Source: Candidatus Zhuqueibacterota bacterium (GTDB lineage: Bacteria > Zhuqueibacterota > Zhuqueibacteria > Thermofontimicrobiales > Thermofontimicrobiaceae). Taken from it: a DNA stretch of 64,000 nt. A model generated the notes under the pieces. That model had not been told where the DNA came from, made no database searches, and was given only the letters and a program-made list of their open reading frames with translations. The translations under genes were made by a program, and so were the position numbers. How positions within the stretch are numbered: position 1 is the first letter of the stretch; every line of letters starts with the position of its first letter. Location of the stretch: NCBI GenBank assembly GCA_049322915.1, contig JBMOPW010000027.1, positions 1,558 through 65,557 on the forward strand, in the 5' to 3' direction. Shown piece by piece: positions 1 through 64,000 of the stretch.

Positions 1-135
1 CATGACCGGCTCCGTCTCATGTAACGGAGGTATCTTTTGAATAGCTCCGCCATTCATGGCAGAGACAACAGACCATCCCAAAATCTTTCGGGCGTTAGCC
101 CAAATAAATTTGAACCCTAAAATTCAAATCAGGAA

Positions 136-1614
136 ATGTCAATGGACACTCATCATTACATCGGAATCGATCTTGGCGCCTCGAGCGGAAGGACTGTACT
201 GGGAACACTGAAAAACAAATTTCTCACCGTGAGAGAATTGAACCGCTTTCACAACGGCGCTGTGAATCTGAACGGCAGCCTGCATTGGAATGTGGTTGAA
301 TTATTCGAACACATGAAACGCGGTCTGGCCGCTTGCGCGCGGGACGTTACCACCAGCCCGGACAGCATGGCGCTGGACACCTGGGGCGTGGATTATGGCC
401 TGCTCGCCAGCGACGGCAACTTGCTGGGGTTGCCCTATGCCTATCGCGATGGCAGGACCAACCGGGCTATGGAGCAGTTCTTCGAGCGAATCCCACGGGA
501 GCGCGTCTACGCGCTGACCGGCAACCAGTTCATGCAATTCAATACCCTGTTTCAATTGTTCGCCATGATGCGGGATAAAAGTCCACTGGCGCGCATTGTT
601 TCGGATGTGCTGTTCATGCCGGATCTGTTCAACTACCTGTTCACCGGCGTAAAAAAGTCCGAGTTCACCATTTCAACCACATCGCAGATTTACAATCCCC
701 TGAAGAATGACTGGGATGAAGAATTGCTGGGCGCGCTGGGATTGCCAAAAACCATCATGCAGGAAATTGTTCAGCCAGGCGCAGTCATCGGGATGCTATC
801 GGACTATATTTGTCAGGAAGTTGGCCTGGCCCCTGTGCCGGTCATTGCCAGCGCCAGTCACGATACAGGCTCTGCTGTGGCTGCGACGCCGGCCGGCAGC
901 GATCCCAACTGGCTGTACATCAGTTCCGGCACATGGTCGCTGATGGGCGTGGAAGCGCCGGCGCCGATTATCAATGAAAAAACGCTGCGATTCAATTTCA
1001 CCAATGAAGGCGGCATCGAGGGCACGTTCCGCTTCCTCAAAAATGTCGCAGGGTTGTGGCTGGTTCAGGAATGTCGCCGCATCTGGGCGAAGGAGAAGGA
1101 CATCACATTCGGGGAACTGACGGACATGGCTGCCGGAGCTGCGCCGTTTCAGGCGATGATCGATCCCGATCACCACGATTTTTTGGCTCCGCAGGATATG
1201 CCTCAGGCGATTCGCGCGTTCATCAAAAAGTCCGGCCAGAAAGTGGGGAATGCGCCCGGCGATATTGTCCGCGTTGCGCTGGAAAGTCTGGCCCTCAAAT
1301 ATCGGTTTGTGCTGGATCAACTGAAACAGGTGCATGCCACGCCCATCAATAAAATTCACATCATTGGCGGCGGCACGCAAAACACGCTGTTGTGTCAGTT
1401 CACCGCCAACGCCACAGGTCTGCCGGTCGTGGCTGGTCCTGTGGAAGCCACGGCCATTGGCAACATCCTCACTCAGGCTTTGGGAATGGGCCACGTGAAC
1501 AGCCATGCGGAAATTCGAGAGATCATCCGCAATTCTTTTCAGCTCGAACAGTATGAGCCCCGGGAATGCCAGCCGTGGGATAACGCCTACGAGCGGTTTC
1601 GGGAGATTCTGTGA
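136..1614 (+). CDS. rhaB: Rhamnulokinase (FGGY carbohydrate kinase family)
   Basis: 492 aa. N-terminal IGIDLGASSGR sugar-kinase motif. Overall FGGY architecture with rhamnulokinase-like N-terminus. Sits upstream of a GH78 rhamnosidase. Confidence 0.8.
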   Translation: MSMDTHHYIGIDLGASSGRTVLGTLKNKFLTVRELNRFHNGAVNLNGSLHWNVVELFEHMKRGLAACARDVTTSPDSMALDTWGVDYGLLASDGNLLGLPYAYRDGRTNRAMEQFFERIPRERVYALTGNQFMQFNTLFQLFAMMRDKSPLARIVSDVLFMPDLFNYLFTGVKKSEFTISTTSQIYNPLKNDWDEELLGALGLPKTIMQEIVQPGAVIGMLSDYICQEVGLAPVPVIASASHDTGSAVAATPAGSDPNWLYISSGTWSLMGVEAPAPIINEKTLRFNFTNEGGIEGTFRFLKNVAGLWLVQECRRIWAKEKDITFGELTDMAAGAAPFQAMIDPDHHDFLAPQDMPQAIRAFIKKSGQKVGNAPGDIVRVALESLALKYRFVLDQLKQVHATPINKIHIIGGGTQNTLLCQFTANATGLPVVAGPVEATAIGNILTQALGMGHVNSHAEIREIIRNSFQLEQYEPRECQPWDNAYERFREIL

Positions 1615-1776
1615 TCGCTGCGAACGGACAGTCGATTCAGCAAAGATTGATCTTGACGGAATCGTATTTTCATGAAAGTGATCGGGGACGCATGGTTGCC
1701 ACCCATCATGTATGAAAGAGAACGCCGGCGCGTTGCATTTCGGGCCGGGAAAAGAAAATTGAAAGGAACAGGGACT

Positions 1777-4473
1777 ATGATTCATCCGCCAGTGAATTTA
1801 AAATGCGAATACCTCGCTAATCCTCTGGGCGTTGTCACGCCTTCGCCCCGCTTCTCCTGGCTTATCGCTGCTGATGCAAGGAATAGCACTCAGGCCAGGT
1901 GCCAGATACGGGTCGCAACCCAGGAAAATCTGCTGCATGAAGGACGCGCCGATATGTGGGACAGCGGCGTCTTGGAGACAGATAATAATTTCAATATCCC
2001 GTACGAGGGAAAGGCGTTGCAGGCCGGCGCTCGCTATTTCTGGTGCGCGCGCTGGTGGGACAATCATGGAACAGCCAGCGACTGGAGCAGCAGCGCATTT
2101 TTTGAAATGGGGGTGATGAATTCGCAGGACTGGCAGGCGGGGTGGATCACAAAAAAGGAGTTCGTGGAATTTGATATCAAGCGCAATGAGCCGATCGTGA
2201 AACAACTGGGGCCGTTTCGCCAGGCCTTTGCTGCGTATTTCAGAAAAGAATTTTCCGCCGCCGGACAGATCAAAAAGGCGCGCGTTCATGTGTGCGGGCT
2301 GGGCTATTACGAGCTGCGGATCAATGGCGGGAAAGTCGGCGATCACGTGCTGGACCCGGCGCAGACCGACTATTTCAAGACAGCGCTCTACGCCACCCAC
2401 GACGTGACGCAGATGATTCGGGAAAACAACGCCCTCGGCGTCATGGTTGGCAATGGCCGCCATGTGAAGAACTACTTTTATCCGGATCCCAAACTGATCC
2501 TGCAACTTCATCTGGATTATGAAAATGGCCGCACCGAACTCATCACGACTGATGAAACGTGGAAAGTCTCCCACGGCCCGTTGATGGAGAATGGCATTTA
2601 TTTCGGCGAGAAATACGACGCCCGATTGGAAATGCCTGGCTGGGACGCTCCCCAATTCGATGATGTGAGCTGGGAACAGGCGCTGGTCACCACCGGGCCG
2701 GAACTTGCGCCGCAGATGATGCCGCCGATCCGCGTCATGGACACGCTGCGACCGATGCGGATTATCAATCCCGGGCCGGGGCGGTATGTGTACGATTTCG
2801 GTCAGAATTTCAGCGGATGGGTGAAGCTGTCCGTCCGCGGCCCGCGCGGGACCGAGGTGACGCTTCGATTCGCCGAACTGATTGAAAACGATGGCAATTT
2901 GAACACGTTCCCCAACGGGAACGCGGAAGTCACGGACACCTACATTCTCAGCGGTTGCGGCGACGAAGTGTACGAGCCGCGTTTCACCTATCACGGATTT
3001 CGCTACGTCGAAGTCGCCGGTTTTCCCGGCGTCCCGACGCTGAAGAATCTGGATGGAAAATTCATCCACTCCGATGTCAGCGAGGCCGGCGATTTTCACT
3101 GTTCGCATCAGCTCATCAACGCGATTCACCGCAATACCCTGTGGGGCCAGCTCTGCAATTTAATGAGCATCCCCACGGACTGCGCGCAGCGCGACGAACG
3201 ACAGGGCTGGATGGGAGACGCACAACTGGCTGCCGAGGAAGCCATTCTGAATTTCGACATGGCCGCATTTTTCACCAATTATCTGCGGCAAATTCAGTTA
3301 GCCCAGGCCGATGACGGCGGTCTGCCCGATGTCGTTCCGCCCTATTGGAATATGTTGCGCCCGGCGGACCCGGCATGGGGTACCGCCTATATCACCATCG
3401 CCTGGTATGTCTATTTTTATTACGGGGACACGCGGATTCTGAGCCAGCATTTTGACTCAATGCGGCGCTACGTGGATTTTCTCACCGCTCAATCGGACAA
3501 TTTCATCATTCGCCATCTGGGCAAATACGGCGATTGGTGTCCCCCGGGCAGCATCATTCCGAAAAAGACGCCGGTGGAATTGACCTCAACGTGGTACTAT
3601 TATTCGGATGTGTTTCATCTGGCAAAGATGGCCGCGGTGCTGGGCAAGCGCGACGAGTTCACCCATCTCACCCATCTTACGGAGGAGATTAAATCTGCCT
3701 TCAACAAAGAATTTTTGAAAGACGACCAGTATGCAGCGCACCGCGTCAGCCCGGTGGACATCGCGCCGAATCAAACGGCCAACGCGCTTCCGCTGTACCT
3801 GGACATGGTGCCTGATGACAAAATAGCGACCATTGTGGAGAAATTGCTTCTGGCCGTCACGCGCGACCAGGACTATCACCTGGACACAGGGATCATCGGC
3901 ACCCGATATCTGTTCGATGTATTGACGCGCCATCATTTCGAAGATGTGGCGTTCAAAATTGCCACGCAGGAATCGTACCCTTCCTGGGGCTACATGCTCG
4001 CGGAAGGCGCGACAACGCTGTGGGAGCGCTGGGAGAAGATCACCGGCGGTGGCATGAATTCGCACAATCACATCATGCTGGGCAGCGTGGATGCCTGGTT
4101 TTACAAGTCCGTCGCCGGCATTCGCTGCCTGACCCCGGGCTGGGGCCGCGTGGAATTCCGACCGATCATGGTGAAAGACTTGAACTATGCAACCGCGCGG
4201 CTGAAAACCTTGCGCGGGGAATTCTTCATTTCATGGGTGAAAGAAACGTCCCGGCTCACAATGATTATTGCCGCGCCGGTGGGCGTCACGGCAGAAATTT
4301 ATCTGCCGCGACTCTGGCAGCACAGCCACATCAGCGAAGGAGGAACGCAACTCAGTACTCAGAAAAAGCGCATCGCCACAGGCGGCGCCGTTCAATTCAT
4401 CCGGGAAGAAGACAGGTACTTCGTTTTTGAAGCAGGCAGCGGCTATTACCAGTTCACCGTGGAGCCGGCATAA
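1777..4473 (+). CDS. Alpha-L-rhamnosidase, glycoside hydrolase family 78
   Basis: About 900 aa with bacterial rhamnosidase N-terminal and six-hairpin catalytic regions (LKCEYLANPLGV.., large C-terminal domain). Start moved to ATG 1777 (MIHPPVNL); the ORF-track upstream extension is likely spurious. Confidence 0.8.
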   Translation: MIHPPVNLKCEYLANPLGVVTPSPRFSWLIAADARNSTQARCQIRVATQENLLHEGRADMWDSGVLETDNNFNIPYEGKALQAGARYFWCARWWDNHGTASDWSSSAFFEMGVMNSQDWQAGWITKKEFVEFDIKRNEPIVKQLGPFRQAFAAYFRKEFSAAGQIKKARVHVCGLGYYELRINGGKVGDHVLDPAQTDYFKTALYATHDVTQMIRENNALGVMVGNGRHVKNYFYPDPKLILQLHLDYENGRTELITTDETWKVSHGPLMENGIYFGEKYDARLEMPGWDAPQFDDVSWEQALVTTGPELAPQMMPPIRVMDTLRPMRIINPGPGRYVYDFGQNFSGWVKLSVRGPRGTEVTLRFAELIENDGNLNTFPNGNAEVTDTYILSGCGDEVYEPRFTYHGFRYVEVAGFPGVPTLKNLDGKFIHSDVSEAGDFHCSHQLINAIHRNTLWGQLCNLMSIPTDCAQRDERQGWMGDAQLAAEEAILNFDMAAFFTNYLRQIQLAQADDGGLPDVVPPYWNMLRPADPAWGTAYITIAWYVYFYYGDTRILSQHFDSMRRYVDFLTAQSDNFIIRHLGKYGDWCPPGSIIPKKTPVELTSTWYYYSDVFHLAKMAAVLGKRDEFTHLTHLTEEIKSAFNKEFLKDDQYAAHRVSPVDIAPNQTANALPLYLDMVPDDKIATIVEKLLLAVTRDQDYHLDTGIIGTRYLFDVLTRHHFEDVAFKIATQESYPSWGYMLAEGATTLWERWEKITGGGMNSHNHIMLGSVDAWFYKSVAGIRCLTPGWGRVEFRPIMVKDLNYATARLKTLRGEFFISWVKETSRLTMIIAAPVGVTAEIYLPRLWQHSHISEGGTQLSTQKKRIATGGAVQFIREEDRYFVFEAGSGYYQFTVEPA

Positions 4474-4522
4474 CGCCGGGCCATCGATTGATAACCGCTC
4501 GGGAATCAGGGAAATCGACCCA

Positions 4523-5761
4523 ATGACACGGCAATCCGAAACACGAACTGTGTATGACTACATAAAATCGAACTGGCAGAATACGATTCGGTATGAACCC
4601 GATGACCAGGGAACGCTGCTGGGTTTGCCTTTTCCATACACCGTCCCCTGCCAGAGCGAAAAAACCATGCAGAACTATTTCTACTGGGATACCTATTTCA
4701 CCAATGTCGGTCTGCTGCTGCAGGGATTTGTTGACCTTGCTCGTAACAATGCGGACAATCTTTTGTTCCTGCTCCGGAAATATGGATTTGTGCCCAATGG
4801 GAATTGCACCTATTTTTTGAACCGCTCGCAGCCGCCCTATCTTGCGCTGATGGTCAGGGAAATTTTCGATCGGACCGGGGACAAAACCTGGCTCCACCGC
4901 GCCTATGACGCCCTCAAAGTTGAGTACGATTTCTGGGATAAAAAGCGGAGCACACCGGTCGGACTGAATCGCCATTTTCATCACGCCACGGCGGAGGAGC
5001 TTCACCACTTTATTGATCACGATGTGAAAGACCGCGTTCCTGTCACTGCGAGCGATCCGGCCGGGAAAATCCGCGCGGCTGAGCACTATCTGGCTGAGGC
5101 AGAGACTGGCTGGGATTTCACTCCGAGATTTGAAGGTCGCGCATCGGATTTCGTCCCGGTGGATTTGAACAGCCTGTTGTATCAGGTCGAATTGAACCTT
5201 GCCCGGTTCAGTCAGGAATTGGGGATTGGCGAAGAGGCTCACTGGCTATCGCTGGCCGAGGCCCGGCGGACGCTGTTCTCGCGTTTTTTATGGGATGAAG
5301 AAAACGGCTTTTTCTATGACTACGATTTCGTCCCGCGCCGGCGGAGCGCCGTCGCTTCTCTGGCTGGCTTTCATCCGTTATGGACAAGGATGGCGACGCC
5401 GGCCCAGGCCGAGGCGGTGAGGTCCAACCTCTCCAAATTCGAATTCGACTTTGGGATGGCAGTGTGCGAGCAGGGCGGTCGAAGCAGCCTGTACCAGTGG
5501 GATTTCCCGAATGGCTGGCCTCCGCTTTATTACATCGTGATTCAGGGATTGAGGAACTACGGCTATGAACAGGACGCCCGACGGATTGCCGGGAAATTCG
5601 TCCGGGTCGTCAGCGCGAATTTCCAGGCAACGGGTGATTTGTGGGAAAAATACAATGCCGTGGACGGCTCGATCCGGGTGATTAATGAGTACGACATGCC
5701 GGCCATGCTGGGCTGGACTGCCGGCGTTTTCGTCCATTGCATCCATTTTTTAGAGCAGTGA
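4523..5761 (+). CDS. GH37 trehalase-like glycoside hydrolase
   Basis: Both GH37 signature regions are present: NYFYWDTYF and QWDFPNGWPPL. Start set at ATG 4523 (MTRQSET). Short overlap with the rhamnosidase end. Confidence 0.7.
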   Translation: MTRQSETRTVYDYIKSNWQNTIRYEPDDQGTLLGLPFPYTVPCQSEKTMQNYFYWDTYFTNVGLLLQGFVDLARNNADNLLFLLRKYGFVPNGNCTYFLNRSQPPYLALMVREIFDRTGDKTWLHRAYDALKVEYDFWDKKRSTPVGLNRHFHHATAEELHHFIDHDVKDRVPVTASDPAGKIRAAEHYLAEAETGWDFTPRFEGRASDFVPVDLNSLLYQVELNLARFSQELGIGEEAHWLSLAEARRTLFSRFLWDEENGFFYDYDFVPRRRSAVASLAGFHPLWTRMATPAQAEAVRSNLSKFEFDFGMAVCEQGGRSSLYQWDFPNGWPPLYYIVIQGLRNYGYEQDARRIAGKFVRVVSANFQATGDLWEKYNAVDGSIRVINEYDMPAMLGWTAGVFVHCIHFLEQ

Positions 5762-5780
5762 TTTTGCTGCCGCCTATCCA

Positions 5781-7373
5781 TTATCCCTGACGATACTCTG
5801 CCCAGCGAATTCCTAATTTCCGCATGCGCGCGCGGAGGGTGTGAGGATTGATTTTCAGCAATGTTGCAGCTCCGGACGCGCCTTCAATTTTTCCCTGTGT
5901 TTTTGCCAACGCCCGAATGATATGCTTTTTCATGGCTTCGTCCAATGAACAAATTTCCTGTGGTATTTGGAAATAGTTCGCTTCGGCTTTTACCTGATTA
6001 TGATTTGGCTCAATTTTTTCTGACCAGCCCAGCGCCTTGCTCACCTCCAATTGATTCCCATCCCCAAGCAGCGCTGCGCGATCGATGACAGCGCCAAGCT
6101 CGCGAATATTGCCAGGCCAGGGATATGCAGCGAGCGTCCCAATGTCTTCTTCCGAGGGTAGCTGAACCGGCAAGCCGAAGCGGATGGCCGAGCGCCGGGC
6201 AAAATGCTCGGCTAATTCTTTGAGGTCTTCGAGGCGCTCCCGCAGTGGAGGCAGGAAAATGGGGAAGGTCGCGATTCGATACCACAGATCGTCGCGGAAT
6301 TGTCCGTGCGCCACCATCGACGTCAGATCGCGATGAGTGGCCAGGACAATGCGGACATTCACTTTAAGCGGATGTTTGCCGCCAACCCGCTCCAACCAGC
6401 CATCCTGCAGAACGCGTAAAAACCGAACCTGCGCCGGCAGGGGCAGTTCGGCCACTTCATCTAAAAACAGCGTGCCGCCATCAGCCCGTTCGAACCAGCC
6501 CTTTCGCGATTCAACGGCGCCGGTGAATGCGCCGCGTTCATGGCCAAAAAGCTGGGAGTCGATGAGCTCTGAGGGAATCGCTCCGCAGTTCACGCGGATG
6601 AAAGGCCCCTCTTTTCGGCTGGAATTATTGTGAATAGCCCTGGCGATGACTTCTTTCCCTGTGCCTGTCTCTCCGAAAATCAACACGGGCACATCGGATT
6701 TCGCCACCAACATGACCCTCTCCATTACTTTCTTCAAACCCCCTTCGGCTCCGACGATCACGTCACCGATTTCTTTCCGACTCAATTTCGTGAGCAGTGT
6801 TGTTTTATCCGCTTCCGCAGCTTCCCGTAAACTGATAATTTCCCTGAGCTGGCTATCGTTTTTTAAGGCCACGGAAAATGGCTCGATTAAAGTCCGCATC
6901 AATTCCGCATGATAGCGCGTGAAGGTCTGTCCTTGTTGAGCGACGAAGACGAGAAATGGATAGATGCCATCGTCTATCGTCAGCGCCGTGGATAATATAT
7001 CGAGGTGCGACGGAATGGCCGTGGGGACAAGAAGCGAGAAAATGGACTCGCAATGGTGATCCTGATTTCGGTGCGCGATCTGTCGGGTGCGAAACAAGCT
7101 CATCAACCGTTTTTTTTCCGCGGAGTTGATTTTTGTTGAAGCGAAATACGCAGCGTCTGATTCGGACTCGCCGAATCCAATCGCGACAGTGTCCAGAGTG
7201 GCATGAGCGTCATCGAGCATTCGAATGAAAATTTGTGAAATGGGCATGTGTTGCCGCAGTACGAGCGCGATCTGGGGGGTCGATTCTGTAATTTTAATAT
7301 GGCGGCATGCTTCACGATAGGCGTCTAACAGAATGGGCCGAAATTTTTCCATAGTCTTCCCTTGATATTTCAT
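5781..7373 (-). CDS. Sigma-54-dependent transcriptional activator (GAF sensor + AAA+ sigma-54 interaction domain + Fis-type HTH)
   Basis: Walker A GETGTGKE, GAFTGA sigma-54 contact motif, C-terminal HTH, and a ~190-aa N-terminal GAF-like region. Divergent from the sbp-cysTWA operon. Confidence 0.8.
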   Translation of the reverse strand: MKYQGKTMEKFRPILLDAYREACRHIKITESTPQIALVLRQHMPISQIFIRMLDDAHATLDTVAIGFGESESDAAYFASTKINSAEKKRLMSLFRTRQIAHRNQDHHCESIFSLLVPTAIPSHLDILSTALTIDDGIYPFLVFVAQQGQTFTRYHAELMRTLIEPFSVALKNDSQLREIISLREAAEADKTTLLTKLSRKEIGDVIVGAEGGLKKVMERVMLVAKSDVPVLIFGETGTGKEVIARAIHNNSSRKEGPFIRVNCGAIPSELIDSQLFGHERGAFTGAVESRKGWFERADGGTLFLDEVAELPLPAQVRFLRVLQDGWLERVGGKHPLKVNVRIVLATHRDLTSMVAHGQFRDDLWYRIATFPIFLPPLRERLEDLKELAEHFARRSAIRFGLPVQLPSEEDIGTLAAYPWPGNIRELGAVIDRAALLGDGNQLEVSKALGWSEKIEPNHNQVKAEANYFQIPQEICSLDEAMKKHIIRALAKTQGKIEGASGAATLLKINPHTLRARMRKLGIRWAEYRQG

Positions 7374-7559
7374 TGATGTCTGTGATATATGCTGGAATTT
7401 GCTGTTAAATATTACGGAATCATTTGCATAAAAGCAAGATTAAATTTTCAACGCATTGGAATTTAATGAAATAATCGGGATGAATTTCTCTGGTATGGCG
7501 ATTGTAAAGACTGAAATACCAATGAGACTGAAAAATGAACTTCATCAGGAGGAATGACA

Positions 7560-8591
7560 ATGAAAAAGGTATGGAGTGTATTCGCTGTTGTTTTGCTCTG
7601 CGGTCTATGCCAGGTCTGCGGTAAAAAGGAAATGCAACCCAGCGATACGATAACGCTGGGCGCTTATACGGTGCCGAAGGAGGCGTATCAGAAGGAGATC
7701 ATTCCGGCATTTCAGGCGTATTGGCTTGAAAAGACCGGGAAGCGGGTTCAATTCAATGAATCGTACATTGCCTCAGGCGCCCAGTCGCGGGCAATCATCG
7801 CCGGTTTCGAAGCAGATGTTGCAGCGCTTTCGCTGGAGAGCGATGTGGATCGGCTCGTGGAAGCAGGGCTCATCGCTCACGAGTGGAAAAAGAAACAGTA
7901 TGATGGCATGGTATCGCGATCGGTGGTCGCGATTGCGTTTCGCCAGAGGAATCCGAAACAGATTCGGGATTGGGTCGATCTGGCGCGTCCCGGGGTGAGT
8001 GTGCTTTATCCCAGTCCCAAAACATCGGGCGGCGCCATGTGGGACGTGAACGCTATTTACGGGGCTGGATTGAAAATGAGTGAGCTAGAAACAGGGCAGG
8101 CGGATCCTGCGGCAGCAATGGTGCTGTTAAAGGCGATCCAAAAAAATGTGAAAGTGATGGATAATTCCGGCCGGGCTTCTGTGACAACGTTTGAAAACGG
8201 AGTTGGCGATGCCCTGGTGACTTATGAAAATGAGATTTTGCTGCGAATAAAACAGGGACGAACGATGGAATACATCGTTCCGGCGGCCACAATTCTCATC
8301 GAAAATCCCATCGCTGTCATCGACAGGAATGTGGACAGGCACGGCAATCGCGAAGTGGTTGAGGCATTTGTCGCCTTTGTCCTGACGAAACACGTGCAGC
8401 GTATCTTTGCAGACTACGGCTTTCGTTCGGTGGATGAGGAAGTGAATCGCGAATATGCCGATAAATTTCCGCAGCCGCAGCACTTGTTCGACATCAATTA
8501 TTTAGGTGGCTGGAAACTGGTGCAGGAGAACCTCTATGGCGCCAGGGGTGTCTGGTCGCGTATCATAGAAGAGTCAGCTCATGAAAATTAA
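7560..8591 (+). CDS. sbp: Sulfate/thiosulfate ABC transporter periplasmic substrate-binding protein
   Basis: Strong similarity pattern to Sbp/CysP (NPKQIRDW, GVSVLYPSPKTSGGAMWD, TFENGVGDALVTYENE). Signal peptide present. AGGAGG Shine-Dalgarno 7 nt upstream of ATG 7560. Confidence 0.8.
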   Translation: MKKVWSVFAVVLLCGLCQVCGKKEMQPSDTITLGAYTVPKEAYQKEIIPAFQAYWLEKTGKRVQFNESYIASGAQSRAIIAGFEADVAALSLESDVDRLVEAGLIAHEWKKKQYDGMVSRSVVAIAFRQRNPKQIRDWVDLARPGVSVLYPSPKTSGGAMWDVNAIYGAGLKMSELETGQADPAAAMVLLKAIQKNVKVMDNSGRASVTTFENGVGDALVTYENEILLRIKQGRTMEYIVPAATILIENPIAVIDRNVDRHGNREVVEAFVAFVLTKHVQRIFADYGFRSVDEEVNREYADKFPQPQHLFDINYLGGWKLVQENLYGARGVWSRIIEESAHEN

Positions 8592-9420
8592 ACCGCACCT
8601 TTTTCCGTTGCCGCCAAAGGAGGACATCATCCTGCGGAGTCTCTCCTTTTTCTACATCGGGCTGCTCATTATTCTTCCGATTGTCGCGTTGATGAGCCAG
8701 GCATTCCATGGGGGGATTGCTTCGCTTTGGGCGAATATCTCCAGCCCGCAATCTGTGTATTCGCTCAAACTCACCTTTACAGCGGCCCTGTTCATGGTGG
8801 TCATCAATATCCTGACCGGAACAGCGACGGCCTGGGTGATGGTCCGCTATTCGTTCCCGCTCAAAAGTTTGATGAACTCGCTCATCGATTTGCCATTCGC
8901 CATACCCACCGTGGTAACCGGCATCATGCTTGTCGCCATGTACGGGCCGGATAGTTTCATCGGCGAATTCTTCAGTCGCAGGGGAATCGAAATTATCTTC
9001 AACAAGCCCGGCATTATTCTGGCGCTGCTGTACGTCACTTTCCCGTTCGTCGTGCGGACAGTTCAACCTGTGTTGCTGGAAATGGAGGTTGATATGGAGG
9101 AAGCGGCAAAGACGCTGGGTGCATCCACCGGGACGATATTTTTTCGGGTCGTTCTGCCCACACTGCTTCCGGCAATTCTCACCGGCGCCGCCCTTTCTTT
9201 CAGCCGAGCGCTGGGCGAGTTTGGCTCCATTGCCATTGTCTCGGGGAATATCCCATTTAAGACCCAGGTCGCGCCGGTGTATATCTATGGTGAACTTGAA
9301 AGTTACAATCAGCAGGGCGCCATGGGCATTTCAGTGGTATTGCTCATTAGTTCCTTTGTGATTCTCACCATGCTCAACATCATTCAAATCTGGAGTCGAC
9401 GGCATGAAAAAGCTCAGTGA
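8581..9420 (+). CDS. cysT: Sulfate ABC transporter permease CysT
   Basis: 279-aa polytopic permease with the EAA-like ABC permease loop. Overlaps sbp and cysW, indicating an operon. Confidence 0.8.
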   Translation: MKIKPHLFPLPPKEDIILRSLSFFYIGLLIILPIVALMSQAFHGGIASLWANISSPQSVYSLKLTFTAALFMVVINILTGTATAWVMVRYSFPLKSLMNSLIDLPFAIPTVVTGIMLVAMYGPDSFIGEFFSRRGIEIIFNKPGIILALLYVTFPFVVRTVQPVLLEMEVDMEEAAKTLGASTGTIFFRVVLPTLLPAILTGAALSFSRALGEFGSIAIVSGNIPFKTQVAPVYIYGELESYNQQGAMGISVVLLISSFVILTMLNIIQIWSRRHEKAQ

Positions 9421-10240
9421 TTTTCGGAAGAGAAGCGCTTCATATTCATGGGGTAAAATTATCCTGATCATTCTGGTGGTGGGCTGGTTCCTCGTGTTGA
9501 CCATGCTGCCCCTGTATGGCATCATCCGGGAGGCATGGAAAAACGGCTGGCAGAATTTTGTAACGTCCATTGTCGCGACGGAATCGCTGCATGCGCTGTT
9601 GCTGACGTTGCGGATCACGATTGGCGCTGTCGTCATCAATACTTTCTTTGGGGTGATACTGGCGCTCGTCCTGGTGAAACATACCTTTCGCGGCAAGTTA
9701 TTGTTCGAGGGTTTGGTCGATTTGCCCTTTGCCGTGTCGCCGGTTGTGGCTGGATTCATGTTCATCATCCTGTTCGGTCCCAATGGCTGGATCGGCAACT
9801 GGTTGGAACTGCACCAGTTGAAAATTGTCTATGCATTTCCGGGCATGCTCATCGCAACATTATTTGTCACCCTGCCGTTCGTCGCGCGGGAAGTGATGCC
9901 GGTACTCAGAGAATTTGGACTGCAACAGGAAGAGGCAGCCTATATTTTAGGCGCGTCCAGATGGCAGACATTCTGGAAAGTGACTCTGCCTTCGATCAAA
10001 TGGGGGCTTGCCTATGGAGTGACGCTGACCATCGCCCGTTCCATCGGTGAATTCGGCGCCGTATTGGTTGTGAGCGGCAGTATTATTCACAAAACACAGA
10101 CAGCCACGTTGCACATTCATCAGGAGTTCACTGATTTCAATTACGCCGGCGCGTTTTCATCGGCGATTGTGCTGGCGGCGATTTCATTTATACTGTTAAC
10201 CACCATGCAGCGCGTGTACAAACGGAAAGGGGTGAATTAA
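9404..10240 (+). CDS. cysW: Sulfate ABC transporter permease CysW
   Basis: 278-aa permease, paralogous to CysT, translationally coupled to it. Confidence 0.8.
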   Translation: MKKLSDFRKRSASYSWGKIILIILVVGWFLVLTMLPLYGIIREAWKNGWQNFVTSIVATESLHALLLTLRITIGAVVINTFFGVILALVLVKHTFRGKLLFEGLVDLPFAVSPVVAGFMFIILFGPNGWIGNWLELHQLKIVYAFPGMLIATLFVTLPFVAREVMPVLREFGLQQEEAAYILGASRWQTFWKVTLPSIKWGLAYGVTLTIARSIGEFGAVLVVSGSIIHKTQTATLHIHQEFTDFNYAGAFSSAIVLAAISFILLTTMQRVYKRKGVN

Positions 10241-10242
10241 AT

Positions 10243-11343
10243 ATGGCCATCGTCGTTAAAAATATTCATAAAAAATTTGGCGATTTCGTCGCCGTGGATA
10301 ATGTCAGCTTCGAGGTGAAGGAAGGCGAGTTGGTCGCGCTGTTGGGTCCCAGCGGTTGCGGAAAAAGCACAATCCTCCGTATCATTGCCGGGTTGGAAAC
10401 GCCAGACCGCGGGGAAATTTTTCTGACTGGAAAAGCAGTGACCGGACTCGCTCCGCAGAAGCGAAAAGTCGGTTTTGTTTTTCAACACTACGCTCTTTTC
10501 AAACACATGAATGTGGAGAAAAATATCGCCTTTGGCATGGAAATTCAGAAGAAATCCAGGGCCCATATCGCCGCGCATGTGAAAGAGCTGATCAACCTGG
10601 TCAAACTGCAGGGCTATGAAAAGCATTACCCGGACCAGCTTTCCGGTGGACAGCGCCAGCGGGTGGCGCTCGCAAGGGCATTGGCGACTGAGCCCAAAGT
10701 GCTGCTGCTGGACGAACCGTTCGGCGCCCTGGACGCAAAAGTCCGGGAGAATCTGGCGGAGTGGCTGAGAGATTTTCACAACAAGCTCCATATTACCAGC
10801 ATCTTTGTGACGCATGACCAGAACGAAGCGATCGAAATTGCGGATAAAATTATTGTGATCAATAAAGGCAGTGTGGCGCAGCAAGGGGACGCGCGGCAGG
10901 TATACGAGCATCCGGATAATAAATTCGTGGCGAGCTTCATCGGGCAGGTGAATGTCATCGATGCCGTTGTGAAGTCAGGGGCCATGCAGATCAAGGGCAC
11001 GAACCTGAATCTCAAAATGCCGGAAAACAAAACGCTGAAGGATGGCGATGTTGTTCTGCTCGTGCGTCCCGAGGATGTTTTCATCAATCCCGAAGGTATT
11101 GAAAATAGCGATGTGCCGGCGAGGATTAAGCGCGTTCATTACCGGGGGAATCATAACGAAATCGATTGTGCGGTGAATGGGCTGGAGGTCAAGCTGATCG
11201 ATTATAAAAGAAATGCTGAGTCGGACGCCTGGCTGGAGGATCAAAAAATTTTTCTCAATTTCCGGTCGTTCCGCGTTTTTCAGGCGGAAGAGGGACATGA
11301 ACGATTGCACGAAAGATTGAAAGAGACGGGCTACATCGAATAG
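10243..11343 (+). CDS. cysA: Sulfate/thiosulfate ABC transporter ATP-binding protein CysA
   Basis: Walker A GPSGCGKST, LSGGQRQR signature, Walker B LLLDEP, C-terminal TOBE-like domain. Confidence 0.85.
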   Translation: MAIVVKNIHKKFGDFVAVDNVSFEVKEGELVALLGPSGCGKSTILRIIAGLETPDRGEIFLTGKAVTGLAPQKRKVGFVFQHYALFKHMNVEKNIAFGMEIQKKSRAHIAAHVKELINLVKLQGYEKHYPDQLSGGQRQRVALARALATEPKVLLLDEPFGALDAKVRENLAEWLRDFHNKLHITSIFVTHDQNEAIEIADKIIVINKGSVAQQGDARQVYEHPDNKFVASFIGQVNVIDAVVKSGAMQIKGTNLNLKMPENKTLKDGDVVLLVRPEDVFINPEGIENSDVPARIKRVHYRGNHNEIDCAVNGLEVKLIDYKRNAESDAWLEDQKIFLNFRSFRVFQAEEGHERLHERLKETGYIE

Positions 11344-11521
11344 CAGGAAAGCTGGCTGGTGCGGCAGTTGAGCCGGGAGTTACAAAGATGGTCTGTTCCG
11401 AAAATAGCCCTTCGGTTGCGCCGGTATTGAAAAATCATCCATGAGAACGGGACACCCAAGTTCGGGGATTCCGTGCGAAACCGAAAATGACAATAATTCA
11501 AAACCAATTAAGGAGTAGCGT

Positions 11522-12781
11522 ATGACCAGAATGACAATTAAATTTCTTGCGATGGCAATGATCGTATTGACAGGCACGTTATTACTTCAGGCTCAGGACA
11601 TGTCGTCTTCATTGAAAATCACCGGCCAGATCCGGATGCGCAGCGAAATGGATGACCGTGATTTCAACGGGGATACCCGGGCGAATGATTTCACCCTGTT
11701 GCGGAGCCGTATAAATTTCACGGGCGCGTTCACAGATAAAATAGTCGCATTTGTTCAACTGCAGGACTCGCGCTTGTTTGGCGGTGAGGACACCAGCGGC
11801 GCAACTGGCACGCTCAAAAATACGGCCAATGTGGACATGCGATTGGGGTATGTGCAGATTAACCGATTGTTCTGGCGCGGATTAAATTTCAAATTTGGCA
11901 GAATGGAATTTGCCAGAGGCTCGGAGCGACTGTTGGGGTCCAATCCCTGGAGCAATGTCAGCCGCGCCTTTGACGGAGGCGTCCTGTCGCTCGTGTTCCG
12001 CCGATTCCAGATAGACCTCATGCATGTAACTTTGTACGAATCGAATCGGGTTGAAAATACAACGGATGGCGATCAGGCCTTATCCGGCATGTGGACGACA
12101 GCCCGTTTATCCGATTTGAATGTGCTGGAATTGTACGCGCTGAAAGATACGGATCAACAGATTGATGCGGACGCTCGGAATAAAATGGAACGAGTGACGC
12201 TTGGAAGTCGTTTCAAAGGTAAACTGGGACAGATGGATATCGAATCTGAGTTCAATTGGCAAACAGGGACAATGAATTATTCCAGGGACATTTCGGCTTT
12301 TTACATCACACAATCTTTCGGATATACCTTGCCCACAGCACTGAAGCCCAATATCAAACTTGCCTTCGATTATTTATCCGGCGATAAATCGGATACCGAC
12401 GCCTATGAATGTTTCAACACCCTTTACCCGGCGACGCATCGCTATTTCGGTTATATGGATTATTTCAAGGACATCCCGCGGCACACCCGCGATCTGGGTT
12501 TGCGGGATTGGATGGTGATGACAAAATTCGAGTTGATGAAGAATCTCAGCCTGAAGCTGGACGGTCATTATTTTCAGCTTGCTCAAGTTGCAGTGCTCGA
12601 AGACGGTGCACGGTCGCGACACATGGGCGCGGAGATCGATCTGACGCTGGATTTCACCTATCGCGAAAATGTCCAGTTCAAATTGGGCGGCTCTGTTTTT
12701 CTGCCAGACGCGGTGTATGACGAATGGAAAGGCGGAGACCCTTCCTACTGGTTCTTCGGCCAGACAACCGTTGATTTCTAA
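11522..12781 (+). CDS. Outer-membrane beta-barrel protein (alginate-export/porin-like)
   Basis: Signal peptide, alternating amphipathic beta-strand pattern, C-terminal aromatic residue (..TTVDF). Immediately downstream of the sulfate transporter. Confidence 0.5.
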   Translation: MTRMTIKFLAMAMIVLTGTLLLQAQDMSSSLKITGQIRMRSEMDDRDFNGDTRANDFTLLRSRINFTGAFTDKIVAFVQLQDSRLFGGEDTSGATGTLKNTANVDMRLGYVQINRLFWRGLNFKFGRMEFARGSERLLGSNPWSNVSRAFDGGVLSLVFRRFQIDLMHVTLYESNRVENTTDGDQALSGMWTTARLSDLNVLELYALKDTDQQIDADARNKMERVTLGSRFKGKLGQMDIESEFNWQTGTMNYSRDISAFYITQSFGYTLPTALKPNIKLAFDYLSGDKSDTDAYECFNTLYPATHRYFGYMDYFKDIPRHTRDLGLRDWMVMTKFELMKNLSLKLDGHYFQLAQVAVLEDGARSRHMGAEIDLTLDFTYRENVQFKLGGSVFLPDAVYDEWKGGDPSYWFFGQTTVDF

Positions 12782-12885
12782 ATCGAGATTGAAAAATTTC
12801 CATTGTGAGGGGCCATTGCTTTTCAATCCAGTCGCTTTTTCATTGTAAAATAGAGCGATGAAATTCGATGCGAGTAACAGGCAAA

Positions 12886-13028
12886 GTAACCGTTCACTGG
12901 TTCATCGTTCAAGGATAATGATAACGTACCGTTGATGACGGACTATTTGAGCATAAAAAATGTTTCGCGCAACCAATATCCACAACCCCAACCGGGAATC
13001 CTGAACCCGAAACCTGTGAACAGCTACC
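12886..13028 (+). repeat. Copy A of a ~140-nt conserved element (5' leader of the alpha-galactosidase-like gene)
   Basis: About 85% identical to the reverse complement of 43837-43970. Terminal inverted repeats GTAACCGTTCA / TGAACNGCTACC. Shared core AATGATAACGTACNGTTGATGACGGACTATTTGANCATAAAAAATG. Confidence 0.6.
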
Positions 13029-13098
13029 AGGTAACTGAATGAAGATTTTACAATTTCAGGGGGATTTATATCTGCGTACTGGTAAAGAGGAGAAAAGT

Positions 13099-15330
13099 AT
13101 GGTCAACAAAAAAGGAGATTTGATCTTTCGGTCCAATTTCTGGCTATTGTGTCTCGCCATCATTTCTGGCGCGTTACTGTCCTGCGCAGCGCCGAACCTG
13201 GAAATGGAGGGCTGGTTCATTTCGCCCAATATTCAACAGGAAACGGTGGAGATTCGCCACGCGCAGTTGGGCATCCTCGTCAGGGAAGTCAAGCTCTACC
13301 TGAATCAGGGAGGGGCGCAGATCGAGTGTCGCCGCTGGAATGCGCAGCAGGGACAAGACCACCTGATCATTCAGACGCAAGAGCCTCAATCGCTGGAGTG
13401 GACGTTCCGGGTCACACAACATGGCGTAAATATCGATTGTTCAGCCGAAAATGGGCTCGTGTCCGGCGTGGCGCCGGCAACCAGGGACAGAATTCCGGCC
13501 CGACAGGAAGACCAGGACAATGGCGTCCTGTACACGTCCCTGGGATTGGTGACCGCGAGCAATATCCACTGTCTGTTTGATCGGAACACGGATACAATGA
13601 TTCAATTCGCGGAGAAGAGCCGCCTGACTCGCGGGACAGAGCAGGCGGATCGGATGACAATCGCCGTGCCGCTGAGCGCCGGCGATGAAATTTCAATCAT
13701 CCCGGATTATTACATCAACGTGCTGAAGCTGAAATTTTACAAACCGAAACCCACCCGATTTGTGACAGCGCCGGTTGCGTGGAGTAGCTGGTATTGTTAT
13801 TACATGGGGACGACCGAGGCGGATATGATTACCGAGACCGATGCTATCGCCAAACATCTCGCGTCCTACGGCCTGGAATATATTCAACTGGACGCCTGCT
13901 ACACCCTGGGCGATGACGCCAATTATCTCGACTGGACGAAAACGACCTTCCCCCATGGCGGCAAATGGCTGTTCGAATATATCAAGAACAAGGGGTTGAA
14001 ACCGGCGCTCTGGGTGAATATTTACGGTTCCAATTATGCCCAAGCGGAATGCGCGGACAAGTATCCGGAAAATTATTACCTGCGCGATGTGCGCGGCAAT
14101 CTCTCCGGCGCTTGCTGCACCGGCGACACCAGCGAGGTGAGGCTCGATTACACCAATCCCGAAGTCATTGAAAAACATCTGAAACCCATGTTCCGAATTT
14201 TGAAAGACGAATGGGGACTGGAGTATCTCAAAGATGCCGGCTGGGGGACATGGATGGATTTTTATGACAGGAACAAATCCATGGCGTTTGATTCCACCCG
14301 CGGCAGCCGGGAGGTCTATCTTGAAGCGCAGCGCGCGCTTCGGGAGACGCTGGGCGATGACGTCTACATTGGCGGCTGCGCCATGCACGAAGTCGGATTG
14401 GGCTTTGACATCTTCGACGGCTCGCGGATTGGCGCAGATGTGGCAGCGCACTGGTATCCTCCAAAACCGGGGGACATGTCCATGCAGACATTTTTCCATT
14501 CATTGTTCGGAGCGAATTATTTGAACAACATCACCTGGCACTGCGACCCGGATGCAGCCATGGTGCGAAATCCCCTGAGTCTGGAAGAGGGCAGGACCAT
14601 TGTCACGGCCATTGCGCTGACCGGCCAACTGTATATGGCCAGCGATTTTATGGCGCGATTGCCGGAGCGAAAATTGGAACTGTACCAGAAAACCATGCCC
14701 ACAACGCCGATTGTGCCCATCGATCTGTATCCCTACCGAATCGAATCCAACAAACGGGATGGCGTTGTCTGGTGTTGTCCGCAAGTGAAGGAATTCCCGA
14801 AAGCCATCGATCTGAAAGTGAACAATGTCACCGGCGTGTACGATGTGGCGGCTATGTTCAACTGGAGCGACGCGCCCGATACCTGCCAGTTGCGCTTCAG
14901 CGCTGATCTGGGTTTGGATGAAAATAAAGACTATGTGGTATTCGATTTCTGGGAACAGGCATATTTGGGAAAAGCGCGCGATCAAATCCGCGCGGTGGCG
15001 CCGGCGCATGGGACAAAGACGTTCGTCATTCGCGAGGCAAAAAATCAACCCCAGGTGCTGGCCAATTCGCGGCACATTACCGGAGACGTCAGCATGAAAG
15101 CAGTGAAATGGGATGCATCGCTGGCGACGTTGAGCGGCGCTTCGGAAATTGTTCCCGGCGCGCCCTATTCGCTATTCATTCATCTCCCCAATGGCGAACA
15201 GGTGAAAACCGTCACGGCGGATGTGGAGGTCTTGTATCACACGTCGGCCGGAGAACTGCTGGAAGTGAAATTGAGCGGCGTTTTGAAACCAGGTCAAAGC
15301 CATACTGTGAACTGGTCGGTTGCGTTTTGA
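13099..15330 (+). CDS. Glycoside hydrolase, alpha-galactosidase-like (clan GH-D, GH27/GH36-related)
   Basis: VAWSSWYCYY and GLEYIQLDACYT resemble the MGWNSWN and GYEYxxIDDCW regions of melibiase-type enzymes. Signal peptide present. Start set at ATG 13099, which has a good RBS. Confidence 0.45.
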   Translation: MVNKKGDLIFRSNFWLLCLAIISGALLSCAAPNLEMEGWFISPNIQQETVEIRHAQLGILVREVKLYLNQGGAQIECRRWNAQQGQDHLIIQTQEPQSLEWTFRVTQHGVNIDCSAENGLVSGVAPATRDRIPARQEDQDNGVLYTSLGLVTASNIHCLFDRNTDTMIQFAEKSRLTRGTEQADRMTIAVPLSAGDEISIIPDYYINVLKLKFYKPKPTRFVTAPVAWSSWYCYYMGTTEADMITETDAIAKHLASYGLEYIQLDACYTLGDDANYLDWTKTTFPHGGKWLFEYIKNKGLKPALWVNIYGSNYAQAECADKYPENYYLRDVRGNLSGACCTGDTSEVRLDYTNPEVIEKHLKPMFRILKDEWGLEYLKDAGWGTWMDFYDRNKSMAFDSTRGSREVYLEAQRALRETLGDDVYIGGCAMHEVGLGFDIFDGSRIGADVAAHWYPPKPGDMSMQTFFHSLFGANYLNNITWHCDPDAAMVRNPLSLEEGRTIVTAIALTGQLYMASDFMARLPERKLELYQKTMPTTPIVPIDLYPYRIESNKRDGVVWCCPQVKEFPKAIDLKVNNVTGVYDVAAMFNWSDAPDTCQLRFSADLGLDENKDYVVFDFWEQAYLGKARDQIRAVAPAHGTKTFVIREAKNQPQVLANSRHITGDVSMKAVKWDASLATLSGASEIVPGAPYSLFIHLPNGEQVKTVTADVEVLYHTSAGELLEVKLSGVLKPGQSHTVNWSVAF

Positions 15331-15346
15331 TTGAAATGAAAATGAC

Positions 15347-15383
15347 GCCCGGGCGTTGCTCCGGAATGCCCGGGCTTTTTTTT
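15347..15383 (+). terminator. Rho-independent terminator after the GH gene
   Basis: GCCCGGGC stem (15347-15354 with 15368-15375), 13-nt loop, then T8. Confidence 0.6.
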
Positions 15384-15405
15384 CGTGGGAGAGGAATTTG
15401 CATCG

Positions 15406-16110
15406 ATGAAAAAATTGCAGTGTGCCATGCTGCTTCTCGTCGCGTTGACCGTTTCGAATCTGCGAGCGTCGGAAGCATTGAAGGCGAATCCAGCGGTATT
15501 CGATTTCGGGACGATTCGGGAAGGGCAGCATGCGCCGGTCAGGTTTTCGGTGACCAATGCCGGGACGAAGTCCATCGCCATTCGTGAAATTCGCACCTTT
15601 GCTGCCTGCATCGAGTCGAAGCCGGCGCCGATGCAGACGCTGAAGCCAGGAGCAACGCTGGACCTCGGCTATGTGTTCGCAAGCCTGGGCTATGGCGGCG
15701 TTCGCGTCGACAAGAAAATTGAAATTCACTACAACGATTCCGATGTTTTGACGCTCCGGGTGACCGGCCAGGTATTGGCCCTGGAAAAATATCAGGCGCC
15801 GCCGGGTGAACTGGCGTATAATTTTTTTGCATTGGTGGATATTCGACCCAAAAAAGACTTTGTCTCGGAGCATATCCTCGGCGCGATTCACGTGCCGGAA
15901 GAAAAACTGTTTCGATGGGCTGATTCCATTGCCGGAAGCCTCAGCGGCGATCTGGTCATTTATCTCTGCTGTGGGGATGGCCAGCGCAGCGATGTCTGCG
16001 CGTTGCAATTGCGCAATAAAGGGTATCAGCAATTCGTCAGCCTGGTCGGCGGTTTGAAAGAATGGAAAATACAGCAAAACGAAAAATGGCTGATCCCCGG
16101 CGAACATTGA
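15406..16110 (+). CDS. DUF1573 domain protein fused to a rhodanese-like domain
   Basis: Signal peptide. N-terminal DUF1573-like beta region (FDFGTIREGQ..). C-terminal rhodanese fold with active-site Cys in CCGDGQRS. Confidence 0.6.
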   Translation: MKKLQCAMLLLVALTVSNLRASEALKANPAVFDFGTIREGQHAPVRFSVTNAGTKSIAIREIRTFAACIESKPAPMQTLKPGATLDLGYVFASLGYGGVRVDKKIEIHYNDSDVLTLRVTGQVLALEKYQAPPGELAYNFFALVDIRPKKDFVSEHILGAIHVPEEKLFRWADSIAGSLSGDLVIYLCCGDGQRSDVCALQLRNKGYQQFVSLVGGLKEWKIQQNEKWLIPGEH

Positions 16111-16250
16111 AAAAAACCATGCCTGCGATTGGAGCGGCCGAACGCAGGTCGTGAGACCGGCGCGATGAATGCAGCGCCGGGATTTGACAATCCCGGACGG
16201 CGCTGTCGAAGAATTGCCATCGAGGTCATCTCACCGATTCGATACCGACT

Positions 16251-17351
16251 ATGAAAACGTGCGTCATTTCTATCACACTGTTGCTCGCGCTCTTTCTCTG
16301 CGTTGATTCCTCAGCCCAGGAACTGGTGTTCTTCCATGAGAAAGGCTGCCCGGAATGCGCTCACATCGAACAATTTCTCAAGGAGCGGATCGTTCCGTTT
16401 TATCCCATCCAAATCACCCGGCTGGAGATTCACCAGGGCGCCAATGCAGAGAAGATGATGCAGTTGGCGCGCGTTTATCGATCGGACGCGATTCTGGAAA
16501 AAGGGACGCCGGCGATTTTCATTGGGGAGAGCGCCTTCCAGGGATGCAATCGAACCGTGCAGCGAAATATTGAGCAGGCAGTCAGAACTGCAATCAGCAG
16601 CCAGGCTGTCTCGCCGTTGACTTTGCTTCGCCCTGATGAAAAGAAAAATCTTTCCTTGCGAATCACGCTGCCAGCCCTTGTCAGCGCGGCAGCCGTGGAC
16701 GCCATCAATCCCTGCGCCTTTGCCGTGCTGGTCTTGCTATTGGGTACGATTCTGTTGGCCACGCACCGGAACCGCAAAGCGATATTGGGCGCCGGGTTCG
16801 CCTTCACTGCTGCGTGCTATATCTCCTATTATCTGATGGGAGTCGGGCTGTTCTCGGCGGTTCAAATCACCGGATTCCAGCATGCGGTCTACGTGATTGT
16901 TTCGGTTCTGGCACTCGTCATTGGCATCTGGAATATCAAAGACTATTTCTGGCCGGGCCGCTGGTTCAGCATTGAAGTGCCAAAATCCTGGCAGCCAACG
17001 TTGAAGAAAATTACATCGAACATCACATCGGCGCCCGGGGCGTTCGGCGCCGGCATCGTGATCAGCCTGTTTTTACTTCCGTGCACGTCCGGGCCGTACG
17101 TGGTGATCATTGGAATGCTCAGCAGTATGGCGACGCGGACTCAGGCGCTCGCGCTGCTGGCGCTGTACAATGTCATTTTTGTCCTGCCGTTTGTCCTGAT
17201 CACTCTGGGGATTGGATTTGGTTTCACCACCACGGCGCGGGTTGAAATGTGGCGACAGTCCAGCCTGCAGAAATTGCATGTCATCACCGGGATTATCATG
17301 GTTGCGTTGGGGATTAGCATGTTGGCGCTGGCAGTCGCCGGCGTGATTTGA
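16251..17351 (+). CDS. Thioredoxin-like domain fused to CcdA/DsbD-family thiol-disulfide transporter
   Basis: N-terminal CPEC thioredoxin motif. Polytopic membrane domain with the two conserved cysteines (NPCAF.. and LPCTSGP). Confidence 0.65.
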   Translation: MKTCVISITLLLALFLCVDSSAQELVFFHEKGCPECAHIEQFLKERIVPFYPIQITRLEIHQGANAEKMMQLARVYRSDAILEKGTPAIFIGESAFQGCNRTVQRNIEQAVRTAISSQAVSPLTLLRPDEKKNLSLRITLPALVSAAAVDAINPCAFAVLVLLLGTILLATHRNRKAILGAGFAFTAACYISYYLMGVGLFSAVQITGFQHAVYVIVSVLALVIGIWNIKDYFWPGRWFSIEVPKSWQPTLKKITSNITSAPGAFGAGIVISLFLLPCTSGPYVVIIGMLSSMATRTQALALLALYNVIFVLPFVLITLGIGFGFTTTARVEMWRQSSLQKLHVITGIIMVALGISMLALAVAGVI

Positions 17352-17542
17352 TGTTCCAAAATGCAAGGGCGGAAGGTGGATTCTCTGCGAGTCAGTGAAC
17401 AAGGAGAACAACAGGGCGGTTAGACAGATGGGCGCTGCGCAGAACCGCTCCGGACTGTTTAGTCAGGACAGACGCAGCAAAAGAGTACCGGCGCGGTTCA
17501 ATATCCGGGAGAAATTTGTCCTCTCGCCAATGGAAAGCTTAT

Positions 17543-17575
17543 AAAAAAAGCAGGTAATCAGACTACCTGCTTTTT
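17543..17575. terminator. Bidirectional rho-independent terminator between convergent genes
   Basis: A-run, GCAGGTA stem, 7-nt loop, TACCTGC stem, T-run. Confidence 0.55.
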
Positions 17576-17604
17576 CTTCCCGGGCATTAGTTCTCAGGCA
17601 TGCA

Positions 17605-18444
17605 TCAGTTCGCTTTTCGAATGAATATATCTCCATTGAACGAGTTGAACAGTATTTCCGGGCCGCCGCCGTTTATTTTTACCAATATGCCGGATTCGAA
17701 ACTGATGCGATACTTGCCCCCTTCGCTCCGTTTGTCTTCCTTCAAAAAATCCTTCACAACTTCCTGCTGAGACAGATCGAAATCGCTGTAGATTTCGCCC
17801 TGGTTCGATTTGAGTTTCGCGTTCGCCTTGAAGTTCGATGGAAAAGTGACATCAATATCGCCGTTCATTGAACTGAACGACATGGTTTTACTGGGATCCA
17901 CGCGGTTGAACAGGACGACGACATCTTTATTCAATGAATGAGCCACCACCGAGCCTGAGACGTTCTTCAAGACAACCCCGCCATTGATATTATTCGCCTC
18001 GAGCTCCCCTTCCACATTTTCCACGCGAATATCGCCGTTGTTCAGACAACTCAATTTGAGAGAAGTTTTCACCGGAACTTTGACCGTGAGGTCGATGGCG
18101 CGCCGCCAGGATTCTACGTTGATTTCCAACACGTTATTCTCTTCCTCCACAGAAAGCCCGGTGGTCAGCACCTGGATTTTTTTCATGCCTTTGGCTTTAT
18201 CTTTGATCTCGTTCTCCTCGCCCTCAAGTTTTTTCGTGCGGGCCGTGGCTTCAATAATGACCTCTTTGCCATCATAGCCGGTCACGGAAAGGCTGCCTGA
18301 GATCAATCCGACTTCGACAGTCCCAGGTTTTGAAGGATCGCTGAAAGCAACGGACAGCCGATCCATGATTGGCTCCTGGGCATTGCTCTGAGTTACCAAC
18401 ACAAGCGACAACATCAGCCATGCAAATATAAGTATGCGTTTCAT
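17605..18444 (-). CDS. DUF4097 family putative adhesin / beta-helix lipoprotein
   Basis: Signal peptide. Repeated G-[SD]-[IL]-x-V beta-solenoid-like pattern typical of DUF4097. Last gene of the ECF operon. Confidence 0.5.
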   Translation of the reverse strand: MKRILIFAWLMLSLVLVTQSNAQEPIMDRLSVAFSDPSKPGTVEVGLISGSLSVTGYDGKEVIIEATARTKKLEGEENEIKDKAKGMKKIQVLTTGLSVEEENNVLEINVESWRRAIDLTVKVPVKTSLKLSCLNNGDIRVENVEGELEANNINGGVVLKNVSGSVVAHSLNKDVVVLFNRVDPSKTMSFSSMNGDIDVTFPSNFKANAKLKSNQGEIYSDFDLSQQEVVKDFLKEDKRSEGGKYRISFESGILVKINGGGPEILFNSFNGDIFIRKAN

Positions 18445-18569
18445 TTTAAACCTCCACAGTTATAGTTAATAATTATTGGCAGTTTGAAAATATGGATTCA
18501 GAGGTTTCCTGTGATGCTTCTGATTCCACTGACCTGAAAAATTTACCCGTTGTGACCGGGCGTTCAGGT

Positions 18570-19436
18570 TCACCGTTCCAGTATTTGAATATCGCCATTG
18601 AATCCATCCAGTTCAATGAGTGGACCGCCATTGCCAGTTCGCAGCGATGTGGCGCGCTCCGCTTTATAGACGAATTTTCCATTTTCCTTCTGTTGAACCG
18701 AGGTCGCCAGGGGCAGGTAGGTCATCGAAAAGTCGGTGAACGCATCGCCGTTGAACGTCTTGATTTTAAAATCAGCCGAAAGACCGCTGCGAAAGGCGAC
18801 AATCACATCCCCATTCAGCGAACCGAAATAGCAACCCTCCGAGGGATTTTTCTCGAATTCAATGCGCGTATCTTTATTCAACGAATAGGCTTTGCCTGAG
18901 CCGGAAATTGCTTTCATCGTGACAGCGCCGTTGATATTATTGACTTCGAAATTTCCGCGCACGCCGGTCACCACAATATCTCCGTCATTGATCGTCTTCA
19001 GCACGAGGTCGGTCTCGAATGGGACGCTGATCTGGTAGCTAAAACTGACTTTGTATCGGTAGTGCTTCCAGCCGCGATAATTGACAGACCCGTCGTGCTT
19101 GCGATACGGCGCATCCACGTAGAGTGAGATGAAATTATTTTTCTCGGTGATATCGAGCACTTCGACGCTATCCGCCTCATTAATCTTTTCTTCCGATTCG
19201 GCCACAATTGTTTTGTGCACCACAATTTCGACGTCATCCCGGTTCTGGCCAACGACGTTGATGCTGCCGTTCATGTTATCCACTTCCAACTCCTTGGATC
19301 CCCGGGGGTTGGAGAACTTCAACGTTTTGGTTATCACTTCCTTTTTTTCCACTTCAGCGCCCTGGACTTCGCTGAGTGCAAACAGAATGAAAATCGCCAG
19401 CACAGGGTATATTTTCTTTTTCATAAAATCCTCCAT
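18570..19436 (-). CDS. DUF4097 family putative adhesin (paralog)
   Basis: Signal peptide. Same repeat pattern as the 17605-18444 gene. Stop overlaps the anti-sigma start region. Confidence 0.5.
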   Translation of the reverse strand: MEDFMKKKIYPVLAIFILFALSEVQGAEVEKKEVITKTLKFSNPRGSKELEVDNMNGSINVVGQNRDDVEIVVHKTIVAESEEKINEADSVEVLDITEKNNFISLYVDAPYRKHDGSVNYRGWKHYRYKVSFSYQISVPFETDLVLKTINDGDIVVTGVRGNFEVNNINGAVTMKAISGSGKAYSLNKDTRIEFEKNPSEGCYFGSLNGDVIVAFRSGLSADFKIKTFNGDAFTDFSMTYLPLATSVQQKENGKFVYKAERATSLRTGNGGPLIELDGFNGDIQILER

Positions 19437-20254
19437 TAGAGCAACTGTTTAAGGCCGGTCTCGGCCCTTTGTTTGACGTTGGTGTCAAGGTTGTTCTTTT
19501 CAATCACATGTTTCAGCGCATCGATGGACTTTTTCTCACGGATTTCCGTGAGCAGGTCGATCAATGCAATTTGCACCAATGGAGAGGTCTGTCCGGCCAA
19601 CGACTCAATGAGTCCGCTGCGCACCCGCGCGTGGTTGCGAAACAGATAGAGCGCATCAACGGCAGCCAGACGGACATTCACATTGGGATCGGTGTTCAGC
19701 GTCTGAAGCAATGAGGTCAGGAGTTCGCCGCCCGGTTGTGCAGCCTGGGCGCCCAGACTTATACCGTGCAGCCGTTCGGTGGGCGAATCCTGCCTGAGCA
19801 GCGAGATTGCCGTCACCTCTCGCATGTGTTGCATCTCCTTTTGGAGCGCCACGATGTCGTACGAAAGCGGTTTTGCCGAATGAGCAATAATGCCAATCAA
19901 CAAACCGACGAGCAGACACGCGACGGCCGATGCAAATTGAACCAGAGGCTGCCCGGGCCACCACGTTCCTATCCATCCGTTCAGGCGCTCCAACAGCGTG
20001 GCGCGACTGTCGCTGTGGTGCATTCCCTGTTTGTACGCGGCCAGCATCGCATCGAAACCGGGGCGCAAATTACGTTCGGGGATCTGCTCCGGCAGCGCAC
20101 CCAATTCACGCCACAACCCGCTCAGCGCGTCGAACTCCGCCCGGCAGGTGCGGCATTGGTCGAGGTGCGCCTGAATTGCTGCCGAGGCGCTCTCATTCAA
20201 TTCGCCCAATAGCAAATCGGCCAGCATTTCCTGTACGTCGTTGCATTTCATCAT
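19436..20254 (-). CDS. Anti-sigma factor (zf-HC2 N-terminus, one TM helix, periplasmic HEAT repeats)
   Basis: HLDQCRTCRAEF zinc-finger motif, hydrophobic helix LVQFASAVACLLVGLLIGII, C-terminal HEAT-like repeats. 4-nt overlap with the ECF sigma gene. Confidence 0.6.
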   Translation of the reverse strand: MMKCNDVQEMLADLLLGELNESASAAIQAHLDQCRTCRAEFDALSGLWRELGALPEQIPERNLRPGFDAMLAAYKQGMHHSDSRATLLERLNGWIGTWWPGQPLVQFASAVACLLVGLLIGIIAHSAKPLSYDIVALQKEMQHMREVTAISLLRQDSPTERLHGISLGAQAAQPGGELLTSLLQTLNTDPNVNVRLAAVDALYLFRNHARVRSGLIESLAGQTSPLVQIALIDLLTEIREKKSIDALKHVIEKNNLDTNVKQRAETGLKQLL

Positions 20255-20805
20255 CCGTTCTCACCTGATATGTCATTAAAAATGGTTCGTAACTCCGCTA
20301 ACGCGCGGTGCACGCGGGCCTTGATTGTGCCCACCTGACAATGCATCAGCGCAGCGATATCTTCGTATTTCATGTCATGGAATCGGCTCAATATCAACAC
20401 CTCGCGTTTTTCATGGGGCAATTTGTCCAGCGCCTGCATGAGCAGCAAATGATTTTGATGTTGTTCCAGTAGCTCTTCCGGCTGCGCATCTTCCGATGCG
20501 GTATCCAGCGCGTCATCATCGACGCATGTCTCTTTGCTCTGCTTCCTCAAAAAATCAATCTGAGCATTGCGGGCGATATGAAACATCCAGTTGGTGAATT
20601 TGCCATCCCCGCGAAAAGTGTACCTGTATTTCAGCATGCGCAAAAATACTTCCTGCACGAGATCTTCGCTGGTTGCTTTGCTGCTGGACATCCGAACGAA
20701 AAACGTGTACAGGACAAGATGGTATTTGTCGAACAGCAATCCCAGTTTGTCGATGTCGCCGTTGCGGACTTGCAGCATTATGTCGTTATCGGATTGTGAA
20801 TTCAC
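20251..20805 (-). CDS. ECF-family RNA polymerase sigma-70 factor
   Basis: Region 2 (DLVQEVFLRM..YRY) and region 4 HTH. GTG start with AAGGA RBS. Confidence 0.8.
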   Translation of the reverse strand: MNSQSDNDIMLQVRNGDIDKLGLLFDKYHLVLYTFFVRMSSSKATSEDLVQEVFLRMLKYRYTFRGDGKFTNWMFHIARNAQIDFLRKQSKETCVDDDALDTASEDAQPEELLEQHQNHLLLMQALDKLPHEKREVLILSRFHDMKYEDIAALMHCQVGTIKARVHRALAELRTIFNDISGENG

Positions 20806-20939
20806 ACTCGCTCATCCTTGCATGGATTGGAAATCGATACGTATCGCGCTGGAAATCGTCAACGCGGCCGATGAGTCAGACGTCCGCTTTCCAATTTCCA
20901 GTTCATTCATGTAAACTGGAAAATGCCAAAAAGGTTACA

Positions 20940-21563
20940 TCATTGGGAAAAATTTTTTGAGAGGATCGAAATGAGCGTTTGCAGTTCCCGCTCCGAGTAC
21001 AGATAAAATTGACCGCAGGTCTTGCTGCCTTTGAAATGCACTGGCAGATCCACAAGGGAGATATGCGTCACCGGATTGTGTCGCGACACCTTTTTCCCGC
21101 GGCCTTTTTTTGACCGGAGCGTATTGATGAAGCAGTTGATCCCAAATCGCCTGCCGCGGTAGGTGACCACAAAATCGATGCCGTACTCGACGTCAATTTT
21201 GGGGTGATAGCTCACTGCGTCGAAACAATTCGACTCCTGCAAAATATAATAGAAGTGAATATCGCGGACAAATGACGGGAACGCTCTCAGGCAACGGGCT
21301 TTCAATAGCTGAATATTCTTATGGATGTATTCGGAAAAATTATTTTTATTCCGGGTGTAATAATAGCCCCAGTACTCCAGTTGCTCCGGAATGCGATTGG
21401 TCTCCGCCACAAAATTGTAAAATGCCTCAATGAACGAGGGCGGCTTTGTCCTCCATTCCATGGTCTCATCTTTTTGAGAGGGGAATTCAAGCTTCATCGA
21501 ACATATCTGGGATTCGATGGATTGGGAGGAAAGACGGATATTTTCCATGAAATTTGGGAGCAT
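20940..21563 (-). CDS. Hypothetical protein (orphan, no recognisable domain)
   Basis: 207-aa ORF with coding-like composition but lower GC than its neighbours. No family recognised by eye. Confidence 0.4.
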   Translation of the reverse strand: MLPNFMENIRLSSQSIESQICSMKLEFPSQKDETMEWRTKPPSFIEAFYNFVAETNRIPEQLEYWGYYYTRNKNNFSEYIHKNIQLLKARCLRAFPSFVRDIHFYYILQESNCFDAVSYHPKIDVEYGIDFVVTYRGRRFGINCFINTLRSKKGRGKKVSRHNPVTHISLVDLPVHFKGSKTCGQFYLYSERELQTLISILSKNFSQ

Positions 21564-21760
21564 CGTCTTTGGGGACAGAGGTGAGAAGATGTAAATCCCT
21601 TTGATTACTGGAGAACATTATATAAATTTCTCGTATCAATGTCAAGATGAATTTTTGTGCAACCGGTCTGATGATTCACGGATGCAGCAGCCGGGTGTCG
21701 GGTTCAGTTCCATGCCAGCTCATCGGTCTAGGCGGGTATACCATTCAGTGAAAAAAACGC

Positions 21761-21791
21761 TTGACTCTCCCCCATGGGCAGGCCTTATATT
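21761..21791 (+). promoter_or_regulatory. MerR-type promoter with 19-bp spacer
   Basis: TTGACT -35, 19-bp spacer ctcccccatgggcaggcct containing the palindrome CCCATGGG, TATATT -10. About 55 nt upstream of the MerR-family gene. Confidence 0.45.
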
Positions 21792-21845
21792 AATAGCGCA
21801 GGATTGGCCAATCTCTGTTTACAATTAACCTGAAAGGAAATTGAT

Positions 21846-22652
21846 ATGTACAGTATCGGAGAGTTTTCAAAGATCACATCGCTGACTGTGAAATCGTTGC
21901 GCCTGTACCATGACAAGGGACTGCTGGTCCCGGCGCGGGTGGACGATTTTACTGGTTATCGCTATTACGACAATGCGAATTATGAAACGGCTCGTTCTAT
22001 AAAAATGTTGAAGGATTTCGACTTTTCACTGGCCGAAATCAAAGAAATTTTGGACGAGTACGAGGACGAAGGCGATATGGTCACGCAGCTCAAACTGAAA
22101 CTGCAGCAGGTCAGGGGAAAAATGAAACGATACGACGAGATTTCCCATTCATTGGAATTGCTCATTCAATCTGAAAAGGAGAGAACCATGGAAGATCATC
22201 AGCAATTTGACATCGAAGAAAAGGTCATCGAGACCATTCTCATCGCCGGATACCGCATGAGAGGCAAATATGAGGATATCGGCAAAGGTATGGGACTGCT
22301 GTTCAAAAAAGTGGGTCGACATGTCAATGGTAAGCCGTTGGCATTGTATTTCGACGGCGAGTACAAGGAAGATGACGCAGATTTTGAGGCGTGTGTGCCA
22401 GTTCGAAAAGGCCAGAGCGATGGCGAAATTACAGTCCGGGAATTGACAGGCGGAAAGTGCGTTACGCTCATTCACAAAGGGCCGTACGATGCGCTTCATA
22501 GTTCCTATAAAAAAATCTATGACTATCTGAGCGCCAAAGGCTATACTTCCAAACTACCCACGCGGGAGGTGTACGTGAAAGGACCTGGCATGATTTTCAA
22601 GGGGAATCCCAGGAACTATTTAACCGAGATCCAAATAATGATCGAGGACTGA
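21846..22652 (+). CDS. MerR-family transcriptional regulator with GyrI-like effector-binding domain
   Basis: N-terminal MerR HTH (YSIGEFSKITSLTVKSLRLY), coiled-coil linker, C-terminal GyrI-like domain. Confidence 0.8.
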   Translation: MYSIGEFSKITSLTVKSLRLYHDKGLLVPARVDDFTGYRYYDNANYETARSIKMLKDFDFSLAEIKEILDEYEDEGDMVTQLKLKLQQVRGKMKRYDEISHSLELLIQSEKERTMEDHQQFDIEEKVIETILIAGYRMRGKYEDIGKGMGLLFKKVGRHVNGKPLALYFDGEYKEDDADFEACVPVRKGQSDGEITVRELTGGKCVTLIHKGPYDALHSSYKKIYDYLSAKGYTSKLPTREVYVKGPGMIFKGNPRNYLTEIQIMIED

Positions 22653-22919
22653 CGCCGTTCCAGCGTCTGACTTTCAGCAGTTCTCGTTTGAAAGCCGTTT
22701 CAATATTTCGCTTGTGCGGAATGGGAAACGGCTTTTTCGTCTCGGGATGGCGCGCCGGCGGAGTGAAAATTTGATGCACCTGGCAAGTCATCCTGGCAGA
22801 GATGGCAGAAGGATGTGAAACGATGACAGCTTCTGAGAAAATCGCCGGTACGGAAATGAGCGATTGAATTCCACGATAACAGCCAGAATCACAAGGTGTT
22901 AGTTTTGGTCGATGAAAAG

Positions 22920-22935
22920 TGGCATGGTCATTGCA
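22920..22935 (+). promoter_or_regulatory. Sigma-54 (-24/-12) promoter upstream of hsp20
   Basis: TGGCATG-N4-TTGCA matches the TGGCACG-N4-TTGCW consensus with one mismatch. About 65 nt upstream of the hsp20 ATG. Confidence 0.5.
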
Positions 22936-23000
22936 AATGGAAGGAGCGGAGAAAAAAATAATTGAATCCTTAACATAAATTGATACAGGAGGAATGAACG

Positions 23001-23429
23001 ATGAAACTCATGAAATGGTACCCCAACAGAAATCTGGCCTCGTTGCCCGATGAAGTCAATGACTTTTTTGGTAATTTTGGTCCGGACTTTTGGAACACGG
23101 ACCGGGTGTGGAGTCCGTCTGTGGATATTACCGAGACAAAAGAAGGTTTCGAAGTGAGGGCTGAAATCCCCGGGCTGAACAAGGAAGATATCAAAATTTC
23201 GTTTGAAGAAAACATGCTGAAGCTGTCCGGCGAGCGCAAATTCGAGGATGAAAAGAGAGAGAAAGATTATCACCGAATCGAGAGACGATACGGGAAATTC
23301 GAACGCGCGTTTTACATGCCGAAGAATGTGAAGACCGGTGACATCAAAGCCAGCTATAAGGATGGCGTCCTGACGGTTCAGATTCCCAAAAGCGAAGAAG
23401 CCAAAGCCAGAGAGATTGAGATTAACTGA
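23001..23429 (+). CDS. Small heat-shock protein, Hsp20/alpha-crystallin family
   Basis: 142 aa with the alpha-crystallin domain and GVLTV motif. Confidence 0.85.
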   Translation: MKLMKWYPNRNLASLPDEVNDFFGNFGPDFWNTDRVWSPSVDITETKEGFEVRAEIPGLNKEDIKISFEENMLKLSGERKFEDEKREKDYHRIERRYGKFERAFYMPKNVKTGDIKASYKDGVLTVQIPKSEEAKAREIEIN

Positions 23430-23453
23430 TTGAGATAAACATATCCTGACACA

Positions 23454-23484
23454 TCCCCGGCCAATCGGTCGGGGATTTTTTTTT
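23454..23484 (+). terminator. Rho-independent terminator after hsp20
   Basis: TCCCCG/CGGGGA stem followed by T9. Confidence 0.6.
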
Positions 23485-24013
23485 AGCCCAATTTCTTTTG
23501 CACGACATCGAGGAAAGTGCGGTACGCGGCATCGTCGTACAGACAAAAAATCACCGTTTCCAGACCGGTGTCTTTGCGCAGGTAATTCGCACAGGTTTCA
23601 ATCATGATATTGGCGCAGCGATCCATGGGAAAACCAAAGATGCCCGTGCTGATTGCCGGGAAGGCGATGGATTTCAATCCGTGCTCATCCGCGACTTTCA
23701 GGCTGTTCAGCGTGGCGTTTCTCAATTTGACATCTTCATTGCCTTCGCCCATGCGCGGTCCCACAGCGTGAATGACATAGCGGGCTTTCAATTTACCGCC
23801 AGTCGTCAGCACGGCGCCACCCACAAAGGTGCCTCCGAATTCGTCGCATTCCTTCTGAATGGCGGGACCGCCTTTTCGTCGAATGGCGCCGGCAACGCCA
23901 CCCCCTAATTTCAATTCCGCATTGGCAGCGTTCACGATGGCATCGGCGTCCAGTTCGGTGATGTCGCCTTTGACCAATTGAAATTCGGTGTTATGAATAG
24001 TTATGTTCACCAT
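23483..24013 (-). CDS. Macro-domain protein (O-acetyl-ADP-ribose deacetylase-like)
   Basis: GDITELDADAIVNAAN and GGGVAGAI macro-domain motifs. Confidence 0.8.
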   Translation of the reverse strand: MVNITIHNTEFQLVKGDITELDADAIVNAANAELKLGGGVAGAIRRKGGPAIQKECDEFGGTFVGGAVLTTGGKLKARYVIHAVGPRMGEGNEDVKLRNATLNSLKVADEHGLKSIAFPAISTGIFGFPMDRCANIMIETCANYLRKDTGLETVIFCLYDDAAYRTFLDVVQKKLG

Positions 24014-24039
24014 GTTACCTCCTTGTTGCAGGGACGCGG

Positions 24040-24411
24040 CTAACGGGGAATCAGGATTGGCCTGCGGTTTTCATCCACTGCGACGTAGGTGATTTCGGCG
24101 CTGGTCACCTGAACCTCGCGGGAAGGATCATCGTAACGGTTGGCCTTTACATCCACCGCAATGGTGATGGACGTTGAGCCCAGGTGAATTGTCTTTGCGT
24201 AAAAGGAAACCTGATCCCCAACAAAAACCGGTTTATGGAATTCGACCTTGTTCATGGCGATGGTGACGAAATTTAGCGCTGCTGTTTTCCGCGCTTCCAA
24301 AACGCCGGCAATATCGAGATAAGAAAGGATGACGCCGCCAAATACAGTCCCGTAGCGATTGGTATCTTTCGGCATGGGCATCACTCGAAGTACAGGAATT
24401 TGCTCGCTCAT
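24040..24411 (-). CDS. Acyl-CoA thioesterase (hotdog fold, YciA-like)
   Basis: 123 aa. GTVFGG hotdog motif. Confidence 0.7.
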
Positions 24412-25427
24412 TGTTTTCTTTTTCCTTGAATAAATTGTTCAGCCAGGTCGACTTCAAGTTTATTTCCGATAATCAGCGGCGTGCGTTGATGAAGTCTTTC
24501 TGGTTTTATCGTGAGAATATTTTGATGACCATCGGTGGCGCGTCCTCCGGCCTGTTCGAAAATAAACGCCATGGGCGACGCCTCATACAGCAGCCGCAAT
24601 TTCCCCGTGGGTTTGGCTGAATTTTTATAATCCAGTGGATACATAAAAATTCCGCCGTACAATAGTGTCCGATGAAGATCCGCGACCATCGAACCGATGT
24701 ACCTCAATGAATACGGGTTGCCGCGATGATTGGTCTTGCTTTTTAAGTAGTTGACCAGGTTTTTCACGCCCTCATCCCAATAGACTGAATTGCCTTCATT
24801 CACACTGTAATAGCCGCCGTTCTCCGGAATTTGAATATTTTTATGCGAGAGCAGAAACTCCCCCACGCTGGGATCGAGTGTGAAACCGTGCACACCCTGG
24901 CCTGTGGAGTAAACCAGCATGGTGGATGACCCGTACACGACGTACGCAGCGCCGGCCTGCTTGTACCCTTCCTGAAGACAATCGTCTAAATTGCCCCGGC
25001 GGGCGTTTGTGATTTTCCGATGAATGGAAAAAATCGAGCCAATGCTCACGTTGGCATCGATATTGGAGGAGCCGTCCAGCGGATCGAACAGCAGGACGTA
25101 ACGGCCGCACTTGTACTCTTTGGGAATGAGAATGATATCTTCCACCTCTTCCGATGCCATGGCGCAGACGCGACCGGTGTGATCCATTGTTTTTCGAATC
25201 ACTTCATTGGCATATTCATCCAGCTTCTGAACCTGTTCGCCCTGAACATTCTTGTCTCCGGTGAGTCCGAGAATTTCCACCAGCCCGGCTTTATTAACTT
25301 CGCGCGAAATGATTTTTGCTGCAAAGGTGATGTCGTATAATAACTGCGTGAAATCCCCGGTGGCTTCAGGGTAGCCCTTCTGCTGCTGCTCCAGGATATG
25401 GCGTTCAATTGTGATGAGTTTATCCAT
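24408..25427 (-). CDS. fbp: Fructose-1,6-bisphosphatase class 1
   Basis: Characteristic FBPase-I motifs ([14 protein letters not shown]). Start set at MDKLITIE; the longer track ORF is an upstream extension. Confidence 0.85.
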
Positions 25428-25673
25428 GTGAGCCTCTTTTGTGGATAGATTTAAATGAAGATACGCGTTATTTATGTATGAAAACTGACGCTCATAATAT
25501 CCGCAAAAATTGGGCGATGAATTGGAGTGCACTTTCGGACTATAAACTCTTCGCCAGCGTTTCGTCCTTTCAGCGACTGGCTGCCTTGTGACACAGGTGT
25601 TGCCTGAGATAGTGAATCCGATCCGGAATGAGTATCATCCCCGGACAATAGCAGGGCTTCCAGGAGGTGATGT

Positions 25674-26792
25674 TCAACCAAGTAGCCGATAGTGTTTGAA
25701 GCTCCAGATAATCTCTTTGGTGACAACCTGCGCTACCGCAAAAATAGGAACTGCGATGAGCATGCCAATGATGCCACCAACCTGGCCGCCAACCAGGATG
25801 ACGAGAATGACGGTCATGGGATGGATGTGAACGCTTTTCGAAACAATGAGCGGAGAGACGAATACATTGTCCAGAAGCTGAATGATAGCAAAGGCGATGA
25901 TGACGCCCAGGACGGAGCCGAACGAGCCTGTTTCGATGATGACGACCAGTATCGCCGGCAACGCGCCCACGATGGGGCCGAAGTATGGAATCAGATTCGC
26001 CAGCCCGGCAACGATGCCGATGACGAAGAAATACGGCACGTGCAACGAGTACAGCGCGATGATGGCCAGGGTGCCGATAATGCCGGAGACGAGCAACTGG
26101 CCACGGATATAATTTCCTAACTGTTTGTTGGTCTTGTAGAGCAGGTTCAGTGACATTTCAAAATATCGATTCGGGACTTTTTGAATGAGATTCTTTTTCA
26201 TCTCCTGCCCATCTTTGAGCATGAAAAATGTGATGAATGGCAGGGTGATGATCATGGTGAAGGACGATACAATGGAGAACACCAGGTTCATGCTTTTCTG
26301 CATCAAGGCGGTGAACAGATCGTGCAGCTTGGTGCTCACGAGACGGGAAAACTCAGGATTTTTCAGAACCGGTAACTGCTGGGTGAGCAGGGTCTGCAAT
26401 TTGATAATCAGGGTATCGGAATTTTGCGTCTGCACCGTGGCCGAAATCGATGATAATTCCTGTGATAAACTGGGGATGAAAAAAATGAGCGACACGACGA
26501 TGATTGCGGCGAGAATCAGGTATAAAATCGAAATGGCGCTGCTGCGGCTCAGCCCGAGATTCTCAATCCGATCGACGAGCGGCGATAGTAGGAACGCAAA
26601 AATAAAGGATATGCCCAACGCCGGAAAAATCGATTTGATGAACGGGAGAAGTCGAACGCACAGAACGACGCCGGCAATAAGTAACAGAAATCGGATGACT
26701 TTTTTCCCGGTGGTTTTATTGACCACGAAAATCATCTGCTCGTCGAGGGGTTGAATTTCGTCGACCTTTTGTTTGACAGGAGGATTGGTCAT
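25674..26792 (-). CDS. AI-2E family transporter (PerM/UPF0118)
   Basis: 372-aa polytopic membrane protein with AI-2E family topology. Confidence 0.75.
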   Translation of the reverse strand: MTNPPVKQKVDEIQPLDEQMIFVVNKTTGKKVIRFLLLIAGVVLCVRLLPFIKSIFPALGISFIFAFLLSPLVDRIENLGLSRSSAISILYLILAAIIVVSLIFFIPSLSQELSSISATVQTQNSDTLIIKLQTLLTQQLPVLKNPEFSRLVSTKLHDLFTALMQKSMNLVFSIVSSFTMIITLPFITFFMLKDGQEMKKNLIQKVPNRYFEMSLNLLYKTNKQLGNYIRGQLLVSGIIGTLAIIALYSLHVPYFFVIGIVAGLANLIPYFGPIVGALPAILVVIIETGSFGSVLGVIIAFAIIQLLDNVFVSPLIVSKSVHIHPMTVILVILVGGQVGGIIGMLIAVPIFAVAQVVTKEIIWSFKHYRLLG

Positions 26793-27316
26793 CGAATTAT
26801 CTCTTCGGTTTCATGATTTTGTTTGGCATGCTGCAATTCCATGTTGGTAAGCCGCAGTCGCTCGGCAATCATCTGAGCTAATTTGAGGAGAATTTCATTT
26901 CCCAATCGTGGCTTTCGCTCCAGCAGACTGAACAGGTCGGGACGAAACAATCCCAGAAGGTGAGTATTCTCCAGGGCGACTGCTGATGCAGACCGGGGGG
27001 AATCGTCCAGCAATGCCATTTCACCGATGAAATCACCAGCCTTTAAAACGGCCAATTCTTCTTTGGCTGCGCCCTCGAGATCTTTGTAAATACCAATTGT
27101 CCCTGATTCGATGATGTACATGCCCACTCCGGGCTCACCTTCATAAAAAATGATTTCATCTTTTTTGTAATTGCGAGGATGAATGATCTTCATGAATTCT
27201 TTCAGGTCGTTCTTTTTCATTTCTTGAAAAATGGGGACTTGCCGCAGTACAGTGAATAAGTTGATCTGCTTGCTGCCATTTTTTTGGAAGATGTTGTCCC
27301 AGATAGTGTTCGCCAT
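26789..27316 (-). CDS. Cyclic-nucleotide-binding domain protein (no DNA-binding domain)
   Basis: cNMP-binding beta-barrel (FYEGEPGVGMYIIESG, GEMALL). 4-nt overlap with the AI-2E transporter gene. Confidence 0.7.
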   Translation of the reverse strand: MANTIWDNIFQKNGSKQINLFTVLRQVPIFQEMKKNDLKEFMKIIHPRNYKKDEIIFYEGEPGVGMYIIESGTIGIYKDLEGAAKEELAVLKAGDFIGEMALLDDSPRSASAVALENTHLLGLFRPDLFSLLERKPRLGNEILLKLAQMIAERLRLTNMELQHAKQNHETEEIIR

Positions 27317-27583
27317 TTATTTCCTTATCGTCTTTTTAAATGGATATGTGACATATATGTTAAATCGGTCTATAATATAACACTCTCATTTTTATTAGTC
27401 AAGGCAATTTTCAACTAACCATGAATGAATAATTCGGCTGAAACGCTGTTTCGAACGGAGAACACGCCGTTCCAACCCCATGAAAAACCCGGGCCATTAT
27501 TCCAGCGGCCGGGAGATTTCACATTATCCATAAATGTAATTTTTCTATTGATTTTATCGGTTAAATCAGTTATTTTATATGCC

Positions 27584-28753
27584 ATGAATTTCAAGACGTC
27601 GCTAAAACTGATCACCGTGAGCTGCCTTGTCCTGACCGGGCTGGTGACAGGACAGGTTGGGGAGAAGGCGGAGAATCGTAATCAACTCGAACGGCTGCGC
27701 CATGATATCAATGAGTATCGAAAAAAGGTGCAGGAAGAGAAGAAGAAAGAGACTCATTTGCTGGACTCAATTTCACGATTGGATCAGGAAATCGATTTGA
27801 CCCACAAACTGATCTCCGAGTTGAAGAATGAGGATGGCCAAAAATCGAAGCTCATTTTGAAAATAGGCCGGACATTACGGACCACGGAGGAAGAGTTGAC
27901 TCGCCTGCAGCAGATTTATTCAAATCGGTTGGTCAATTTTTATAAATACGGCCGAATGAAAGACGTGGAACTGCTACTGACAGCCAGATCATTCAACCAG
28001 ACTCTGACCTGGTTGAAATTTCAAAAGCTGGTCGCGCAGAATGACCAGCGCAATTACAACAATATCCTGTCCAAGAAGCAGAAAATTGAAACTGAAAAAA
28101 ACAGGCTCAAAACCGAATTGATCGAACAGCGGAAGATCCTCACGGAGAAAGAGGATGAAGAAAAGATTTTGAAGAACAGGAGCCATGAGAGGAATCGACT
28201 TCTTTCGCAGGTACAGCAGAATAAACAGGTCTATATCAAAAAGTTGAAGGAATATGAAAACGCCGCCCAGGAAATTCAGCGATTGATCAATCAGCAGGAG
28301 GATAAACGGTTGTCCCTTGAACGGGAAGGCATCATTCAGGTGACAGATTTCCCCAGGCTGAAAGGTCGCATGATCTGGCCGACCAATGGCACCATTATCA
28401 ATCATTTCGGATTGTACAAACACCCCAAGTGGCGCGATGTGGTGACGGAAAATATCGGCATCGATATTCAGGCGGATCAGGGACAGGAGGTTCGGTCTGT
28501 TGCCAAGGGTGTTGTCACCGGGATCACCTGGATGCGCGGCCGCGGCAATATTGTGCTCATCAACCACATGGGCGGATATTTCACCGTGTACACACATCTG
28601 TCTGAAATCCTGGTTCGCATCGATGAATCGGTGAATGAGGGACAGGTCATTGGCAGCGTTGGCGACACCGGTTCGCTTCGCGGCCCCATGCTGCATTTCG
28701 AAATCTGGAAGAATAAAGAATTGCTCAATCCGGAAGATTGGCTCGGCCGTTAG
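27584..28753 (+). CDS. M23 family metallopeptidase with long coiled-coil (EnvC-like murein hydrolase activator)
   Basis: Signal peptide, ~250 aa of coiled coil, C-terminal M23 domain (HMGGYFTVY, MLHFEI). Start set at MNFKTSL. Confidence 0.7.
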   Translation: MNFKTSLKLITVSCLVLTGLVTGQVGEKAENRNQLERLRHDINEYRKKVQEEKKKETHLLDSISRLDQEIDLTHKLISELKNEDGQKSKLILKIGRTLRTTEEELTRLQQIYSNRLVNFYKYGRMKDVELLLTARSFNQTLTWLKFQKLVAQNDQRNYNNILSKKQKIETEKNRLKTELIEQRKILTEKEDEEKILKNRSHERNRLLSQVQQNKQVYIKKLKEYENAAQEIQRLINQQEDKRLSLEREGIIQVTDFPRLKGRMIWPTNGTIINHFGLYKHPKWRDVVTENIGIDIQADQGQEVRSVAKGVVTGITWMRGRGNIVLINHMGGYFTVYTHLSEILVRIDESVNEGQVIGSVGDTGSLRGPMLHFEIWKNKELLNPEDWLGR

Positions 28754-28850
28754 CTCTGGCGAATCGACCGGCGTCAGTCAGTCCCGTGAATCAGGAATTG
28801 GATAGTCCAGCGTCAAGCAATTTATCGTTCGAATATAGGTTGGATCGCGC

Positions 28851-29948
28851 ATGAGTTTTGAAAATATCATCGGTCAAAAGCGAGTCATCGCCATTCTTGA
28901 GAAGGCGATCCGCAGCAAGCGGCTCCCTCATGCATTGTTATTTCACGGGCCGGAGGGAGTTGGAAAAGAAGCTATTGCGCTTGAGTTGGCCAAAGCATTG
29001 TTCTGCCAACAGGATGTGCTGTATTGCGATGCATGCAGAGACTGCATGCGGGTGAAACAATGGAGCCATCCGGATCTGGTAATTCTGTATCCGGCGCCCA
29101 AGCAGCCAACGCCGGACGAGGTGCAGACGATTCGGAAAAGCCTGATTGATAATCCCTACGTGCGGGCGCACCTGTGGGCTAATCCGTCGATCCTGATCGA
29201 TACCATTCGCGGGTTGAAGAAAATGTCAGCCATGACCTCGTACGAAAATAAAGGTCGCGTGGTCATCGTGATGGATGCGCACAAGATGACGACCGAAGCG
29301 GCGAACTCCCTGCTCAAAATACTGGAAGAGCCGCCCGGGAACATGACGATCATTCTCGTTTCATCGCAGCCCAATCTGCTGCTGCCGACCATAGTCTCGC
29401 GCTGCCAGAAAGTTCGCTTTGATCCAATTCCGTGCGAGGACATCGAAGCAGCGCTCATCTCGCGGGAGTCCATTCCGGCCGAACGCGCAGCGATTGTGGC
29501 CCGAATGAGTTTTGGCAGCTATCGCCGCAGTCTGGAGCTATTGGATGAAGACCTGAATGAAAAGCAGGAACTCGTGGTTGATGTGCTGCGAAAATTACTG
29601 GTTTCGGATCTGGAAGTGGTGATGACCGTGGAGGACCTTGTCCAAAAAGAGGACAAAAAGACGATCAAGGAATTGATGGGATTCATGATGATCTGGTTCC
29701 GGGACGCCATGGCGTTTGACGTACTCACCCCGGAAGATCATGCGAATGGCGGAATTTTGAATTACGATCGATTGGACGTCCTGAGAAAATTTGTGGGGAA
29801 TTTGGAACCAATCAATTTTCAACAGGTTATTTCAAGCATAGAAAAAGCCATTGAGCTAATCGACAGAAATGTATATCTGAATGTGGTGCTCCTCCAGTTG
29901 TTTTTTAAATTGAAGGAGAATCTGAGGAGAAAAATTGATGTACGATAA
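28851..29948 (+). CDS. holB: DNA polymerase III delta-prime subunit
   Basis: AAA+ clamp-loader fold (HALLFHGPEGVGK). Conserved order with PSP1 and metG. Confidence 0.8.
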   Translation: MSFENIIGQKRVIAILEKAIRSKRLPHALLFHGPEGVGKEAIALELAKALFCQQDVLYCDACRDCMRVKQWSHPDLVILYPAPKQPTPDEVQTIRKSLIDNPYVRAHLWANPSILIDTIRGLKKMSAMTSYENKGRVVIVMDAHKMTTEAANSLLKILEEPPGNMTIILVSSQPNLLLPTIVSRCQKVRFDPIPCEDIEAALISRESIPAERAAIVARMSFGSYRRSLELLDEDLNEKQELVVDVLRKLLVSDLEVVMTVEDLVQKEDKKTIKELMGFMMIWFRDAMAFDVLTPEDHANGGILNYDRLDVLRKFVGNLEPINFQQVISSIEKAIELIDRNVYLNVVLLQLFFKLKENLRRKIDVR

Positions 29949-30750
29949 TATAGAAGTCGTTTTCAAAGGGGAACGAAAAGAAATATACGCCAATCCCCAG
30001 CAGTTTCCATTCAAGGTTGGAGATTATGTGATCGTCGAAGCCGACAAGGGCGAAGACCTGGGACAGGTCAATCAGGTCGGCGCATTGTTATCGATGAAGA
30101 AGAGCGGCTCAAAGCTGAAGGCAATTTTGAGAAAGACGGATAAAGATGATTTAAGGCTGTTCGAACAGAATCGCGAGAAAGAACTGAAGGCATTCGTCGT
30201 CTGCAAGGAGAAAATCGAAAAACACGGTTTGATCATGAAGATGGTGGATGTGGAATATCAATTTGACGGCAATAAGATTACATTTTATTTCACAGCCGAG
30301 CGCCGCGTTGATTTCCGGGAGTTGGTGAAGGACCTGGCAGCCCAGTACAAAGTGCGCATCGAGCTGCGGCAGATCGGCGTTCGCGATGAGGCCAGGCGCT
30401 ACGGCGGCTACGGCGTCTGCGGCCGAAGGCTCTGCTGCTCTTCGTTTTTGAAGGAATTCGAGCCCATTACCACGCAGTGCGCCAAGGAGCAGAACCTGCC
30501 TCTCAATCCCCAGAAGCTCTCCGGGGTCTGCGGGCGATTGATGTGCTGTTTGAATTACGAACGCCAGTTTTATCTGGAAGCCATTGAAAAATTTCCTCCT
30601 CTGGAGACCATCATTAAAACCGACAAGGGCGAGGCGATTGTCGATAAAATTGACGTGTTCAAAAACGAAGTATTGCTGAAATTCGGTGAAGAAGATTTTC
30701 AAAAGATGAGCTTGGAAGATATCCGAAGGTTTACTCAGAAAGCGAAGTAA
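29935..30750 (+). CDS. PSP1 C-terminal domain protein (YaaT/RicT-like)
   Basis: PSP1 domain with conserved CC..C region. Conserved position after holB. Confidence 0.7.
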   Translation: MMYDNIEVVFKGERKEIYANPQQFPFKVGDYVIVEADKGEDLGQVNQVGALLSMKKSGSKLKAILRKTDKDDLRLFEQNREKELKAFVVCKEKIEKHGLIMKMVDVEYQFDGNKITFYFTAERRVDFRELVKDLAAQYKVRIELRQIGVRDEARRYGGYGVCGRRLCCSSFLKEFEPITTQCAKEQNLPLNPQKLSGVCGRLMCCLNYERQFYLEAIEKFPPLETIIKTDKGEAIVDKIDVFKNEVLLKFGEEDFQKMSLEDIRRFTQKAK

Positions 30751-30965
30751 ACTGTTGAACGCGCCTCTGTTTTTCACAGTGAGGGTGATGCCGGGCGGCG
30801 AAAGTTGCTTCCGCTGATGTATTGGTCAGCGCTCCAGCAAATATTTTACCCCCCATTCATGAGTCATACCGCAACACGTCGTGATCGTTTTCCGCTGATC
30901 ATTGATGTCGGTTAGAACTGCGTTTTCTCCTCTTGAAATAAATTAATTGTGAAAGGATTTGCAGA

Positions 30966-33014
30966 TTGGAACAGCAAAATAAGATACTTGTAACCAGCGC
31001 CCTGCCCTATGCCAATGGCCCCATTCACCTGGGACACCTGGCCGGGGCGTACCTGCCGGCTGATATTTATGTCCGCTATCAGCGACTCCGGCGCCGGGAC
31101 GTGGTTTACATTTGCGGCTCGGATGAACATGGCGTTCCCATCACCATCGCGGCAGAACGCCAGGGAATTTCACCGCAGCAAGTGGTGGATAAGTATTATA
31201 AGATCAATAGAGAATCGTTCGAAAAAGTCGGGGTGAGCTTTGATAACTATTCCAGGACCTCGCTGCCGATTCACCATAAAAACTCACAGGAGTTTTTTCT
31301 GGCGCTGCATAAAAAAGGCTATCTCAGCGAGCAGACTGTGACCCAGTTCTTTTGCAACCATTGCGACCGTTTTTTAGCAGATCGCTACGTCGAAGGGACC
31401 TGTCCCATCTGTCACGCGGCCGGCGCGCGCGGCGACCAGTGCGATACCTGTGGCCGATCGTTGGACCAGACACATCTGATTGATCCGATTTGCGTCACCT
31501 GCGGGAATACGCCGGTGATTAGGGAGACGCGGCACTGGTTCCTCAATTTGAAGCAGTTGCAGCCGCAGATCAAGGCCTGGCTGGATACAAAAACTCACTG
31601 GAAAGAGAACGTTCGCAACTTCTGCGAAGGCTGGTTCAAAACCGGCCTCGAAGATCGGGCTGTCACCCGCGACCTGCGCTGGGGTGTGCAAGTCCCTCTG
31701 AAAGGCTACGAGAATAAGGTGTTGTACGTCTGGTTCGATGCGCCCATCGGCTACATTTCTTCGACCATTGAATGGGCGCAGAAAATCGGGCAGCCGGAGA
31801 AATGGAAGGACTACTGGCTCGATCCGTCAACCAGTATGGTGCATTTCATCGGCAAAGACAACATCGTGTTTCATGCCATCATCTGGCCGATCATCCTGAT
31901 GGGACACGGTGGATATGTGCTGCCAGCGGAGATTCCGGCTAATGAATATCTCACGCTTGAGGGCAATAAAATTTCGACCAGTAAAAACTATGCGGTGTGG
32001 CTGGATGAATATTTGAAGATTTTCCCGCCGGATCCGCTGCGCTACTGCATTGCCATCAACGCGCCGGAGACCAAGGACGCTGATTTTTCATGGCGTGATT
32101 TTCAGCAGCGCAACAACAACGAGTTGGCCGACATTCTGGGCAACTTCGTCAATCGGACATTGACCTTTCTGAAAAAGCATTTCGACAATCGCGCGCCCCA
32201 ACCGGGCAATTTCGATGCGCTGGATGAGGAGATGCTGAAACGGCTCAACGATGCGCCGGAAAAGATCGGCAACCTGTTCGAAAAGTTTGAAGTGCGAAAA
32301 GCAACGGCCACAATTATGGATTTGGCCCGCTTCGCAAATAAATATTTCAATGACCAGCAACCCTGGGTGACGGTGACGGATGCGCCGGAAAAATGCGCCA
32401 CCACCTTCTTTGTCGCGGTTCAGGTGCTGAAGGGACTGGCGATTTTGATGGAGCCGGTCCTGCCGTTTTCCGCGCGAAAACTGTGGGCCATGGTCAATTT
32501 GCCCGGTTCCCTAGAAGAACAGCATTGGTCTGGCGCAGGGGAAGCCAATGTGCCGGTGGGGCATCCGTTGGCAAAGGCCAAAATCTTATTCGCTAAAATT
32601 GAAGATGAAATCATTGAACAACAAATTGAAAAATTGAAAACCATGACTGTCAAAGCGGACGTCGTGAAAAAGGAGACTGCCGTGAGCGATAAAATACCCT
32701 ATGAGGATTTTCAAAAAGTGCAGCTTCGCATTGCCAAAATACTGCACGCTGAGAAAGTAGAAAAGACGGAAAAGCTGATGAAGATGCAAATCGACCTGGG
32801 CACAGAGCAGCGGCAAATTGTCGCCGGCATCGCTCTCAAATATGCCCCGGACGATTTGATCGGGAAGCAGGTTGTGGTGGTCGCCAATCTTGAGCCGGCG
32901 ACCATTCGCGGCATCGAATCCAATGGCATGCTGCTGGCCGCCTCCAACGAGGACGGCGAAATGGCCCTGTTGATCCCGGACAAGGAAATTACCAATGGAT
33001 CAAAAATCAAATAA
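30966..33014 (+). CDS. metG: Methionyl-tRNA synthetase
   Basis: HIGH motif (PYANGPIHLGH), KMSKS (KISTSK), zinc knuckle, C-terminal tRNA-binding domain. TTG start. Confidence 0.9.
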   Translation: MEQQNKILVTSALPYANGPIHLGHLAGAYLPADIYVRYQRLRRRDVVYICGSDEHGVPITIAAERQGISPQQVVDKYYKINRESFEKVGVSFDNYSRTSLPIHHKNSQEFFLALHKKGYLSEQTVTQFFCNHCDRFLADRYVEGTCPICHAAGARGDQCDTCGRSLDQTHLIDPICVTCGNTPVIRETRHWFLNLKQLQPQIKAWLDTKTHWKENVRNFCEGWFKTGLEDRAVTRDLRWGVQVPLKGYENKVLYVWFDAPIGYISSTIEWAQKIGQPEKWKDYWLDPSTSMVHFIGKDNIVFHAIIWPIILMGHGGYVLPAEIPANEYLTLEGNKISTSKNYAVWLDEYLKIFPPDPLRYCIAINAPETKDADFSWRDFQQRNNNELADILGNFVNRTLTFLKKHFDNRAPQPGNFDALDEEMLKRLNDAPEKIGNLFEKFEVRKATATIMDLARFANKYFNDQQPWVTVTDAPEKCATTFFVAVQVLKGLAILMEPVLPFSARKLWAMVNLPGSLEEQHWSGAGEANVPVGHPLAKAKILFAKIEDEIIEQQIEKLKTMTVKADVVKKETAVSDKIPYEDFQKVQLRIAKILHAEKVEKTEKLMKMQIDLGTEQRQIVAGIALKYAPDDLIGKQVVVVANLEPATIRGIESNGMLLAASNEDGEMALLIPDKEITNGSKIK

Positions 33015-33798
33015 TTTTGTTTTTGTAGATTCCCACGCGCACATTGATTTCGACTCGTTCGATAATGACCGCGACCAGGTGGTGCAAAACGCCAGACTGG
33101 CAAAACTGGGCGCCATTGTGAATATTGGCGTCAATCTGGAGACGAGCAAAAAATCCATCGCGTTGGCCGAAAAATATGACATGCTCTACGCCAGCGTCGG
33201 CGTTCATCCCCATGACGCCCATGAAATCCCTGAGGTGATGTGGACGCAGTTCCGTGAACTGTACCGACATCCCGGCGTGGTTGCGATGGGTGAATTTGGC
33301 CTGGATTATTATCGGAATTACTCCCCGCACGACATTCAGCAAAAGACGCTGGTGCGCCAGCTCGATCTGGCGGTTGAGTTTGGTCTGCCTGTCGTAATCC
33401 ACACGAGGAACGCCTGGCCGGATATGCTGCGCATCGTCAGTTCGGAAGCGTATCGCGGCAAAGTGCGCGGCGTGTTTCATTGCTTTTCCGGGTCGGCTGA
33501 ACAGGCGAAATCTGTGCTGGATTTGGGCTATCACATTTCATTCACCGGCGTGGTGACGTTTAAAAATTCGACAGCGCTGACCATTGCCGCGAATTATGTT
33601 CCGCTGGATCGGTTGATGCTGGAGACGGATTGTCCCTTCATGGCGCCGGAGCCGCATCGGGGAAAGCGTTGTGAGCCGGCCTATATTCCGCTCATCGCCG
33701 AAAAGATCGCCAGCGCCCGGGGAATCGCTCTGTCCGTTCTTGCCAATCAGACGACGGACAATGCGGCGCGCCTGTTCGGCATCGAAATCGTGAAATAG
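32995..33798 (+). CDS. tatD: TatD-family metal-dependent DNase/hydrolase
   Basis: DSHAH metal-binding start and TIM-barrel TatD motifs. Confidence 0.85.
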   Translation: MDQKSNNFVFVDSHAHIDFDSFDNDRDQVVQNARLAKLGAIVNIGVNLETSKKSIALAEKYDMLYASVGVHPHDAHEIPEVMWTQFRELYRHPGVVAMGEFGLDYYRNYSPHDIQQKTLVRQLDLAVEFGLPVVIHTRNAWPDMLRIVSSEAYRGKVRGVFHCFSGSAEQAKSVLDLGYHISFTGVVTFKNSTALTIAANYVPLDRLMLETDCPFMAPEPHRGKRCEPAYIPLIAEKIASARGIALSVLANQTTDNAARLFGIEIVK

Positions 33799-33816
33799 AG
33801 CAGCGTCGGTATTTCA

Positions 33817-34641
33817 ATGAAACTGAAAAAAATGGACAAAACTCCGTTTCGTCCCAAAAAGAGCCTGGGCCAAAATTTTCTCAAAGACGAAAACATCGCG
33901 CGCAAGATTGTTTCAGCCATTGCGTTGACGCCGAACGACCGCGTGCTGGAAATAGGCCCGGGAACGGGCGTGCTGACGAAATATCTGGTCGAACAGGCCG
34001 GCGCAGTGACTGCGGTGGAAATCGATAATACCCTGGCGCCGCAATTGGCCGAACGATATGCCGGCCGTCCCAACTTCGAGCTGATTCACGCGGATGTGCT
34101 GAAAATACCATTCGCAGCGACACTGGGTAACGCCGCGAAATGGCGTGTGGTGGCTAATTTGCCGTACCACATTACCAGCCCGGTGCTCTTCAGATTATTT
34201 GAGAACAGCCGACTTTTTCTCGATGCCACCCTGATGGTGCAGAAAGAGGTGGCGCAGCGCATCGTGGCCGCGCCCGGCTCTAAAACGTACGGCATTTTAT
34301 CGGTGTTCAGTCAGCTTTACGCGGATGTCAACATATTGTTTATCGTCAGCAGGAATGTGTTTTTCCCTGTGCCGGATGTGGATTCCGCGGTGGTTCACTG
34401 GAAATTCAAAGATGGCCTGCCCCTGACCGAATCGGAAGAACCCCTGTTTCGCAGCGTCGTCCGAGGTGTTTTTGCCCAACGAAGAAAGATGCTCCGCAAT
34501 TCATTGAAGTCCATTCAGGATCTGAATGTGGCGATCGAACAACTTGATTTTAATTTAAATCAACGGCCGGAACAACTATCCGTTCATGATTTTATAATGC
34601 TGATCCGACATATTTTATCTCTGCGACCTGCAATTCAATGA
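33817..34641 (+). CDS. rsmA: 16S rRNA (adenine1518/1519-N6)-dimethyltransferase
   Basis: KSLGQNFL start and SAM-binding motif LEIGPGTG. Confidence 0.9.
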   Translation: MKLKKMDKTPFRPKKSLGQNFLKDENIARKIVSAIALTPNDRVLEIGPGTGVLTKYLVEQAGAVTAVEIDNTLAPQLAERYAGRPNFELIHADVLKIPFAATLGNAAKWRVVANLPYHITSPVLFRLFENSRLFLDATLMVQKEVAQRIVAAPGSKTYGILSVFSQLYADVNILFIVSRNVFFPVPDVDSAVVHWKFKDGLPLTESEEPLFRSVVRGVFAQRRKMLRNSLKSIQDLNVAIEQLDFNLNQRPEQLSVHDFIMLIRHILSLRPAIQ

Positions 34642-34644
34642 GAG

Positions 34645-36006
34645 GTGATGATGGAAGAAAAGGATATGAAGGAGATTGTAGAAAATATCTCCTATCTTGC
34701 CGAAGTGAAAGATACGGCCATGGTTCGGAATATCTTCGTGGGAATGCACCCGGCCGATCAGGCAGAAATTCTCCACCATCTGGATGAGGATGTCAGCAAC
34801 TACGTGTTCAGCCTGCTCGATGCTGAAACAGCATCGGACGTGATCAGCGAAATGGATGATGTGTCGCGCGATCAGATTCTGGATGAACTCGACGAAGTGC
34901 GCATTTCAGAAATTGTCAATGAAATGGATTCCGACGACGCCACGGATCTTGTCTCCGACTTGTCGGAAGAGCTGGCGCAAAAAGTTCTGCAGAGCATCGA
35001 TAAGGAAGATTCCGAAGAGGTGCGCGAGCTGTTATCCCACGAAGAGGATACGGCTGGCGGCATCATGGCCAAAGAGTTCGTCTCCGTGAATCAGAATTTT
35101 TCTGTGGAGCAGGTCATTCAGGAGATCCGTTCAAAAGCCGAGGAGGTGGAGAATCTTTACTACATCTATGTGACCAACGATGCGAACGTGCTGGTCGGCA
35201 TTCTGGCCCTGAAAGATTTGATTTTAGCCACGCGCGATACCAAAGTTTCCGAAATGATGTCCCACGATCTGGTCACCGTGAAGACGACCATGGACCAGGA
35301 GGAGGTGGCCAATATCGCCAAGCGGTACGACATGGTGGCCATCCCGGTCGTGGATGAAGCCGGCAAGCTGGTTGGCCGCATCACGTTCGATGATGTGGCC
35401 GACGTGATGGAAGAGGAGGCCTCCGAGGACATCCAGCGCATGGCTGGTATTTCCGAGGAAGAAGAATTTCGGGAGACCTCCATTTTGCGCATCTCGCGCA
35501 TGCGGCTGCCCTGGCTGCTGGTGGGATTCGGCGGCGAACTCATGTCCGCGTACGTTCTCAGCAGATTTGAAGCGTCGCTGAATCAGATCATCATCGCCGC
35601 ATTTTTCATCCCGATCATCATGGCTATGGGCGGAAATTCCGGCATCCAATCCGCCACAATTATGGTGCGCGGTATGGCCACTGGGGAGATTGGGTTGTAC
35701 GGCATCCGGCGCCGGCTCTATCGGGAGGTTTTCGTCTCCCTGTTGAACGGCGTTATCTGCGGCGGGCTGCTCTTTTTAATCGTATCGTTCTGGTTCGATC
35801 AACCGCGATTCGGCATCCTGCTGGGTTCGGTGCTGATCTTTGTCATCCTCAACGCGGCCTTCATTGGAGCGTCTATCCCGGTGCTTCTGAAGAGGATTAA
35901 CATCGATCCGGCCATTGCCACCGGCCCATTCATCACCACGTCGAATGATGTGCTGGGGCTGCTGATTTATTTGGGATTAATCACTATTTTTATACGTCAT
36001 TTATAA
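34645..36006 (+). CDS. mgtE: Magnesium transporter MgtE
   Basis: MgtE_N, tandem CBS domains, and the C-terminal MgtE membrane domain. Confidence 0.85.
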   Translation: MMMEEKDMKEIVENISYLAEVKDTAMVRNIFVGMHPADQAEILHHLDEDVSNYVFSLLDAETASDVISEMDDVSRDQILDELDEVRISEIVNEMDSDDATDLVSDLSEELAQKVLQSIDKEDSEEVRELLSHEEDTAGGIMAKEFVSVNQNFSVEQVIQEIRSKAEEVENLYYIYVTNDANVLVGILALKDLILATRDTKVSEMMSHDLVTVKTTMDQEEVANIAKRYDMVAIPVVDEAGKLVGRITFDDVADVMEEEASEDIQRMAGISEEEEFRETSILRISRMRLPWLLVGFGGELMSAYVLSRFEASLNQIIIAAFFIPIIMAMGGNSGIQSATIMVRGMATGEIGLYGIRRRLYREVFVSLLNGVICGGLLFLIVSFWFDQPRFGILLGSVLIFVILNAAFIGASIPVLLKRINIDPAIATGPFITTSNDVLGLLIYLGLITIFIRHL

Positions 36007-36048
36007 CGTGAACCGGGTCAGGGTTCCCGTGTTAACCTGTGGTTTTTC

Positions 36049-36795
36049 ATGGCTCTCCAAAAGACAGATGCAGTGGTATTGAAGACCCAGCGATTGGGTG
36101 AAACGAGCAAGATACTCACGCTGTTCTCGCGCCACTCCGGCAAGATCAAAGTCGTGGCCAAGGGAGCGCGAGGCCTGAAGAGCCGATTCTTCGGCAACCT
36201 GGAGCCGTTGAATCACATCTGGATTCTGTATTATTACAAAGAGACGCGCGATCTGCATCTGCTCAGCCAGGCGGATATCATTCACCCATTTTTGGAGTTG
36301 CGCAACGATCTCACCAAGATTGCATTGGGCACGCTGTTCTGCGAGATGATTTATCGCACCCAGTTGGAGCAGCCGAATTTTGCGCTGTACCAGGCGCTGG
36401 TGGATGCATTGACCGGCATCGACGCTGCGAAGAAAGATGTCCTGAATTATTATTACTGGTTCATGTTGAAGTTCCTGCACATCAGCGGGTTCCAGCCCCG
36501 TTTCGATTATTGCGACGTATGCCGGACGCGCGAACTGGAGGGGCAATTTCGGTTTTCGATTCCCGATGGCAAATACTATTGCCGGAATTGTCGCGCCCCG
36601 GAACCGAGCGCTGTTTCAGTGAGCGCCCGCGCCCTGTGGTTCCTGCGGAAATTCCAGCGAATACCGGTTCAGGAAATTGATAAATTGCCGGACACCGCGC
36701 CCCGGGATTGCGAGACCCTGCTGATTTCATTTTTACATTTTCATGTCGAAGAGACTAAGTTTTTAAACTCGTTGAAATTTTTGAAGCAGATATGA
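36049..36795 (+). CDS. recO: DNA repair protein RecO
   Basis: N-terminal OB fold and C-terminal Cys4 zinc motif (CDVC..CRNC). Confidence 0.85.
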   Translation: MALQKTDAVVLKTQRLGETSKILTLFSRHSGKIKVVAKGARGLKSRFFGNLEPLNHIWILYYYKETRDLHLLSQADIIHPFLELRNDLTKIALGTLFCEMIYRTQLEQPNFALYQALVDALTGIDAAKKDVLNYYYWFMLKFLHISGFQPRFDYCDVCRTRELEGQFRFSIPDGKYYCRNCRAPEPSAVSVSARALWFLRKFQRIPVQEIDKLPDTAPRDCETLLISFLHFHVEETKFLNSLKFLKQI

Positions 36796-36953
36796 ACCTG
36801 GCAGATTCCCGATCCAATCTCCGCGCTAGCCGGAGAAATCGATTGATTCGGGATTTTACGCACAAAGAATAGAATATCATGTTAGCCCTTACATAATATC
36901 TTTATTATTCAGCATTAATTTTGATGCAATTGTATTTAGAAGGTAAATTCTTC

Positions 36954-37571
36954 ATGAAACGAATTCAAGTATTTAAATTTTTTATTCAATATATCTTGCC
37001 AGTGGGTGCTATAGTTTTATCGATAGTGAGTTTACGCTATTCGTGTCAAAGCAATGAGATTGCTGAACGCAGCTTAAAACTAAACATTAAACCTATTATA
37101 CGTGCTGATCTTATTGTTGATAACTTTAAAAGAGACTATTTATTAAGAATCGTTAATGAAGGCAAGATTTCAGTTGAGGATTTACAAATTAAACAGTTGG
37201 CTAACCTTTTGAATGAAAGCCAACGAGATATTTTAATTAGAATTGACTCTAAACGCAACTGGCAACAGATAGATAAGCTTAATCCTGGTGACAGTATTGA
37301 ATTTAAAATAAAATACGAAGAAATAAAAAACACAAATATATTAAGAGAACAAGTAAGTGAAAATGACAGTGTACTTCCAATTCATTTTTACAATATCACC
37401 TATCATCACCCAGTTGATAAAACTTTATATGAATTAAATAAGTATCTTTTTTTATATTATAATCCAATATATGGCGGATTTTTAGCAATTGATCCAGATG
37501 CTTTTCATTTTGAAGATCAGATTGAACTTCGACATTATCTTGATACATTAAAAAATCGAAAATTACATTAG
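36954..37571 (+). CDS. Hypothetical membrane-anchored protein in AT-rich island
   Basis: ORF in a ~28% GC island with an N-terminal TM helix (FKFFIQYILPVGAIVLSIVSL). No recognisable domain. Confidence 0.45.
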   Translation: MKRIQVFKFFIQYILPVGAIVLSIVSLRYSCQSNEIAERSLKLNIKPIIRADLIVDNFKRDYLLRIVNEGKISVEDLQIKQLANLLNESQRDILIRIDSKRNWQQIDKLNPGDSIEFKIKYEEIKNTNILREQVSENDSVLPIHFYNITYHHPVDKTLYELNKYLFLYYNPIYGGFLAIDPDAFHFEDQIELRHYLDTLKNRKLH

Positions 37572-37631
37572 CAATTGAATTCGAATGTAAACTTAATTAA
37601 TTATTTTGAACAATAACTATAAAATAAGAAA

Positions 37632-38189
37632 TTGAGTAGACAAATGAAAAGAAATCTATTCCTATTGTTTTTCTTCCTTTTTCCAAATATCATTTTATCT
37701 CAACAATATGTTCAGCTTTCACAAGATGCTACCTCTCTTTTTGGTCTTAAGAATTTTCAAATTTTTGTTGAAGATTTAGATAATAGTATAAAATTATTGG
37801 GTATAAATCAAAATACATTGAAAACTGATATTGAATTAAAATTAAGATCATCAGGTATAAATCCTATTCCTAACATGGAAAATAAATACCCAGAATCAAA
37901 AATTCCTATATTATATATTAAAGTTCAAATTACTAAATTCCAACCTGCTAACTACACCGAGCCTATATTCTTTTTTTATATATCATTAGAACTACTACAA
38001 TCTGTGATATTAGATCGCAATATTGAAAAATCAAATTTCTCTAATGTCAAATTGTTTCATGTAGCTACGTGGCGGGAAAATATTCAAGGATATGTAGGGT
38101 CATCTAATTTATCTCAGATAAGAGATGTAGCAAAAGATTTAGTTGATAAATTTTCAAACGATTATCTAATGATGAATTCCAAGAAATAA
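37632..38189 (+). CDS. Hypothetical secreted protein in AT-rich island
   Basis: Signal peptide (LFLLFFFLFPNIILSQQ). No recognisable domain. Same AT-rich island as the 36954-37571 gene. Confidence 0.45.
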   Translation: MSRQMKRNLFLLFFFLFPNIILSQQYVQLSQDATSLFGLKNFQIFVEDLDNSIKLLGINQNTLKTDIELKLRSSGINPIPNMENKYPESKIPILYIKVQITKFQPANYTEPIFFFYISLELLQSVILDRNIEKSNFSNVKLFHVATWRENIQGYVGSSNLSQIRDVAKDLVDKFSNDYLMMNSKK

Positions 38190-38624
38190 TTTAACATCGC
38201 AGGGGTATAACTTTCAGTGCACTTGACTGATGGGCGGGCACTGGAATCCAGAAAATTTGTGCATTAATTTAAAATCTGATTTTGTAGGAACGATCAGTGT
38301 GTTAAATGCCCATCAGCAAGTGATCGTTTCGTCAACCTTTGAATAGCACACGGATGAATTTTGCATCTGGAAATCTTCATGTGCGTCATTCATCTGCCAT
38401 GAAGACGCCGGGGCGCCAGGCCTGACTGGAGCAGAATGTAATTCATGAACGAAAATAAATGCACCAGGAGCAGTTATACCGCACTGATTTTTGTATTTAA
38501 ATCTCACAGCGGCTTCGAGACCTCGCGGCTAAAATTCAGTTGTGGATCCGAAACAGCCGCCAATCGATATCACAAAAAGGATAGAACACATTAAGTTACA
38601 CATCAACCTGTAAGCAGAAAGAGT

Positions 38625-39956
38625 GTGAGGCAAAAAATGAAAGTGATGAAAAACGATCTCATGGAAAAAATTGTTTCGCTGTGCAAACGAAAGGGCTACA
38701 TCTTTCAATCCAGTGAAATTTATGGCGGCATCACCAGTTGCTACGATTACGGTCCTCTGGGGATTGAGTTGAAGCGCAATCTGAAGGATATGTGGTGGCG
38801 GAGCATGGTTCAGTATCGCGATGATGTTGAAGGGCTGGACGCAGCCATTTTGATGCATCCGCGGGTGTGGGAAGCATCCGGCCACGTGGAGGGTTTCACA
38901 GATCCGCTGGTGGATTGTAAAAAATGCAAGCATCGATTTCGAACGGATCAGCTCGACGATCCCGGCAAATGCCCGGATTGCGGCGGCGAATTGACCGAGG
39001 AGCGCCAGTTCAATCTGATGTTCAAAACCCACATGGGCCCGCTGGAAGAGCAGGCATCCATTGTCTATCTGCGGCCGGAGACAGCCCAGGGAATTTATGT
39101 CAATTTTCTCAACGTGCAGATTGCATCGAGGCAGAAAATACCCTTCGGCATCGCCCAGATCGGCAAGGCGTTTCGAAATGAAATTACGCCCGGCAATTTC
39201 ACATTCCGCACCCGGGAATTCGAACAGGCTGAAATGCAGTTCTTTGTCAAGCCGGGGACGGATAAAGAATGGTTCGATTACTGGCGGGAAGAGCGCATGA
39301 AATGGTATCATTCGATTGGAATTACCCGGGAGAAGCTGCGGTTCCATCAGCACAGCAAGACCGAATTGGCGCATTACGCATCCGATGCCTATGATATCGA
39401 ATACCAATTTCCGTTCGGCACCATGGAATTGGAGGGAATTCACAATCGAACGGACTTTGATTTGAAGCGGCACACGGAATATTCCGGGAAAGATATGTCC
39501 TATTTCGATGATACGACCCGGGAGCGCTACATTCCGTACATCATCGAAACCTCCGCTGGCGTGGACCGAACCCTGCTCACCTGTCTGGTGGACGCCTATG
39601 AAGAGCAGGTACTGGAGAAAGATACGCGGGTGGTGCTGCATTTGTCGCCCAGGATCGCCCCGATTAAAGCCGGCGTGTTTCCGCTGGTGAAACGCGATGG
39701 CATGCCGGAGCTGGCGATGAACATCGTGAATAACCTGCGCCCGCATTTCAACGTGTTCTACGATGATGGCGGCGCTGTGGGAAGACGCTACCGTCGCATG
39801 GATGAAGTCGGCACTCCGTTCGGCATCACTGTGGATTCGCAATCGCTGGAAGATCAGACTGTGACCATCCGGGATCGCGATACGATGTTGCAGGACCGCG
39901 TGGCCATTGACAGGATCAAAGATTATATGAATGATAAAATTTTGTTCAACCAGTAA
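38625..39956 (+). CDS. glyQS: Glycyl-tRNA synthetase (class II, dimeric GlyQS type)
   Basis: Class II aaRS motifs 1-3, C-terminal anticodon-binding domain, zinc-knuckle insertion. Confidence 0.9.
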   Translation: MRQKMKVMKNDLMEKIVSLCKRKGYIFQSSEIYGGITSCYDYGPLGIELKRNLKDMWWRSMVQYRDDVEGLDAAILMHPRVWEASGHVEGFTDPLVDCKKCKHRFRTDQLDDPGKCPDCGGELTEERQFNLMFKTHMGPLEEQASIVYLRPETAQGIYVNFLNVQIASRQKIPFGIAQIGKAFRNEITPGNFTFRTREFEQAEMQFFVKPGTDKEWFDYWREERMKWYHSIGITREKLRFHQHSKTELAHYASDAYDIEYQFPFGTMELEGIHNRTDFDLKRHTEYSGKDMSYFDDTTRERYIPYIIETSAGVDRTLLTCLVDAYEEQVLEKDTRVVLHLSPRIAPIKAGVFPLVKRDGMPELAMNIVNNLRPHFNVFYDDGGAVGRRYRRMDEVGTPFGITVDSQSLEDQTVTIRDRDTMLQDRVAIDRIKDYMNDKILFNQ

Positions 39957-40060
39957 TGGCTGCTCAGCGCGCAATGCCTGTTTGAGACGTTCAGGCTGAT
40001 CGCCTTACTTCAGAAAAGCTATTTATTTCCAAAAGCGTTTCAGTGGAATTCCTTACACAC

Positions 40061-40089
40061 GCCCCGCGTCGACCGATGCGGGGCTTTTT
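40061..40089 (+). terminator. Rho-independent terminator after glyQS
   Basis: GCCCCGC/GCGGGGC stem followed by T5. Confidence 0.55.
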
Positions 40090-40112
40090 CATGCGACCAT
40101 TGAAGTTCCGGC

Positions 40113-41258
40113 TCAGAACGCCTCGACCCGTTCGATCATCTTCTCATAATTTTTCAACGTGCGTGAATTCAGAATTCGGCCTAATGGGCACGCGGACGGC
40201 ATCAGCACAAAACCGCGGCCAGTCCCGGCAGCGCCCTGCTCCAGTGCACGTTTCACTTTTTCAGCAAATTGATCAGTGGGCAGGGTTTCGATATCGCTGA
40301 TCTCCAGATTGCCGAACAGCACCATATCCTTCCCGTAGTTTTGTCGCACAAAATCCAGATGAACGTCGCCCTGCGGCGGCGGTTCAATCGGATCGAGTCC
40401 ATCGACCTGCAATCTGGCGATTTCATCCAGCAGCGCCTTCAGATTTCCGTGGGAATGAATGCGCACATAGCCGCCATTGCGGTGAATCGATTGAATCATG
40501 GGCGCGATATAATTGGAGACATATTCCCGGAAAAGGTAAGGCGGCAGGTACGGCGGCGATGCATATTCCGGGCCGTAAATGCGCCATAGCCGGCCCGGCA
40601 GGGCGCTGGAAACGATCTCGGTTTTTGAATAAAGCGCCTCAGCAAATCGGTCCAGCAGGCGACGGAATAGCGTTCGCTCGGTCAGCGCGATCACGGTATA
40701 TTGCGCCATATCGAACAGCGATGCAGCGAGACAGAGGGGATCCGGGGTATCCAGCATCACGATGCCGGAATCGCCCAGATGCTGCTCCGCGGCCAGGATG
40801 GCGTCCGGTTCGAAATGATCATCAGCGGGGAGGTGAGGCATGGTGAGGAACGCCGCGAGGTCGTCGGTATTTTTCAGCAAGGGCTCCTCAGTCCACACGG
40901 TGTTGGTATCCGCATCGCGTCGGGTTCGGGTGGTCAAAATGCGCTGACCGACGCGAACGGTCTGAACCGTGAATCGGCTGCCATTTCTCAGAAATACCCG
41001 TTCCTTTGAGAGGCCATGGATGGGATTGGGCAGCACAGACATAAATGAAGCGCCGCGCATGACAATCCGATCGGTCTTTTCCCGGGTCAGATCAATCAAC
41101 GGTCCCCACGACGGATGGGAATAGATATTGAAGGGATCGGCATCGTTCGGATTTTCATCCAGCCCATTGAGCTCGTAAAATGAAACCGCCGGCCGATCGA
41201 CTGCCTCCCCCCGCAGGGTTGCCATGAGGCGTTCTCGTCGGGTCATCATTCCTTTCAA
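40113..41258 (-). CDS. Uroporphyrinogen decarboxylase (URO-D) family protein, MtaA/CmuA-like
   Basis: N-terminal MTRRERLMATLRGEAVDRPAV and C-terminal GFVLMPSACPL motifs typical of the URO-D methyltransferase-like family. Confidence 0.65.
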   Translation of the reverse strand: MKGMMTRRERLMATLRGEAVDRPAVSFYELNGLDENPNDADPFNIYSHPSWGPLIDLTREKTDRIVMRGASFMSVLPNPIHGLSKERVFLRNGSRFTVQTVRVGQRILTTRTRRDADTNTVWTEEPLLKNTDDLAAFLTMPHLPADDHFEPDAILAAEQHLGDSGIVMLDTPDPLCLAASLFDMAQYTVIALTERTLFRRLLDRFAEALYSKTEIVSSALPGRLWRIYGPEYASPPYLPPYLFREYVSNYIAPMIQSIHRNGGYVRIHSHGNLKALLDEIARLQVDGLDPIEPPPQGDVHLDFVRQNYGKDMVLFGNLEISDIETLPTDQFAEKVKRALEQGAAGTGRGFVLMPSACPLGRILNSRTLKNYEKMIERVEAF

Positions 41259-41272
41259 TGTGAAAAAATCAA

Positions 41273-42046
41273 TCAGTGCCGAAGCGCCAACTGCACTAAG
41301 TTTGCAATGAATACCGCCGTCAAAGTTGATAACAGAGTGCCGATGAGGACGTATTCGGCAAATTCACGACTTTTTAGATCTTTTCGAGCAAAGCTTTTCA
41401 CTGCAACGATGAACCCGATCGCGACCAATTGATTGTTGAGCACGAAGTAATAAATCAGCAATCGCTCCAACAGGCCGATAATCCTGCCGGCATTGTACTC
41501 CTGTTTATCCACCACGGTGGTGATTGTCTGGCCCGCTGATTCTTCGTGCGCAGGCGTCAATGTGAAAGTCTGAAAAATGAGTCGAATGAAAATATTGGTC
41601 TCATTGGTGACAAAAAATGCGCCGGTCAGAATTGGGTTGAGCGAGCGCCAATCCAGCGCGCTTAAAAAATCGATGATTAGGGAAATGTCAGCCCATGATT
41701 CCAGATGGGCCAGCAAATGCGGATTGAAGTTGAGCCTGTTTCTCGGAGCAAAGACGAGACTGAAAACCACGATGAACCCGATGAGCGAAGCCACCCGGAC
41801 AATATTGACCCACTCAATTTTCTTCTCCAGCAGGAATACCAGCCCATTCAAAGCCAGCATCATGAAAACTAACAGCGCGAAAAGAAGATTCATCTCGAAC
41901 ATGAGGGTTCCCAGAAGCTGGAGAAAGACAATCACGCCTGTCTGTCGCAGTGTAATCGGTTCATCCCGGAAAGTGAACATGAGTCGTGAGAAAAGCACCA
42001 CATTGAACAGGTAGTAAAATTCCGTCATAACTGGCCTTTCAGACAT
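41273..42046 (-). CDS. SatE-like polytopic membrane protein (DUF3307-like)
   Basis: About 250 aa with 7-8 TM helices. Directly downstream of and overlapping a SatD-like gene. Confidence 0.45.
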   Translation of the reverse strand: MSERPVMTEFYYLFNVVLFSRLMFTFRDEPITLRQTGVIVFLQLLGTLMFEMNLLFALLVFMMLALNGLVFLLEKKIEWVNIVRVASLIGFIVVFSLVFAPRNRLNFNPHLLAHLESWADISLIIDFLSALDWRSLNPILTGAFFVTNETNIFIRLIFQTFTLTPAHEESAGQTITTVVDKQEYNAGRIIGLLERLLIYYFVLNNQLVAIGFIVAVKSFARKDLKSREFAEYVLIGTLLSTLTAVFIANLVQLALRH

Positions 42047-42663
42047 CGGTCGAGCGTTTTTTCGATTTCAGTGAAAATCGGGATGATAATGTTGAGAGCG
42101 CCGGCGTTTATGGTTTTATACACGGCCTGCTCGGAAATGCGCAGACGTGCGGCAATCGATTTGACTGGCGTTTTCTGCAGCGACATTTCGAGCACGCGCA
42201 GCCTGGTCTCGTTCCACTTGCTCACATTGTGGGAGATGAGGTGCAGTGTATGCAGATGAAGCGAATAATTCGGAATTAGTTCGCCAGCCACTGAAAATAA
42301 ATAGCCGGATTTTTTCAGGTCATCGATTCCATCCCGGGCAGAGTGAAACGCCGGGCCGTCCATTCCAATGGCCTGCTTTGAATTGATGGGACTGATGATT
42401 GCGCCGATAGCCAGGGAAAAGCGCATGGCGTGGGGGTGAATGGCGCACAGAATGGAAACAATATCCTGAAAAATGGATTCCGCGCGGTCGAACACAGCTT
42501 GAATCTCATCCCCAATGGTCAGGGTGTACGGCGAGATGACGGCAGAATTGCGGGCATTCAGCGCTTCCAGCGTTTGCAGTAAGGTGGTATTGAATCGGTC
42601 GCGCTCTTTGATTTTACGCGATGCAATGATATCCCCAATCAGCACTAATTTTTCATCCGGCAT
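42025..42663 (-). CDS. SatD-like protein
   Basis: N-terminal MPDEKLVLIGDIIASRKI matches the SatD-family start. C-terminal HTH-like region. Start set at ATG 42663; the longer track ORF is an upstream extension. Confidence 0.5.
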   Translation of the reverse strand: MPDEKLVLIGDIIASRKIKERDRFNTTLLQTLEALNARNSAVISPYTLTIGDEIQAVFDRAESIFQDIVSILCAIHPHAMRFSLAIGAIISPINSKQAIGMDGPAFHSARDGIDDLKKSGYLFSVAGELIPNYSLHLHTLHLISHNVSKWNETRLRVLEMSLQKTPVKSIAARLRISEQAVYKTINAGALNIIIPIFTEIEKTLDRCLKGQL

Positions 42664-42878
42664 GAGTATCCTCGCTAAACTGAATCGGTTGATTTTGAAT
42701 ATTAAACCAAATGGGTTGGGGAAGGTTCCCGGCATATTTTCTGTGAAATGTACGCGCGGATGGCATTCAAAAAGAAACCAGGAAGTGAGTAAAAATCCAT
42801 CTTCCTGGTTCATTTGATAGTAGGGTTTTCTTTGGGTTATGAGAAATTCAAGTAAATAGAATTGTCGTTTCAATGGGT

Positions 42879-43487
42879 TTAATCGAATGCCATGTCAGTC
42901 TTCCAGACTTCCCAGACTTTGCCGACAAGGTTTGGCCCTGGCGTGAGGATCATTTTTCCGGGCTTCCAACCGGATGGGGTCGCCTCAGTCCCCTTGCTCT
43001 TTCTGACCAACTGAAATGCCTGAATTTGCCGGAGCGTTTCATTGACGTTGCGACCGACCGGAGGAGTGAGCACTTCGAACGCCTGAACAACGCCGTCGGG
43101 ATCAATGAGGAATCGCCCCCTGGTTTCGACGCCGGCATTGTCATCGTAGATACCGTACACCGCGCCTACTTTTCCGCCGGCATCGGATAACATTGGAAAT
43201 GGTATGCCGCCTTTGACCATTTTGGATAATTCATGATCGTTCCACATTTTATGCACAAACATGCTGTCAATACTCATCGATAATACTTCAACACCGAGTT
43301 TTTGGAATTCGTTAAATTTCTCAGCAACTGCTGATACTTCAGTCGCTCAGACAAAGGTGAAATCACCGGGATAAAAACAGAGAACGACCCATTTTCCGAG
43401 ATAATCCGATAATTTCACATTGATGAACTTCCCCTTGTGATAGGCAGGGGCTACAAAATCTGGCGCTTTCTGTCCGACTTTAATCAT
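42879..43487 (-). CDS. Selenocysteine-containing peroxiredoxin (AhpC/Prx family), in-frame TGA at 43347-43349 read as Sec
   Basis: Two same-frame ORFs are separated by a single TGA exactly at the peroxidatic Cys codon: ..YPGDFTFV-[TGA][11 protein letters not shown].. versus Prx FTFVCPTE. The Prx fold continues to the C-terminus. GGAGG RBS lies 8 nt before ATG 43487. Resolving Cys is absent (ATPSGW instead of VCPANW). Confidence 0.7.
43321..43334 (-). other. Candidate bacterial SECIS-like hairpin
   Basis: mRNA UCAGC-AGUU-GCUGA hairpin starting 12 nt 3' of the UGA. The loop contains G and U. The short stem alone is weak evidence. Confidence 0.3.
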
Positions 43488-43836
43488 TTTAGATGCCTCC
43501 GTTTTAATGGTTTTTTCTTCAGTTGGTTTGTCTGGCGCCGGTTCACCGACCGGCCCGCCGGTTGGTCGAGCACAACCGGCTTTGACTTCCTCATCCATAG
43601 TCAATCTCCTATTTTATTGGTAAATGGTTAATGGAGAATTAGTTCGCTGTAATCAGTCGAATGAGTGAATTATAACATCAGAGTTAATTTTCAAATGGAG
43701 CGCTTTCCCTTTGCGGAGAACATTTAGCCGATTCAAGGAGGGAACGCATGTCATAATTTGCAGTCAGCGATGGACGTTGCTCTTTCAGATAATCGGCAGA
43801 ATGATTGGAAATCAATAATCGAACAAGGTTGAGAAA

Positions 43837-43970
43837 GGTAGCCGTTCACAGGTTCCGGGTTCAGCGTTCCCGGTTGGGGTTTTGGAGATGGTAGCGCGTA
43901 TCATTTTTTATGTTCAAATAGTCCGTCATCAACTGTACGTTATCATTGCCCGTGCACCCTGAACGGTTAC
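43837..43970 (-). repeat. Copy B of the ~140-nt conserved element (5' region of the Sec-peroxiredoxin gene)
   Basis: Reverse complement is about 85% identical to 12886-13028. Same orientation relative to its downstream gene as copy A. Confidence 0.6.
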
Positions 43971-44167
43971 TGAGACAGGCATAGCCAGCATGTTCGAATC
44001 ATCAGCAATGGCGCATCATTCCCTTCAGATGACGCGTTCGGTTTCGGGAGAGTCGAAGAGAATCTCAGAAATGGTTTAATCCAATTTTGTACTTATTTCA
44101 ATATAATAAAGATTCAGTTCCGATTCAAGAAATTTTTTTGTAATAAAACCAGTAAGGTGAATGAAAA

Positions 44168-44650
44168 TTATTTGGGAAAAGAAAAATGCATTTGCACAAT
44201 TACCCAGCGACTGTCCCGCTTCTCAAGGACGCCGGTCCAGCGAACGTTGTTCCACGAGGTCGACCGTCCCTTGAATTCGCCGAAATCGTCCAGCACGGCT
44301 GAATACCAGGCAGCATCGCCGGATTGGGAAATGTGTATCCGCAGTTGTTTGACTTCAAAATGAGTGGCTTTGAAATCGTCGAGCATGAAAAAATTTTCGA
44401 CCACATTTCGAAACTCGGCGAAGCCATCCACTGCGCTGGAATCCGGGTTGATGATGAAAAAAGCAGAATCCCGGGCCACGGCATCGTACAGGGCCTGCTT
44501 GTCTTTGGTGAGCGCCCAGCCAATGGACGTTTCGATGACGGTTTGTATTGTCGCTTTTTCGGCTGCGACATCGAAGGGTTGGGTTGGCGCACAGGTGATG
44601 AAAGCAAAGGATAGAACAAGAGAGATACGTGGGAATAATTTAATTTTCAT
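44168..44650 (-). CDS. NTF2-like (SnoaL/DUF4440-like) lipoprotein
   Basis: Lipoprotein-type signal peptide with cysteine (..AFITC). About 130-aa NTF2-like alpha+beta cone pattern. Weak. Confidence 0.4.
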   Translation of the reverse strand: MKIKLFPRISLVLSFAFITCAPTQPFDVAAEKATIQTVIETSIGWALTKDKQALYDAVARDSAFFIINPDSSAVDGFAEFRNVVENFFMLDDFKATHFEVKQLRIHISQSGDAAWYSAVLDDFGEFKGRSTSWNNVRWTGVLEKRDSRWVIVQMHFSFPK

Positions 44651-44870
44651 CGGATTGGCTCCTCTTTTAAATTGTGATAAGAATCGCGATCATTAAATTG
44701 GTAGGTGAAGTTACGATTTAATTGAATGAAGGTTGCTGTGGGACAGAAAACAATCTATTTTAATGGTTGCTTTGAAAATCAGTATTTTGTATATTTGCCT
44801 TGATTTGAAGGTTCAGTTCAAAAAGAAAATTTCATTGAAGGTATTCTCAAACAGGGAGAGCAAAGAAAAG

Positions 44871-46142
44871 ATGACATCCAGGGAACGCGTGAATTGCGCA
44901 TTAAATCATAAGGAGCCGGATAAGGTGCCGCTGGATCTGGCTGGCAGCGGCGTGACCGGCATGCATGTCAGTTCTGTCTATTTGTTGCGCCAGGCATTCG
45001 GTTTGGATGCGCCCGGGACGCCGGTGAAGGTCGTGGAGCCGTACCAGATGCTGGGCGAAATCAAGCCCGACCTGATCGACGCGCTGGGCGTTGATGTTGT
45101 GGCGCTGGAAGGACGGGGCACGATGTTCGGCTTCAACAAAGAGGGCTGGAAACCGTGGACGACTTTCGATGGCACGCCGGTTTTAGTCCCGGAAAAATTC
45201 AATACGACGCCGGAACCGAACGGCGATATTTTCATGTACCCCAAAGGCGATGCATCTGTGCCGCCCAGCGGACGCATGCCGGCCGGCGGTTGGTATTTCG
45301 ATGCGATTGTGCGGCAGGAGCCCATTGACGAGAGCCAGCTCAATGTGGCGGACAATCTGGAAGAGTTCGAAATTATTTCCGATGAGGATCTGGCCTATCT
45401 CAAAGAGCGGGCGGAGTTCCTGTTTTCGCAGACGGATAAGGCGATTTTGGGAGGTTTCGGCGGCGCCAGCTTCGGTGATATCGCACTGGTTCCGGCGCCC
45501 ATGCTGAAACGGACCAGAGGTATCCGCGATATCGAGGAATGGTACGTCAGCACCGTGATCCGATTCGATTACGTGTACAAAGTGTTCGAGCGTCAGTGTG
45601 AAATTGCCCTGACCAATTTCAAAAAAATTCATGACGCTATCGGCAATAAAGTCTCGGCGGTGTTCATCACCGGGACGGATTTTGGAACGCAAAACGGGCC
45701 GTTCATCTCCAACAAAGCCTATCGCGAATTGTACCTGCCGTTTCACAAGCAGGTCAATGACTGGGTTCATAAAAACACGGAGTGGAAAACGTTCATCCAT
45801 TCCTGCGGTTCGGTGATGGCGCTGATCGAAGATTTCATCGACGCCGGTTTCGATATTTTGAATCCGGTGCAGTGCTCGGCTGCCGATATGGATCCGGCGG
45901 ACCTGAAGCGAAAATTCGGGGATCGCATCACTTTCTGGGGCGGCGGAATTGACACGCAAAGGACGCTGCCCTTTGGCACGCCGCAGCAGGTTCGGGATGA
46001 AGTGAAAAAGAGGATCGAAATTTTCGGACCCAACGGCGGCTTTGTTTTCAATGCCATTCACAATATTCAGGCGCGAACCCCGGTGGAAAATCTGGTGGCG
46101 CTGTTCGAGACATTCAATGAATTCCGCAGCTATTCCAAATGA
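44871..46142 (+). CDS. Uroporphyrinogen decarboxylase (URO-D) family protein (paralog 2)
   Basis: MTSRERVNCALNHKEPDKVPLD N-terminus and URO-D family C-terminus. Start set at ATG 44871, which has a GGGAGAG RBS. Confidence 0.65.
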   Translation: MTSRERVNCALNHKEPDKVPLDLAGSGVTGMHVSSVYLLRQAFGLDAPGTPVKVVEPYQMLGEIKPDLIDALGVDVVALEGRGTMFGFNKEGWKPWTTFDGTPVLVPEKFNTTPEPNGDIFMYPKGDASVPPSGRMPAGGWYFDAIVRQEPIDESQLNVADNLEEFEIISDEDLAYLKERAEFLFSQTDKAILGGFGGASFGDIALVPAPMLKRTRGIRDIEEWYVSTVIRFDYVYKVFERQCEIALTNFKKIHDAIGNKVSAVFITGTDFGTQNGPFISNKAYRELYLPFHKQVNDWVHKNTEWKTFIHSCGSVMALIEDFIDAGFDILNPVQCSAADMDPADLKRKFGDRITFWGGGIDTQRTLPFGTPQQVRDEVKKRIEIFGPNGGFVFNAIHNIQARTPVENLVALFETFNEFRSYSK

Positions 46143-46323
46143 GTGCGGCGCTGCGCCTGGAAGACGAAGAGGACGTCCAGCACCTTGTTCATGCCGTGCT
46201 GACGCTGGAATTCGACGATGTGCAAACCGAAGAATGAAACCAACTTTCCCGGCAAGTAGGCCCAACTCTGAAACCTGCCGGAAATCACTCAATCACGTTT
46301 GAAGAATGAGGTGAACTGAAACG

Positions 46324-47448
46324 ATGAAATTCGATCGGTCGAAAATACAGGTCAGGCCGCTGGCGGAGCGGGAGAGCAAATCGTCCATTGAGAAAATTGC
46401 CGCGAATCCCGATGCCGCACCAGCGCCGTTCACAGGGGACGTTTCGGTACTGACCCGACTGGCCGGGCGCATCATTGAGGCGAGGGAAAATGATCGCAGC
46501 GTCATCATTGCGTACGGCGCGCATCTGATCAAGAACGGCCTGGGGCCGGTCCTGCGCCGGATGATCGAGCAGGGATTTGTCACGCATCTGGCCACGAACG
46601 GCGCCGGAACGATTCATGATTGGGAGTTTTCATTTCAGGGCAGATCGGAAGAAGATGTCAGCCGCTACGCCAGGGAAGGCCAATTCGGCATCTGGGAAGA
46701 GACCGGCCGCTATCTCAATCTCGCTCTGATTTTAGGCGCGGCGCAGGGAAAGGGATACGGCGAATCCATCGGCGATATGATTTGCGCCGATAAGCTGACC
46801 ATCCCGGATGCGGACGATCTCCGCGCCGGACTGATGGCTCAATTGAAGGAACCGGGCCGGACCCTGGAGAATGCCGGCGGTCTTTTTGATCTGCTTGCTT
46901 TCATGGAGAAGATGAAATTGCAGCGCGGGGACGTCGCCATCCCTCACCCGTTCAAGCGCTACAGTGTGCTGGCGGCTGCGCGCTCGGCCGGTGTGCCGCT
47001 GACGATTCATCCCGGCTTTGGCTACGACATCATTTACACCCACCCGTTCAATTTCGGAGCGGCCATTGGCCGGACAGCCGACGTGGATTGGCTGAGGTAC
47101 GTCAACAGCGTGGCCAATCTCGAAGGGGGAGTGTATATGTCCATCGGCTCTGCGGTTATGTCGCCGATGATTTTTGAAAAGGCATTGTCCCTGGCGCGAA
47201 ATATTGCCCGGCAGGATCGGCTTCGAATCGCTGATTTTATGCTCGTTGTGAACGATATTCAGCGCAGCGGCGACTGGAAGTGGGGCAGCGGCGCAGAGCC
47301 GCCCAAGCACAACCCGGCCTATTACCTTCGGTTCTGCAAGACATTCGACCGCATGGGCGCCAGCGAAATGCATTACATCTGCGCGGACAATCGAAATTTT
47401 CTGACCAATGTGTACGCGCAATTGCAGGCCATGACCGGCGGGCGATGA
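46324..47448 (+). CDS. Deoxyhypusine synthase-like protein
   Basis: Colinear similarity to the DHS family (..AYGAHLIKNGLGPVLRRMIEQGFVTHLATNGAGTIHDWE.. versus human ..[39 protein letters not shown]..). The catalytic Lys in the GGGVVKHH position is not conserved (EGGVYMSIG). Confidence 0.45.
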   Translation: MKFDRSKIQVRPLAERESKSSIEKIAANPDAAPAPFTGDVSVLTRLAGRIIEARENDRSVIIAYGAHLIKNGLGPVLRRMIEQGFVTHLATNGAGTIHDWEFSFQGRSEEDVSRYAREGQFGIWEETGRYLNLALILGAAQGKGYGESIGDMICADKLTIPDADDLRAGLMAQLKEPGRTLENAGGLFDLLAFMEKMKLQRGDVAIPHPFKRYSVLAAARSAGVPLTIHPGFGYDIIYTHPFNFGAAIGRTADVDWLRYVNSVANLEGGVYMSIGSAVMSPMIFEKALSLARNIARQDRLRIADFMLVVNDIQRSGDWKWGSGAEPPKHNPAYYLRFCKTFDRMGASEMHYICADNRNFLTNVYAQLQAMTGGR

Positions 47449-47506
47449 GGCGCGGCCATTTCCGGACGGAAGATACGGCAACACAGAAGGAATTCATTCG
47501 ACATTT

Positions 47507-48394
47507 ATGGGACGCCCGCGATATGGGCGCATGACAGGAATTGATTCAGGTGATGATATGGAAATTATTCGACCTTTTGACGGACGCAACATTACGACGG
47601 TATTGTTCGATTTTGATGGCACCCTGTCGCGGGAACGGGACGGTTGGGTGAATGTGATGGTGGCGACCAATTCGGCTGCGCTGGCGCAGGCAGCGCCGGA
47701 AATGTCGCCGGAGGAAGCTGTGGATTGGGTGATTCGGGACATTGAACGCTCCATTGGCATTCCCACATACATGCAGATGAAGCAACTCGCCGCCGAAATC
47801 GAGCGACGCGGCGGACGCGCGTTTCCACCGGGACGGTACAAAAAAGTGTACATATCTGCTGTGGAAGCCATGGTGAATTCCAGACACGCGAAATTTGCGA
47901 ACAATGAAATCGATGCAGAACGCTTGCGCATGCCAGGGGCGCTGGAATTGTTGAAGGCGCTGGCGGAAAAAGTAGGTGAGGAATCGCTCTATCTGGCCAG
48001 CGGCACGGACATTGAACCCATAAAACACAGTGTGAATCTGCTGGGGTTTGCTGAGTTTTTTGGTGATCGCGTGATTGCCTCAGGCTCACTGTCGAGTCTG
48101 GAGCAGTGCGCCAAAAAAAGCGTGGTCCAGCGATTGTTGAATGATCATCACATTCAGCCGGGACAGCTCCTCTGTTTTGGCGATGGCGCGCCGGAAATTC
48201 AGTACACCAGCGATGCCGGCGGGATTTGCGTCGGCGTCCTGTCGCCGGATCAGAGTGACTATGAGCGCAAGGGTCATTTCACTGTGGCTCAAAAACGGGA
48301 GCGGCTCATCAACGCTGGCGCGCATGTGCTGGTATCTGATTACCGGAATGCGGCGCAGTTGCTGGCAGTTTTGTTTGGGAGACAAACGGTTTGA
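47507..48394 (+). CDS. HAD-superfamily hydrolase
   Basis: Motif I FDFDGTLS. The true start may be the internal ATG at 47558. Confidence 0.65.
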   Translation: MGRPRYGRMTGIDSGDDMEIIRPFDGRNITTVLFDFDGTLSRERDGWVNVMVATNSAALAQAAPEMSPEEAVDWVIRDIERSIGIPTYMQMKQLAAEIERRGGRAFPPGRYKKVYISAVEAMVNSRHAKFANNEIDAERLRMPGALELLKALAEKVGEESLYLASGTDIEPIKHSVNLLGFAEFFGDRVIASGSLSSLEQCAKKSVVQRLLNDHHIQPGQLLCFGDGAPEIQYTSDAGGICVGVLSPDQSDYERKGHFTVAQKRERLINAGAHVLVSDYRNAAQLLAVLFGRQTV

Positions 48395-48455
48395 TAACGT
48401 TAAAATTATCTTGAAGTTCACGTGAGTGAGTACAGCCACAGAAAAAAGGATCATT

Positions 48456-49376
48456 ATGGCCATTCCGGACTATCAGACGATTCTGCTTCCTTTGCTCAAA
48501 TTCTTGGGCGATGGTGAAATGAAATCATCCTCCGAGACTTCCGAAAAACTTGCTGATGAGTTTAGATTGAGTGAAGAAGAAAGAAAAGCATTGCTCCAAA
48601 GTGGGCAGCAGTCAATTTTTGTGAATCGTATTGCCTGGGCGAAAGTATATCTCAAAAAAGCCGGATTGATTGAATCACCCAAGAGAGGTTGCTATAGAAT
48701 AACCGAATTGGGTGAAAAAGTTCTGAAAGAAAATCCTTTAAAAATCGATAATGCCTTCCTGACCCAATTTGAAGATTTTAATAGATTTTGGACGAGGCAA
48801 CATGCTGTAAGAAAGAAGGGAGATGAGACTGAATTGGGACCTGATTTATCCAATGACAAAACTCCTGAAGAATTTCTTGAAATTGGATATCAAAAGATAC
48901 AATCAGACCTTATATCAGAAATTTTGAAAAATATCAAGACTTGCTCGTCAACTTTTTTTGAGCGACTTGTTGTTGAATTACTGGTAAAAATGGGATACGG
49001 AGGATCACTTTCCGACGCTGGTAAAACAGTTGGCAAAAGTGGGGATGGCGGGATTGATGGAATAATAAAAGAAGATCGCCTGGGTTTGGATATTATTTAT
49101 ATACAAGCAAAGCGTTGGGAAAATACCGTTCATAGGCCAGAGATTCAAAAGTTCGCCGGTGCGCTACAAGGGCAACGCGCGAAAAAGGGAATTTTTATCA
49201 CAACATCCGATTTTTCAAATGGGGCAAAAGATTTTGTTTCGTCAATTGAAAGCAAAATTGTATTGATCGACGGAGAGCAGCTTGCAAAGTTCATGATCGA
49301 TTATGATATTGGTGTCAGTAGTGTGGCAACTTATGAAATTAAGAGGATTGATTCAGATTATTTTCTTGAAGAATGA
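48456..49376 (+). CDS. mrr: Mrr-family type IV restriction endonuclease
   Basis: Mrr_N winged-helix region (IPDYQTILLPLLKFL) and Mrr_cat PD-(D/E)xK domain (GDGGIDGI..IYIQAKRW). Lower GC than flanks. Confidence 0.75.
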   Translation: MAIPDYQTILLPLLKFLGDGEMKSSSETSEKLADEFRLSEEERKALLQSGQQSIFVNRIAWAKVYLKKAGLIESPKRGCYRITELGEKVLKENPLKIDNAFLTQFEDFNRFWTRQHAVRKKGDETELGPDLSNDKTPEEFLEIGYQKIQSDLISEILKNIKTCSSTFFERLVVELLVKMGYGGSLSDAGKTVGKSGDGGIDGIIKEDRLGLDIIYIQAKRWENTVHRPEIQKFAGALQGQRAKKGIFITTSDFSNGAKDFVSSIESKIVLIDGEQLAKFMIDYDIGVSSVATYEIKRIDSDYFLEE

Positions 49377-49584
49377 AATCAGATGTATTGGCTGTAATTT
49401 AAAATAATCATTCAGTAACGTGTCCCTAAAATCTGTTATAAAAATTTGTTTGAAATGTGTGGACCCTGATCTCGCCGGATATTTATCCAGCGCGTTAAAT
49501 GGACGGATAGTCGCATTGTTCGGGATGAATATCCCGAACAATCGGTTGGCAAGCCTCGCGTACAACAAATGACTTAATAGTTAC

Positions 49585-49635
49585 AAAAAAACGTACAGCC
49601 TTCGAATTGATCCGGAATGATGGCTGTACGTTTTT
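49585..49635. terminator. Bidirectional rho-independent terminator between mrr and the C69 dipeptidase gene
   Basis: A7-CGTACAGCC stem, 21-nt loop, GGCTGTACG stem, T5. Confidence 0.55.
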
Positions 49636-49723
49636 CTATTTATACGAGATTCTTCAGTTGCCTGGCGCTGGCCGGGAAGTCAGCCAGATTCGACGAAACG
49701 ACTGCAGGTCGCCTCGCGGTGCA

Positions 49724-51358
49724 TCAATGGGTGGACTCAGCGCCCTCCAGCTTTTTCATTTTGAGGTGATCGCCGGTCTCTTTGGCAATGATGCGATACC
49801 ACGACTGGGGATAGCCCGGGTGCGTCACTTCGCCCAATTCGTTCTTCACATTACCATCGATATATTTGTAAATGAGGAACTCGCCCAGTTTTTTCCATCG
49901 CTTCACTGTTTCGTTCCCGCTGTTGACCGAGTAATTTGTGAGGTAATCGGCTGCCAACCGCGGTGATTGATTGAACAGGACCAGGGCGGCTTTATCGATT
50001 TCAGCCTGCTCGGCCAGAAATCGTCCTTCCAATTCCCGCTGCACTTTCTGAACATCCACGATCATGTCGCTGTAACGGAGATAGCTGAAATTGGCGACAA
50101 AGTTGAACACCCAGAATGCGGAATCCCAGGTGAAATCCTGAAAAGAACCGGTGCCGACGGCGTAGCTGTAAGGCGCCTGATGGATGCCGCAATACATTGG
50201 CACGTACACCGTGCTGTAGGTGTCGTCCACGCTGAACCAGAGCACTCCGCCGATGGGATCCGGCAGCCAGGAACGGGCCTGGGCGACAAACGAGAATCCT
50301 GTCTGCTGGGTCGACGTGGCGCGTTCGTTGCAATATTCGACGCTATCCACCTGCCACGTCAACGGACGCCAGCGATACGGCAAATGGTACGGCCCGGCGC
50401 CGATGTCGTTGGTCATATCGTAATCAGAACCCTCGAAATGGTCGCGCATGAATTCCATGACATCGTGAACCGACAGCTTTTCATCCGGCTTGATCCACAT
50501 GGGCATTGGCTTCGCGCCTTTCACACCCTTCACATAATCCATGGACAGGTTGAGCTTTGGCGCCGCGCGTCGGAACATGCTCCACACACGGGCCTCGCAA
50601 AACCGGAGAGCGCCGTAGTCCGCTGGCCCATAGGCGTTGGCAAAGCTGAAATCCTTATCCTGCCCTGTGAAGTACCCTTTTCCCCGCGCGAATGAAATCA
50701 CGTCCTTGGCGTAGAGGCAATTCTCTTTATCGTTCAACGGAAATTGTTGAATGCGCGCCTGATTGGCATGGGCGCAGATGTATCCATCCGGCACTTTGAG
50801 CGCAACCCACACCGCGCCTTTATTGTCCGGGCCTTTGCCAATGAGTTCGAAAATCCAGACTTCGTTGGGATCGGACACGGAGAACGATTCGCCAGAGCTA
50901 TAATATCCGTATTCAGCCACGAGATCGGTCATGACCTGGATCGCCTCGCGGGCTGTTCGCGCGCGCTGCAGGGCAATGTACATCAGGCTGCCGTAATCCA
51001 TGATGGCTTTGGGATCGCGCAGGGCGCCGCGTCCGCCCCAGGTCGTCTCGCCGATGGAGACCTGGTGTTCGTTCATATTACCCACCACCGCGTAGGTGTG
51101 GGCGACCTGTTTGATCTGGCCCAAAAATTTACCGGAATCCCATTCGTACACATCCATCAGGGAGCCGGCAATATGATCAGCGGCTGCGGTGAAATACAGT
51201 TCGCCGTAAAGTACATGGGAATCCGCGGCATAGGTGATCATCGTGGAGCCGTCTTTGGAAGCGCCTTTGGTGATCAGGAAATTCGTGCATGCGGTCGTCG
51301 TTCGATGGAACAACATGGCTATCACTACCAGGGAGAAAATCAGGATTGCTTTTTTCAT
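49724..51358 (-). CDS. C69-family dipeptidase
   Basis: Signal peptide followed by the nucleophile Cys in ACTNFLITKGASKDGS. About 540 aa, typical for C69. Confidence 0.75.
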   Translation of the reverse strand: MKKAILIFSLVVIAMLFHRTTTACTNFLITKGASKDGSTMITYAADSHVLYGELYFTAAADHIAGSLMDVYEWDSGKFLGQIKQVAHTYAVVGNMNEHQVSIGETTWGGRGALRDPKAIMDYGSLMYIALQRARTAREAIQVMTDLVAEYGYYSSGESFSVSDPNEVWIFELIGKGPDNKGAVWVALKVPDGYICAHANQARIQQFPLNDKENCLYAKDVISFARGKGYFTGQDKDFSFANAYGPADYGALRFCEARVWSMFRRAAPKLNLSMDYVKGVKGAKPMPMWIKPDEKLSVHDVMEFMRDHFEGSDYDMTNDIGAGPYHLPYRWRPLTWQVDSVEYCNERATSTQQTGFSFVAQARSWLPDPIGGVLWFSVDDTYSTVYVPMYCGIHQAPYSYAVGTGSFQDFTWDSAFWVFNFVANFSYLRYSDMIVDVQKVQRELEGRFLAEQAEIDKAALVLFNQSPRLAADYLTNYSVNSGNETVKRWKKLGEFLIYKYIDGNVKNELGEVTHPGYPQSWYRIIAKETGDHLKMKKLEGAESTH

Positions 51359-51570
51359 ACGTGGAAGACCTCCGTTGATTGGTTTTTAAAGAGCTGTTTG
51401 ACATGTTTCAAGTTCGTTTTGCTGAAGGACAGGTCGCAATTCAGGCCGCGAAACATGAGGGCGGTGAAAATTTGTACCTTGTTCAACGAAAATTCAAACC
51501 GGCGGTTCCCCCGAAGGGCAATACCCGATGCGCCGGGAGCAGCATCGGGTATTGCCAGCGCAGTTTTCAG

Positions 51571-54500
51571 CTAATATTTCCATTGGGGCAGGCGGCCTGG
51601 CGTCCAGGGCGCTTTGATTTTTTCCATATCCGCTTCCAGAGCCGGCACATCCACTTCCATCATCGTTTTCAACTGCTGGTACAACGGCGTGAATTCGTCT
51701 TTGATGATGAGGTAGGCGTCCCGCTCAGTCTGAGTGATTTCTGACGTGGACCCGCGATGGGTGTAGGCCAGTGTGCGTAACCGGCTGGAAAGCGAGGTCG
51801 GCGGATTCTCATTCCGCTCGCTGATGATCGGATCGCCATGAAATTGGAGACGGATCTTGTCTAACCCGGACTCCAGGTTTCTGGCGCGGGCCATCAGCGC
51901 GGTCGGAGCCTCCGGCGTCGCGTGCAGCGCTTGCTTCACATGCTGAATCCGCGCATGGAGTTCATCGGCCACCTGAATGGTGCCCTGCACGATCCGATAC
52001 AATTCCGCTGCTTCGGACTGGAACGTCACCAGCGCCGCCCGATCTTTTGCCGGAAGACTGGCATTGTCCAGCGCGACAGTTTTGAATTCCTGCGGCGGAA
52101 CTAATTCCTTCAGTTGGCCATTGACGCTCATGGCCAGAGCCACTTTATACGCGCCGGGGGCTGCCAGATAGCCGCTTCTGGCTCGGGCCAGCGGATTGAA
52201 TTTTTCGCCCTGCAATCGCACCGGCGACGGATCCTGGTAGCTGAAATCCCAGACAATCCGATTGATGCCTTTCTGAGGTTTTGTCGTCATCTTTTTAACG
52301 ATGGTCCCGCGGGAATCCGTCACCGTGAACAGAAGATAGGGCGCTTCTTCATTTTCCTCGGCGCGCAGTTCGTCCCATGTGGGATAAGGAATGGGTTTGT
52401 TTTGCTTGGCAAGCTCCTTCTCTTTTTCCTTGCGCTGCTGCTTCAATGTTTTGGGAGCCTCTTTCAGCATGTAGGTGAAAACAGCGCCCACATCCGGATT
52501 TTTCGCGGCGAAGTAGGTCGATCCCTGGCCATATTTGCCATCCGTGGGAACGAATATCAAAGCGTCTTTGATGGGGAAAATCAGGGCGTCCTGTTCTGAC
52601 ATGCCAGGGGTGAACAACCGCAGCGGGGTATAATCATCAAGAATGTAAAAACCGCGTCCGAACGTCGCCAGCACCAGGTCGTTCTCGCGTTCCTGAATGG
52701 CGATGTCGCACACGGATATTGTCGGTATGCCGGATTTCAACTGAACCCATTCTTCGCCTTCGTTGATGGAGAAGAAGACGCCAAATTCGGTCCCGGCGAA
52801 CAGTAATTTCTGATTGACATGATCCTGCTGGATGGTGTGAACCGTCCCGTTTTCAGGCAGATTCGAGGCGATGGATGACCACGACTTCCCTTTATCAGCG
52901 CTCCTGAAAACGTAGGGTTTGAAATCGTCCTGCTTGCGATTGTCGAAAGAAGCGTAGACCACGGAGGCGTCGTGTTTCGATGGACAAATATCGCTGACGT
53001 AAGTATTCTCCGGGACGCCCGGAAATTTATCTATCTTTGTCCAGGCTTTCCCGGCGTTTTCAGTGATCTGAATCAGGCCGTCGTCGGTGCCGACGTAGAG
53101 CAGGTCTTCCTGAATGGGCGATTCTGCCATGGACACAATGGCGCCGTACAGCGAAGTGGACGCGTTTTTGGCAACAGCGTCGACGCTCCACACTTTGCCC
53201 ATGACCGGCAGGGTATTGCGGTCAATTTGCCGGGTCAAATCGTCGCTGATCACCTGCCAGGAATTGCCGCAGTCGTCGCTGCGAAAGGCTTTGTTGGCGC
53301 CGCAATAGAGCCGGGTGTGGGAATGCGGGCTGATGAAAAGCGGCGTGTTCCAATTCCAGCGATAGGTGTATTCCCCTTTTCGCGGCTCAGGCTGAATGCT
53401 GATGGCCTCTCCGTTCTTTCGGTCGTATCGAACCATGCCGCCGTACTGAGATTCGGAGTACACGATATTGGGATCGACCGGGTCGATGGCGCTCCAGAAA
53501 CCATCGCCGCCGCAGGTGACAAACCAATCGTCGTTCACCACGCCGTAGGAACTGGTATTCCGCGACGGCCCGCCCATGCTGTTGTTGTCCTGGGTGCCGC
53601 CATAGACGTAGTAAAATGGCAGCGAATTATCCACGGCCACGCGGTAAAATTGAGTGACCGGCAGGTTGCATTTGAATTGCCATGTGGCGCCCTGATCCCA
53701 GGTTTCATAGATGCCACCGTCGCCGCCGATGATCAAATTTCGGGTGTCGCCGGGATTAATCCACAGGGCGTGGTCGTCGACATGGCGCGCATTGTTGCCC
53801 AGACTGCGCCAGGTTTTGCCGCCGTCCTCGCTGAGTTGGGTGATGGTATCCACGGAATAGACCTTATCCGCGTCGAGCGGATCGCAGAAGATTTCATTGT
53901 AGTATTGCGGACTCGTGCTCATGTACGAGCTCATTTTCTGCCACGAAGCGCCGCGATCCTGAGTCCTGAAAAAGCCGCCGCTCTCTTCGGCCGCTTCAAT
54001 GATGGCGTAGACGATATCCGGATTCACCGGCGAAATCGCCAATCCGATGGCGCCCATGTCGCCGCCGGGAAGACCGGAACTCAGCTTTTGCCAGGTTTTT
54101 CCCGCGTCCGTTGTTTTGAAAATCGCGCTCTCCGGTCCCCCGTCAATTTTAGTGAAGACATGCCGGCGTCTCTGATGAAAAGCCACGTAAATCACATCCG
54201 GATCGCGCGGATCCATCACCATGTCCGATGCGCCGGTGTGCTCGCTGACCGTCTTGATGGCATTCCAGGTCGCGCCGCCATCCGTGGTTTTGTAAAGCCC
54301 GCGCTCGCCGCCGGGCCCCCAGACAGAACCCTCGGCTGCTACATACACGACGTCAGAGTCGCGCGGATCAATGAGGATTTTTCCGATGTGGCGGGATGTT
54401 TTCAGTCCCATATTTTTCCAGCTTTTACCGCCATCTTCGGTCTTGTAAACGCCATCGCCATAGCCCAGAGCGCGCTGACTGTTGTTCTCCCCTGTACCAG

Positions 54501-54840
54501 CCCATACAACGCTGGAATGATTGGGATCCATGGCCAGACAGCCGATGGCATATGCGCCATAGTTGTCAAAAATCGGCTCCCAGGTCGTTCCATGATTGAC
54601 TGTTTTCCAGATATTGCCGGAGGCGACTGCGACATAATACTCACTCGGATTCCCGGGATTCACGGCAAAATCACCAATTCGGCCGGACGTAAATGCAGGG
54701 CCGATGCTTCGGAATTTTAAGCCTGAAAAAGCGCCGGCATCCAGGGTTGATTTTTTGGCTAAATCGCCCTCCTCTTTTTTTGCATAGAGTGCAGATGTGA
54801 GCAATAGAAAGATTAAAAGACACGCTGTGACATGCTTCAT
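51571..54840 (-). CDS. Secreted BNR/Asp-box repeat protein with sortilin/VPS10-like beta-propeller
   Basis: 1089 aa. Signal peptide and many S-x-D-x-G-x-T-W BNR motifs (SGNIWKTVNHGTTW, TEDGGKSW, TTDGGATW ..). Confidence 0.6.
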   Translation of the reverse strand: MKHVTACLLIFLLLTSALYAKKEEGDLAKKSTLDAGAFSGLKFRSIGPAFTSGRIGDFAVNPGNPSEYYVAVASGNIWKTVNHGTTWEPIFDNYGAYAIGCLAMDPNHSSVVWAGTGENNSQRALGYGDGVYKTEDGGKSWKNMGLKTSRHIGKILIDPRDSDVVYVAAEGSVWGPGGERGLYKTTDGGATWNAIKTVSEHTGASDMVMDPRDPDVIYVAFHQRRRHVFTKIDGGPESAIFKTTDAGKTWQKLSSGLPGGDMGAIGLAISPVNPDIVYAIIEAAEESGGFFRTQDRGASWQKMSSYMSTSPQYYNEIFCDPLDADKVYSVDTITQLSEDGGKTWRSLGNNARHVDDHALWINPGDTRNLIIGGDGGIYETWDQGATWQFKCNLPVTQFYRVAVDNSLPFYYVYGGTQDNNSMGGPSRNTSSYGVVNDDWFVTCGGDGFWSAIDPVDPNIVYSESQYGGMVRYDRKNGEAISIQPEPRKGEYTYRWNWNTPLFISPHSHTRLYCGANKAFRSDDCGNSWQVISDDLTRQIDRNTLPVMGKVWSVDAVAKNASTSLYGAIVSMAESPIQEDLLYVGTDDGLIQITENAGKAWTKIDKFPGVPENTYVSDICPSKHDASVVYASFDNRKQDDFKPYVFRSADKGKSWSSIASNLPENGTVHTIQQDHVNQKLLFAGTEFGVFFSINEGEEWVQLKSGIPTISVCDIAIQERENDLVLATFGRGFYILDDYTPLRLFTPGMSEQDALIFPIKDALIFVPTDGKYGQGSTYFAAKNPDVGAVFTYMLKEAPKTLKQQRKEKEKELAKQNKPIPYPTWDELRAEENEEAPYLLFTVTDSRGTIVKKMTTKPQKGINRIVWDFSYQDPSPVRLQGEKFNPLARARSGYLAAPGAYKVALAMSVNGQLKELVPPQEFKTVALDNASLPAKDRAALVTFQSEAAELYRIVQGTIQVADELHARIQHVKQALHATPEAPTALMARARNLESGLDKIRLQFHGDPIISERNENPPTSLSSRLRTLAYTHRGSTSEITQTERDAYLIIKDEFTPLYQQLKTMMEVDVPALEADMEKIKAPWTPGRLPQWKY

Positions 54841-54984
54841 TTGTTTTCCTCCTTCAGGTTGAATTACACCGTGTGAACGTGAATTCTGTAATTATGTTTT
54901 GGGCAACAACGATGTGCCACAAAACTTCAAACAGGCCATTTTTGGAACGGCGTCGATTCATGACTGGCGGCGCGCGTACCTCAG

Positions 54985-56103
54985 TTATGTCCTTTTCAAA
55001 ATGATGAGCGACATGTCATCGTTCTGCCGCGCCTCGTCGATGAAGCGGTCGATGGTTTTAACAAGGGCGACGCCGATCGCTTCAGCCGATTGTCCGCGCA
55101 GTTTCGGAAGGACAGACTGCAATCGTGTCTCGCCAAAAAAGGAACCGCGCTCATTCTTTGCTTCGGTCAGCCCGTCGGAATAGGCCACCAGAAAATCGCC
55201 GCTGTTCAATTCGATCTGCTGCTCCTCGTACGTTGATTTGGATTGAATTCCCAGCGCCGGCGCCACGTGTCTGGTTTCGATGGTCGTTTCGCCCTGTTGA
55301 ATCAACGGCGGCAAATGCCCGGCATTCAGGAAACGCACCGTGCTGAGTCGTGTGTCGACCTCGAAATAGACGAGGGAGACAAACCGGCTGGGAATGCCAT
55401 CGCGGCAGAAAATCCGGTTGAGCGCCGCGCCCAATTCATACAACGAAGTGAAATTCGCGGCGATGGCGCGGATGGTCGCCTGCAGTCGGGCCATGACCAG
55501 CGCAGCGCCGAGTCCCTTTCCGGCGACGTCGCCCAGGCAGAGTCCCCATCGGTGCTCATCGATCTGCAGATAATCGACAAGATCGCCGCCCACTTCATTG
55601 GCCGGTCGGGTGAGCATCCAGGCATCCCAGCCCGGAATACGCGGATTCGTGTTTGGCAATAACGAAAACTGAACAGCGCGCCCCACGGCCAGTTCATCCT
55701 GGGCCAGTAATTTATCCTTCAATTCCAGCATCAAAATGACCAGTAAAACGACGAATCCTAATTCGTCAAGATAGGTTGGGTTGACGTCAGTTTCGTTTAT
55801 CTGGAATCGGCTGCGTCCCACCACAAAAAAGATGCAGGCAATGACAAAAAGCAGCCGCCTCACCGGCGTCAATTTCAGGATGAGACTTTTGAATAGCCAG
55901 GACATCAGCACAAACCACCGCTTGAAGCGGGGCAGTGTTTTCAAGCGCTCTTTAGTTTCCTGGTCGAGGTAGAAGTGGTAGATGTCCTTCAGATCCTGGG
56001 TCACAGATCGTCTCAGGTTGCTCTGTCGGAAATCATCAAGGATAATTTTTCCGAGCTTTGGATTTTTACCGGAGTTTTTTTGGTGGGATTTGGAATTTGG
56101 CAT
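54985..56103 (-). CDS. PP2C/SpoIIE-family serine phosphatase with N-terminal membrane anchor
   Basis: N-terminal TM segments. PP2C core motifs (GGDLVDY, GDVAGKG, AYSDGLTE). Confidence 0.75.
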   Translation of the reverse strand: MPNSKSHQKNSGKNPKLGKIILDDFRQSNLRRSVTQDLKDIYHFYLDQETKERLKTLPRFKRWFVLMSWLFKSLILKLTPVRRLLFVIACIFFVVGRSRFQINETDVNPTYLDELGFVVLLVILMLELKDKLLAQDELAVGRAVQFSLLPNTNPRIPGWDAWMLTRPANEVGGDLVDYLQIDEHRWGLCLGDVAGKGLGAALVMARLQATIRAIAANFTSLYELGAALNRIFCRDGIPSRFVSLVYFEVDTRLSTVRFLNAGHLPPLIQQGETTIETRHVAPALGIQSKSTYEEQQIELNSGDFLVAYSDGLTEAKNERGSFFGETRLQSVLPKLRGQSAEAIGVALVKTIDRFIDEARQNDDMSLIILKRT

Positions 56104-56846
56104 AATATAATTATTGAGTCTCCTCTAAAAAAGCCTTAAAAGGCTTTATTATTTGGTTACTATTTTTGTCCATGTCATAAATGACGTGGCTATTCAAATG
56201 AATATTTTGATATTAGACATTTTGAATAGCCCCGACTTTTAAGTCGGGGAGTTGAGTTCTCCGGTTAATTTTGGGCTTTAGCCCCTTTTTAGCCTGCATT
56301 ATTCATAGTATTTTCAAAGGAGGCTGGCTAACCTGAATGGTGCTCTTTTTAGAATAAATGTATAAAAACTGAGTTTCAAAATAGCTTAGCCTTTAGCTAG
56401 TTGAAAATCTAAATGTTGACTCAAATTCTGAGCAAGTTCATGAATAATTCAGGTTAGAGCGAACTCATAAATTAAATGCAACTACTCGCCTCACGTATTC
56501 CGGAAACCGCTGGTTAGCTGGCGGGTTGATTATGAACACCACAATACATCGTGGTTTTGGTACAATTTTGAACCAGCGCCATGCTTCAGCATGGTGATAG
56601 TAGATGCGAGCTAAAGAATTCAGCCGCTTCAGCGGCTTCCATTACATTTCAAAATATTGAACACCTGAGTCGTTACGAAAAAACATGATGCCCGGCTGGA
56701 ATTATTGGTTCACCTGATAGATTCACTGTCATAACTGCTTCAGGCGATTGTTTGTTCAAAACGCTAAAGGCTTCAGCGTCGCTCCCTCCCGGAAATGAAC
56801 CGCCGGCCGCGCCACAATGCGGGGAGTCCTGTCAATGAGTTCGGTC

Positions 56847-57431
56847 TCACAGCGCTGCAAAGCTGCGGGCATTTTCATCCCAGGTAGAGGCCGATGCAAT
56901 CGCCGTCAGCACCTGGTCCGGGGTATCAACAACCGACCACATGCGTTCATGCCGGGGGTCCATGAATTTTTCTGAGATGCACCGCTGTAACAATTCAATG
57001 AGCGGATCAAAGTAGCGGCGCGTGTTGACAAGGATGATGGGATTGAAGTAGATACCGAGGCGTTTCCACGTGATGGCTTCAATCAGCTCCTCCAGGGTGC
57101 CGGTGCCGCCGGGCAGCGCAATGGCGGCGTCCGCCTTTTCGATCATGCGCTGTTTCCGCTCGTGCAGCGTTTCGACGATAACCAGATTTGAAATCGATGG
57201 ATGCGCCCATTCCAGTTCCGCCATGAACCGCGGGATAATGCCGGTCACTGTCCCGTTCGCGGAAATGGCGCCATCGGCCAGCGCGCCCATGGAACCGACA
57301 GCGCCACCGCCGTAAACGATTTCGATCCCGTTTCGGGCCAGAAGAATGCCCAGTTCAGCCGCTATCTGATAGTAGAGAGGATGAGCTTGTTTGCTCGATG
57401 CGCAGTAGACGCAGACTTTTTGAATGGTCAT
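56847..57431 (-). CDS. LOG-family protein (cytokinin riboside 5'-monophosphate phosphoribohydrolase-like)
   Basis: VYGGGAVGSMG and PGGTGTLEE motifs. Start set at MTIQKV; the track ORF upstream extension overlaps the neighbouring gene. Confidence 0.75.
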   Translation of the reverse strand: MTIQKVCVYCASSKQAHPLYYQIAAELGILLARNGIEIVYGGGAVGSMGALADGAISANGTVTGIIPRFMAELEWAHPSISNLVIVETLHERKQRMIEKADAAIALPGGTGTLEELIEAITWKRLGIYFNPIILVNTRRYFDPLIELLQRCISEKFMDPRHERMWSVVDTPDQVLTAIASASTWDENARSFAAL

Positions 57432-57465
57432 GCTGGTTGAGGTTAAGGGTTCAATAAAGTTCTTT

Positions 57466-58284
57466 TCAACGCTGAGATGACGGGTTGACTGAATCCGGCC
57501 GCGTGTAAACATCCGGCCGGCGATGATTAAAAATGGGCATGGCCTTGCGCACAGCGCTGATGACGTCAGCCGAAATATCGGCGGTGAGCAATTCCTCCCG
57601 GTTCTCGGCAGCCGAGGTGACGATGATTCCGTACGGGTCGACAATTCGGCTGGAGCCGCAGAACACTGCCGGCCCGTCCGTTCCGGTTCGGTTCGCCGCG
57701 ATGAAATAGCACTGGTTTTCAATCGCCCGGGCAGCGATGAGCGTTTGCCAGTGGATCAAACGTGGAAACGGCCAAGCCGAGCAAAGCACCAGCGTCTGGG
57801 CGCCGCTCAAAACATGCGCGCGACTCATTTCCGGGAAACGGAGATCGTAGCAAATCATCAGTCCAAATGTGAGTCCGGCAATGGTCACAGTGGTCAGTGA
57901 ATTGCCTGGACTGAAGCAACTGCCCTCGTTCAGCGGCGGGTAATCAGCCAGATGCACCTTGCGGTAGGCGGCAATCAGCGAGCCGACCGGATCGATCACG
58001 GCGCAGGTGTTGTAAATTACGCCGGCGCTCCGCTCGGAAAGACCGCAAATCACGTGCATGCCCAGTCTGGCTGCCGTGTCGCGCAGCATGGCCATAGGCG
58101 CGCCATCAAAACCCGAGGCGACGCGCCGGACTATAGCCATATCGTAGCCGGTCTCGGACAATTCCGGGAATACGACCACGTCGCAGCCGGCTGATTTCGC
58201 GCGTTCCGCAAAAGTCCTGATTTTAGTGAGATTTGCCGGCACATCGCCTAATGTGCAGTCAATTTGGGCAATGCCGATTTTCAT
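57466..58284 (-). CDS. Carbon-nitrogen hydrolase (nitrilase superfamily)
   Basis: E-K-C catalytic triad context (FPELSETGY, ICYDLRFPE). Confidence 0.8.
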   Translation of the reverse strand: MKIGIAQIDCTLGDVPANLTKIRTFAERAKSAGCDVVVFPELSETGYDMAIVRRVASGFDGAPMAMLRDTAARLGMHVICGLSERSAGVIYNTCAVIDPVGSLIAAYRKVHLADYPPLNEGSCFSPGNSLTTVTIAGLTFGLMICYDLRFPEMSRAHVLSGAQTLVLCSAWPFPRLIHWQTLIAARAIENQCYFIAANRTGTDGPAVFCGSSRIVDPYGIIVTSAAENREELLTADISADVISAVRKAMPIFNHRRPDVYTRPDSVNPSSQR

Positions 58285-58416
58285 GGATTCGCTCCAGTTT
58301 GATCCTGAAAATACATGTGTGACGCCTTATTTTGCCCGGCATCCCGAAGTTTAAAACATCTTTCCTGAATAACGGGCCATCCGGGATAAGTGAGAAAACT
58401 TCTTCTCGCGGGACTT

Positions 58417-59295
58417 TTATCGCAACATATCGATCTGCCCGGATCGGTCAATGGGAAGAATGACCTGGCCCAGCAGCGGGATCGAGCTGTTGGCGTCGAG
58501 ACTGCCGGTCAGATGATAATTCAATTTCTCATTCCCCATAATCACGTTGTAAATGGTCCGGCCCATACTGGAAAAACTCAGCGACACAGGGATGGTGATG
58601 GCGCTTTCGCTTTTCTCCCTGATCGTCATGGCTTTTTGCGTCAGCCCTTTGGCCCACGTCGCACCGTTGATGGCAACGTTGTAGTCGAGCTTGTTCATCA
58701 GCAGATTGAAATTGTTGGGATTATTCACGTTCAATTTTAACTCCAATTCCGCGCCGGAGAAATTGATATTTTTCAATTTCAACGAACCCATCCGAACGTC
58801 GGGCAGCTTGATCAGCGGGAGATGGCCTTCATGGCTGACCGGGATTCGGGTCCTGCCCAAAATGGGAAGATCGAACAGCAGACCGGAATCAATTTTATAG
58901 GCAGAGCTGTCCTGATTCTTCAGCGTTTGATAGGTTTGATACAGATCTTTGAATGCGAGTGTGAGTGGAATTTCGAGAGCGCTCTCCGCGTTGGCGGCGA
59001 TGGTGAGCTGCGCCGGCTGCTGGCCAGAGAGAAACGACGCGCCATTGATTTGAAAATTGTAGTCAAATCCGGCCAGAGAAGCGGACAATGGATTGGGATT
59101 TTTAATTGAAACATCGAACGCCAGGTTCACGGTCTCGAAGGACATCCCGGTGAATCGCACGCGTTGAAACTCCAGGGTTGGCTTCTGGACATTGGCCAAT
59201 TCCTGGAGCGCGGCGCAGCCAACGCCAATGAGGAACACGATGGCTCCATGAACGAACACCATGTTGAGCGTATGGCGCGACAATCTTTTTTTCAC
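58417..59295 (-). CDS. LEA_2 / WHy-domain (LEA14-like) tandem-domain envelope protein
   Basis: N-terminal TM/signal region followed by two LEA_2-like beta-sandwich repeats. Pattern recognition only. Confidence 0.45.
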   Translation of the reverse strand: MKKRLSRHTLNMVFVHGAIVFLIGVGCAALQELANVQKPTLEFQRVRFTGMSFETVNLAFDVSIKNPNPLSASLAGFDYNFQINGASFLSGQQPAQLTIAANAESALEIPLTLAFKDLYQTYQTLKNQDSSAYKIDSGLLFDLPILGRTRIPVSHEGHLPLIKLPDVRMGSLKLKNINFSGAELELKLNVNNPNNFNLLMNKLDYNVAINGATWAKGLTQKAMTIREKSESAITIPVSLSFSSMGRTIYNVIMGNEKLNYHLTGSLDANSSIPLLGQVILPIDRSGQIDMLR

Positions 59296-59527
59296 GGTTC
59301 GCCTTTCTATTTTGTTTTCGTATTGAATGATTGCAGTTAAAGAACATGAAGGAGCTGTTCAAAAATAGTATGAGCGAGCGTTATCGGAATAGCCTGATTT
59401 TCGCCCCTGCCATTCAGTTAGCTGGCATTCGGAATCAGGATTAACATTGTTCGGTGTCGTTGGAGTTCGGATGATGATAGCGCTCCCAACTCCGCATTTC
59501 AGATGCAAATCAAGCCGGGGGAATTGG

Positions 59528-60535
59528 TCATTCCAGCGCAGCCTCGGCCATGGCCCGAACATTGTCCGGCGGCACATTGGGCAACAGGGCTTCGTGGCTG
59601 GGACTGACCACCAGACATGGCCCTAACAAGTTTTTCACCCGTCGTACATCAGCCCTGACTTGTTCCGGGGTTCCGTGCACCAGCAACTCCTGGGTATCGA
59701 TGCCGCCGATGAAAGCGACCTTACCTTTGAATTCCCGGGCCAATCGCTCCGCTTCCATATTGGCGGCCTTCGCCTGCAGCGGGTGCAGCGCTTCAACGCC
59801 CAATTCGATCAGCTTGGGAATCACTTTGTAAATGGAGCCGCAGGAGTGCAAAATCACCTGGTAACCATGGCGATGCCCCTGGTCTGTCAGTTCCTTGAAA
59901 TAGGGGAAGATAAATTCCTCGAACTGGGCCGGCCCGACGAGCAGGTCCAATTGCGTGCCAAAGTCATTTCCGAAAAAGAACCCGTCAATCCGGTCGCCGA
60001 CCACATCGTAGAAACGGCGATTGGCTTCGAGGTAAAAATCGATGACGCGCCGGGTGACAGCATGAACCACGTCCGGATGGGTGTACATTTTAACGAAATA
60101 ATTTTCCATGCCGAAGAAGTCGGCCAATTCGTGGAAGAAGGGGCACCAGAATCCGCTGGCGCGATAGACGTCCCCGGCCTGATCCAGGTGCTGCAATGTC
60201 GCGGTGAAATCCAGATAATCCGGGTTCGGCCACGGAAAATCGTCCACTTCTGCTGCGTCTTCGCAATCCGAAAAAATGCCGGCGGCGCTCAGTTCTTTTC
60301 CTTTGCGCTGCATGTCGAAAATTGGCCGACCGGCCGGATGCTTGTATGAAATCCACTGGGGATTAATCCAGCGCATATCGTCTCCGAGGAACCGACGGAC
60401 GCCTTCGATATCCTTTTGTCCGAACGCTTTGATGTAAATGGGCTCTGTATCCGCGTGGGGCTTGCCCAGCCAGAAACCGACCCGATCAGCTTCTTTCCCA
60501 GAAATAATAGTACGTACGATTTCCCGACTCGTCAT
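59528..60535 (-). CDS. Uroporphyrinogen decarboxylase (URO-D) family protein (paralog 3)
   Basis: URO-D fold. C-terminal region is alignable with the 44871-46142 paralog (..FIGGIDTQELLVHGTPEQVRADV..). Confidence 0.65.
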   Translation of the reverse strand: MTSREIVRTIISGKEADRVGFWLGKPHADTEPIYIKAFGQKDIEGVRRFLGDDMRWINPQWISYKHPAGRPIFDMQRKGKELSAAGIFSDCEDAAEVDDFPWPNPDYLDFTATLQHLDQAGDVYRASGFWCPFFHELADFFGMENYFVKMYTHPDVVHAVTRRVIDFYLEANRRFYDVVGDRIDGFFFGNDFGTQLDLLVGPAQFEEFIFPYFKELTDQGHRHGYQVILHSCGSIYKVIPKLIELGVEALHPLQAKAANMEAERLAREFKGKVAFIGGIDTQELLVHGTPEQVRADVRRVKNLLGPCLVVSPSHEALLPNVPPDNVRAMAEAALE

Positions 60536-60663
60536 AACGATCTTTCTTCATCATAAAATGGCAGGTGAAAATTGCGCTGGCAGTGGCGTCAGCGCAATCA
60601 CTTCCGGTAATTCCGTCCAGAATCCATCACCGACTCCAATGGAGTGAACCATTGTTTCGGATG

Positions 60664-61857
60664 TCAAATGAGTTCGACAGCCTGAATCGAACGGACAATT
60701 TGATCCACCCGTTTTTCCAGGTCGCCGGTGTAGCCAATGGCGATGCGCAGCAGGCCGGGGGAGAGGCCCATCCGTTCCTGGTCATTTTCTGAAATCTCTG
60801 ACGAAGTGGACGAGCCGGAACAGCTCATCAACGTATCGAAATAGCCCAGAGAGACGGCGATGAATCCGAATCGTTCTTTGTTCTGCAAAATCGACATCAA
60901 CTGCTCGGCTTTCTTCCGCGTCTTACAATCGATGGTGAGCAGGCCGCTGTAGCCGTATCCCTGGTTCATCATGGAAGTGAACAGCGCGTGCTGCGGATGG
61001 TCGGGCAGACCGGGGTAGGTCACGGCGACGCCGATTTCCATCAATTTGCGGGCGATGGTCATGGTGCGCCGGCCATGCTCGCGCATCCGAATGGCCAGAT
61101 GCGGCAGCCGTTGAATGAGATCGAAAGCGACGCGGGGATCCATGGTCGGGCCTAACAGCATCACGCGGCCGGTGTGCAGGTCCATGAGTTCGTAGATGAA
61201 ATTTTGGGTCCCGCAAATCGCTCCGGCAATGACGTCGCTGGCGCCGTTGATGAATTTCGTCATTGAGTACACAACAATATCGGCGCCCAATCTGGCCGGA
61301 GAAATGACCATCGGCGTGAACGTATTGTCAACGACGAGTTTCAGCCCCCGGGATTTTGCCAGCGCTGACAGCGCCGGGATGTCCGAGACTTTGAGTGTCG
61401 GATTGCCCAATGTCTCCGTATACAGCACTTTGGTGTTGGGCCGAATGGCCGCTTCGAACTCTTCGGTTTGGGTCGGATTGACAAAGGTCGTGGTGATTCC
61501 CAACTGAGGTAACAGGTCGTTCATCAGCGCGTGCGTCCCGCCGTAGACCGTGTCGCTGGAAACGATGTGGTCGCCGCTTTTACAAATCTGGAGCAGCGCG
61601 CAAGAGATGGCGGACATGCCGCTGGCCGTGCTCACGCAGGACTCTGTCCCTTCCATAGCCGCCAGATAGCGGTCCAGAACATCAACGGTGGGATTGAAAT
61701 GGCGGCTGTACAGAAAGCAGCCCCCTTTGTCCGGGCCGCGCACGCCCTGAAAAATTTCCGGCATGGTTCCCGGTTCCATCACAGTGAAGGTGGCGGAGCG
61801 CTCGATAGAAGGCGTCACGCCGCCGTGTTCACCGAACTCGCGTTGTGTATTATTCAT
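60664..61857 (-). CDS. Cys/Met-metabolism PLP-dependent enzyme (methionine gamma-lyase / O-acetylhomoserine sulfhydrylase family)
   Basis: PLP-lysine motif SMTKFINGASDVIAG. Family-wide conservation. Confidence 0.8.
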   Translation of the reverse strand: MNNTQREFGEHGGVTPSIERSATFTVMEPGTMPEIFQGVRGPDKGGCFLYSRHFNPTVDVLDRYLAAMEGTESCVSTASGMSAISCALLQICKSGDHIVSSDTVYGGTHALMNDLLPQLGITTTFVNPTQTEEFEAAIRPNTKVLYTETLGNPTLKVSDIPALSALAKSRGLKLVVDNTFTPMVISPARLGADIVVYSMTKFINGASDVIAGAICGTQNFIYELMDLHTGRVMLLGPTMDPRVAFDLIQRLPHLAIRMREHGRRTMTIARKLMEIGVAVTYPGLPDHPQHALFTSMMNQGYGYSGLLTIDCKTRKKAEQLMSILQNKERFGFIAVSLGYFDTLMSCSGSSTSSEISENDQERMGLSPGLLRIAIGYTGDLEKRVDQIVRSIQAVELI

Positions 61858-62114
61858 TGCATCTTCGGGATTGAAATGTTGCATAGGTAAATCTCCTTAT
61901 TGAATTCCTCATGTTGTTGATTTGGTGGAGTAATATACAAAATATTTCCAAAGATTGAAAATGAAAAATAAAATTTCTTGAAAAAAGATTTCTGAGAAAT
62001 ATAATTCAGTGGAATCAATGTTTCATGAAATTCAAGTCAGGAGGCGTACGTGACACAGACAGTCGGTTCAAACAGAAACAGCAGCTTCGCCAGCCAATTC
62101 CAATGATTCTCATT

Positions 62115-64000
62115 TCACTTCGGCCATTGCTTGCTTCCGTCGTCCGAACCGATGAATCGGACATCCGCTTTGCGAGATTCCGGTTCGATTTGAAAATTGA
62201 CCAGCGCGCCGTCTTGCAACTCTGCCTGAATTGTCGTCCGTCCCGGCGCGTGAAGCTTGAACGAGACATTCCAGTCAGCCGGCCAGGCAGGGAAGAGCAG
62301 GATATCATCGCCATCGGCTTGAAGCAGCATCGCCTGCACGCAGATCAGAATGTTGCTGCCGTGATCCTGGTCCGGAATCCAGTCGTAATTCGGGCCCCAG
62401 AACGCCGGGAATCGGCTCCCCGGGTGATGCGCTGCGGCGCGTTTGACGAGATGGGCCCTGGCCGAATCCGCAATTCCCAGGAACGCGGCGTTCACATCGT
62501 ACTGACACCAGCCATTGGCAAATTTGATTCGCGCGTTGACATAGCTATTTTTCATGCGTTCCAGATCCGGCTTGCCAACGCCGAAGAACCGATAGGGGAA
62601 TATGGCATAGAATTCCGGATTCTCGATGTTGTGCGGTTCAGCGAAAATTTTCCCGGCCGGGAGAACCACATCCTTCCCCTGATGTTGGCCAAGCGGGATG
62701 TCGGGCAACTGTTCGGCAATGGTTGTGAAGAACGCCGCCTGGTCCGGCGTGAACAATTCCCCCGGCAGTTTCAGCAATTCAGCCAGATTCCATCGCAGAC
62801 CGGCAATGGCGGATGTTGGATTTTCAGCGTCCCAGAATGTCTCCAGCGCCTGCGACGGATAGATGCGGATTTTCCCGGCCTCATCCCGCGGGTAATGCAG
62901 CGCATAAAATAAAATGACCTGATGGGCGAACGGCAGAAGGATGTCCCGGGCAAATTTTTCATCGAGGGTATGGCGGTAGTATTCCAGCATCATGGCGGAA
63001 ATTTCGAGACCGCCCTGATAATAATAGCGAATGTACTGGTTTTCAATGTGCGTGAATGGCGTGGGCGACGTGTTCCAGCCGAAATTATCCATCACATAGG
63101 ATCCCCAGAAATACATGGTTTCCGGAAAGAACGCGCCGTCGTGCCCGTAGTAACGCCGGGTGACAGCCCGGGCATAGGGCAAAGCGTTGCTGTACATCCG
63201 GAACAGGGGCGCCATGAGTTCATAATCACCGGCGTGCAATATGGGCCAGTAAATCAGCCGCGTATTTTGCAGCCAGAAAGGACCGCCCCAGCGCCGGTAA
63301 TCGGCATCGAACCGGGAATCGGCCTGCATCGAATCCACAGTGAACAGCGAGCCATTGAATTTCTGCGGGTGAACGCCCCGGCCGGCGCAGCCGCTGATGA
63401 ATCGCTGCAGCGCGTAACTGCGGCTGACGGCCACGGCTTCCGGCGAACCATCGATGAAAATCCAGCTTCGTTCCCAGAAATCCCTCCAGTACGCGCGATG
63501 GGCGATTCTGGCTTCCTCGGCGGGAATCGCTTCGGCGCGCCGGGCAATCTCATGAATCTGATCCTTCCAGTCGTCGAGCGAACGGCATTGACGGGTGTGC
63601 GCATAAATGCAGACGTGAAATGAGCGCGCCGGCCGTTCCGACGCCAGTTCCGTGGGTGACGCCGACACCATGCTGTCGCCGGTGATGAGTCCGCCAAATG
63701 TGTTGTCCAGCAGGGGATCGGTCGCCGTCCCGGCCCATTCGCCCATGCCCTGGCGCGTCAGCGTCTCCCGCCAGATGGACGTGTTGTTGCGATAGGCCCA
63801 GAGGATTTCGTTTTGCTGGCCGGTCAGCACCGTGTCCGGCTGAACCATGACCGGAAACGGGGCATTGATCAGACCGTAGGCGGTGTGCAGTTCAGTCCCG
63901 GTCAGTTGCCTCGCCCGGGTGCGCCAGATGCGCAGACTCGTCGTCACCGAGACCGGCCGGGTGCTCTCAGCCGAAACATGAATGACCGGATGATTCGCAT
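62115..64000 (-). CDS. GH95-like six-hairpin glycoside hydrolase (N-terminus beyond window edge)
   Basis: WLQNTRLIYWPILHAG resembles the GH95 NxNLQMNYWP catalytic region. The ORF likely continues past position 64000. Confidence 0.4.
   Translation of the reverse strand, partial: ANHPVIHVSAESTRPVSVTTSLRIWRTRARQLTGTELHTAYGLINAPFPVMVQPDTVLTGQQNEILWAYRNNTSIWRETLTRQGMGEWAGTATDPLLDNTFGGLITGDSMVSASPTELASERPARSFHVCIYAHTRQCRSLDDWKDQIHEIARRAEAIPAEEARIAHRAYWRDFWERSWIFIDGSPEAVAVSRSYALQRFISGCAGRGVHPQKFNGSLFTVDSMQADSRFDADYRRWGGPFWLQNTRLIYWPILHAGDYELMAPLFRMYSNALPYARAVTRRYYGHDGAFFPETMYFWGSYVMDNFGWNTSPTPFTHIENQYIRYYYQGGLEISAMMLEYYRHTLDEKFARDILLPFAHQVILFYALHYPRDEAGKIRIYPSQALETFWDAENPTSAIAGLRWNLAELLKLPGELFTPDQAAFFTTIAEQLPDIPLGQHQGKDVVLPAGKIFAEPHNIENPEFYAIFPYRFFGVGKPDLERMKNSYVNARIKFANGWCQYDVNAAFLGIADSARAHLVKRAAAHHPGSRFPAFWGPNYDWIPDQDHGSNILICVQAMLLQADGDDILLFPAWPADWNVSFKLHAPGRTTIQAELQDGALVNFQIEPESRKADVRFIGSDDGSKQWPK

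Follow-up and report, generated by a model that had tools for sequence, protein, structure and literature searches.

Two diverged copies of a probable MITE in a Candidatus Zhuqueibacterota contig, and a family of insertions found by their ends

The stretch of Candidatus Zhuqueibacterota DNA analysed here (64,000 nucleotides, hereafter the window) carries two copies of a short element, each lying upstream of a gene and on the same strand as that gene. Copy A falls within a sugar-utilisation cluster (1522-16110) with genes for a rhamnosidase, a trehalase-like glycoside hydrolase (GH), a sigma-54 activator, an ABC sugar transporter, an alginate-export-type porin, and a GH27-like alpha-galactosidase; in a relative at 70% identity, a DUF2490 protein takes the place of the porin. 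Copy B is found between a gene for a SnoaL-like protein and a peroxiredoxin (Prx) gene. The initial annotation described both copies as immediately upstream of a gene in the same orientation; the orientation is as described, but the copies are less close to the genes than this implied. The end of copy A is 71 nt from the start of the alpha-galactosidase-like gene at 13099, which is the start annotated by NCBI and is also common to the ortholog, and the end of copy B is 239 nt from the first ATG of the Prx ORF (43598) and 350 nt from the ATG at 43487.

The Prx ORF (42879-43604, minus strand) has an in-frame TGA at 43347-43349, at the position of the peroxidatic cysteine (FTFV*ATE), consistent with selenocysteine. 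In a relative at 72% identity (locus L144) the same Prx is split into two called genes (4806-5057 and 5142-5525), and the UGA is therefore conserved. Elsewhere in the window, at 38529-39974, ORFs of 481 amino acids (minus strand) and 443 amino acids (plus strand) overlap, the minus-strand ORF having no Pfam match. The features of the two copies are as follows.

12878..12885, no strand: copy A duplication, upstream half CAGGCAAA; 6/8 match to 13028-13035
12886..13027, plus strand: probable MITE, copy A, 142 nt, non-coding; 87% identity to copy B; fits GTAACCGTTCA-N(95-125)-GTGAACNGCTAC; no frame in common with copy B
12886..12899, plus strand: left terminal inverted repeat of copy A, GTAACCGTTCACTG; one mismatch to the family consensus GTARCCGTTCACGG
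13014..13027, minus strand: right terminal inverted repeat of copy A, GTAGCTGTTCACAG read on the minus strand; two mismatches to the consensus
13028..13035, no strand: copy A duplication, downstream half CAGGTAAC; 6/8 match to 12878-12885
43830..43837, no strand: copy B duplication, downstream half CTTTCTCA on the minus strand; 7/8 match to 43978-43971
43838..43970, minus strand: probable MITE, copy B, 133 nt, non-coding; defined by alignment to copy A, ends, and flanks
43838..43851, plus strand: right terminal inverted repeat of copy B, GTAGCCGTTCACAG read on the plus strand; one mismatch to the consensus
43957..43970, minus strand: left terminal inverted repeat of copy B, GTAACCGTTCAGGG; one mismatch to the consensus
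43971..43978, no strand: copy B duplication, element-upstream half CTGTCTCA on the minus strand; 7/8 match to 43837-43830

MAFFT alignment of copy A (12886-13027, plus strand) with the reverse complement of 43838-43970 gave 116 identical columns among 133 aligned (87%), with nine gap columns and both copies aligning end to end; the initial annotation had put the similarity at about 85% over some 135 nt, and the alignment bears this out. The difference in length between the copies is due to one 8-nt indel near the 5' end, corresponding to one additional GTTCAnnG unit in copy A, and a separate 1-nt indel, rather than to a single 9-nt insertion in copy A as had been proposed. The coordinates first assigned (12886-13028 and 43837-43970) were correct to within one base: the true ends are 13027 and 43838, because the extra base shared at the end of each copy is part of the flanking 8-bp duplication and is excluded from the element. 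In a repeat search, copies A and B were the sole long inverted-repeat pair in the 64-kb window. Their shared 20-mer GTTGATGACGGACTATTTGA occurs twice in the window, against 0.01 occurrences expected by chance, and their conserved blocks have no further occurrence within it. An exact scan of the genome contig collection for this 20-mer gave 0 matches, and the single metagenome contig match (L002), within an ornithine-carbamoyltransferase-like coding sequence, was discarded as a chance match, so that these collections yielded no other member of the window subfamily.

Logan contigs of the run SRR32167788 end or start inside both copies (window positions 12960, 12946, and 43918). Such breaks fit repeats, because assemblers break at repeats. 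Since the contigs break even though copies A and B have no run of 31 identical bases in common, further and closer copies of the element are suggested to be present in that sample.

Neither copy has coding capacity, and the longest frames are disrupted differently by indels in A and in B; a 35-amino-acid ORF in copy A, considered as a possible small protein, was rejected because it is frame-shifted in copy B. Both copies open with GTAACCGTTCA and close with GTGAACNGCTAC. The terminal inverted repeat noticed in the initial annotation is thus real, although imperfect (GTAACCGTTCAC versus GTAGC[C/T]GTTCAC in both copies). It continues, with mismatches, to about 28 nt, and is followed by tandem GGTTCA-like units. 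An internal CCGGG...CCCGG hairpin, also noted previously, is intact in copy B but not in copy A.

The initial annotation had left two readings open, a regulatory RNA or a MITE, and had named target-site duplications and many copies at unrelated sites as marks of the latter. Both were found. Each window copy is flanked by an 8-bp duplication, imperfect in either case (6/8 for copy A, 7/8 for copy B). These decayed duplications, together with 13% divergence, indels, and mismatches in the inverted repeats, suggest that the two copies in the window are old insertions that have probably lost their mobility.

The copies at unrelated sites came from a search of public genomes and viral contigs with a pattern consisting only of the GTAACCGTTCA and GTGAACNGCTAC ends separated by a gap of 95-125 nt. 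It matched at least 118 loci in species-representative genomes, against about two expected by chance. Most hosts among the matches listed are Planctomycetota MAGs (Pirellulaceae, Thermoguttaceae, Planctomycetaceae, Phycisphaerae, and Mariniblastus), the others including Desulfobacterota or 'Deltaproteobacteria', Fermentibacteria, and Nitrospinota. For elements with both flanks among these matches, the adjoining 8 bp were identical at 8/8 positions in 65 of 121 and at 7/8 in 21 of 121. Control flanks moved outward by 8 nt matched at 0-5 of 8 positions (mode 2, maximum 5/8); flank identity, tested at shifted offsets as a possible artefact, was not equally frequent there. At 42% GC, against 56% for the loci, the target that is duplicated is comparatively rich in AT. 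Perfect duplications likewise flank further elements, 71-236 nt in length, that have these ends. Among the matches listed, 95 of 123 insertions are intergenic, and their orientation is random with respect to the genes on either side (27, 23, 20, and 19 over the four configurations).

Clustering by interior separated the matches listed into 32 subfamilies with unrelated interiors and only the ends in common, and the consensus GTARCCGTTCACGG holds over all 32. Invariance of its first 11 and last 12 positions is circular, because these are set by the search pattern; positions 12-14, outside the searched left-end pattern, are nevertheless conserved as C-G-G. The window copies form a two-member subfamily of their own among these matches, and their ends are closest to those of elements from Fermentibacteria, Nitrospinota, and Desulfobacterota, which also bear GGTTCA repeats. 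One subfamily of 136 nt has at least 65 copies, with a mean identity of 94% and mostly perfect duplications, in a single Planctomycetota MAG, Dive96_bin4.48 (contigs JAJSAJ01), where it is spread over about 70 of the loci L006-L123 and includes truncated copies; this looks like a recent burst of transposition. Searches of plasmids with blastn, with either the element alone or concatenated subfamily representatives, returned nothing relevant.

Among the viral contigs, the element at L005 5918-6057 combines an interior that is AT-rich and wholly unrelated with a perfect 8-bp duplication, GTTAATTG, and two further elements likewise have perfect duplications. The L005 element (contig IMGVR_UViG_3300009537_000029, region 4106-6057) overlaps the final 27 nt of a 612-amino-acid ORF with no Pfam match, and the insertion therefore supplies the C-terminus and stop codon of that ORF. 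A separate observation concerns Planctomycetota subfamilies that are otherwise unrelated yet share an internal palindromic module, GGGGTCAGACCC-ATTTTCGGCG ... CGCCGAAAAT-GGGTCTGACCCC (e.g., L006 214-349, L023 5793-5928, L037 6382-6524, and L018 5378-5514); the module might serve as a second binding site, or it might be a repeat captured from the host.

The duplications also bear on how such elements came to be dispersed. They might have been repeats that spread without duplicating a target site, either REP/REPIN elements moved by a RAYT tyrosine transposase or products of local segmental duplication, and in favour of the former one end of the element reads GTAG, like the GTAG tag of REP superfamilies that include those of Planctomycetes (PMC3733652). 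Fixed 8-bp duplications, seen in 86 of 121 elements among the matches listed, are not made by IS200/IS605-type transposition, by RAYT, or by segmental duplication, and the elements are 120-150 nt long with terminal inverted repeats, as opposed to the palindromes of 20-40 nt that constitute REPs. We consider both routes ruled out by the duplication statistics and give them practically no weight.

Comparison with the closest relatives in the protein collection showed that gene order is kept at both sites, whereas the element and its ends are absent. At site A, the 190 nt that precede the gene in locus L124 (GH 85% identical at the amino acid level) contain no remnant of the element, and in L125 and L126 (70%) the spacer before the GH gene is just 63 nt. 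At site B, the spacer from the SnoaL-like gene to Prx is 322 nt in L144 and L145 (72%), versus 569 nt in the window, and the sequences of these loci align to just short of the insertion point and then proceed without the element. SnoaL-like orthologous loci without the element were seen at 79% and 72% amino acid identity; at the 70-85% spanned by all of these comparisons, relatives are too distant for an exact empty site to be defined at the nucleotide level. The relative at 79% (L143, JGI 3300005077) has two end-like motifs, GTAACTATTCAG and GTAACTATTCAC, 21 nt apart at 4487-4519, directly 3' of the SnoaL-like stop codon and about 80 nt before the contig stops. A related mobile element may thus lie near the L143 site that is orthologous to copy B.

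A promoter-like site at 44128-44100 on the minus strand (TTGAAT-17-TATATT) is conserved, along with the leader that follows it, with L144 and L145. Because the block conserved with L144 includes this promoter-like site and lies upstream of copy B, the selenocysteine peroxiredoxin gene probably has this copy within its long leader, in which case gene and copy would be co-transcribed. At site A the arrangement is reversed: copy A is upstream of the only leader block common to L124 (13040-13098), whereas copy B is downstream of the conserved block, so the positions of the two copies are not equivalent. Even without the MITE the Prx leader, at about 250 nt, would be unusually long, and roughly 200 nt downstream of the SnoaL-like gene are conserved.

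These placements can be set against the other reading left open by the initial annotation, in which the two stretches are a structured cis-regulatory or small RNA of 5' leaders, formed by a long closing stem and internal hairpins. Its attractions are that A and B are both oriented like the gene downstream, that their termini are able to pair, and that copy B, lying 3' of a promoter-like block conserved in a relative, is probably transcribed. Two copies share an orientation by chance 50% of the time, however, and the wider family has no such preference: orientation is random and interiors are unrelated among the matches listed. No match to Rfam was obtained at the gathering score or at E<=1. 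Fold z-scores are weak (0.0 to -2.0), and folding of the sense strand is no better than that of the antisense strand. The covariation looked for was not seen, none of 26 predicted pairs having a compensatory change, while in the terminal stem pairing is lost where A and B differ (RNAalifold; with two sequences only, a weak test). An RNA of this kind would also have to be reconciled with the lack of the element in the orthologous intergenic regions of relatives and with the different placement of A and B relative to conserved leader sequence. We regard it as very improbable and already largely refuted. Inverted repeats, duplications, at least 118 insertions, and random orientation strongly support the MITE.

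The presence of copy B in a probable leader suggests a narrower possibility, that of a co-opted MITE, in which transposed copies now provide a hairpin, promoter, or RNase site and thereby change how the alpha-galactosidase-like gene or the selenocysteine peroxiredoxin gene is expressed. Effects on neighbouring transcripts are known for other MITE families, Correia and ERIC among them, and copy B sits between the conserved promoter-like block (44128-44100) and the Prx start. A consensus scan found no promoter-like or terminator-like sites inside A or B, the copies are decaying through indels and inverted-repeat mismatches, and the same gene arrangement occurs in relatives without the element. 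Co-option is therefore improbable in our estimation, if less so than a dedicated RNA, and the window copies appear to have no host function of their own.

We conclude, with a probability of roughly 0.93, that both stretches are copies of a non-autonomous DNA transposon, a MITE. They combine a lack of coding capacity, terminal inverted repeats, and a duplication of fixed length with occurrence of the family at many unrelated sites (at least 118 loci) and absence from orthologous loci of relatives. Such a family is in itself an ordinary kind of feature; its end sequences are new to the searchable literature, in which the end 12-mers retrieved only unrelated primers or cDNA. Movement would have involved a transposase encoded elsewhere that binds the ends, terminal inverted repeats of about 14 bp with the consensus GTA[A/G]CCGTTCACGG, with the subterminal GGTTCA-like repeats of the window subfamily probably acting as extra binding sites, and that then excises or copies the element. 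Insertion at a target cut with an 8-bp stagger, followed by repair of the stagger, would yield the 8-bp direct duplication. The ends and the duplication lead us to infer mobilisation by a DDE transposase of the IS66 family, probably one from the single-ORF ISBst12 group.

The search for an autonomous element bounded by these ends covered the window, about 0.8 Mb of loci, plasmids, and viral contigs and found none, and for this reason the assignment to a transposase family is indirect. The loci held no credible inverted-repeat pairs 0.4-6 kb apart with a duplication, no ORF with the Pfam domain DDE_Tnp_IS66 adjoining an orphan end, and, in six-frame translation, no WAHxRR, which we take to be an IS66 transposase motif. 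Among the ten large ORFs of the window there is no transposase. Several candidates were set aside on inspection: ORFs beside orphan ends are housekeeping genes (e.g., MutS, LpxK, and adenylosuccinate synthetase), and what looked like recurring 'orphan' ends in the Dive96 MAG proved to be the 136-nt MITE in truncated form. A scan of viral contigs with 15-mer ends added a few more MITEs and otherwise gave chance matches in coding sequences, including a false 'pair' of ends 3.6 kb apart in L137. Three small ORFs and the 612-amino-acid ORF beside a viral-contig MITE resembled the layout of IS66, but Pfam identified no transposase domain in them.

The likeness to IS66 lies in the ends and the duplication. 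Left ends of the family read GTAAC and right ends GTAGC, forming imperfect inverted repeats of the kind published for IS66 and ISDge4, and the duplication is of 8 bp. To our knowledge, IS66 is the sole family in the ISfinder table to pair 'GTAA' ends with duplications of 8-9 bp. Inverted repeats of the IS66 family begin GTAAGCG in ISPsk01 (PMC12888890); ISDge4, of the single-ORF ISBst12 group, has imperfect 14-nt repeats, GTAACTGCTCAGCA and GTGACTACTCAGCA, and an 8-bp duplication (PMC12898284); and the IS66 members ISPpa5a and ISPpa7 also make 8-bp duplications (PMC3281130). An IS66/ISBst12-type partner therefore seems somewhat more probable than any other source of mobilisation, by a little over even odds. 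In one of the loci that carry the family, a sibling MITE of 213 nt (L094 2847-3059) has ends, GTAACTACTCAG, that are 11/12 identical to the repeats of ISDge4, and a perfect 8-bp duplication, GGAGAAAT.

A broader proposal departs from this in the enzyme and in the fate of some copies. The ends GTARCCGTTCACGG and the 8-bp duplication would define a large, undescribed MITE superfamily extending over several phyla, moved by a divergent or unknown transposase rather than a recognised IS66 member, with some copies, such as B, co-opted as transcribed regulatory hairpins. We consider this unlikely, at about one chance in ten.

For the window, the MITE reading leaves one candidate regulatory RNA fewer: what had looked like 'conserved leaders' are relics of a transposon, to be annotated as repeats. 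More widely, the signature GTAACCGTTCA ... GTGAACNGCTAC plus an 8-bp duplication can be used to find insertions in Planctomycetota, Desulfobacterota, Fermentibacteria, Nitrospinota, and Candidatus Zhuqueibacterota MAGs and in viral contigs. Elements of this kind break up short-read assemblies and can pass for non-coding RNAs; in uncultured lineages they are also a sign that transposases are, or once were, active.

Three known systems invite comparison. REP/REPIN sequences with the GTAG tag are, like the present elements, small intergenic palindromic repeats that occur in Planctomycetes and share the one GTAG end; they differ in that REPs measure 20-40 nt, depend on tyrosine (HUH) transposases, and leave no duplication, whereas the elements described here measure 120-150 nt and are flanked by 8-bp duplications. 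IS66 and ISBst12 elements resemble the family in their 5'-GTAA ends, imperfect inverted repeats of about 14 nt, and 8-bp duplication: the ISDge4 repeat GTAACTGCTCAGCA matches the family consensus GTAACCGTTCACGG at 9 of the first 12 positions (PMC12898284), and the ISPsk01 repeat GTAAGCGTCC matches the family end at 8/10 (PMC12888890). Unlike IS66, the family has no transposase gene between its ends, the likeness being one of ends and duplication length alone. The closest parallels in general form are the bacterial MITEs Correia/NEMIS, RUP, ERIC, and Nezha, which are likewise about 70-300 bp long, non-coding, bounded by inverted repeats and a fixed-length duplication, present in many mostly intergenic copies, and served by a transposase in trans. 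The present family is set apart from these by its GTA[A/G]CCGTTCACGG ends with an 8-bp duplication, and by its occurrence in several phyla with, among the matches listed, 32 unrelated interiors.

What the first reader, a model, noticed from the sequence alone, without database searches (positions are those of the whole stretch)
36880..38330. AT-rich (~28% GC) two-gene island inserted between recO and glyQS
Composition drops sharply from ~55% to below 30% GC across ~1.4 kb. The island carries two ORFs (36954..37571 and 37632..38189) with no recognisable domains. The first has a single N-terminal TM helix and the second a cleavable signal peptide. The insertion interrupts the conserved recO-glyQS neighbourhood, consistent with horizontal acquisition of a small cell-surface or secreted two-protein cassette, possibly a toxin/immunity or phage-defence module. 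No integrase, tRNA or direct repeats mark the edges.
Basis: seen in the sequence. Interest (0 to 1): 0.65.

Follow-up and report, generated by a model that had tools for sequence, protein, structure and literature searches.

The report
AT-rich islet carrying stranded mobile-element cargo
A 1.35-kb stretch of foreign, very AT-rich DNA sits between recO and glyQS in an uncultured Zhuqueibacterota (KSB1) genome, and one of its two small envelope-targeted genes belongs to a large, unnamed family of secreted proteins usually carried next to the integrase of temperate phages and integrative elements. This is an ordinary kind of event, with one modestly interesting protein family attached.

Summary
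GC falls from about 0.51-0.53 to 0.27 over about 36870-38200, the strongest composition outlier in the 64 kb. The dip contains two real genes. The three closest relatives (RecO 71-77% identical) have recO directly followed by glyQS, so this is an insertion. It starts just 3' of a terminator-like hairpin after recO. There is no integrase, tRNA or convincing terminal repeat.

ORF1 (205 aa, N-terminal membrane anchor) has no detected homologue. ORF2 (181 aa, signal peptide) is not an orphan. An exhaustive HMMER search found 1,907 cluster representatives, none covered by Pfam, NCBIfam, PHROGs or PADLOC. Its AlphaFold model (pLDDT 87) has the two-layer alpha/beta core of LptE, PelC and TraT, but the family lacks lipoboxes.

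Family members lie within 0.3-3.5 kb of a recombinase in six loci. They also occur in four IMG/VR viral contigs and in temperate Myxococcus phage Mx9 (p92, mislabelled "HNH endonuclease"). The one close ORF2 homologue (70% identity, dN/dS 0.08) has an unrelated upstream gene, so the two genes are not an obligate pair.

Best reading: stranded phage or integrative-element cargo of the "moron" type that acts in the periplasm. No evidence supports a toxin/immunity or known defence system. ORF2's biochemical function is inferred, not shown.

The parts
36049..36795 (+). recO, the native left flank
   Evidence: Pfam RecO_N and RecO_C, E 7e-23 and 4e-25. The NCBI name is 'DNA repair protein RecO, Candidatus Zhuqueibacterota bacterium'.
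36799..36864 (+). Terminator-like hairpin after recO. The core stem is 36807-36812 paired with 36848-36853, followed by TTTT at 36854-36857. It is native DNA with normal GC, and the islet begins just 3' of it.
   Evidence: RNA fold -22.5 kcal/mol, z = -2.2, with 4 of 200 shuffles folding as well. The 50-nt block 36801-36850 has GC 0.54. The consensus terminator scan did not call it because the T-run is too short.
36870..38200 (.). AT-rich inserted islet, GC 0.27
   Evidence: Composition and tetranucleotide outlier. Absent between recO and glyQS in L003, L005 and L006, where the spacers are 338, 264 and 138 bp against 1,841 bp here. The same junctions appear in an independent Logan assembly, L002, with 0 mismatches over 11,527 nt.
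36954..37571 (+). ORF1, 205 aa: an N-terminal membrane anchor (about residues 8-27) followed by a soluble part. No homologue was detected.
   Evidence: ORF. Only a self-hit among 5.8 billion proteins. No hits in Pfam, PADLOC, PHROGs, NCBIfam, PDB, phages, plasmids, viral contigs or metagenome contigs. Kyte-Doolittle peak 2.16 at residues 9-27. GC1/2/3 = 0.42/0.23/0.20. The single-sequence AF2 model is unusable, pLDDT 37.
37644..38189 (+). ORF2, 181 aa (alternative TTG start at 37632): a Sec signal peptide and a mature domain of about 160 aa. It belongs to a large uncurated family with an LptE/PelC/TraT-like alpha/beta core.
   Evidence: 70%-identical homologue P0003. dN/dS 0.08. 1,907 representatives at E<=1e-3 and 307 at E<=1e-10. 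AF2 pLDDT 87.2, pTM 0.79. Foldseek PDB hits: LptE 3e-5, 5tse, CT253, PelC, TraT, CsgG, DUF330.
38190..38211 (+). Short 3' tail still homologous to the L001 copy. It ends at the shared motif GGTATAAC (38204-38211), which marks the right end of detectable homology.
   Evidence: blastn homology covers window 37690-38211 and L001 743-1265 at 74% identity. Alignment. The motif occurs once per strand in the window, at 38204 and as its reverse complement at 38473. This is a weak lead only.
38212..38636 (.). Spacer upstream of glyQS, GC about 0.4-0.45. Presumably native promoter or leader DNA.
   Evidence: No Rfam family, including no T-box. No copy elsewhere in the window. Not alignable to the relatives' spacers. 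No recombinase remnant.
38637..39956 (+). glyQS-type (class II, dimeric) glycyl-tRNA synthetase, the native right flank
   Evidence: Pfam tRNA-synt_2b and HGTP_anticodon. A 439-aa orthologue lies directly after recO in the relatives.

Best explanation
About 1.35 kb of DNA from an AT-rich donor lineage was inserted into the recO-glyQS spacer of one Zhuqueibacterota (ex-KSB1) genome. The insertion lies immediately downstream of recO's terminator-like hairpin and upstream of the glyQS leader, so it disrupts neither gene.

The islet carries two genuine protein-coding genes whose products leave the cytoplasm. ORF1 is a membrane-anchored protein with no detected homologue. ORF2 is a Sec-exported periplasmic protein.

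ORF2 belongs to a large, unnamed family of proteins of about 170 aa. The family combines an SPI-type signal peptide with a two-layer alpha/beta core (beta-alpha-beta-beta-beta-alpha) resembling LptE, PelC and the TraT core. Elsewhere this family is typically cargo of temperate phages and integrative elements. It usually lies within a few hundred bases to 3.5 kb of the integrase or serine recombinase, which is the classic position of lysogenic-conversion or 'moron' genes.

The islet is therefore best read as a stranded fragment of such cargo, either left after deletion of the rest of an element or acquired by illegitimate recombination.

Inferred mechanism for ORF2: it acts in the periplasm by binding an envelope glycan or an outer-membrane machine, as other proteins with this fold do. 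This would change the cell surface in a way that benefits the lysogen, most plausibly by blocking entry of competing phages or elements.

Shown here: the insertion, its foreign composition, the coding status of both genes, purifying selection on ORF2, family size, the fold resemblance and the mobile-element contexts.

Inferred, not shown: periplasmic location, the binding target, an exclusion role, and how the DNA got in.
For: - Insertion. Relatives with RecO 71-77% identical have recO followed directly by glyQS.
- Foreign composition. GC 0.27 against 0.51, z = -5.3, GC3 0.19-0.20 against 0.58-0.68, and the top tetranucleotide outlier.
- Real genes. The stop-free run is 224 codons against a maximum of 142 in 2,000 shuffles. 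ORF2 against its 70% homologue gives dN/dS 0.08 with saturated dS, and both copies are AT-rich, so AT-richness is a long-standing property of the donor lineage.
- Assembly. Identical junctions appear in a separate Logan assembly.
- Family. 1,907 representatives, with no curated model. 117 of 119 members have non-lipoprotein signal peptides.
- Fold. pLDDT 87. LptE, PelC, TraT, CsgG and DUF330 are top PDB matches, E 3e-5 to 5e-2. The TraT core fold is described as LptE-like and shared with binders of anionic oligosaccharides (PMC12658005).
- Contexts. A recombinase lies 272-3,420 bp away in L008, L011, L012, L013, L018 and L020. Four IMG/VR viral contigs carry members. Temperate Myxococcus phage Mx9 p92 is a member, hhalign probability 99.75%. 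L010 is transposase-rich. The member gene has lower GC than the rest of its locus in 11 of 11 loci.
- Not a fixed pair. Upstream partners differ everywhere.
Against: - No integrase, att-like direct repeat, tRNA or recombinase remnant is present at the islet. The link to a mobile element rests on the contexts of distant family members (about 30-38% identity), not on this copy.
- Two family members (L015, L016) sit alone among chromosomal genes. The family is therefore not exclusive to mobile elements.
- The contexts examined were chosen for long contigs and are few (13).
- No viral structure matched significantly.
- No experiment or annotation bears on function.
- ORF1 is wholly uncharacterised.
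- Signal-peptide cleavage and expression were not tested.
Confidence: 0.6

Rival explanations
1. This is a two-gene toxin/immunity or anti-phage defence module. The secreted ORF2 would be an effector and the membrane-anchored ORF1 its immunity or sensor partner.
For: The two genes are adjacent, on the same strand and 60-72 nt apart, and both products are envelope-targeted. They arrived together in foreign DNA. Defence and toxin genes are often AT-rich islets. ORF1's lack of homologues fits fast-evolving conflict genes.
Against: Neither protein nor any of 119 family members gives a meaningful PADLOC hit. No toxin, nuclease, peptidase or pore domain was found. The close ORF2 homologue is paired with an unrelated cytoplasmic Zn-ribbon-like protein. 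No ORF1-like gene lies beside any other family member. The ORF2 fold is a binding or scaffold fold, not a known toxin fold.
Confidence: 0.07
2. The islet is an assembly artefact. AT-rich DNA from another organism was wrongly joined into the MAG contig.
For: The source is a metagenome-assembled genome. The composition contrast is extreme, no mobility signatures are present, and the islet is seen in a single sample only.
Against: Both flanks continue a gene order conserved in relatives. A chimera would therefore need two false joins 1.35 kb apart that return to the same locus. An independent Logan assembly of SRR32167788 gives the identical sequence across both junctions, 0 mismatches in 11.5 kb. 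A related genome (L005) has its own AT-rich islet at another spacer of the same block.
Confidence: 0.03
3. ORF2 is a host envelope housekeeping factor, for example a soluble LptE- or PelC-like component of glycan export, acquired as a functional replacement rather than as mobile-element cargo.
For: The best structural matches are LptE and PelC. Some family members are chromosomal singletons. ORF2 is under strong purifying selection.
Against: ORF2 has no lipobox and no cysteine, unlike LptE and PelC. It does not match their Pfam families. No lptD or pel genes lie nearby. The gene is absent from the closest relatives at this locus. Most contexts examined are phage or integrative elements.
Confidence: 0.06
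4. The genes are native, fast-evolving lineage-specific genes. Their AT-richness would reflect local mutation bias or low expression rather than transfer.
For: No mobility genes are present. Intergenic regions in this lineage are generally AT-richer than genes.
Against: Relatives lack the genes at this locus. A GC3 of 0.19 against 0.6-0.68 is far beyond within-genome variation here. ORF2's nearest homologue lies on a different AT-rich contig with different neighbours. The wider family spans many unrelated contigs and phages.
Confidence: 0.03

Closest known systems
Phage 'morons' and lysogenic-conversion genes located next to the integrase or att site of temperate phages and integrative elements. 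Examples from general knowledge: lambda bor and lom, P22 gtr and sie genes, and integration-proximal prophage defence genes of mycobacteriophages.
   Same: These are small accessory genes whose composition differs from their surroundings. The family member had lower GC in 11 of 11 loci. They are variably present and lie 0.3-3.5 kb from the recombinase in six loci. Their products are envelope-targeted.
   Different: In the window the cargo is stranded, with no phage, integrase or att site. No promoter or terminator bracketing was demonstrated. No phenotype is known for any member.
LptE (the lipopolysaccharide-assembly lipoprotein; PDB 5ixm_D, 4rh8_A)
   Same: LptE is the best structural match for the ORF2 model, with two helices packed on an antiparallel sheet. 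Foldseek E 3e-5 to 1e-4, probability 1.0.
   Different: Sequence identity is only 7-10% and TM only 0.37-0.47. ORF2 has no lipobox or cysteine, does not match LptE's Pfam model, and has no lptD or leuS/holA neighbourhood. It is mobile rather than core.
TraT, the surface-exclusion lipoprotein of F-like plasmids (PDB 9fsm, 9fs5, 9e2v)
   Same: TraT is an accessory protein encoded by a mobile element that acts in the envelope. Its globular core has the same LptE-like fold (PMC12658005). This makes it a functional analogy for an exclusion role.
   Different: TraT is a lipoprotein with two transmembrane helices and a long beta-hairpin, and it forms a decameric outer-membrane ring. ORF2 has no hydrophobic segment after the signal peptide and no lipobox. 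The match is weak (E 4e-3 to 1e-2, TM 0.30-0.35).
PelC, CsgG, and PqiC-like (DUF330) periplasmic-face lipoproteins
   Same: They share the two-layer alpha/beta fold class, have envelope locations, and bind glycans or partner machines.
   Different: They are lipoproteins encoded in dedicated operons, and several form rings. None of these features was seen or could be tested for ORF2.
Classical genomic islands or islets
   Same: The islet has deviant composition and codon usage. It is absent from relatives and carries hypothetical genes.
   Different: It is only 1.35 kb long and has no integrase, tRNA target or direct repeats.

Membership tests
Horizontally acquired genomic islet | Composition and codon usage deviate from the host genome | tested here: met
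   GC 0.27 against 0.51, z = -5.3. GC3 0.19-0.20 against 0.58-0.68. Top tetranucleotide outlier.
Horizontally acquired genomic islet | Absent from the orthologous locus of close relatives | tested here: met
   recO is directly followed by glyQS in L003, L005 and L006, with spacers of 138-338 bp.
Horizontally acquired genomic islet | Mobility signatures: integrase, tRNA target, flanking direct repeats | tested here: not met
   No tRNA in the window. No convincing flanking repeats. No recombinase remnant.
Phage or integrative-element moron (applied to the ORF2 family) | Located in mobile elements and variably present | tested here: met
   Members lie in Mx9, in four IMG/VR contigs, and in L008, L018 and L020 with integrases, PrimPol, Gam, Rep_O and DnaB. 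L010 is transposase-rich. L015 and L016 are chromosomal.
Phage or integrative-element moron (applied to the ORF2 family) | Nucleotide composition differs from the surrounding element | tested here: met
   The member gene has lower GC than the rest of its locus in 11 of 11 loci, by 0.009 to 0.153.
Phage or integrative-element moron (applied to the ORF2 family) | Own promoter and terminator; expressed from the prophage | tested here: inconclusive
   The consensus scans are no better than shuffles. One TAnnTTTG motif at 36916 equals the chance expectation. No expression data are available.
LptE family | Sequence match to the family model | tested here: not met
   No Pfam or NCBIfam hit for ORF2 or for 119 relatives. 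No PDB sequence hit.
LptE family | Lipoprotein signal (lipobox cysteine) | tested here: not met
   ORF2 has no cysteine. Only 2 of 119 family members have a lipobox-like motif.
LptE family | LptE-like two-layer alpha/beta fold | tested here: met
   Foldseek 5ixm_D E 3e-5 and 4rh8_A E 1e-4, but TM only 0.37-0.47.
TraT surface-exclusion protein | Lipoprotein with two membrane-spanning helices and a beta-hairpin inserted in the core | tested here: not met
   There is no hydrophobic window after the signal peptide and no lipobox. The mature domain of about 160 aa is predicted as a plain beta-alpha-beta-beta-beta-alpha unit.
TraT surface-exclusion protein | Blocks entry of a related mobile element | not testable with these tools
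   This needs superinfection or conjugation assays.
Known anti-phage defence systems (PADLOC-DB 2.0) | Match to a defence-system protein model | tested here: not met
   ORF1 and ORF2 give no hits at E<=1. One of 119 family members gave a single weak hit, E 0.003.
Toxin-immunity pair | Conserved co-occurrence of the two partners | tested here: not met
   The upstream gene of the 70% homologue is unrelated to ORF1. No ORF1 homologue exists in any family locus.
Sec-exported protein (ORF2) | N-terminal signal peptide with a positive n-region, a hydrophobic core and a small residue at -1 | tested here: inconclusive
   The sequence MKRNLFLLFFFLFPNIILS/QQ and the aligned signal peptides across the family fit the pattern, and there is a Kyte-Doolittle peak at residues 5-23. 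No dedicated predictor was run and no experiment exists.

The most novel reading that the evidence does not exclude
The ORF2 family (at least 1,900 clusters at 50% identity, with no Pfam, NCBIfam or PHROG model) is a widespread, unrecognised class of periplasmic proteins encoded by prophages and integrative elements. On this reading it uses a soluble LptE/TraT-like core to bind an envelope glycan or outer-membrane machine and exclude superinfecting phages or elements. It would be a non-lipoprotein counterpart of TraT-type surface exclusion, testable in the culturable Myxococcus xanthus / phage Mx9 (p92) system.
Probability: 0.2. Interest if true: 0.6.

Novelty: new member of a known kind. Interest (0 to 1): 0.33.

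Why it matters
The islet itself is a routine example of small-scale horizontal gene transfer. It shows that foreign AT-rich DNA can lodge between a terminator and the next promoter in a conserved housekeeping block without any visible integration machinery. A related genome carries a different AT-rich islet at another spacer of the same block.

The more useful product is the ORF2 family. It is large, confidently folded, secreted, and sits near the integrase of mobile elements, yet no curated database covers it. One member in a cultured temperate phage (Mx9 p92) is currently mislabelled as an HNH endonuclease. If the family proves to mediate exclusion or envelope remodelling, it would add a new family to the lysogenic-conversion repertoire and give annotation to thousands of hypothetical proteins.

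Tried and rejected
Searches that found nothing for ORF1:
- The word-indexed search of 5.8 billion proteins returned only the protein itself.
- No hits in Pfam, PADLOC, PHROGs, NCBIfam, PDB sequences, phage or plasmid tblastn, or viral and metagenome contig scans.
- A local phmmer search against 399 neighbouring ORFs of family loci found nothing.
- The single-sequence AF2 model was unusable, pLDDT 37. It was not used for a fold search.

Pattern-based locus searches:
- Scans with ORF2 plus P0003 (alignment A2) found nothing in viral, genome or metagenome contigs.
- RecO alone found nothing in genome contigs.
- Only the exhaustive HMMER search and the 119-sequence alignment recovered relatives.

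Insertion boundaries:
- I tried to fix exact boundaries by aligning spacers with relatives. The spacers are too diverged, with only 8-10-nt chance matches.

Terminal repeats:
- I looked for terminal inverted or direct repeats. Only a weak pair was found, 38193-38212 and 38472-38491 at 15 of 20 matches, sharing GGTATAAC with the end of homology in L001.
- A gapped 9-of-13 resemblance near 36881 was judged possibly chance and is not claimed.

Other checks:
- No regulatory RNA or T-box lies upstream of glyQS.
- The 3' tail after ORF2 does not form a significant terminator, z = -0.5.
- No integrase remnant lies between ORF2 and glyQS. A weak hit at 23873-24058 falls inside a 176-aa ORF (23483-24013) that reads as a macro-domain protein by eye and was not domain-searched.
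- The small genes downstream of family members (L008 84 aa, L013 85 aa) have no counterpart in the window.
Full report
**1. The observation**

The composition drop is real and sharp. In 300-nt windows GC falls from 0.53 at 36450 to 0.22-0.29 between about 36850 and 38100, then climbs back to 0.53 by 38700. At 50-nt resolution the last host-like block is 36801-36850 (GC 0.54) and the first one on the right is 38201-38250 (GC 0.52).

The stretch 36880-38200 has GC 0.27 against 0.508 for the whole window. Outside this region no 300-nt window falls below 0.34, and the minimum lies 5.3 sd below the rest. The region is also the strongest tetranucleotide outlier, with an L1 distance of 0.79 against a median of 0.26.

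ORF2 most likely starts at the ATG at 37644, giving 181 aa as in the NCBI record and in the family alignment.

Both ORFs are real genes:
- The longest stop-free run is 224 codons. In 2,000 shuffles of the islet the mean was 65 and the maximum 142.
- GC1/GC2/GC3 are 0.42/0.23/0.20 for ORF1 and 0.36/0.24/0.19 for ORF2, against GC3 of 0.58-0.68 in rsmA, mgtE, recO and glyQS.

Pfam confirms RecO on the left and a class-II GlyRS on the right. The window contains no tRNA and no Rfam family. No convincing repeats bracket the islet.

**2. Source organism and assembly**

Both proteins are identical to entries from an NCBI MAG named 'Candidatus Zhuqueibacterota bacterium', on a 69-kb contig. This phylum is the former candidate division KSB1, in the FCB superphylum (PMC11683472).

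A separate Logan assembly of run SRR32167788 (L002) contains recO-ORF1-ORF2-glyQS. It is identical to the window over 11,527 nt. A double mis-join that returns to the same conserved locus is therefore unlikely. Read-level proof was not obtainable here.

**3. The islet is an insertion**

The three closest RecO relatives are 77%, 76% and 71% identical. All have mgtE-recO-glyQS, with recO-glyQS spacers of 138, 264 and 338 bp (L006, L005, L003). The spacer here is 1,841 bp.

The relatives' spacers cannot be aligned with each other or with the window. The boundaries are therefore defined by composition alone.

The 85 nt after recO fold into a stable hairpin followed by TTTT (-22.5 kcal/mol, z = -2.2). 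The AT-rich DNA begins just after it. The insert thus lies between recO's probable terminator and the glyQS leader, a position that harms neither gene.

A related genome (L005) has its own 1.27-kb islet of 23% GC. It carries a 170-aa multi-pass membrane protein with no Pfam match, between tatD and rsmA. These two genes are 18 bp apart in the window. Small AT-rich inserts therefore recur in this conserved block.

**4. ORF1**

ORF1 has a hydrophobic N-terminus (Kyte-Doolittle 2.16 at residues 9-27) followed by about 175 residues of mixed character.

It has no detectable homologue in any resource tried. Its single-sequence model is unusable, pLDDT 37. It remains a membrane-anchored protein with no detected homologue.

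**5. ORF2**

*Close homologue.* The word-indexed search found only one relative, P0003 (70% identity), on a 1.45-kb AT-rich Logan contig, L001.
- Nucleotide homology covers window 37690-38211 (74% identity). It ends about 20 nt after the stop codon.
- The pair gives dN/dS = 0.08 with saturated dS, and both copies have GC3 of about 0.2. ORF2 is therefore under strong purifying selection, and its lineage has long been AT-rich.
- The gene upstream of P0003 is a 193-aa Zn-ribbon-like protein unrelated to ORF1. ORF1 and ORF2 are therefore not a conserved pair.

*Wider family.* An exhaustive HMMER search with the two-sequence profile found 1,907 cluster representatives at E<=1e-3 and 307 at E<=1e-10. 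Nearly all are 160-185 aa and match end to end.
- A 119-member alignment (A3) has nearly invariant positions L32, G34, G53, D62, E64, L65, L67, R68, G71, I72, L90, Q119, L123, T142, W143, R160, D168, F170, N172, L175 and N178.
- No member matches a curated family in a meaningful way.
- There is no PDB sequence relative.
- 117 of 119 members carry signal peptides without a lipobox, and ORF2 has no cysteine.

*Structure.* With A3 as input, AlphaFold gives pLDDT 87.2 and pTM 0.79. The model is a signal helix followed by a beta-alpha-beta-beta-beta-alpha two-layer sandwich.
- Foldseek against the PDB returns LptE (E 3e-5), an Acinetobacter LptE-like lipoprotein, CT253, PelC, TraT, CsgG and a DUF330 protein.
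- TM-scores are moderate (0.35-0.52). This is a fold-level resemblance, not family membership.
- The TraT structure paper describes this core as LptE-like and shared with proteins that bind anionic oligosaccharides (PMC12658005).

**6. Where the family lives**

| Locus | Context | Distance from family member to recombinase |
|---|---|---|
| L008 | PrimPol, Mu Gam, HTH, methyltransferase, Rep_O-like | 1.2 kb (integrase) |
| L018 | Two integrases and a PriCT/AAA_25 primase | 3.1 kb |
| L020 | Element with excisionase-type HTH, DnaB/AAA_25 and HicB, bounded by an integrase and an integrase fragment | 3.4 kb |
| L012 (IMG/VR viral contig) | Tyrosine integrase | 272 bp |
| L013 (IMG/VR viral contig) | Serine recombinase | 309 bp |
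| L011 (IMG/VR viral contig) | Integrase, DnaB, Rep_O | 3.0 kb |
| L014 (IMG/VR viral contig) | Neighbours not annotated | not determined |
| L010 | Transposase-rich | none identified |
| L017 | Run of small hypothetical genes | none identified |
| L015, L016 | Singletons among chromosomal genes | none identified |

Among cultured phages, the temperate Myxococcus phage Mx9 encodes a member, p92 (hhalign probability 99.75%, E 2.7e-27). It is annotated 'HNH endonuclease' but has a signal peptide and no HNH domain. The real HNH protein is its neighbour p93.

In 11 of 11 loci the member gene has lower GC than the rest of the locus.

Neighbouring genes are variable small secreted or membrane proteins. 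Only an 84/85-aa Cys-motif protein is shared, between L008 and L013.

This is the profile of recombinase-proximal accessory cargo, the 'moron' or lysogenic-conversion type.

**7. Interpretation**

The islet is most likely a stranded piece of such cargo from an AT-rich donor. It may be a remnant of an element whose other parts were deleted, or a fragment captured by illegitimate recombination. No recombinase remnant or att-like repeat survives, so the route of entry stays inferred.

ORF2 is predicted to be exported by Sec and to act in the periplasm through a binding fold shared with LptE, PelC and TraT. An envelope-modifying or exclusion role is plausible but untested.

Nothing supports the toxin/immunity or defence-system reading.

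I put about 0.85 on 'foreign islet with two real envelope-targeted genes, ORF2 from a family associated with mobile elements'. I put about 0.2-0.25 on the specific exclusion function. The overall confidence of 0.6 applies to the combined statement.

**8. Novelty and score**

Small AT-rich islets with hypothetical genes are common, so the finding as stated is ordinary.

The added value is the delineation of a large, uncurated, confidently folded family with a consistent mobile-element context and a culturable test system (Mx9 p92). That makes this a new member of a known kind, with interest of about 0.33.

Noticed in passing
window 42879-43604 (- strand); TGA at about 43344-43346: A peroxiredoxin (AhpC/Prx-like) reading frame has an in-frame TGA exactly where the peroxidatic cysteine should be...[19 protein letters not shown]... 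The frame continues for another 156 codons. A hairpin (GCGACTG-AAGTATCAG-CAGTTGC) starts 1 nt after the TGA, like a bacterial SECIS element. This is probably a selenocysteine-containing peroxiredoxin rather than a pseudogene. No Sec machinery or tRNA-Sec is present in the window.
   Followed up: partly
window 48426-49376 (+): The second-lowest GC patch of the window (0.34-0.40) contains a 316-aa ORF. Its C-terminal motifs (GDGGIDG ... IYIQAKRW) look like an Mrr-type restriction endonuclease. This was recognised by eye only and no domain search was run.
   Followed up: no
L005 2396-3661 (Logan SRR16297628, relative with RecO 76% identical): This is an independent islet of 23% GC and about 1.27 kb, with a 170-aa multi-pass membrane protein that has no Pfam match. 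It sits between tatD and rsmA, which are 18 bp apart in the window. Small AT-rich inserts therefore recur at different spacers of the same conserved block in this lineage. L006 also has about 0.9 kb of 25-28% GC after glyQS, containing only tiny ORFs.
   Followed up: partly
L019 2884-3429 = Myxococcus phage Mx9 OQ709411.1 50067-50612, gene Mx9_p92 (WFG54199.1): This gene is annotated 'HNH endonuclease' but has a signal peptide, no HNH domain in Pfam, and a full-length match to the ORF2 family (hhalign probability 99.75%). The neighbouring p93 is the real HNH/HTH protein. The label is probably an annotation carry-over.
   Followed up: yes
L008 6562-6816 and L013 6529-6786: A conserved small secreted protein of about 85 aa lies immediately downstream of the ORF2-family gene in two unrelated elements. 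The two copies are 51% identical over the C-terminal 51 aa, with the motif TVYIT.TG..YH...C...(18-21 aa)...CS.C.PP. It has no counterpart in the window.
   Followed up: partly
window 38193-38212 and 38472-38491: An imperfect inverted repeat (15 of 20 matches) brackets about 300 bp of the ORF2-glyQS spacer. Its core GGTATAAC / GTTATACC occurs only once per strand in the 64 kb. The same GGTATAAC marks the end of homology with the L001 copy of ORF2. It could be a recombination or element-end motif, or chance.
   Followed up: partly
L010 8001-9230 (P0271, 409 aa): One family member carries the ORF2-like domain as the C-terminal third (residues 271-408) of a longer protein. It lies in a region rich in transposases, a methyltransferase and an ankyrin-repeat protein. 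The domain can therefore be fused to other modules.
   Followed up: no

Follow-up and report, generated by a model that had tools for sequence, protein, structure and literature searches.

A predicted selenocysteine peroxiredoxin gene, prxU, with a covarying hairpin next to its in-frame UGA and a conserved N-terminal Cys arm

The stretch of DNA analysed here, 64,000 nucleotides long and referred to below as the window, very probably contains on its minus strand a functional prxU gene, encoding a peroxiredoxin of the Prx1/AhpC fold and of the thioredoxin-dependent type in which selenocysteine (Sec) would serve as the peroxidatic residue. Direct support was provided by the in-frame TGA codon and its conservation, by the membership of the product in a curated protein family, by a covarying hairpin adjacent to the codon, and by protein-level selection on both an N-terminal arm and the sequence beyond the UGA. 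The features of the locus and of its surroundings are summarized in Table 1.

Translation of the minus strand gave a single open frame from 43604 to 42879, in which the TGA at 43349-43347 was the sole internal stop. The two same-frame ORFs pointed out in the earlier note (43347..43604 and 42879..43277) are thus split by this TGA alone. The codon occupies the peroxidatic position in the context PGDFTFV-U-ATE, and alignments with typical 2-Cys peroxiredoxins in the PDB placed their peroxidatic Cys on the UGA, just as had been proposed. After the TGA, the frame was open from 43346 through to its terminal TAA, and the 23 codons separating the TGA from ATG 43277 contained no stop.

Table 1. Positions in the window of prxU, its predicted elements and the neighbouring genes
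Feature	Position	Strand	Remarks
prxU coding sequence, long form	42879..43598	-	239 codons including predicted Sec84, then TAA 42881-42879; based on translation, NF040737 score and homologue alignment
UGA, predicted Sec codon 84, peroxidatic	43347..43349	-	Motif P77-x-x-x-T81-x-x-U84, here P77-G-D-F-T81-F-V-U84
Shine-Dalgarno-like AGGAGA	43605..43610	-	6 nt upstream of ATG 43598-43596
N-terminal arm motif	43542..43577	-	12 residues (8-19); G8 and C9 invariant; Cys9 a candidate resolving or relay thiol
Internal GGAGG, ribosome-binding-like	43496..43500	-	Within the coding sequence; strict Shine-Dalgarno 5-mer upstream of the internal ATG in 80/81 loci
Internal ATG, codon 38	43485..43487	-	ATG in 80/81 loci, GTG in one; possible start of a 202-aa isoform
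Cys74 codon (TGT)	43377..43379	-	Ten residues N-terminal of Sec; from the family alignments
Predicted SECIS hairpin	43319..43336	-	Stem 43336-43330 with 43325-43319; apical loop AGUU 43329-43326
Thr207 codon	42978..42980	-	Resolving-Cys position of typical 2-Cys peroxiredoxins; EATPSGW vs EVCPAGW (HMMER, 4fh8 and 5zte)
SatD-family/HTH protein	42025-42873		Directly downstream of prxU
257-aa ORF without Pfam match	41273-42046		Downstream of prxU, beyond the SatD-family gene
URO-D-like protein	40113-41258	-	Downstream of prxU
SnoaL-like protein	44168-44650	-	Upstream of prxU
Second URO-D-like protein	44733-46142	+	Upstream of prxU

All profile scores were computed with U read as C. The 239-aa product scored 422.7 bits against the NCBIfam model NF040737 ('peroxi_PrxU'; cut-off, 270 bits), matching profile positions 2-233, and a 202-aa form beginning at ATG 43487 scored 402.6 bits over positions 35-233. 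The PrxU-like layout claimed for the protein was thus borne out at a curated threshold. In NCBIfam, this family carries the name 'thioredoxin-dependent peroxiredoxin'. The score against the AhpC equivalog TIGR03137, 185 bits, fell below its cut-off of 272 bits. The 202-aa form was further matched by Pfam AhpC-TSA (PF00578) at 3.7e-38 and 1-cysPrx_C at 2.8e-05 and by typical 2-Cys peroxiredoxins in the PDB at 1e-47 to 1e-38; alignment of the conceptual U-containing protein to the Prx family thus indicated the AhpC/Prx1 fold. For P0018, a homologue of the Cys form with 70% identity, AlphaFold2 gave a model with a confident core and a mean pLDDT of 85, and its target TM-score against 2-Cys peroxiredoxin structures was about 0.9. 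Sec-containing peroxiredoxins with a TxxU motif are listed as experimentally verified in passages of PMC13188914 and PMC9312934 that cite Sohling et al. (2001), and the conserved motif of these enzymes is given as PxxxTxxU (PMC13188914).

The C-terminal resolving Cys of typical 2-Cys enzymes was found to be absent: the product reads EATPSGW where 4fh8 and 5zte have EVCPAGW, and TPSGW is conserved across the PrxU family in the protein alignment. To this extent, the designation '1-Cys(Sec)-type' given in the earlier note was appropriate. The label may nevertheless be incomplete, since the family possesses an invariant Cys in the N-terminal arm (Cys9) and a further Cys ten residues before Sec (Cys74), which was nearly invariant in alignment A1 and invariant in alignment A3. 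At the position equivalent to Cys74, AhpC of Salmonella typhimurium and human Prx1 and Prx2 have Phe.

A genome scan revealed that relatives of PrxU are encoded in at least 597 GTDB species representatives. The codon was TGA in all 81 loci compared, namely the window and the 80 nearest loci among the genome matches listed, the latter coming from about nine phyla (labelled Desulfobacterota, Spirochaetota, Nitrospirota, Fibrobacterota, Calditrichota, KSB1, Cloacimonadota, Chloroflexota, and Planctomycetota). Five Cys-form homologues fetched as a control (L081-L085) all had TGC or TGT at the peroxidatic codon. In the family alignments, dozens of residues C-terminal to the UGA were invariant, and this strong conservation implied that translation runs on past the UGA. 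Among the matches listed, the nearest proteins were 87-92% identical to the window PrxU. One related locus (L001) was syntenic with window positions 40132-48365 at 71-85% nucleotide identity and shared the TGA. This locus (positions 1139-9474) is contig CAZSBG010000044.1 of a metagenome-assembled genome labelled 'uncultured Cytophagia bacterium', which, as judged from sequence, is the nearest available relative of the source organism.

As predicted, a small hairpin was present on the 3' side of the UGA. Its 5-bp core, UCAGC (43334-43330)-AGUU (43329-43326)-GCUGA (43325-43321), starts 12 nt 3' of the UGA, and the 7-bp version starts 10 nt 3' of it, inside the ORF; the window stem consists of five contiguous pairs followed by an A.G mismatch and a U-A pair. 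The structure was evaluated in an alignment of 63 nt around the UGA (A2), which comprised all 81 loci, contained no indels, and was used to count pairs over 80 distinct sequences, the hairpin being taken in its extended, 7-bp form (columns 23-29 with 34-40, loop 30-33). In this extended hairpin, 99.1% of the cells were paired. Pair 27-36 occurred as GC in 41, AU in 30, UA in 7, and CG in 2 sequences with none unpaired, pair 24-39 as UA in 54, CG in 20, AU in 4, and UG in 1 with a single non-pair, and the loop-closing pair 30-33 as AU in 40, GC in 39, and GU in 1. Double changes were observed at four pairs of the hairpin, and none of 500 shuffles matched the observed covariation score; when the register was slid by 1-3 nt, only 39-69% of the cells were paired. 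In addition, G31 and U32 of the loop, at +22 and +23 from the U of the UGA, were invariant in the 81 sequences. The covarying columns are third positions of Ser, Ala, Val, and Glu codons, and four loci (L018, L034, L067, and L075) combine A at column 24 with T at column 39 and thereby turn Glu into Asp. Such covariation at third codon positions, together with the Glu-to-Asp change, showed that the selection is on the RNA and not on the protein. Among the five Cys-form homologues, the hairpin was lost in three and a remnant was kept in two. With its position, its invariant loop G-U and its compensatory substitutions, the predicted element has all those features of a bacterial SECIS that can be checked by computation, just as the window gene has those of PrxU.

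The window copy of this hairpin is itself weaker than average (-6.2 kcal/mol; family mean, -8.6 kcal/mol), and its A.G (43335/43320) is the one non-pair at pair 24-39 among the 80 distinct sequences. The check by folding the region, which the earlier note had recommended, gave a divided outcome: the single-sequence minimum-free-energy fold was another hairpin, one that takes in the A of the UGA, and the comparative data backed the hairpin originally described. The minimum-free-energy hairpin was rejected because its variable pairs were unpaired in 34-50 of the 80 sequences. Searches with Rfam found neither a SECIS nor any other relevant family in the whole window at gathering thresholds, and no relevant family in 43200-43450 at E-values up to 10, with two chance matches overall.

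The possibility had to be weighed that the TGA is a nonsense mutation, real or artefactual, in a gene for a Cys peroxiredoxin. In a single sequence, TGA is only one base from TGC or TGT, and on long contigs public gene callers do split such genes; the pieces, 82-83 aa and 121-132 aa in length, often go under the names 'AhpC' or 'hypothetical protein'. The TGA is, however, found at the same codon in the 80 nearest genomes, the syntenic relative included; the frame downstream is intact and highly conserved; and the adjacent hairpin covaries. A TGA shared by the 80 nearest homologues and accompanied by a covarying hairpin is not a product of chance, and both a pseudogene, against which the earlier note had already argued, and a sequencing or assembly error are effectively refuted. 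Public gene calls (P0001-P0120 and P0121-P0174) are systematically wrong for the PrxU family. A reading of UGA as Trp, Gly or Cys, by an alternative code or by near-cognate suppression, could appeal to the database proteins: a protein search at E ≤ 1e-30 gave 7135 clusters, and among the best 120, which were read at the Sec position, 101 had FTFV-W-ATE and about ten FTFV-C-xTE. Since the DNA of all 81 loci has TGA, however, the printed W is a gene-caller artefact, arising on short metagenome contigs, where PrxU is called over its entire length and the Sec codon is rendered as W. Moreover, ordinary genes in the window end with TGA more often than with any other stop (14 of the 27 Pfam-supported genes), so that the genetic code is standard and a genome-wide reassignment of UGA (codes 4/25) is excluded. 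Trp or Gly in the peroxidatic position would furthermore be inactive, and a change of code would leave the conserved SelB-type hairpin without a role. We therefore regard decoding as any of these residues as highly improbable.

Another explanation holds that termination at the UGA is normal, giving an 83-residue peptide and a separate piece from ATG 43277, or that the UGA serves as an attenuator responsive to selenium, so that little of the full-length enzyme is produced. RF2 does compete with Sec decoding, and an ATG-initiated ORF (42879-43277) does exist downstream. On the other hand, the stretch of 23 codons that leads from the UGA to ATG 43277 is conserved at the protein level and includes T86, E87, and A90 of the alpha2 helix, and the Prx fold is formed by neither half alone. 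Termination as the normal fate of this message is hardly credible in light of these observations, and a full-length product with Sec at codon 84 is strongly preferred.

As to where this product begins, the homologues were mostly 237-240 aa long and aligned end to end from residue 1. The most likely start of the full-length prxU is ATG 43598, which lies 111 nt upstream of ATG 43487; this placement was based on the conserved 37-residue extension (window 43488-43598, minus strand), which falls within the NF040737 profile, and on the AGGAGA upstream. In 67 of 77 related loci, a strict Shine-Dalgarno 5-mer was present ahead of the corresponding first ATG. For the full-length product, the start of the mechanically called ORF (TTG 43604) and that assumed in the earlier note (ATG 43487) are probably both wrong. 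The GGAGG which that note had placed before ATG 43487 is indeed present, 8 nt upstream, and it is as the signal for the full-length start that it gives way to the one ahead of ATG 43598.

The extension forms an N-terminal arm, in which G8 and C9 were invariant in the family protein alignment. In 77 loci, the amino acids of the arm motif were kept while all synonymous codons were used, including six Arg codons and, for Cys, TGT in 43 loci and TGC in 34. Retention of the amino acids despite such synonymous variation indicated that the arm is translated and is under selection at the protein level. In the AlphaFold2 model of P0018, the arm was unplaced and had pLDDT values of 46-61, which suggests that it is flexible. 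Cys9 is, from its conservation in sequence, a candidate for a resolving or relay thiol. A phmmer search of the whole library with the 37-residue arm as the query returned mostly short N-terminal fragments of PrxU, plus three long repetitive proteins, and it showed no use of the arm as a module on other families. One 97-aa fragment (P0193) carried the same arm followed by the canonical Cys-type active site VVLFFWPLDFTFVCPTEIIA of an FTFVCPTE peroxiredoxin; either ordinary 2-Cys peroxiredoxins may bear the arm as well, or this fragment may have been assembled as a chimera.

The internal ATG and the GGAGG ahead of it were also conserved. In the protein alignment A1, M38 was conserved at 90% or more, and the distance from the end of GGAG to the internal ATG was 9 nt in 62 loci or 6 nt in 14, 76 loci in total. 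Across the seven codons that lead up to the internal ATG, GAG outnumbered GAA by 97:22, whereas the ratio in the gene body was 385:606. This GAG bias and the conserved Shine-Dalgarno sequence pointed to nucleotide-level selection for an internal ribosome-binding site, and its conservation together with that of the ATG makes a 202-aa isoform (U47) plausible beside the 239-aa form (U84). Two isoforms, of 239 and 202 aa, could thus possibly arise from one gene. A bolder and distinctly tentative proposal, which we consider rather less likely to be true than false, is that PrxU genes make a long form whose arm provides Cys9 as a tethered resolving or relay thiol, together with an arm-less short form that is initiated at the internal ATG with its ribosome-binding site. 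If this two-protein reading were true, PrxU would count as a '2-Cys' enzyme of a Sec/Cys kind, resolved by an N-terminal residue, and not as a 1-Cys-type enzyme, and the ratio of the long to the short form would tune oligomer recycling. Within the searchable literature, no discussion of an N-terminal Cys arm or an internal start in PrxU was found.

From these data we infer a course of events that runs from Sec insertion to the reduction of the enzyme. The UGA would be read as Sec, and not as a stop, during translation. The hairpin 10-12 nt downstream would present its invariant G-U in a four-base loop, a geometry recognised by SelB in the fdhF SECIS, and would recruit SelB.GTP.Sec-tRNA(Sec) to the A site, leading to the insertion of Sec84. 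The selenolate held in the PxxxTxxU pocket would then attack the hydroperoxide and be converted into selenenic acid. Because the canonical resolving Cys is absent (Thr207), some thiol must return the selenium to selenol. Thioredoxin might act directly on the selenenic acid; purely as a hypothesis, Cys9 of the flexible arm might instead form a selenenylsulfide that would subsequently be reduced by thioredoxin.

The genomic surroundings were searched for the machinery and partners of such an enzyme. No tRNA gene, that for tRNA-Sec included, was found in the 64-kb window, and none of the 37 window ORFs scanned against Pfam, which included every ORF of selA, selB or selD size, was selA, selB or selD. 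Among the 34 window ORFs split by a single TGA, none was selenoprotein-like except prxU. These negative results for the window count against the Sec reading, as do the lack of an Rfam match, the weaker window hairpin and the different single-sequence fold. The flanking window genes of prxU included no redox partner. Two divergent genes of the URO-D family (uroporphyrinogen decarboxylase/methyltransferase-like) bracket the prxU region, and the window also encodes a Mrr-type restriction endonuclease (Mrr_N plus Mrr_cat; 48426-49376, plus strand) that is unrelated to prxU. Across the 80 other loci, no fixed neighbour gene was found within 5 kb on either side, and oxidative-stress genes recurred: a pyridine-nucleotide-disulfide oxidoreductase with a rhodanese domain (12 loci), a Fur-family regulator (9), rubrerythrin (8), a NifU-like protein (8), catalase (5), and a KatG-like protein (4). 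These neighbour families were confirmed by Pfam, apart from the KatG-like one, which was identified by eye only. In Desulfoferula mesophila (AP028679.1; L081, 6061-6723), a gene for a 348-aa AIRS/AIRS_C protein, which matches selD in length and domain content, is located some 2.3 kb downstream of the prxU homologue of the Cys form.

The prediction of Sec was thus supported as correct but is not new, in that the window gene joins a known, curated and very widespread selenoprotein family: Sec-peroxiredoxins have been known since 2001 and have a curated NCBIfam model. The biological addition is accordingly small, and only the conserved N-terminal Cys arm and the internal start might be new; these could alter the view of how PrxU is recycled. 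For annotation, recognition of prxU yields the right product and identifies the organism as one that uses selenium, whereas standard gene callers cut the gene in two or print Trp at Sec. The comparative alignment of the predicted SECIS describes a compact, well-covarying element outside Rfam, which may merit follow-up.

With regard to known systems, the window protein resembles PrxU of Eubacterium (Peptoclostridium) acidaminophilum in passing the equivalog model, in having its predicted Sec within PxxxTxxU, in lacking the C-terminal resolving Cys, and in its Prx1/AhpC fold. The founding PrxU is reportedly a protein of 203 aa with U47, which agrees well with the short form of the window, where Sec is residue 47 of a 202-aa protein when counted from the internal Met. 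In contrast to that enzyme, the window gene comes from a different, uncultured lineage, and, like most of the relatives found, it also encodes the 37-residue arm with its invariant Cys. Typical 2-Cys peroxiredoxins, such as human Prx2 (1qmv), Arabidopsis 2-Cys PrxA (5zte), and Salmonella AhpC, are about 40-46% identical to it across the whole core, adopt the same fold, and likewise contain the motif DFTFV-x-xTE at the active site and the conserved Arg. It differs from them in having predicted Sec for the peroxidatic Cys, Thr for the resolving Cys, and ATE for PTE, in adding the N-terminal Cys arm, and in not reaching TIGR03137.

An N-terminal resolving Cys is found in yeast Ahp1 of the Prx5 subfamily, and human Prx4 has an N-terminal Cys extension (Cys51), the Cys of which is not catalytic. 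As in these proteins, a Cys N-terminal to the catalytic residue could be an intersubunit partner in the window enzyme; they belong to other subfamilies, however, and the window Cys would lie on a predicted flexible arm, so that any such role for it is purely conjectural. The predicted SECIS, finally, resembles that of E. coli fdhF, in which G23 and U24 are the contacts of SelB. In both, the hairpin lies directly 3' of the UGA within the coding sequence, and the window element has its loop G-U at +22/+23; in the PrxU family, moreover, covariation of the loop-flanking bases resembles that of a closing pair. The window stem (5-7 bp) is shorter than that of fdhF and has no bulged U.
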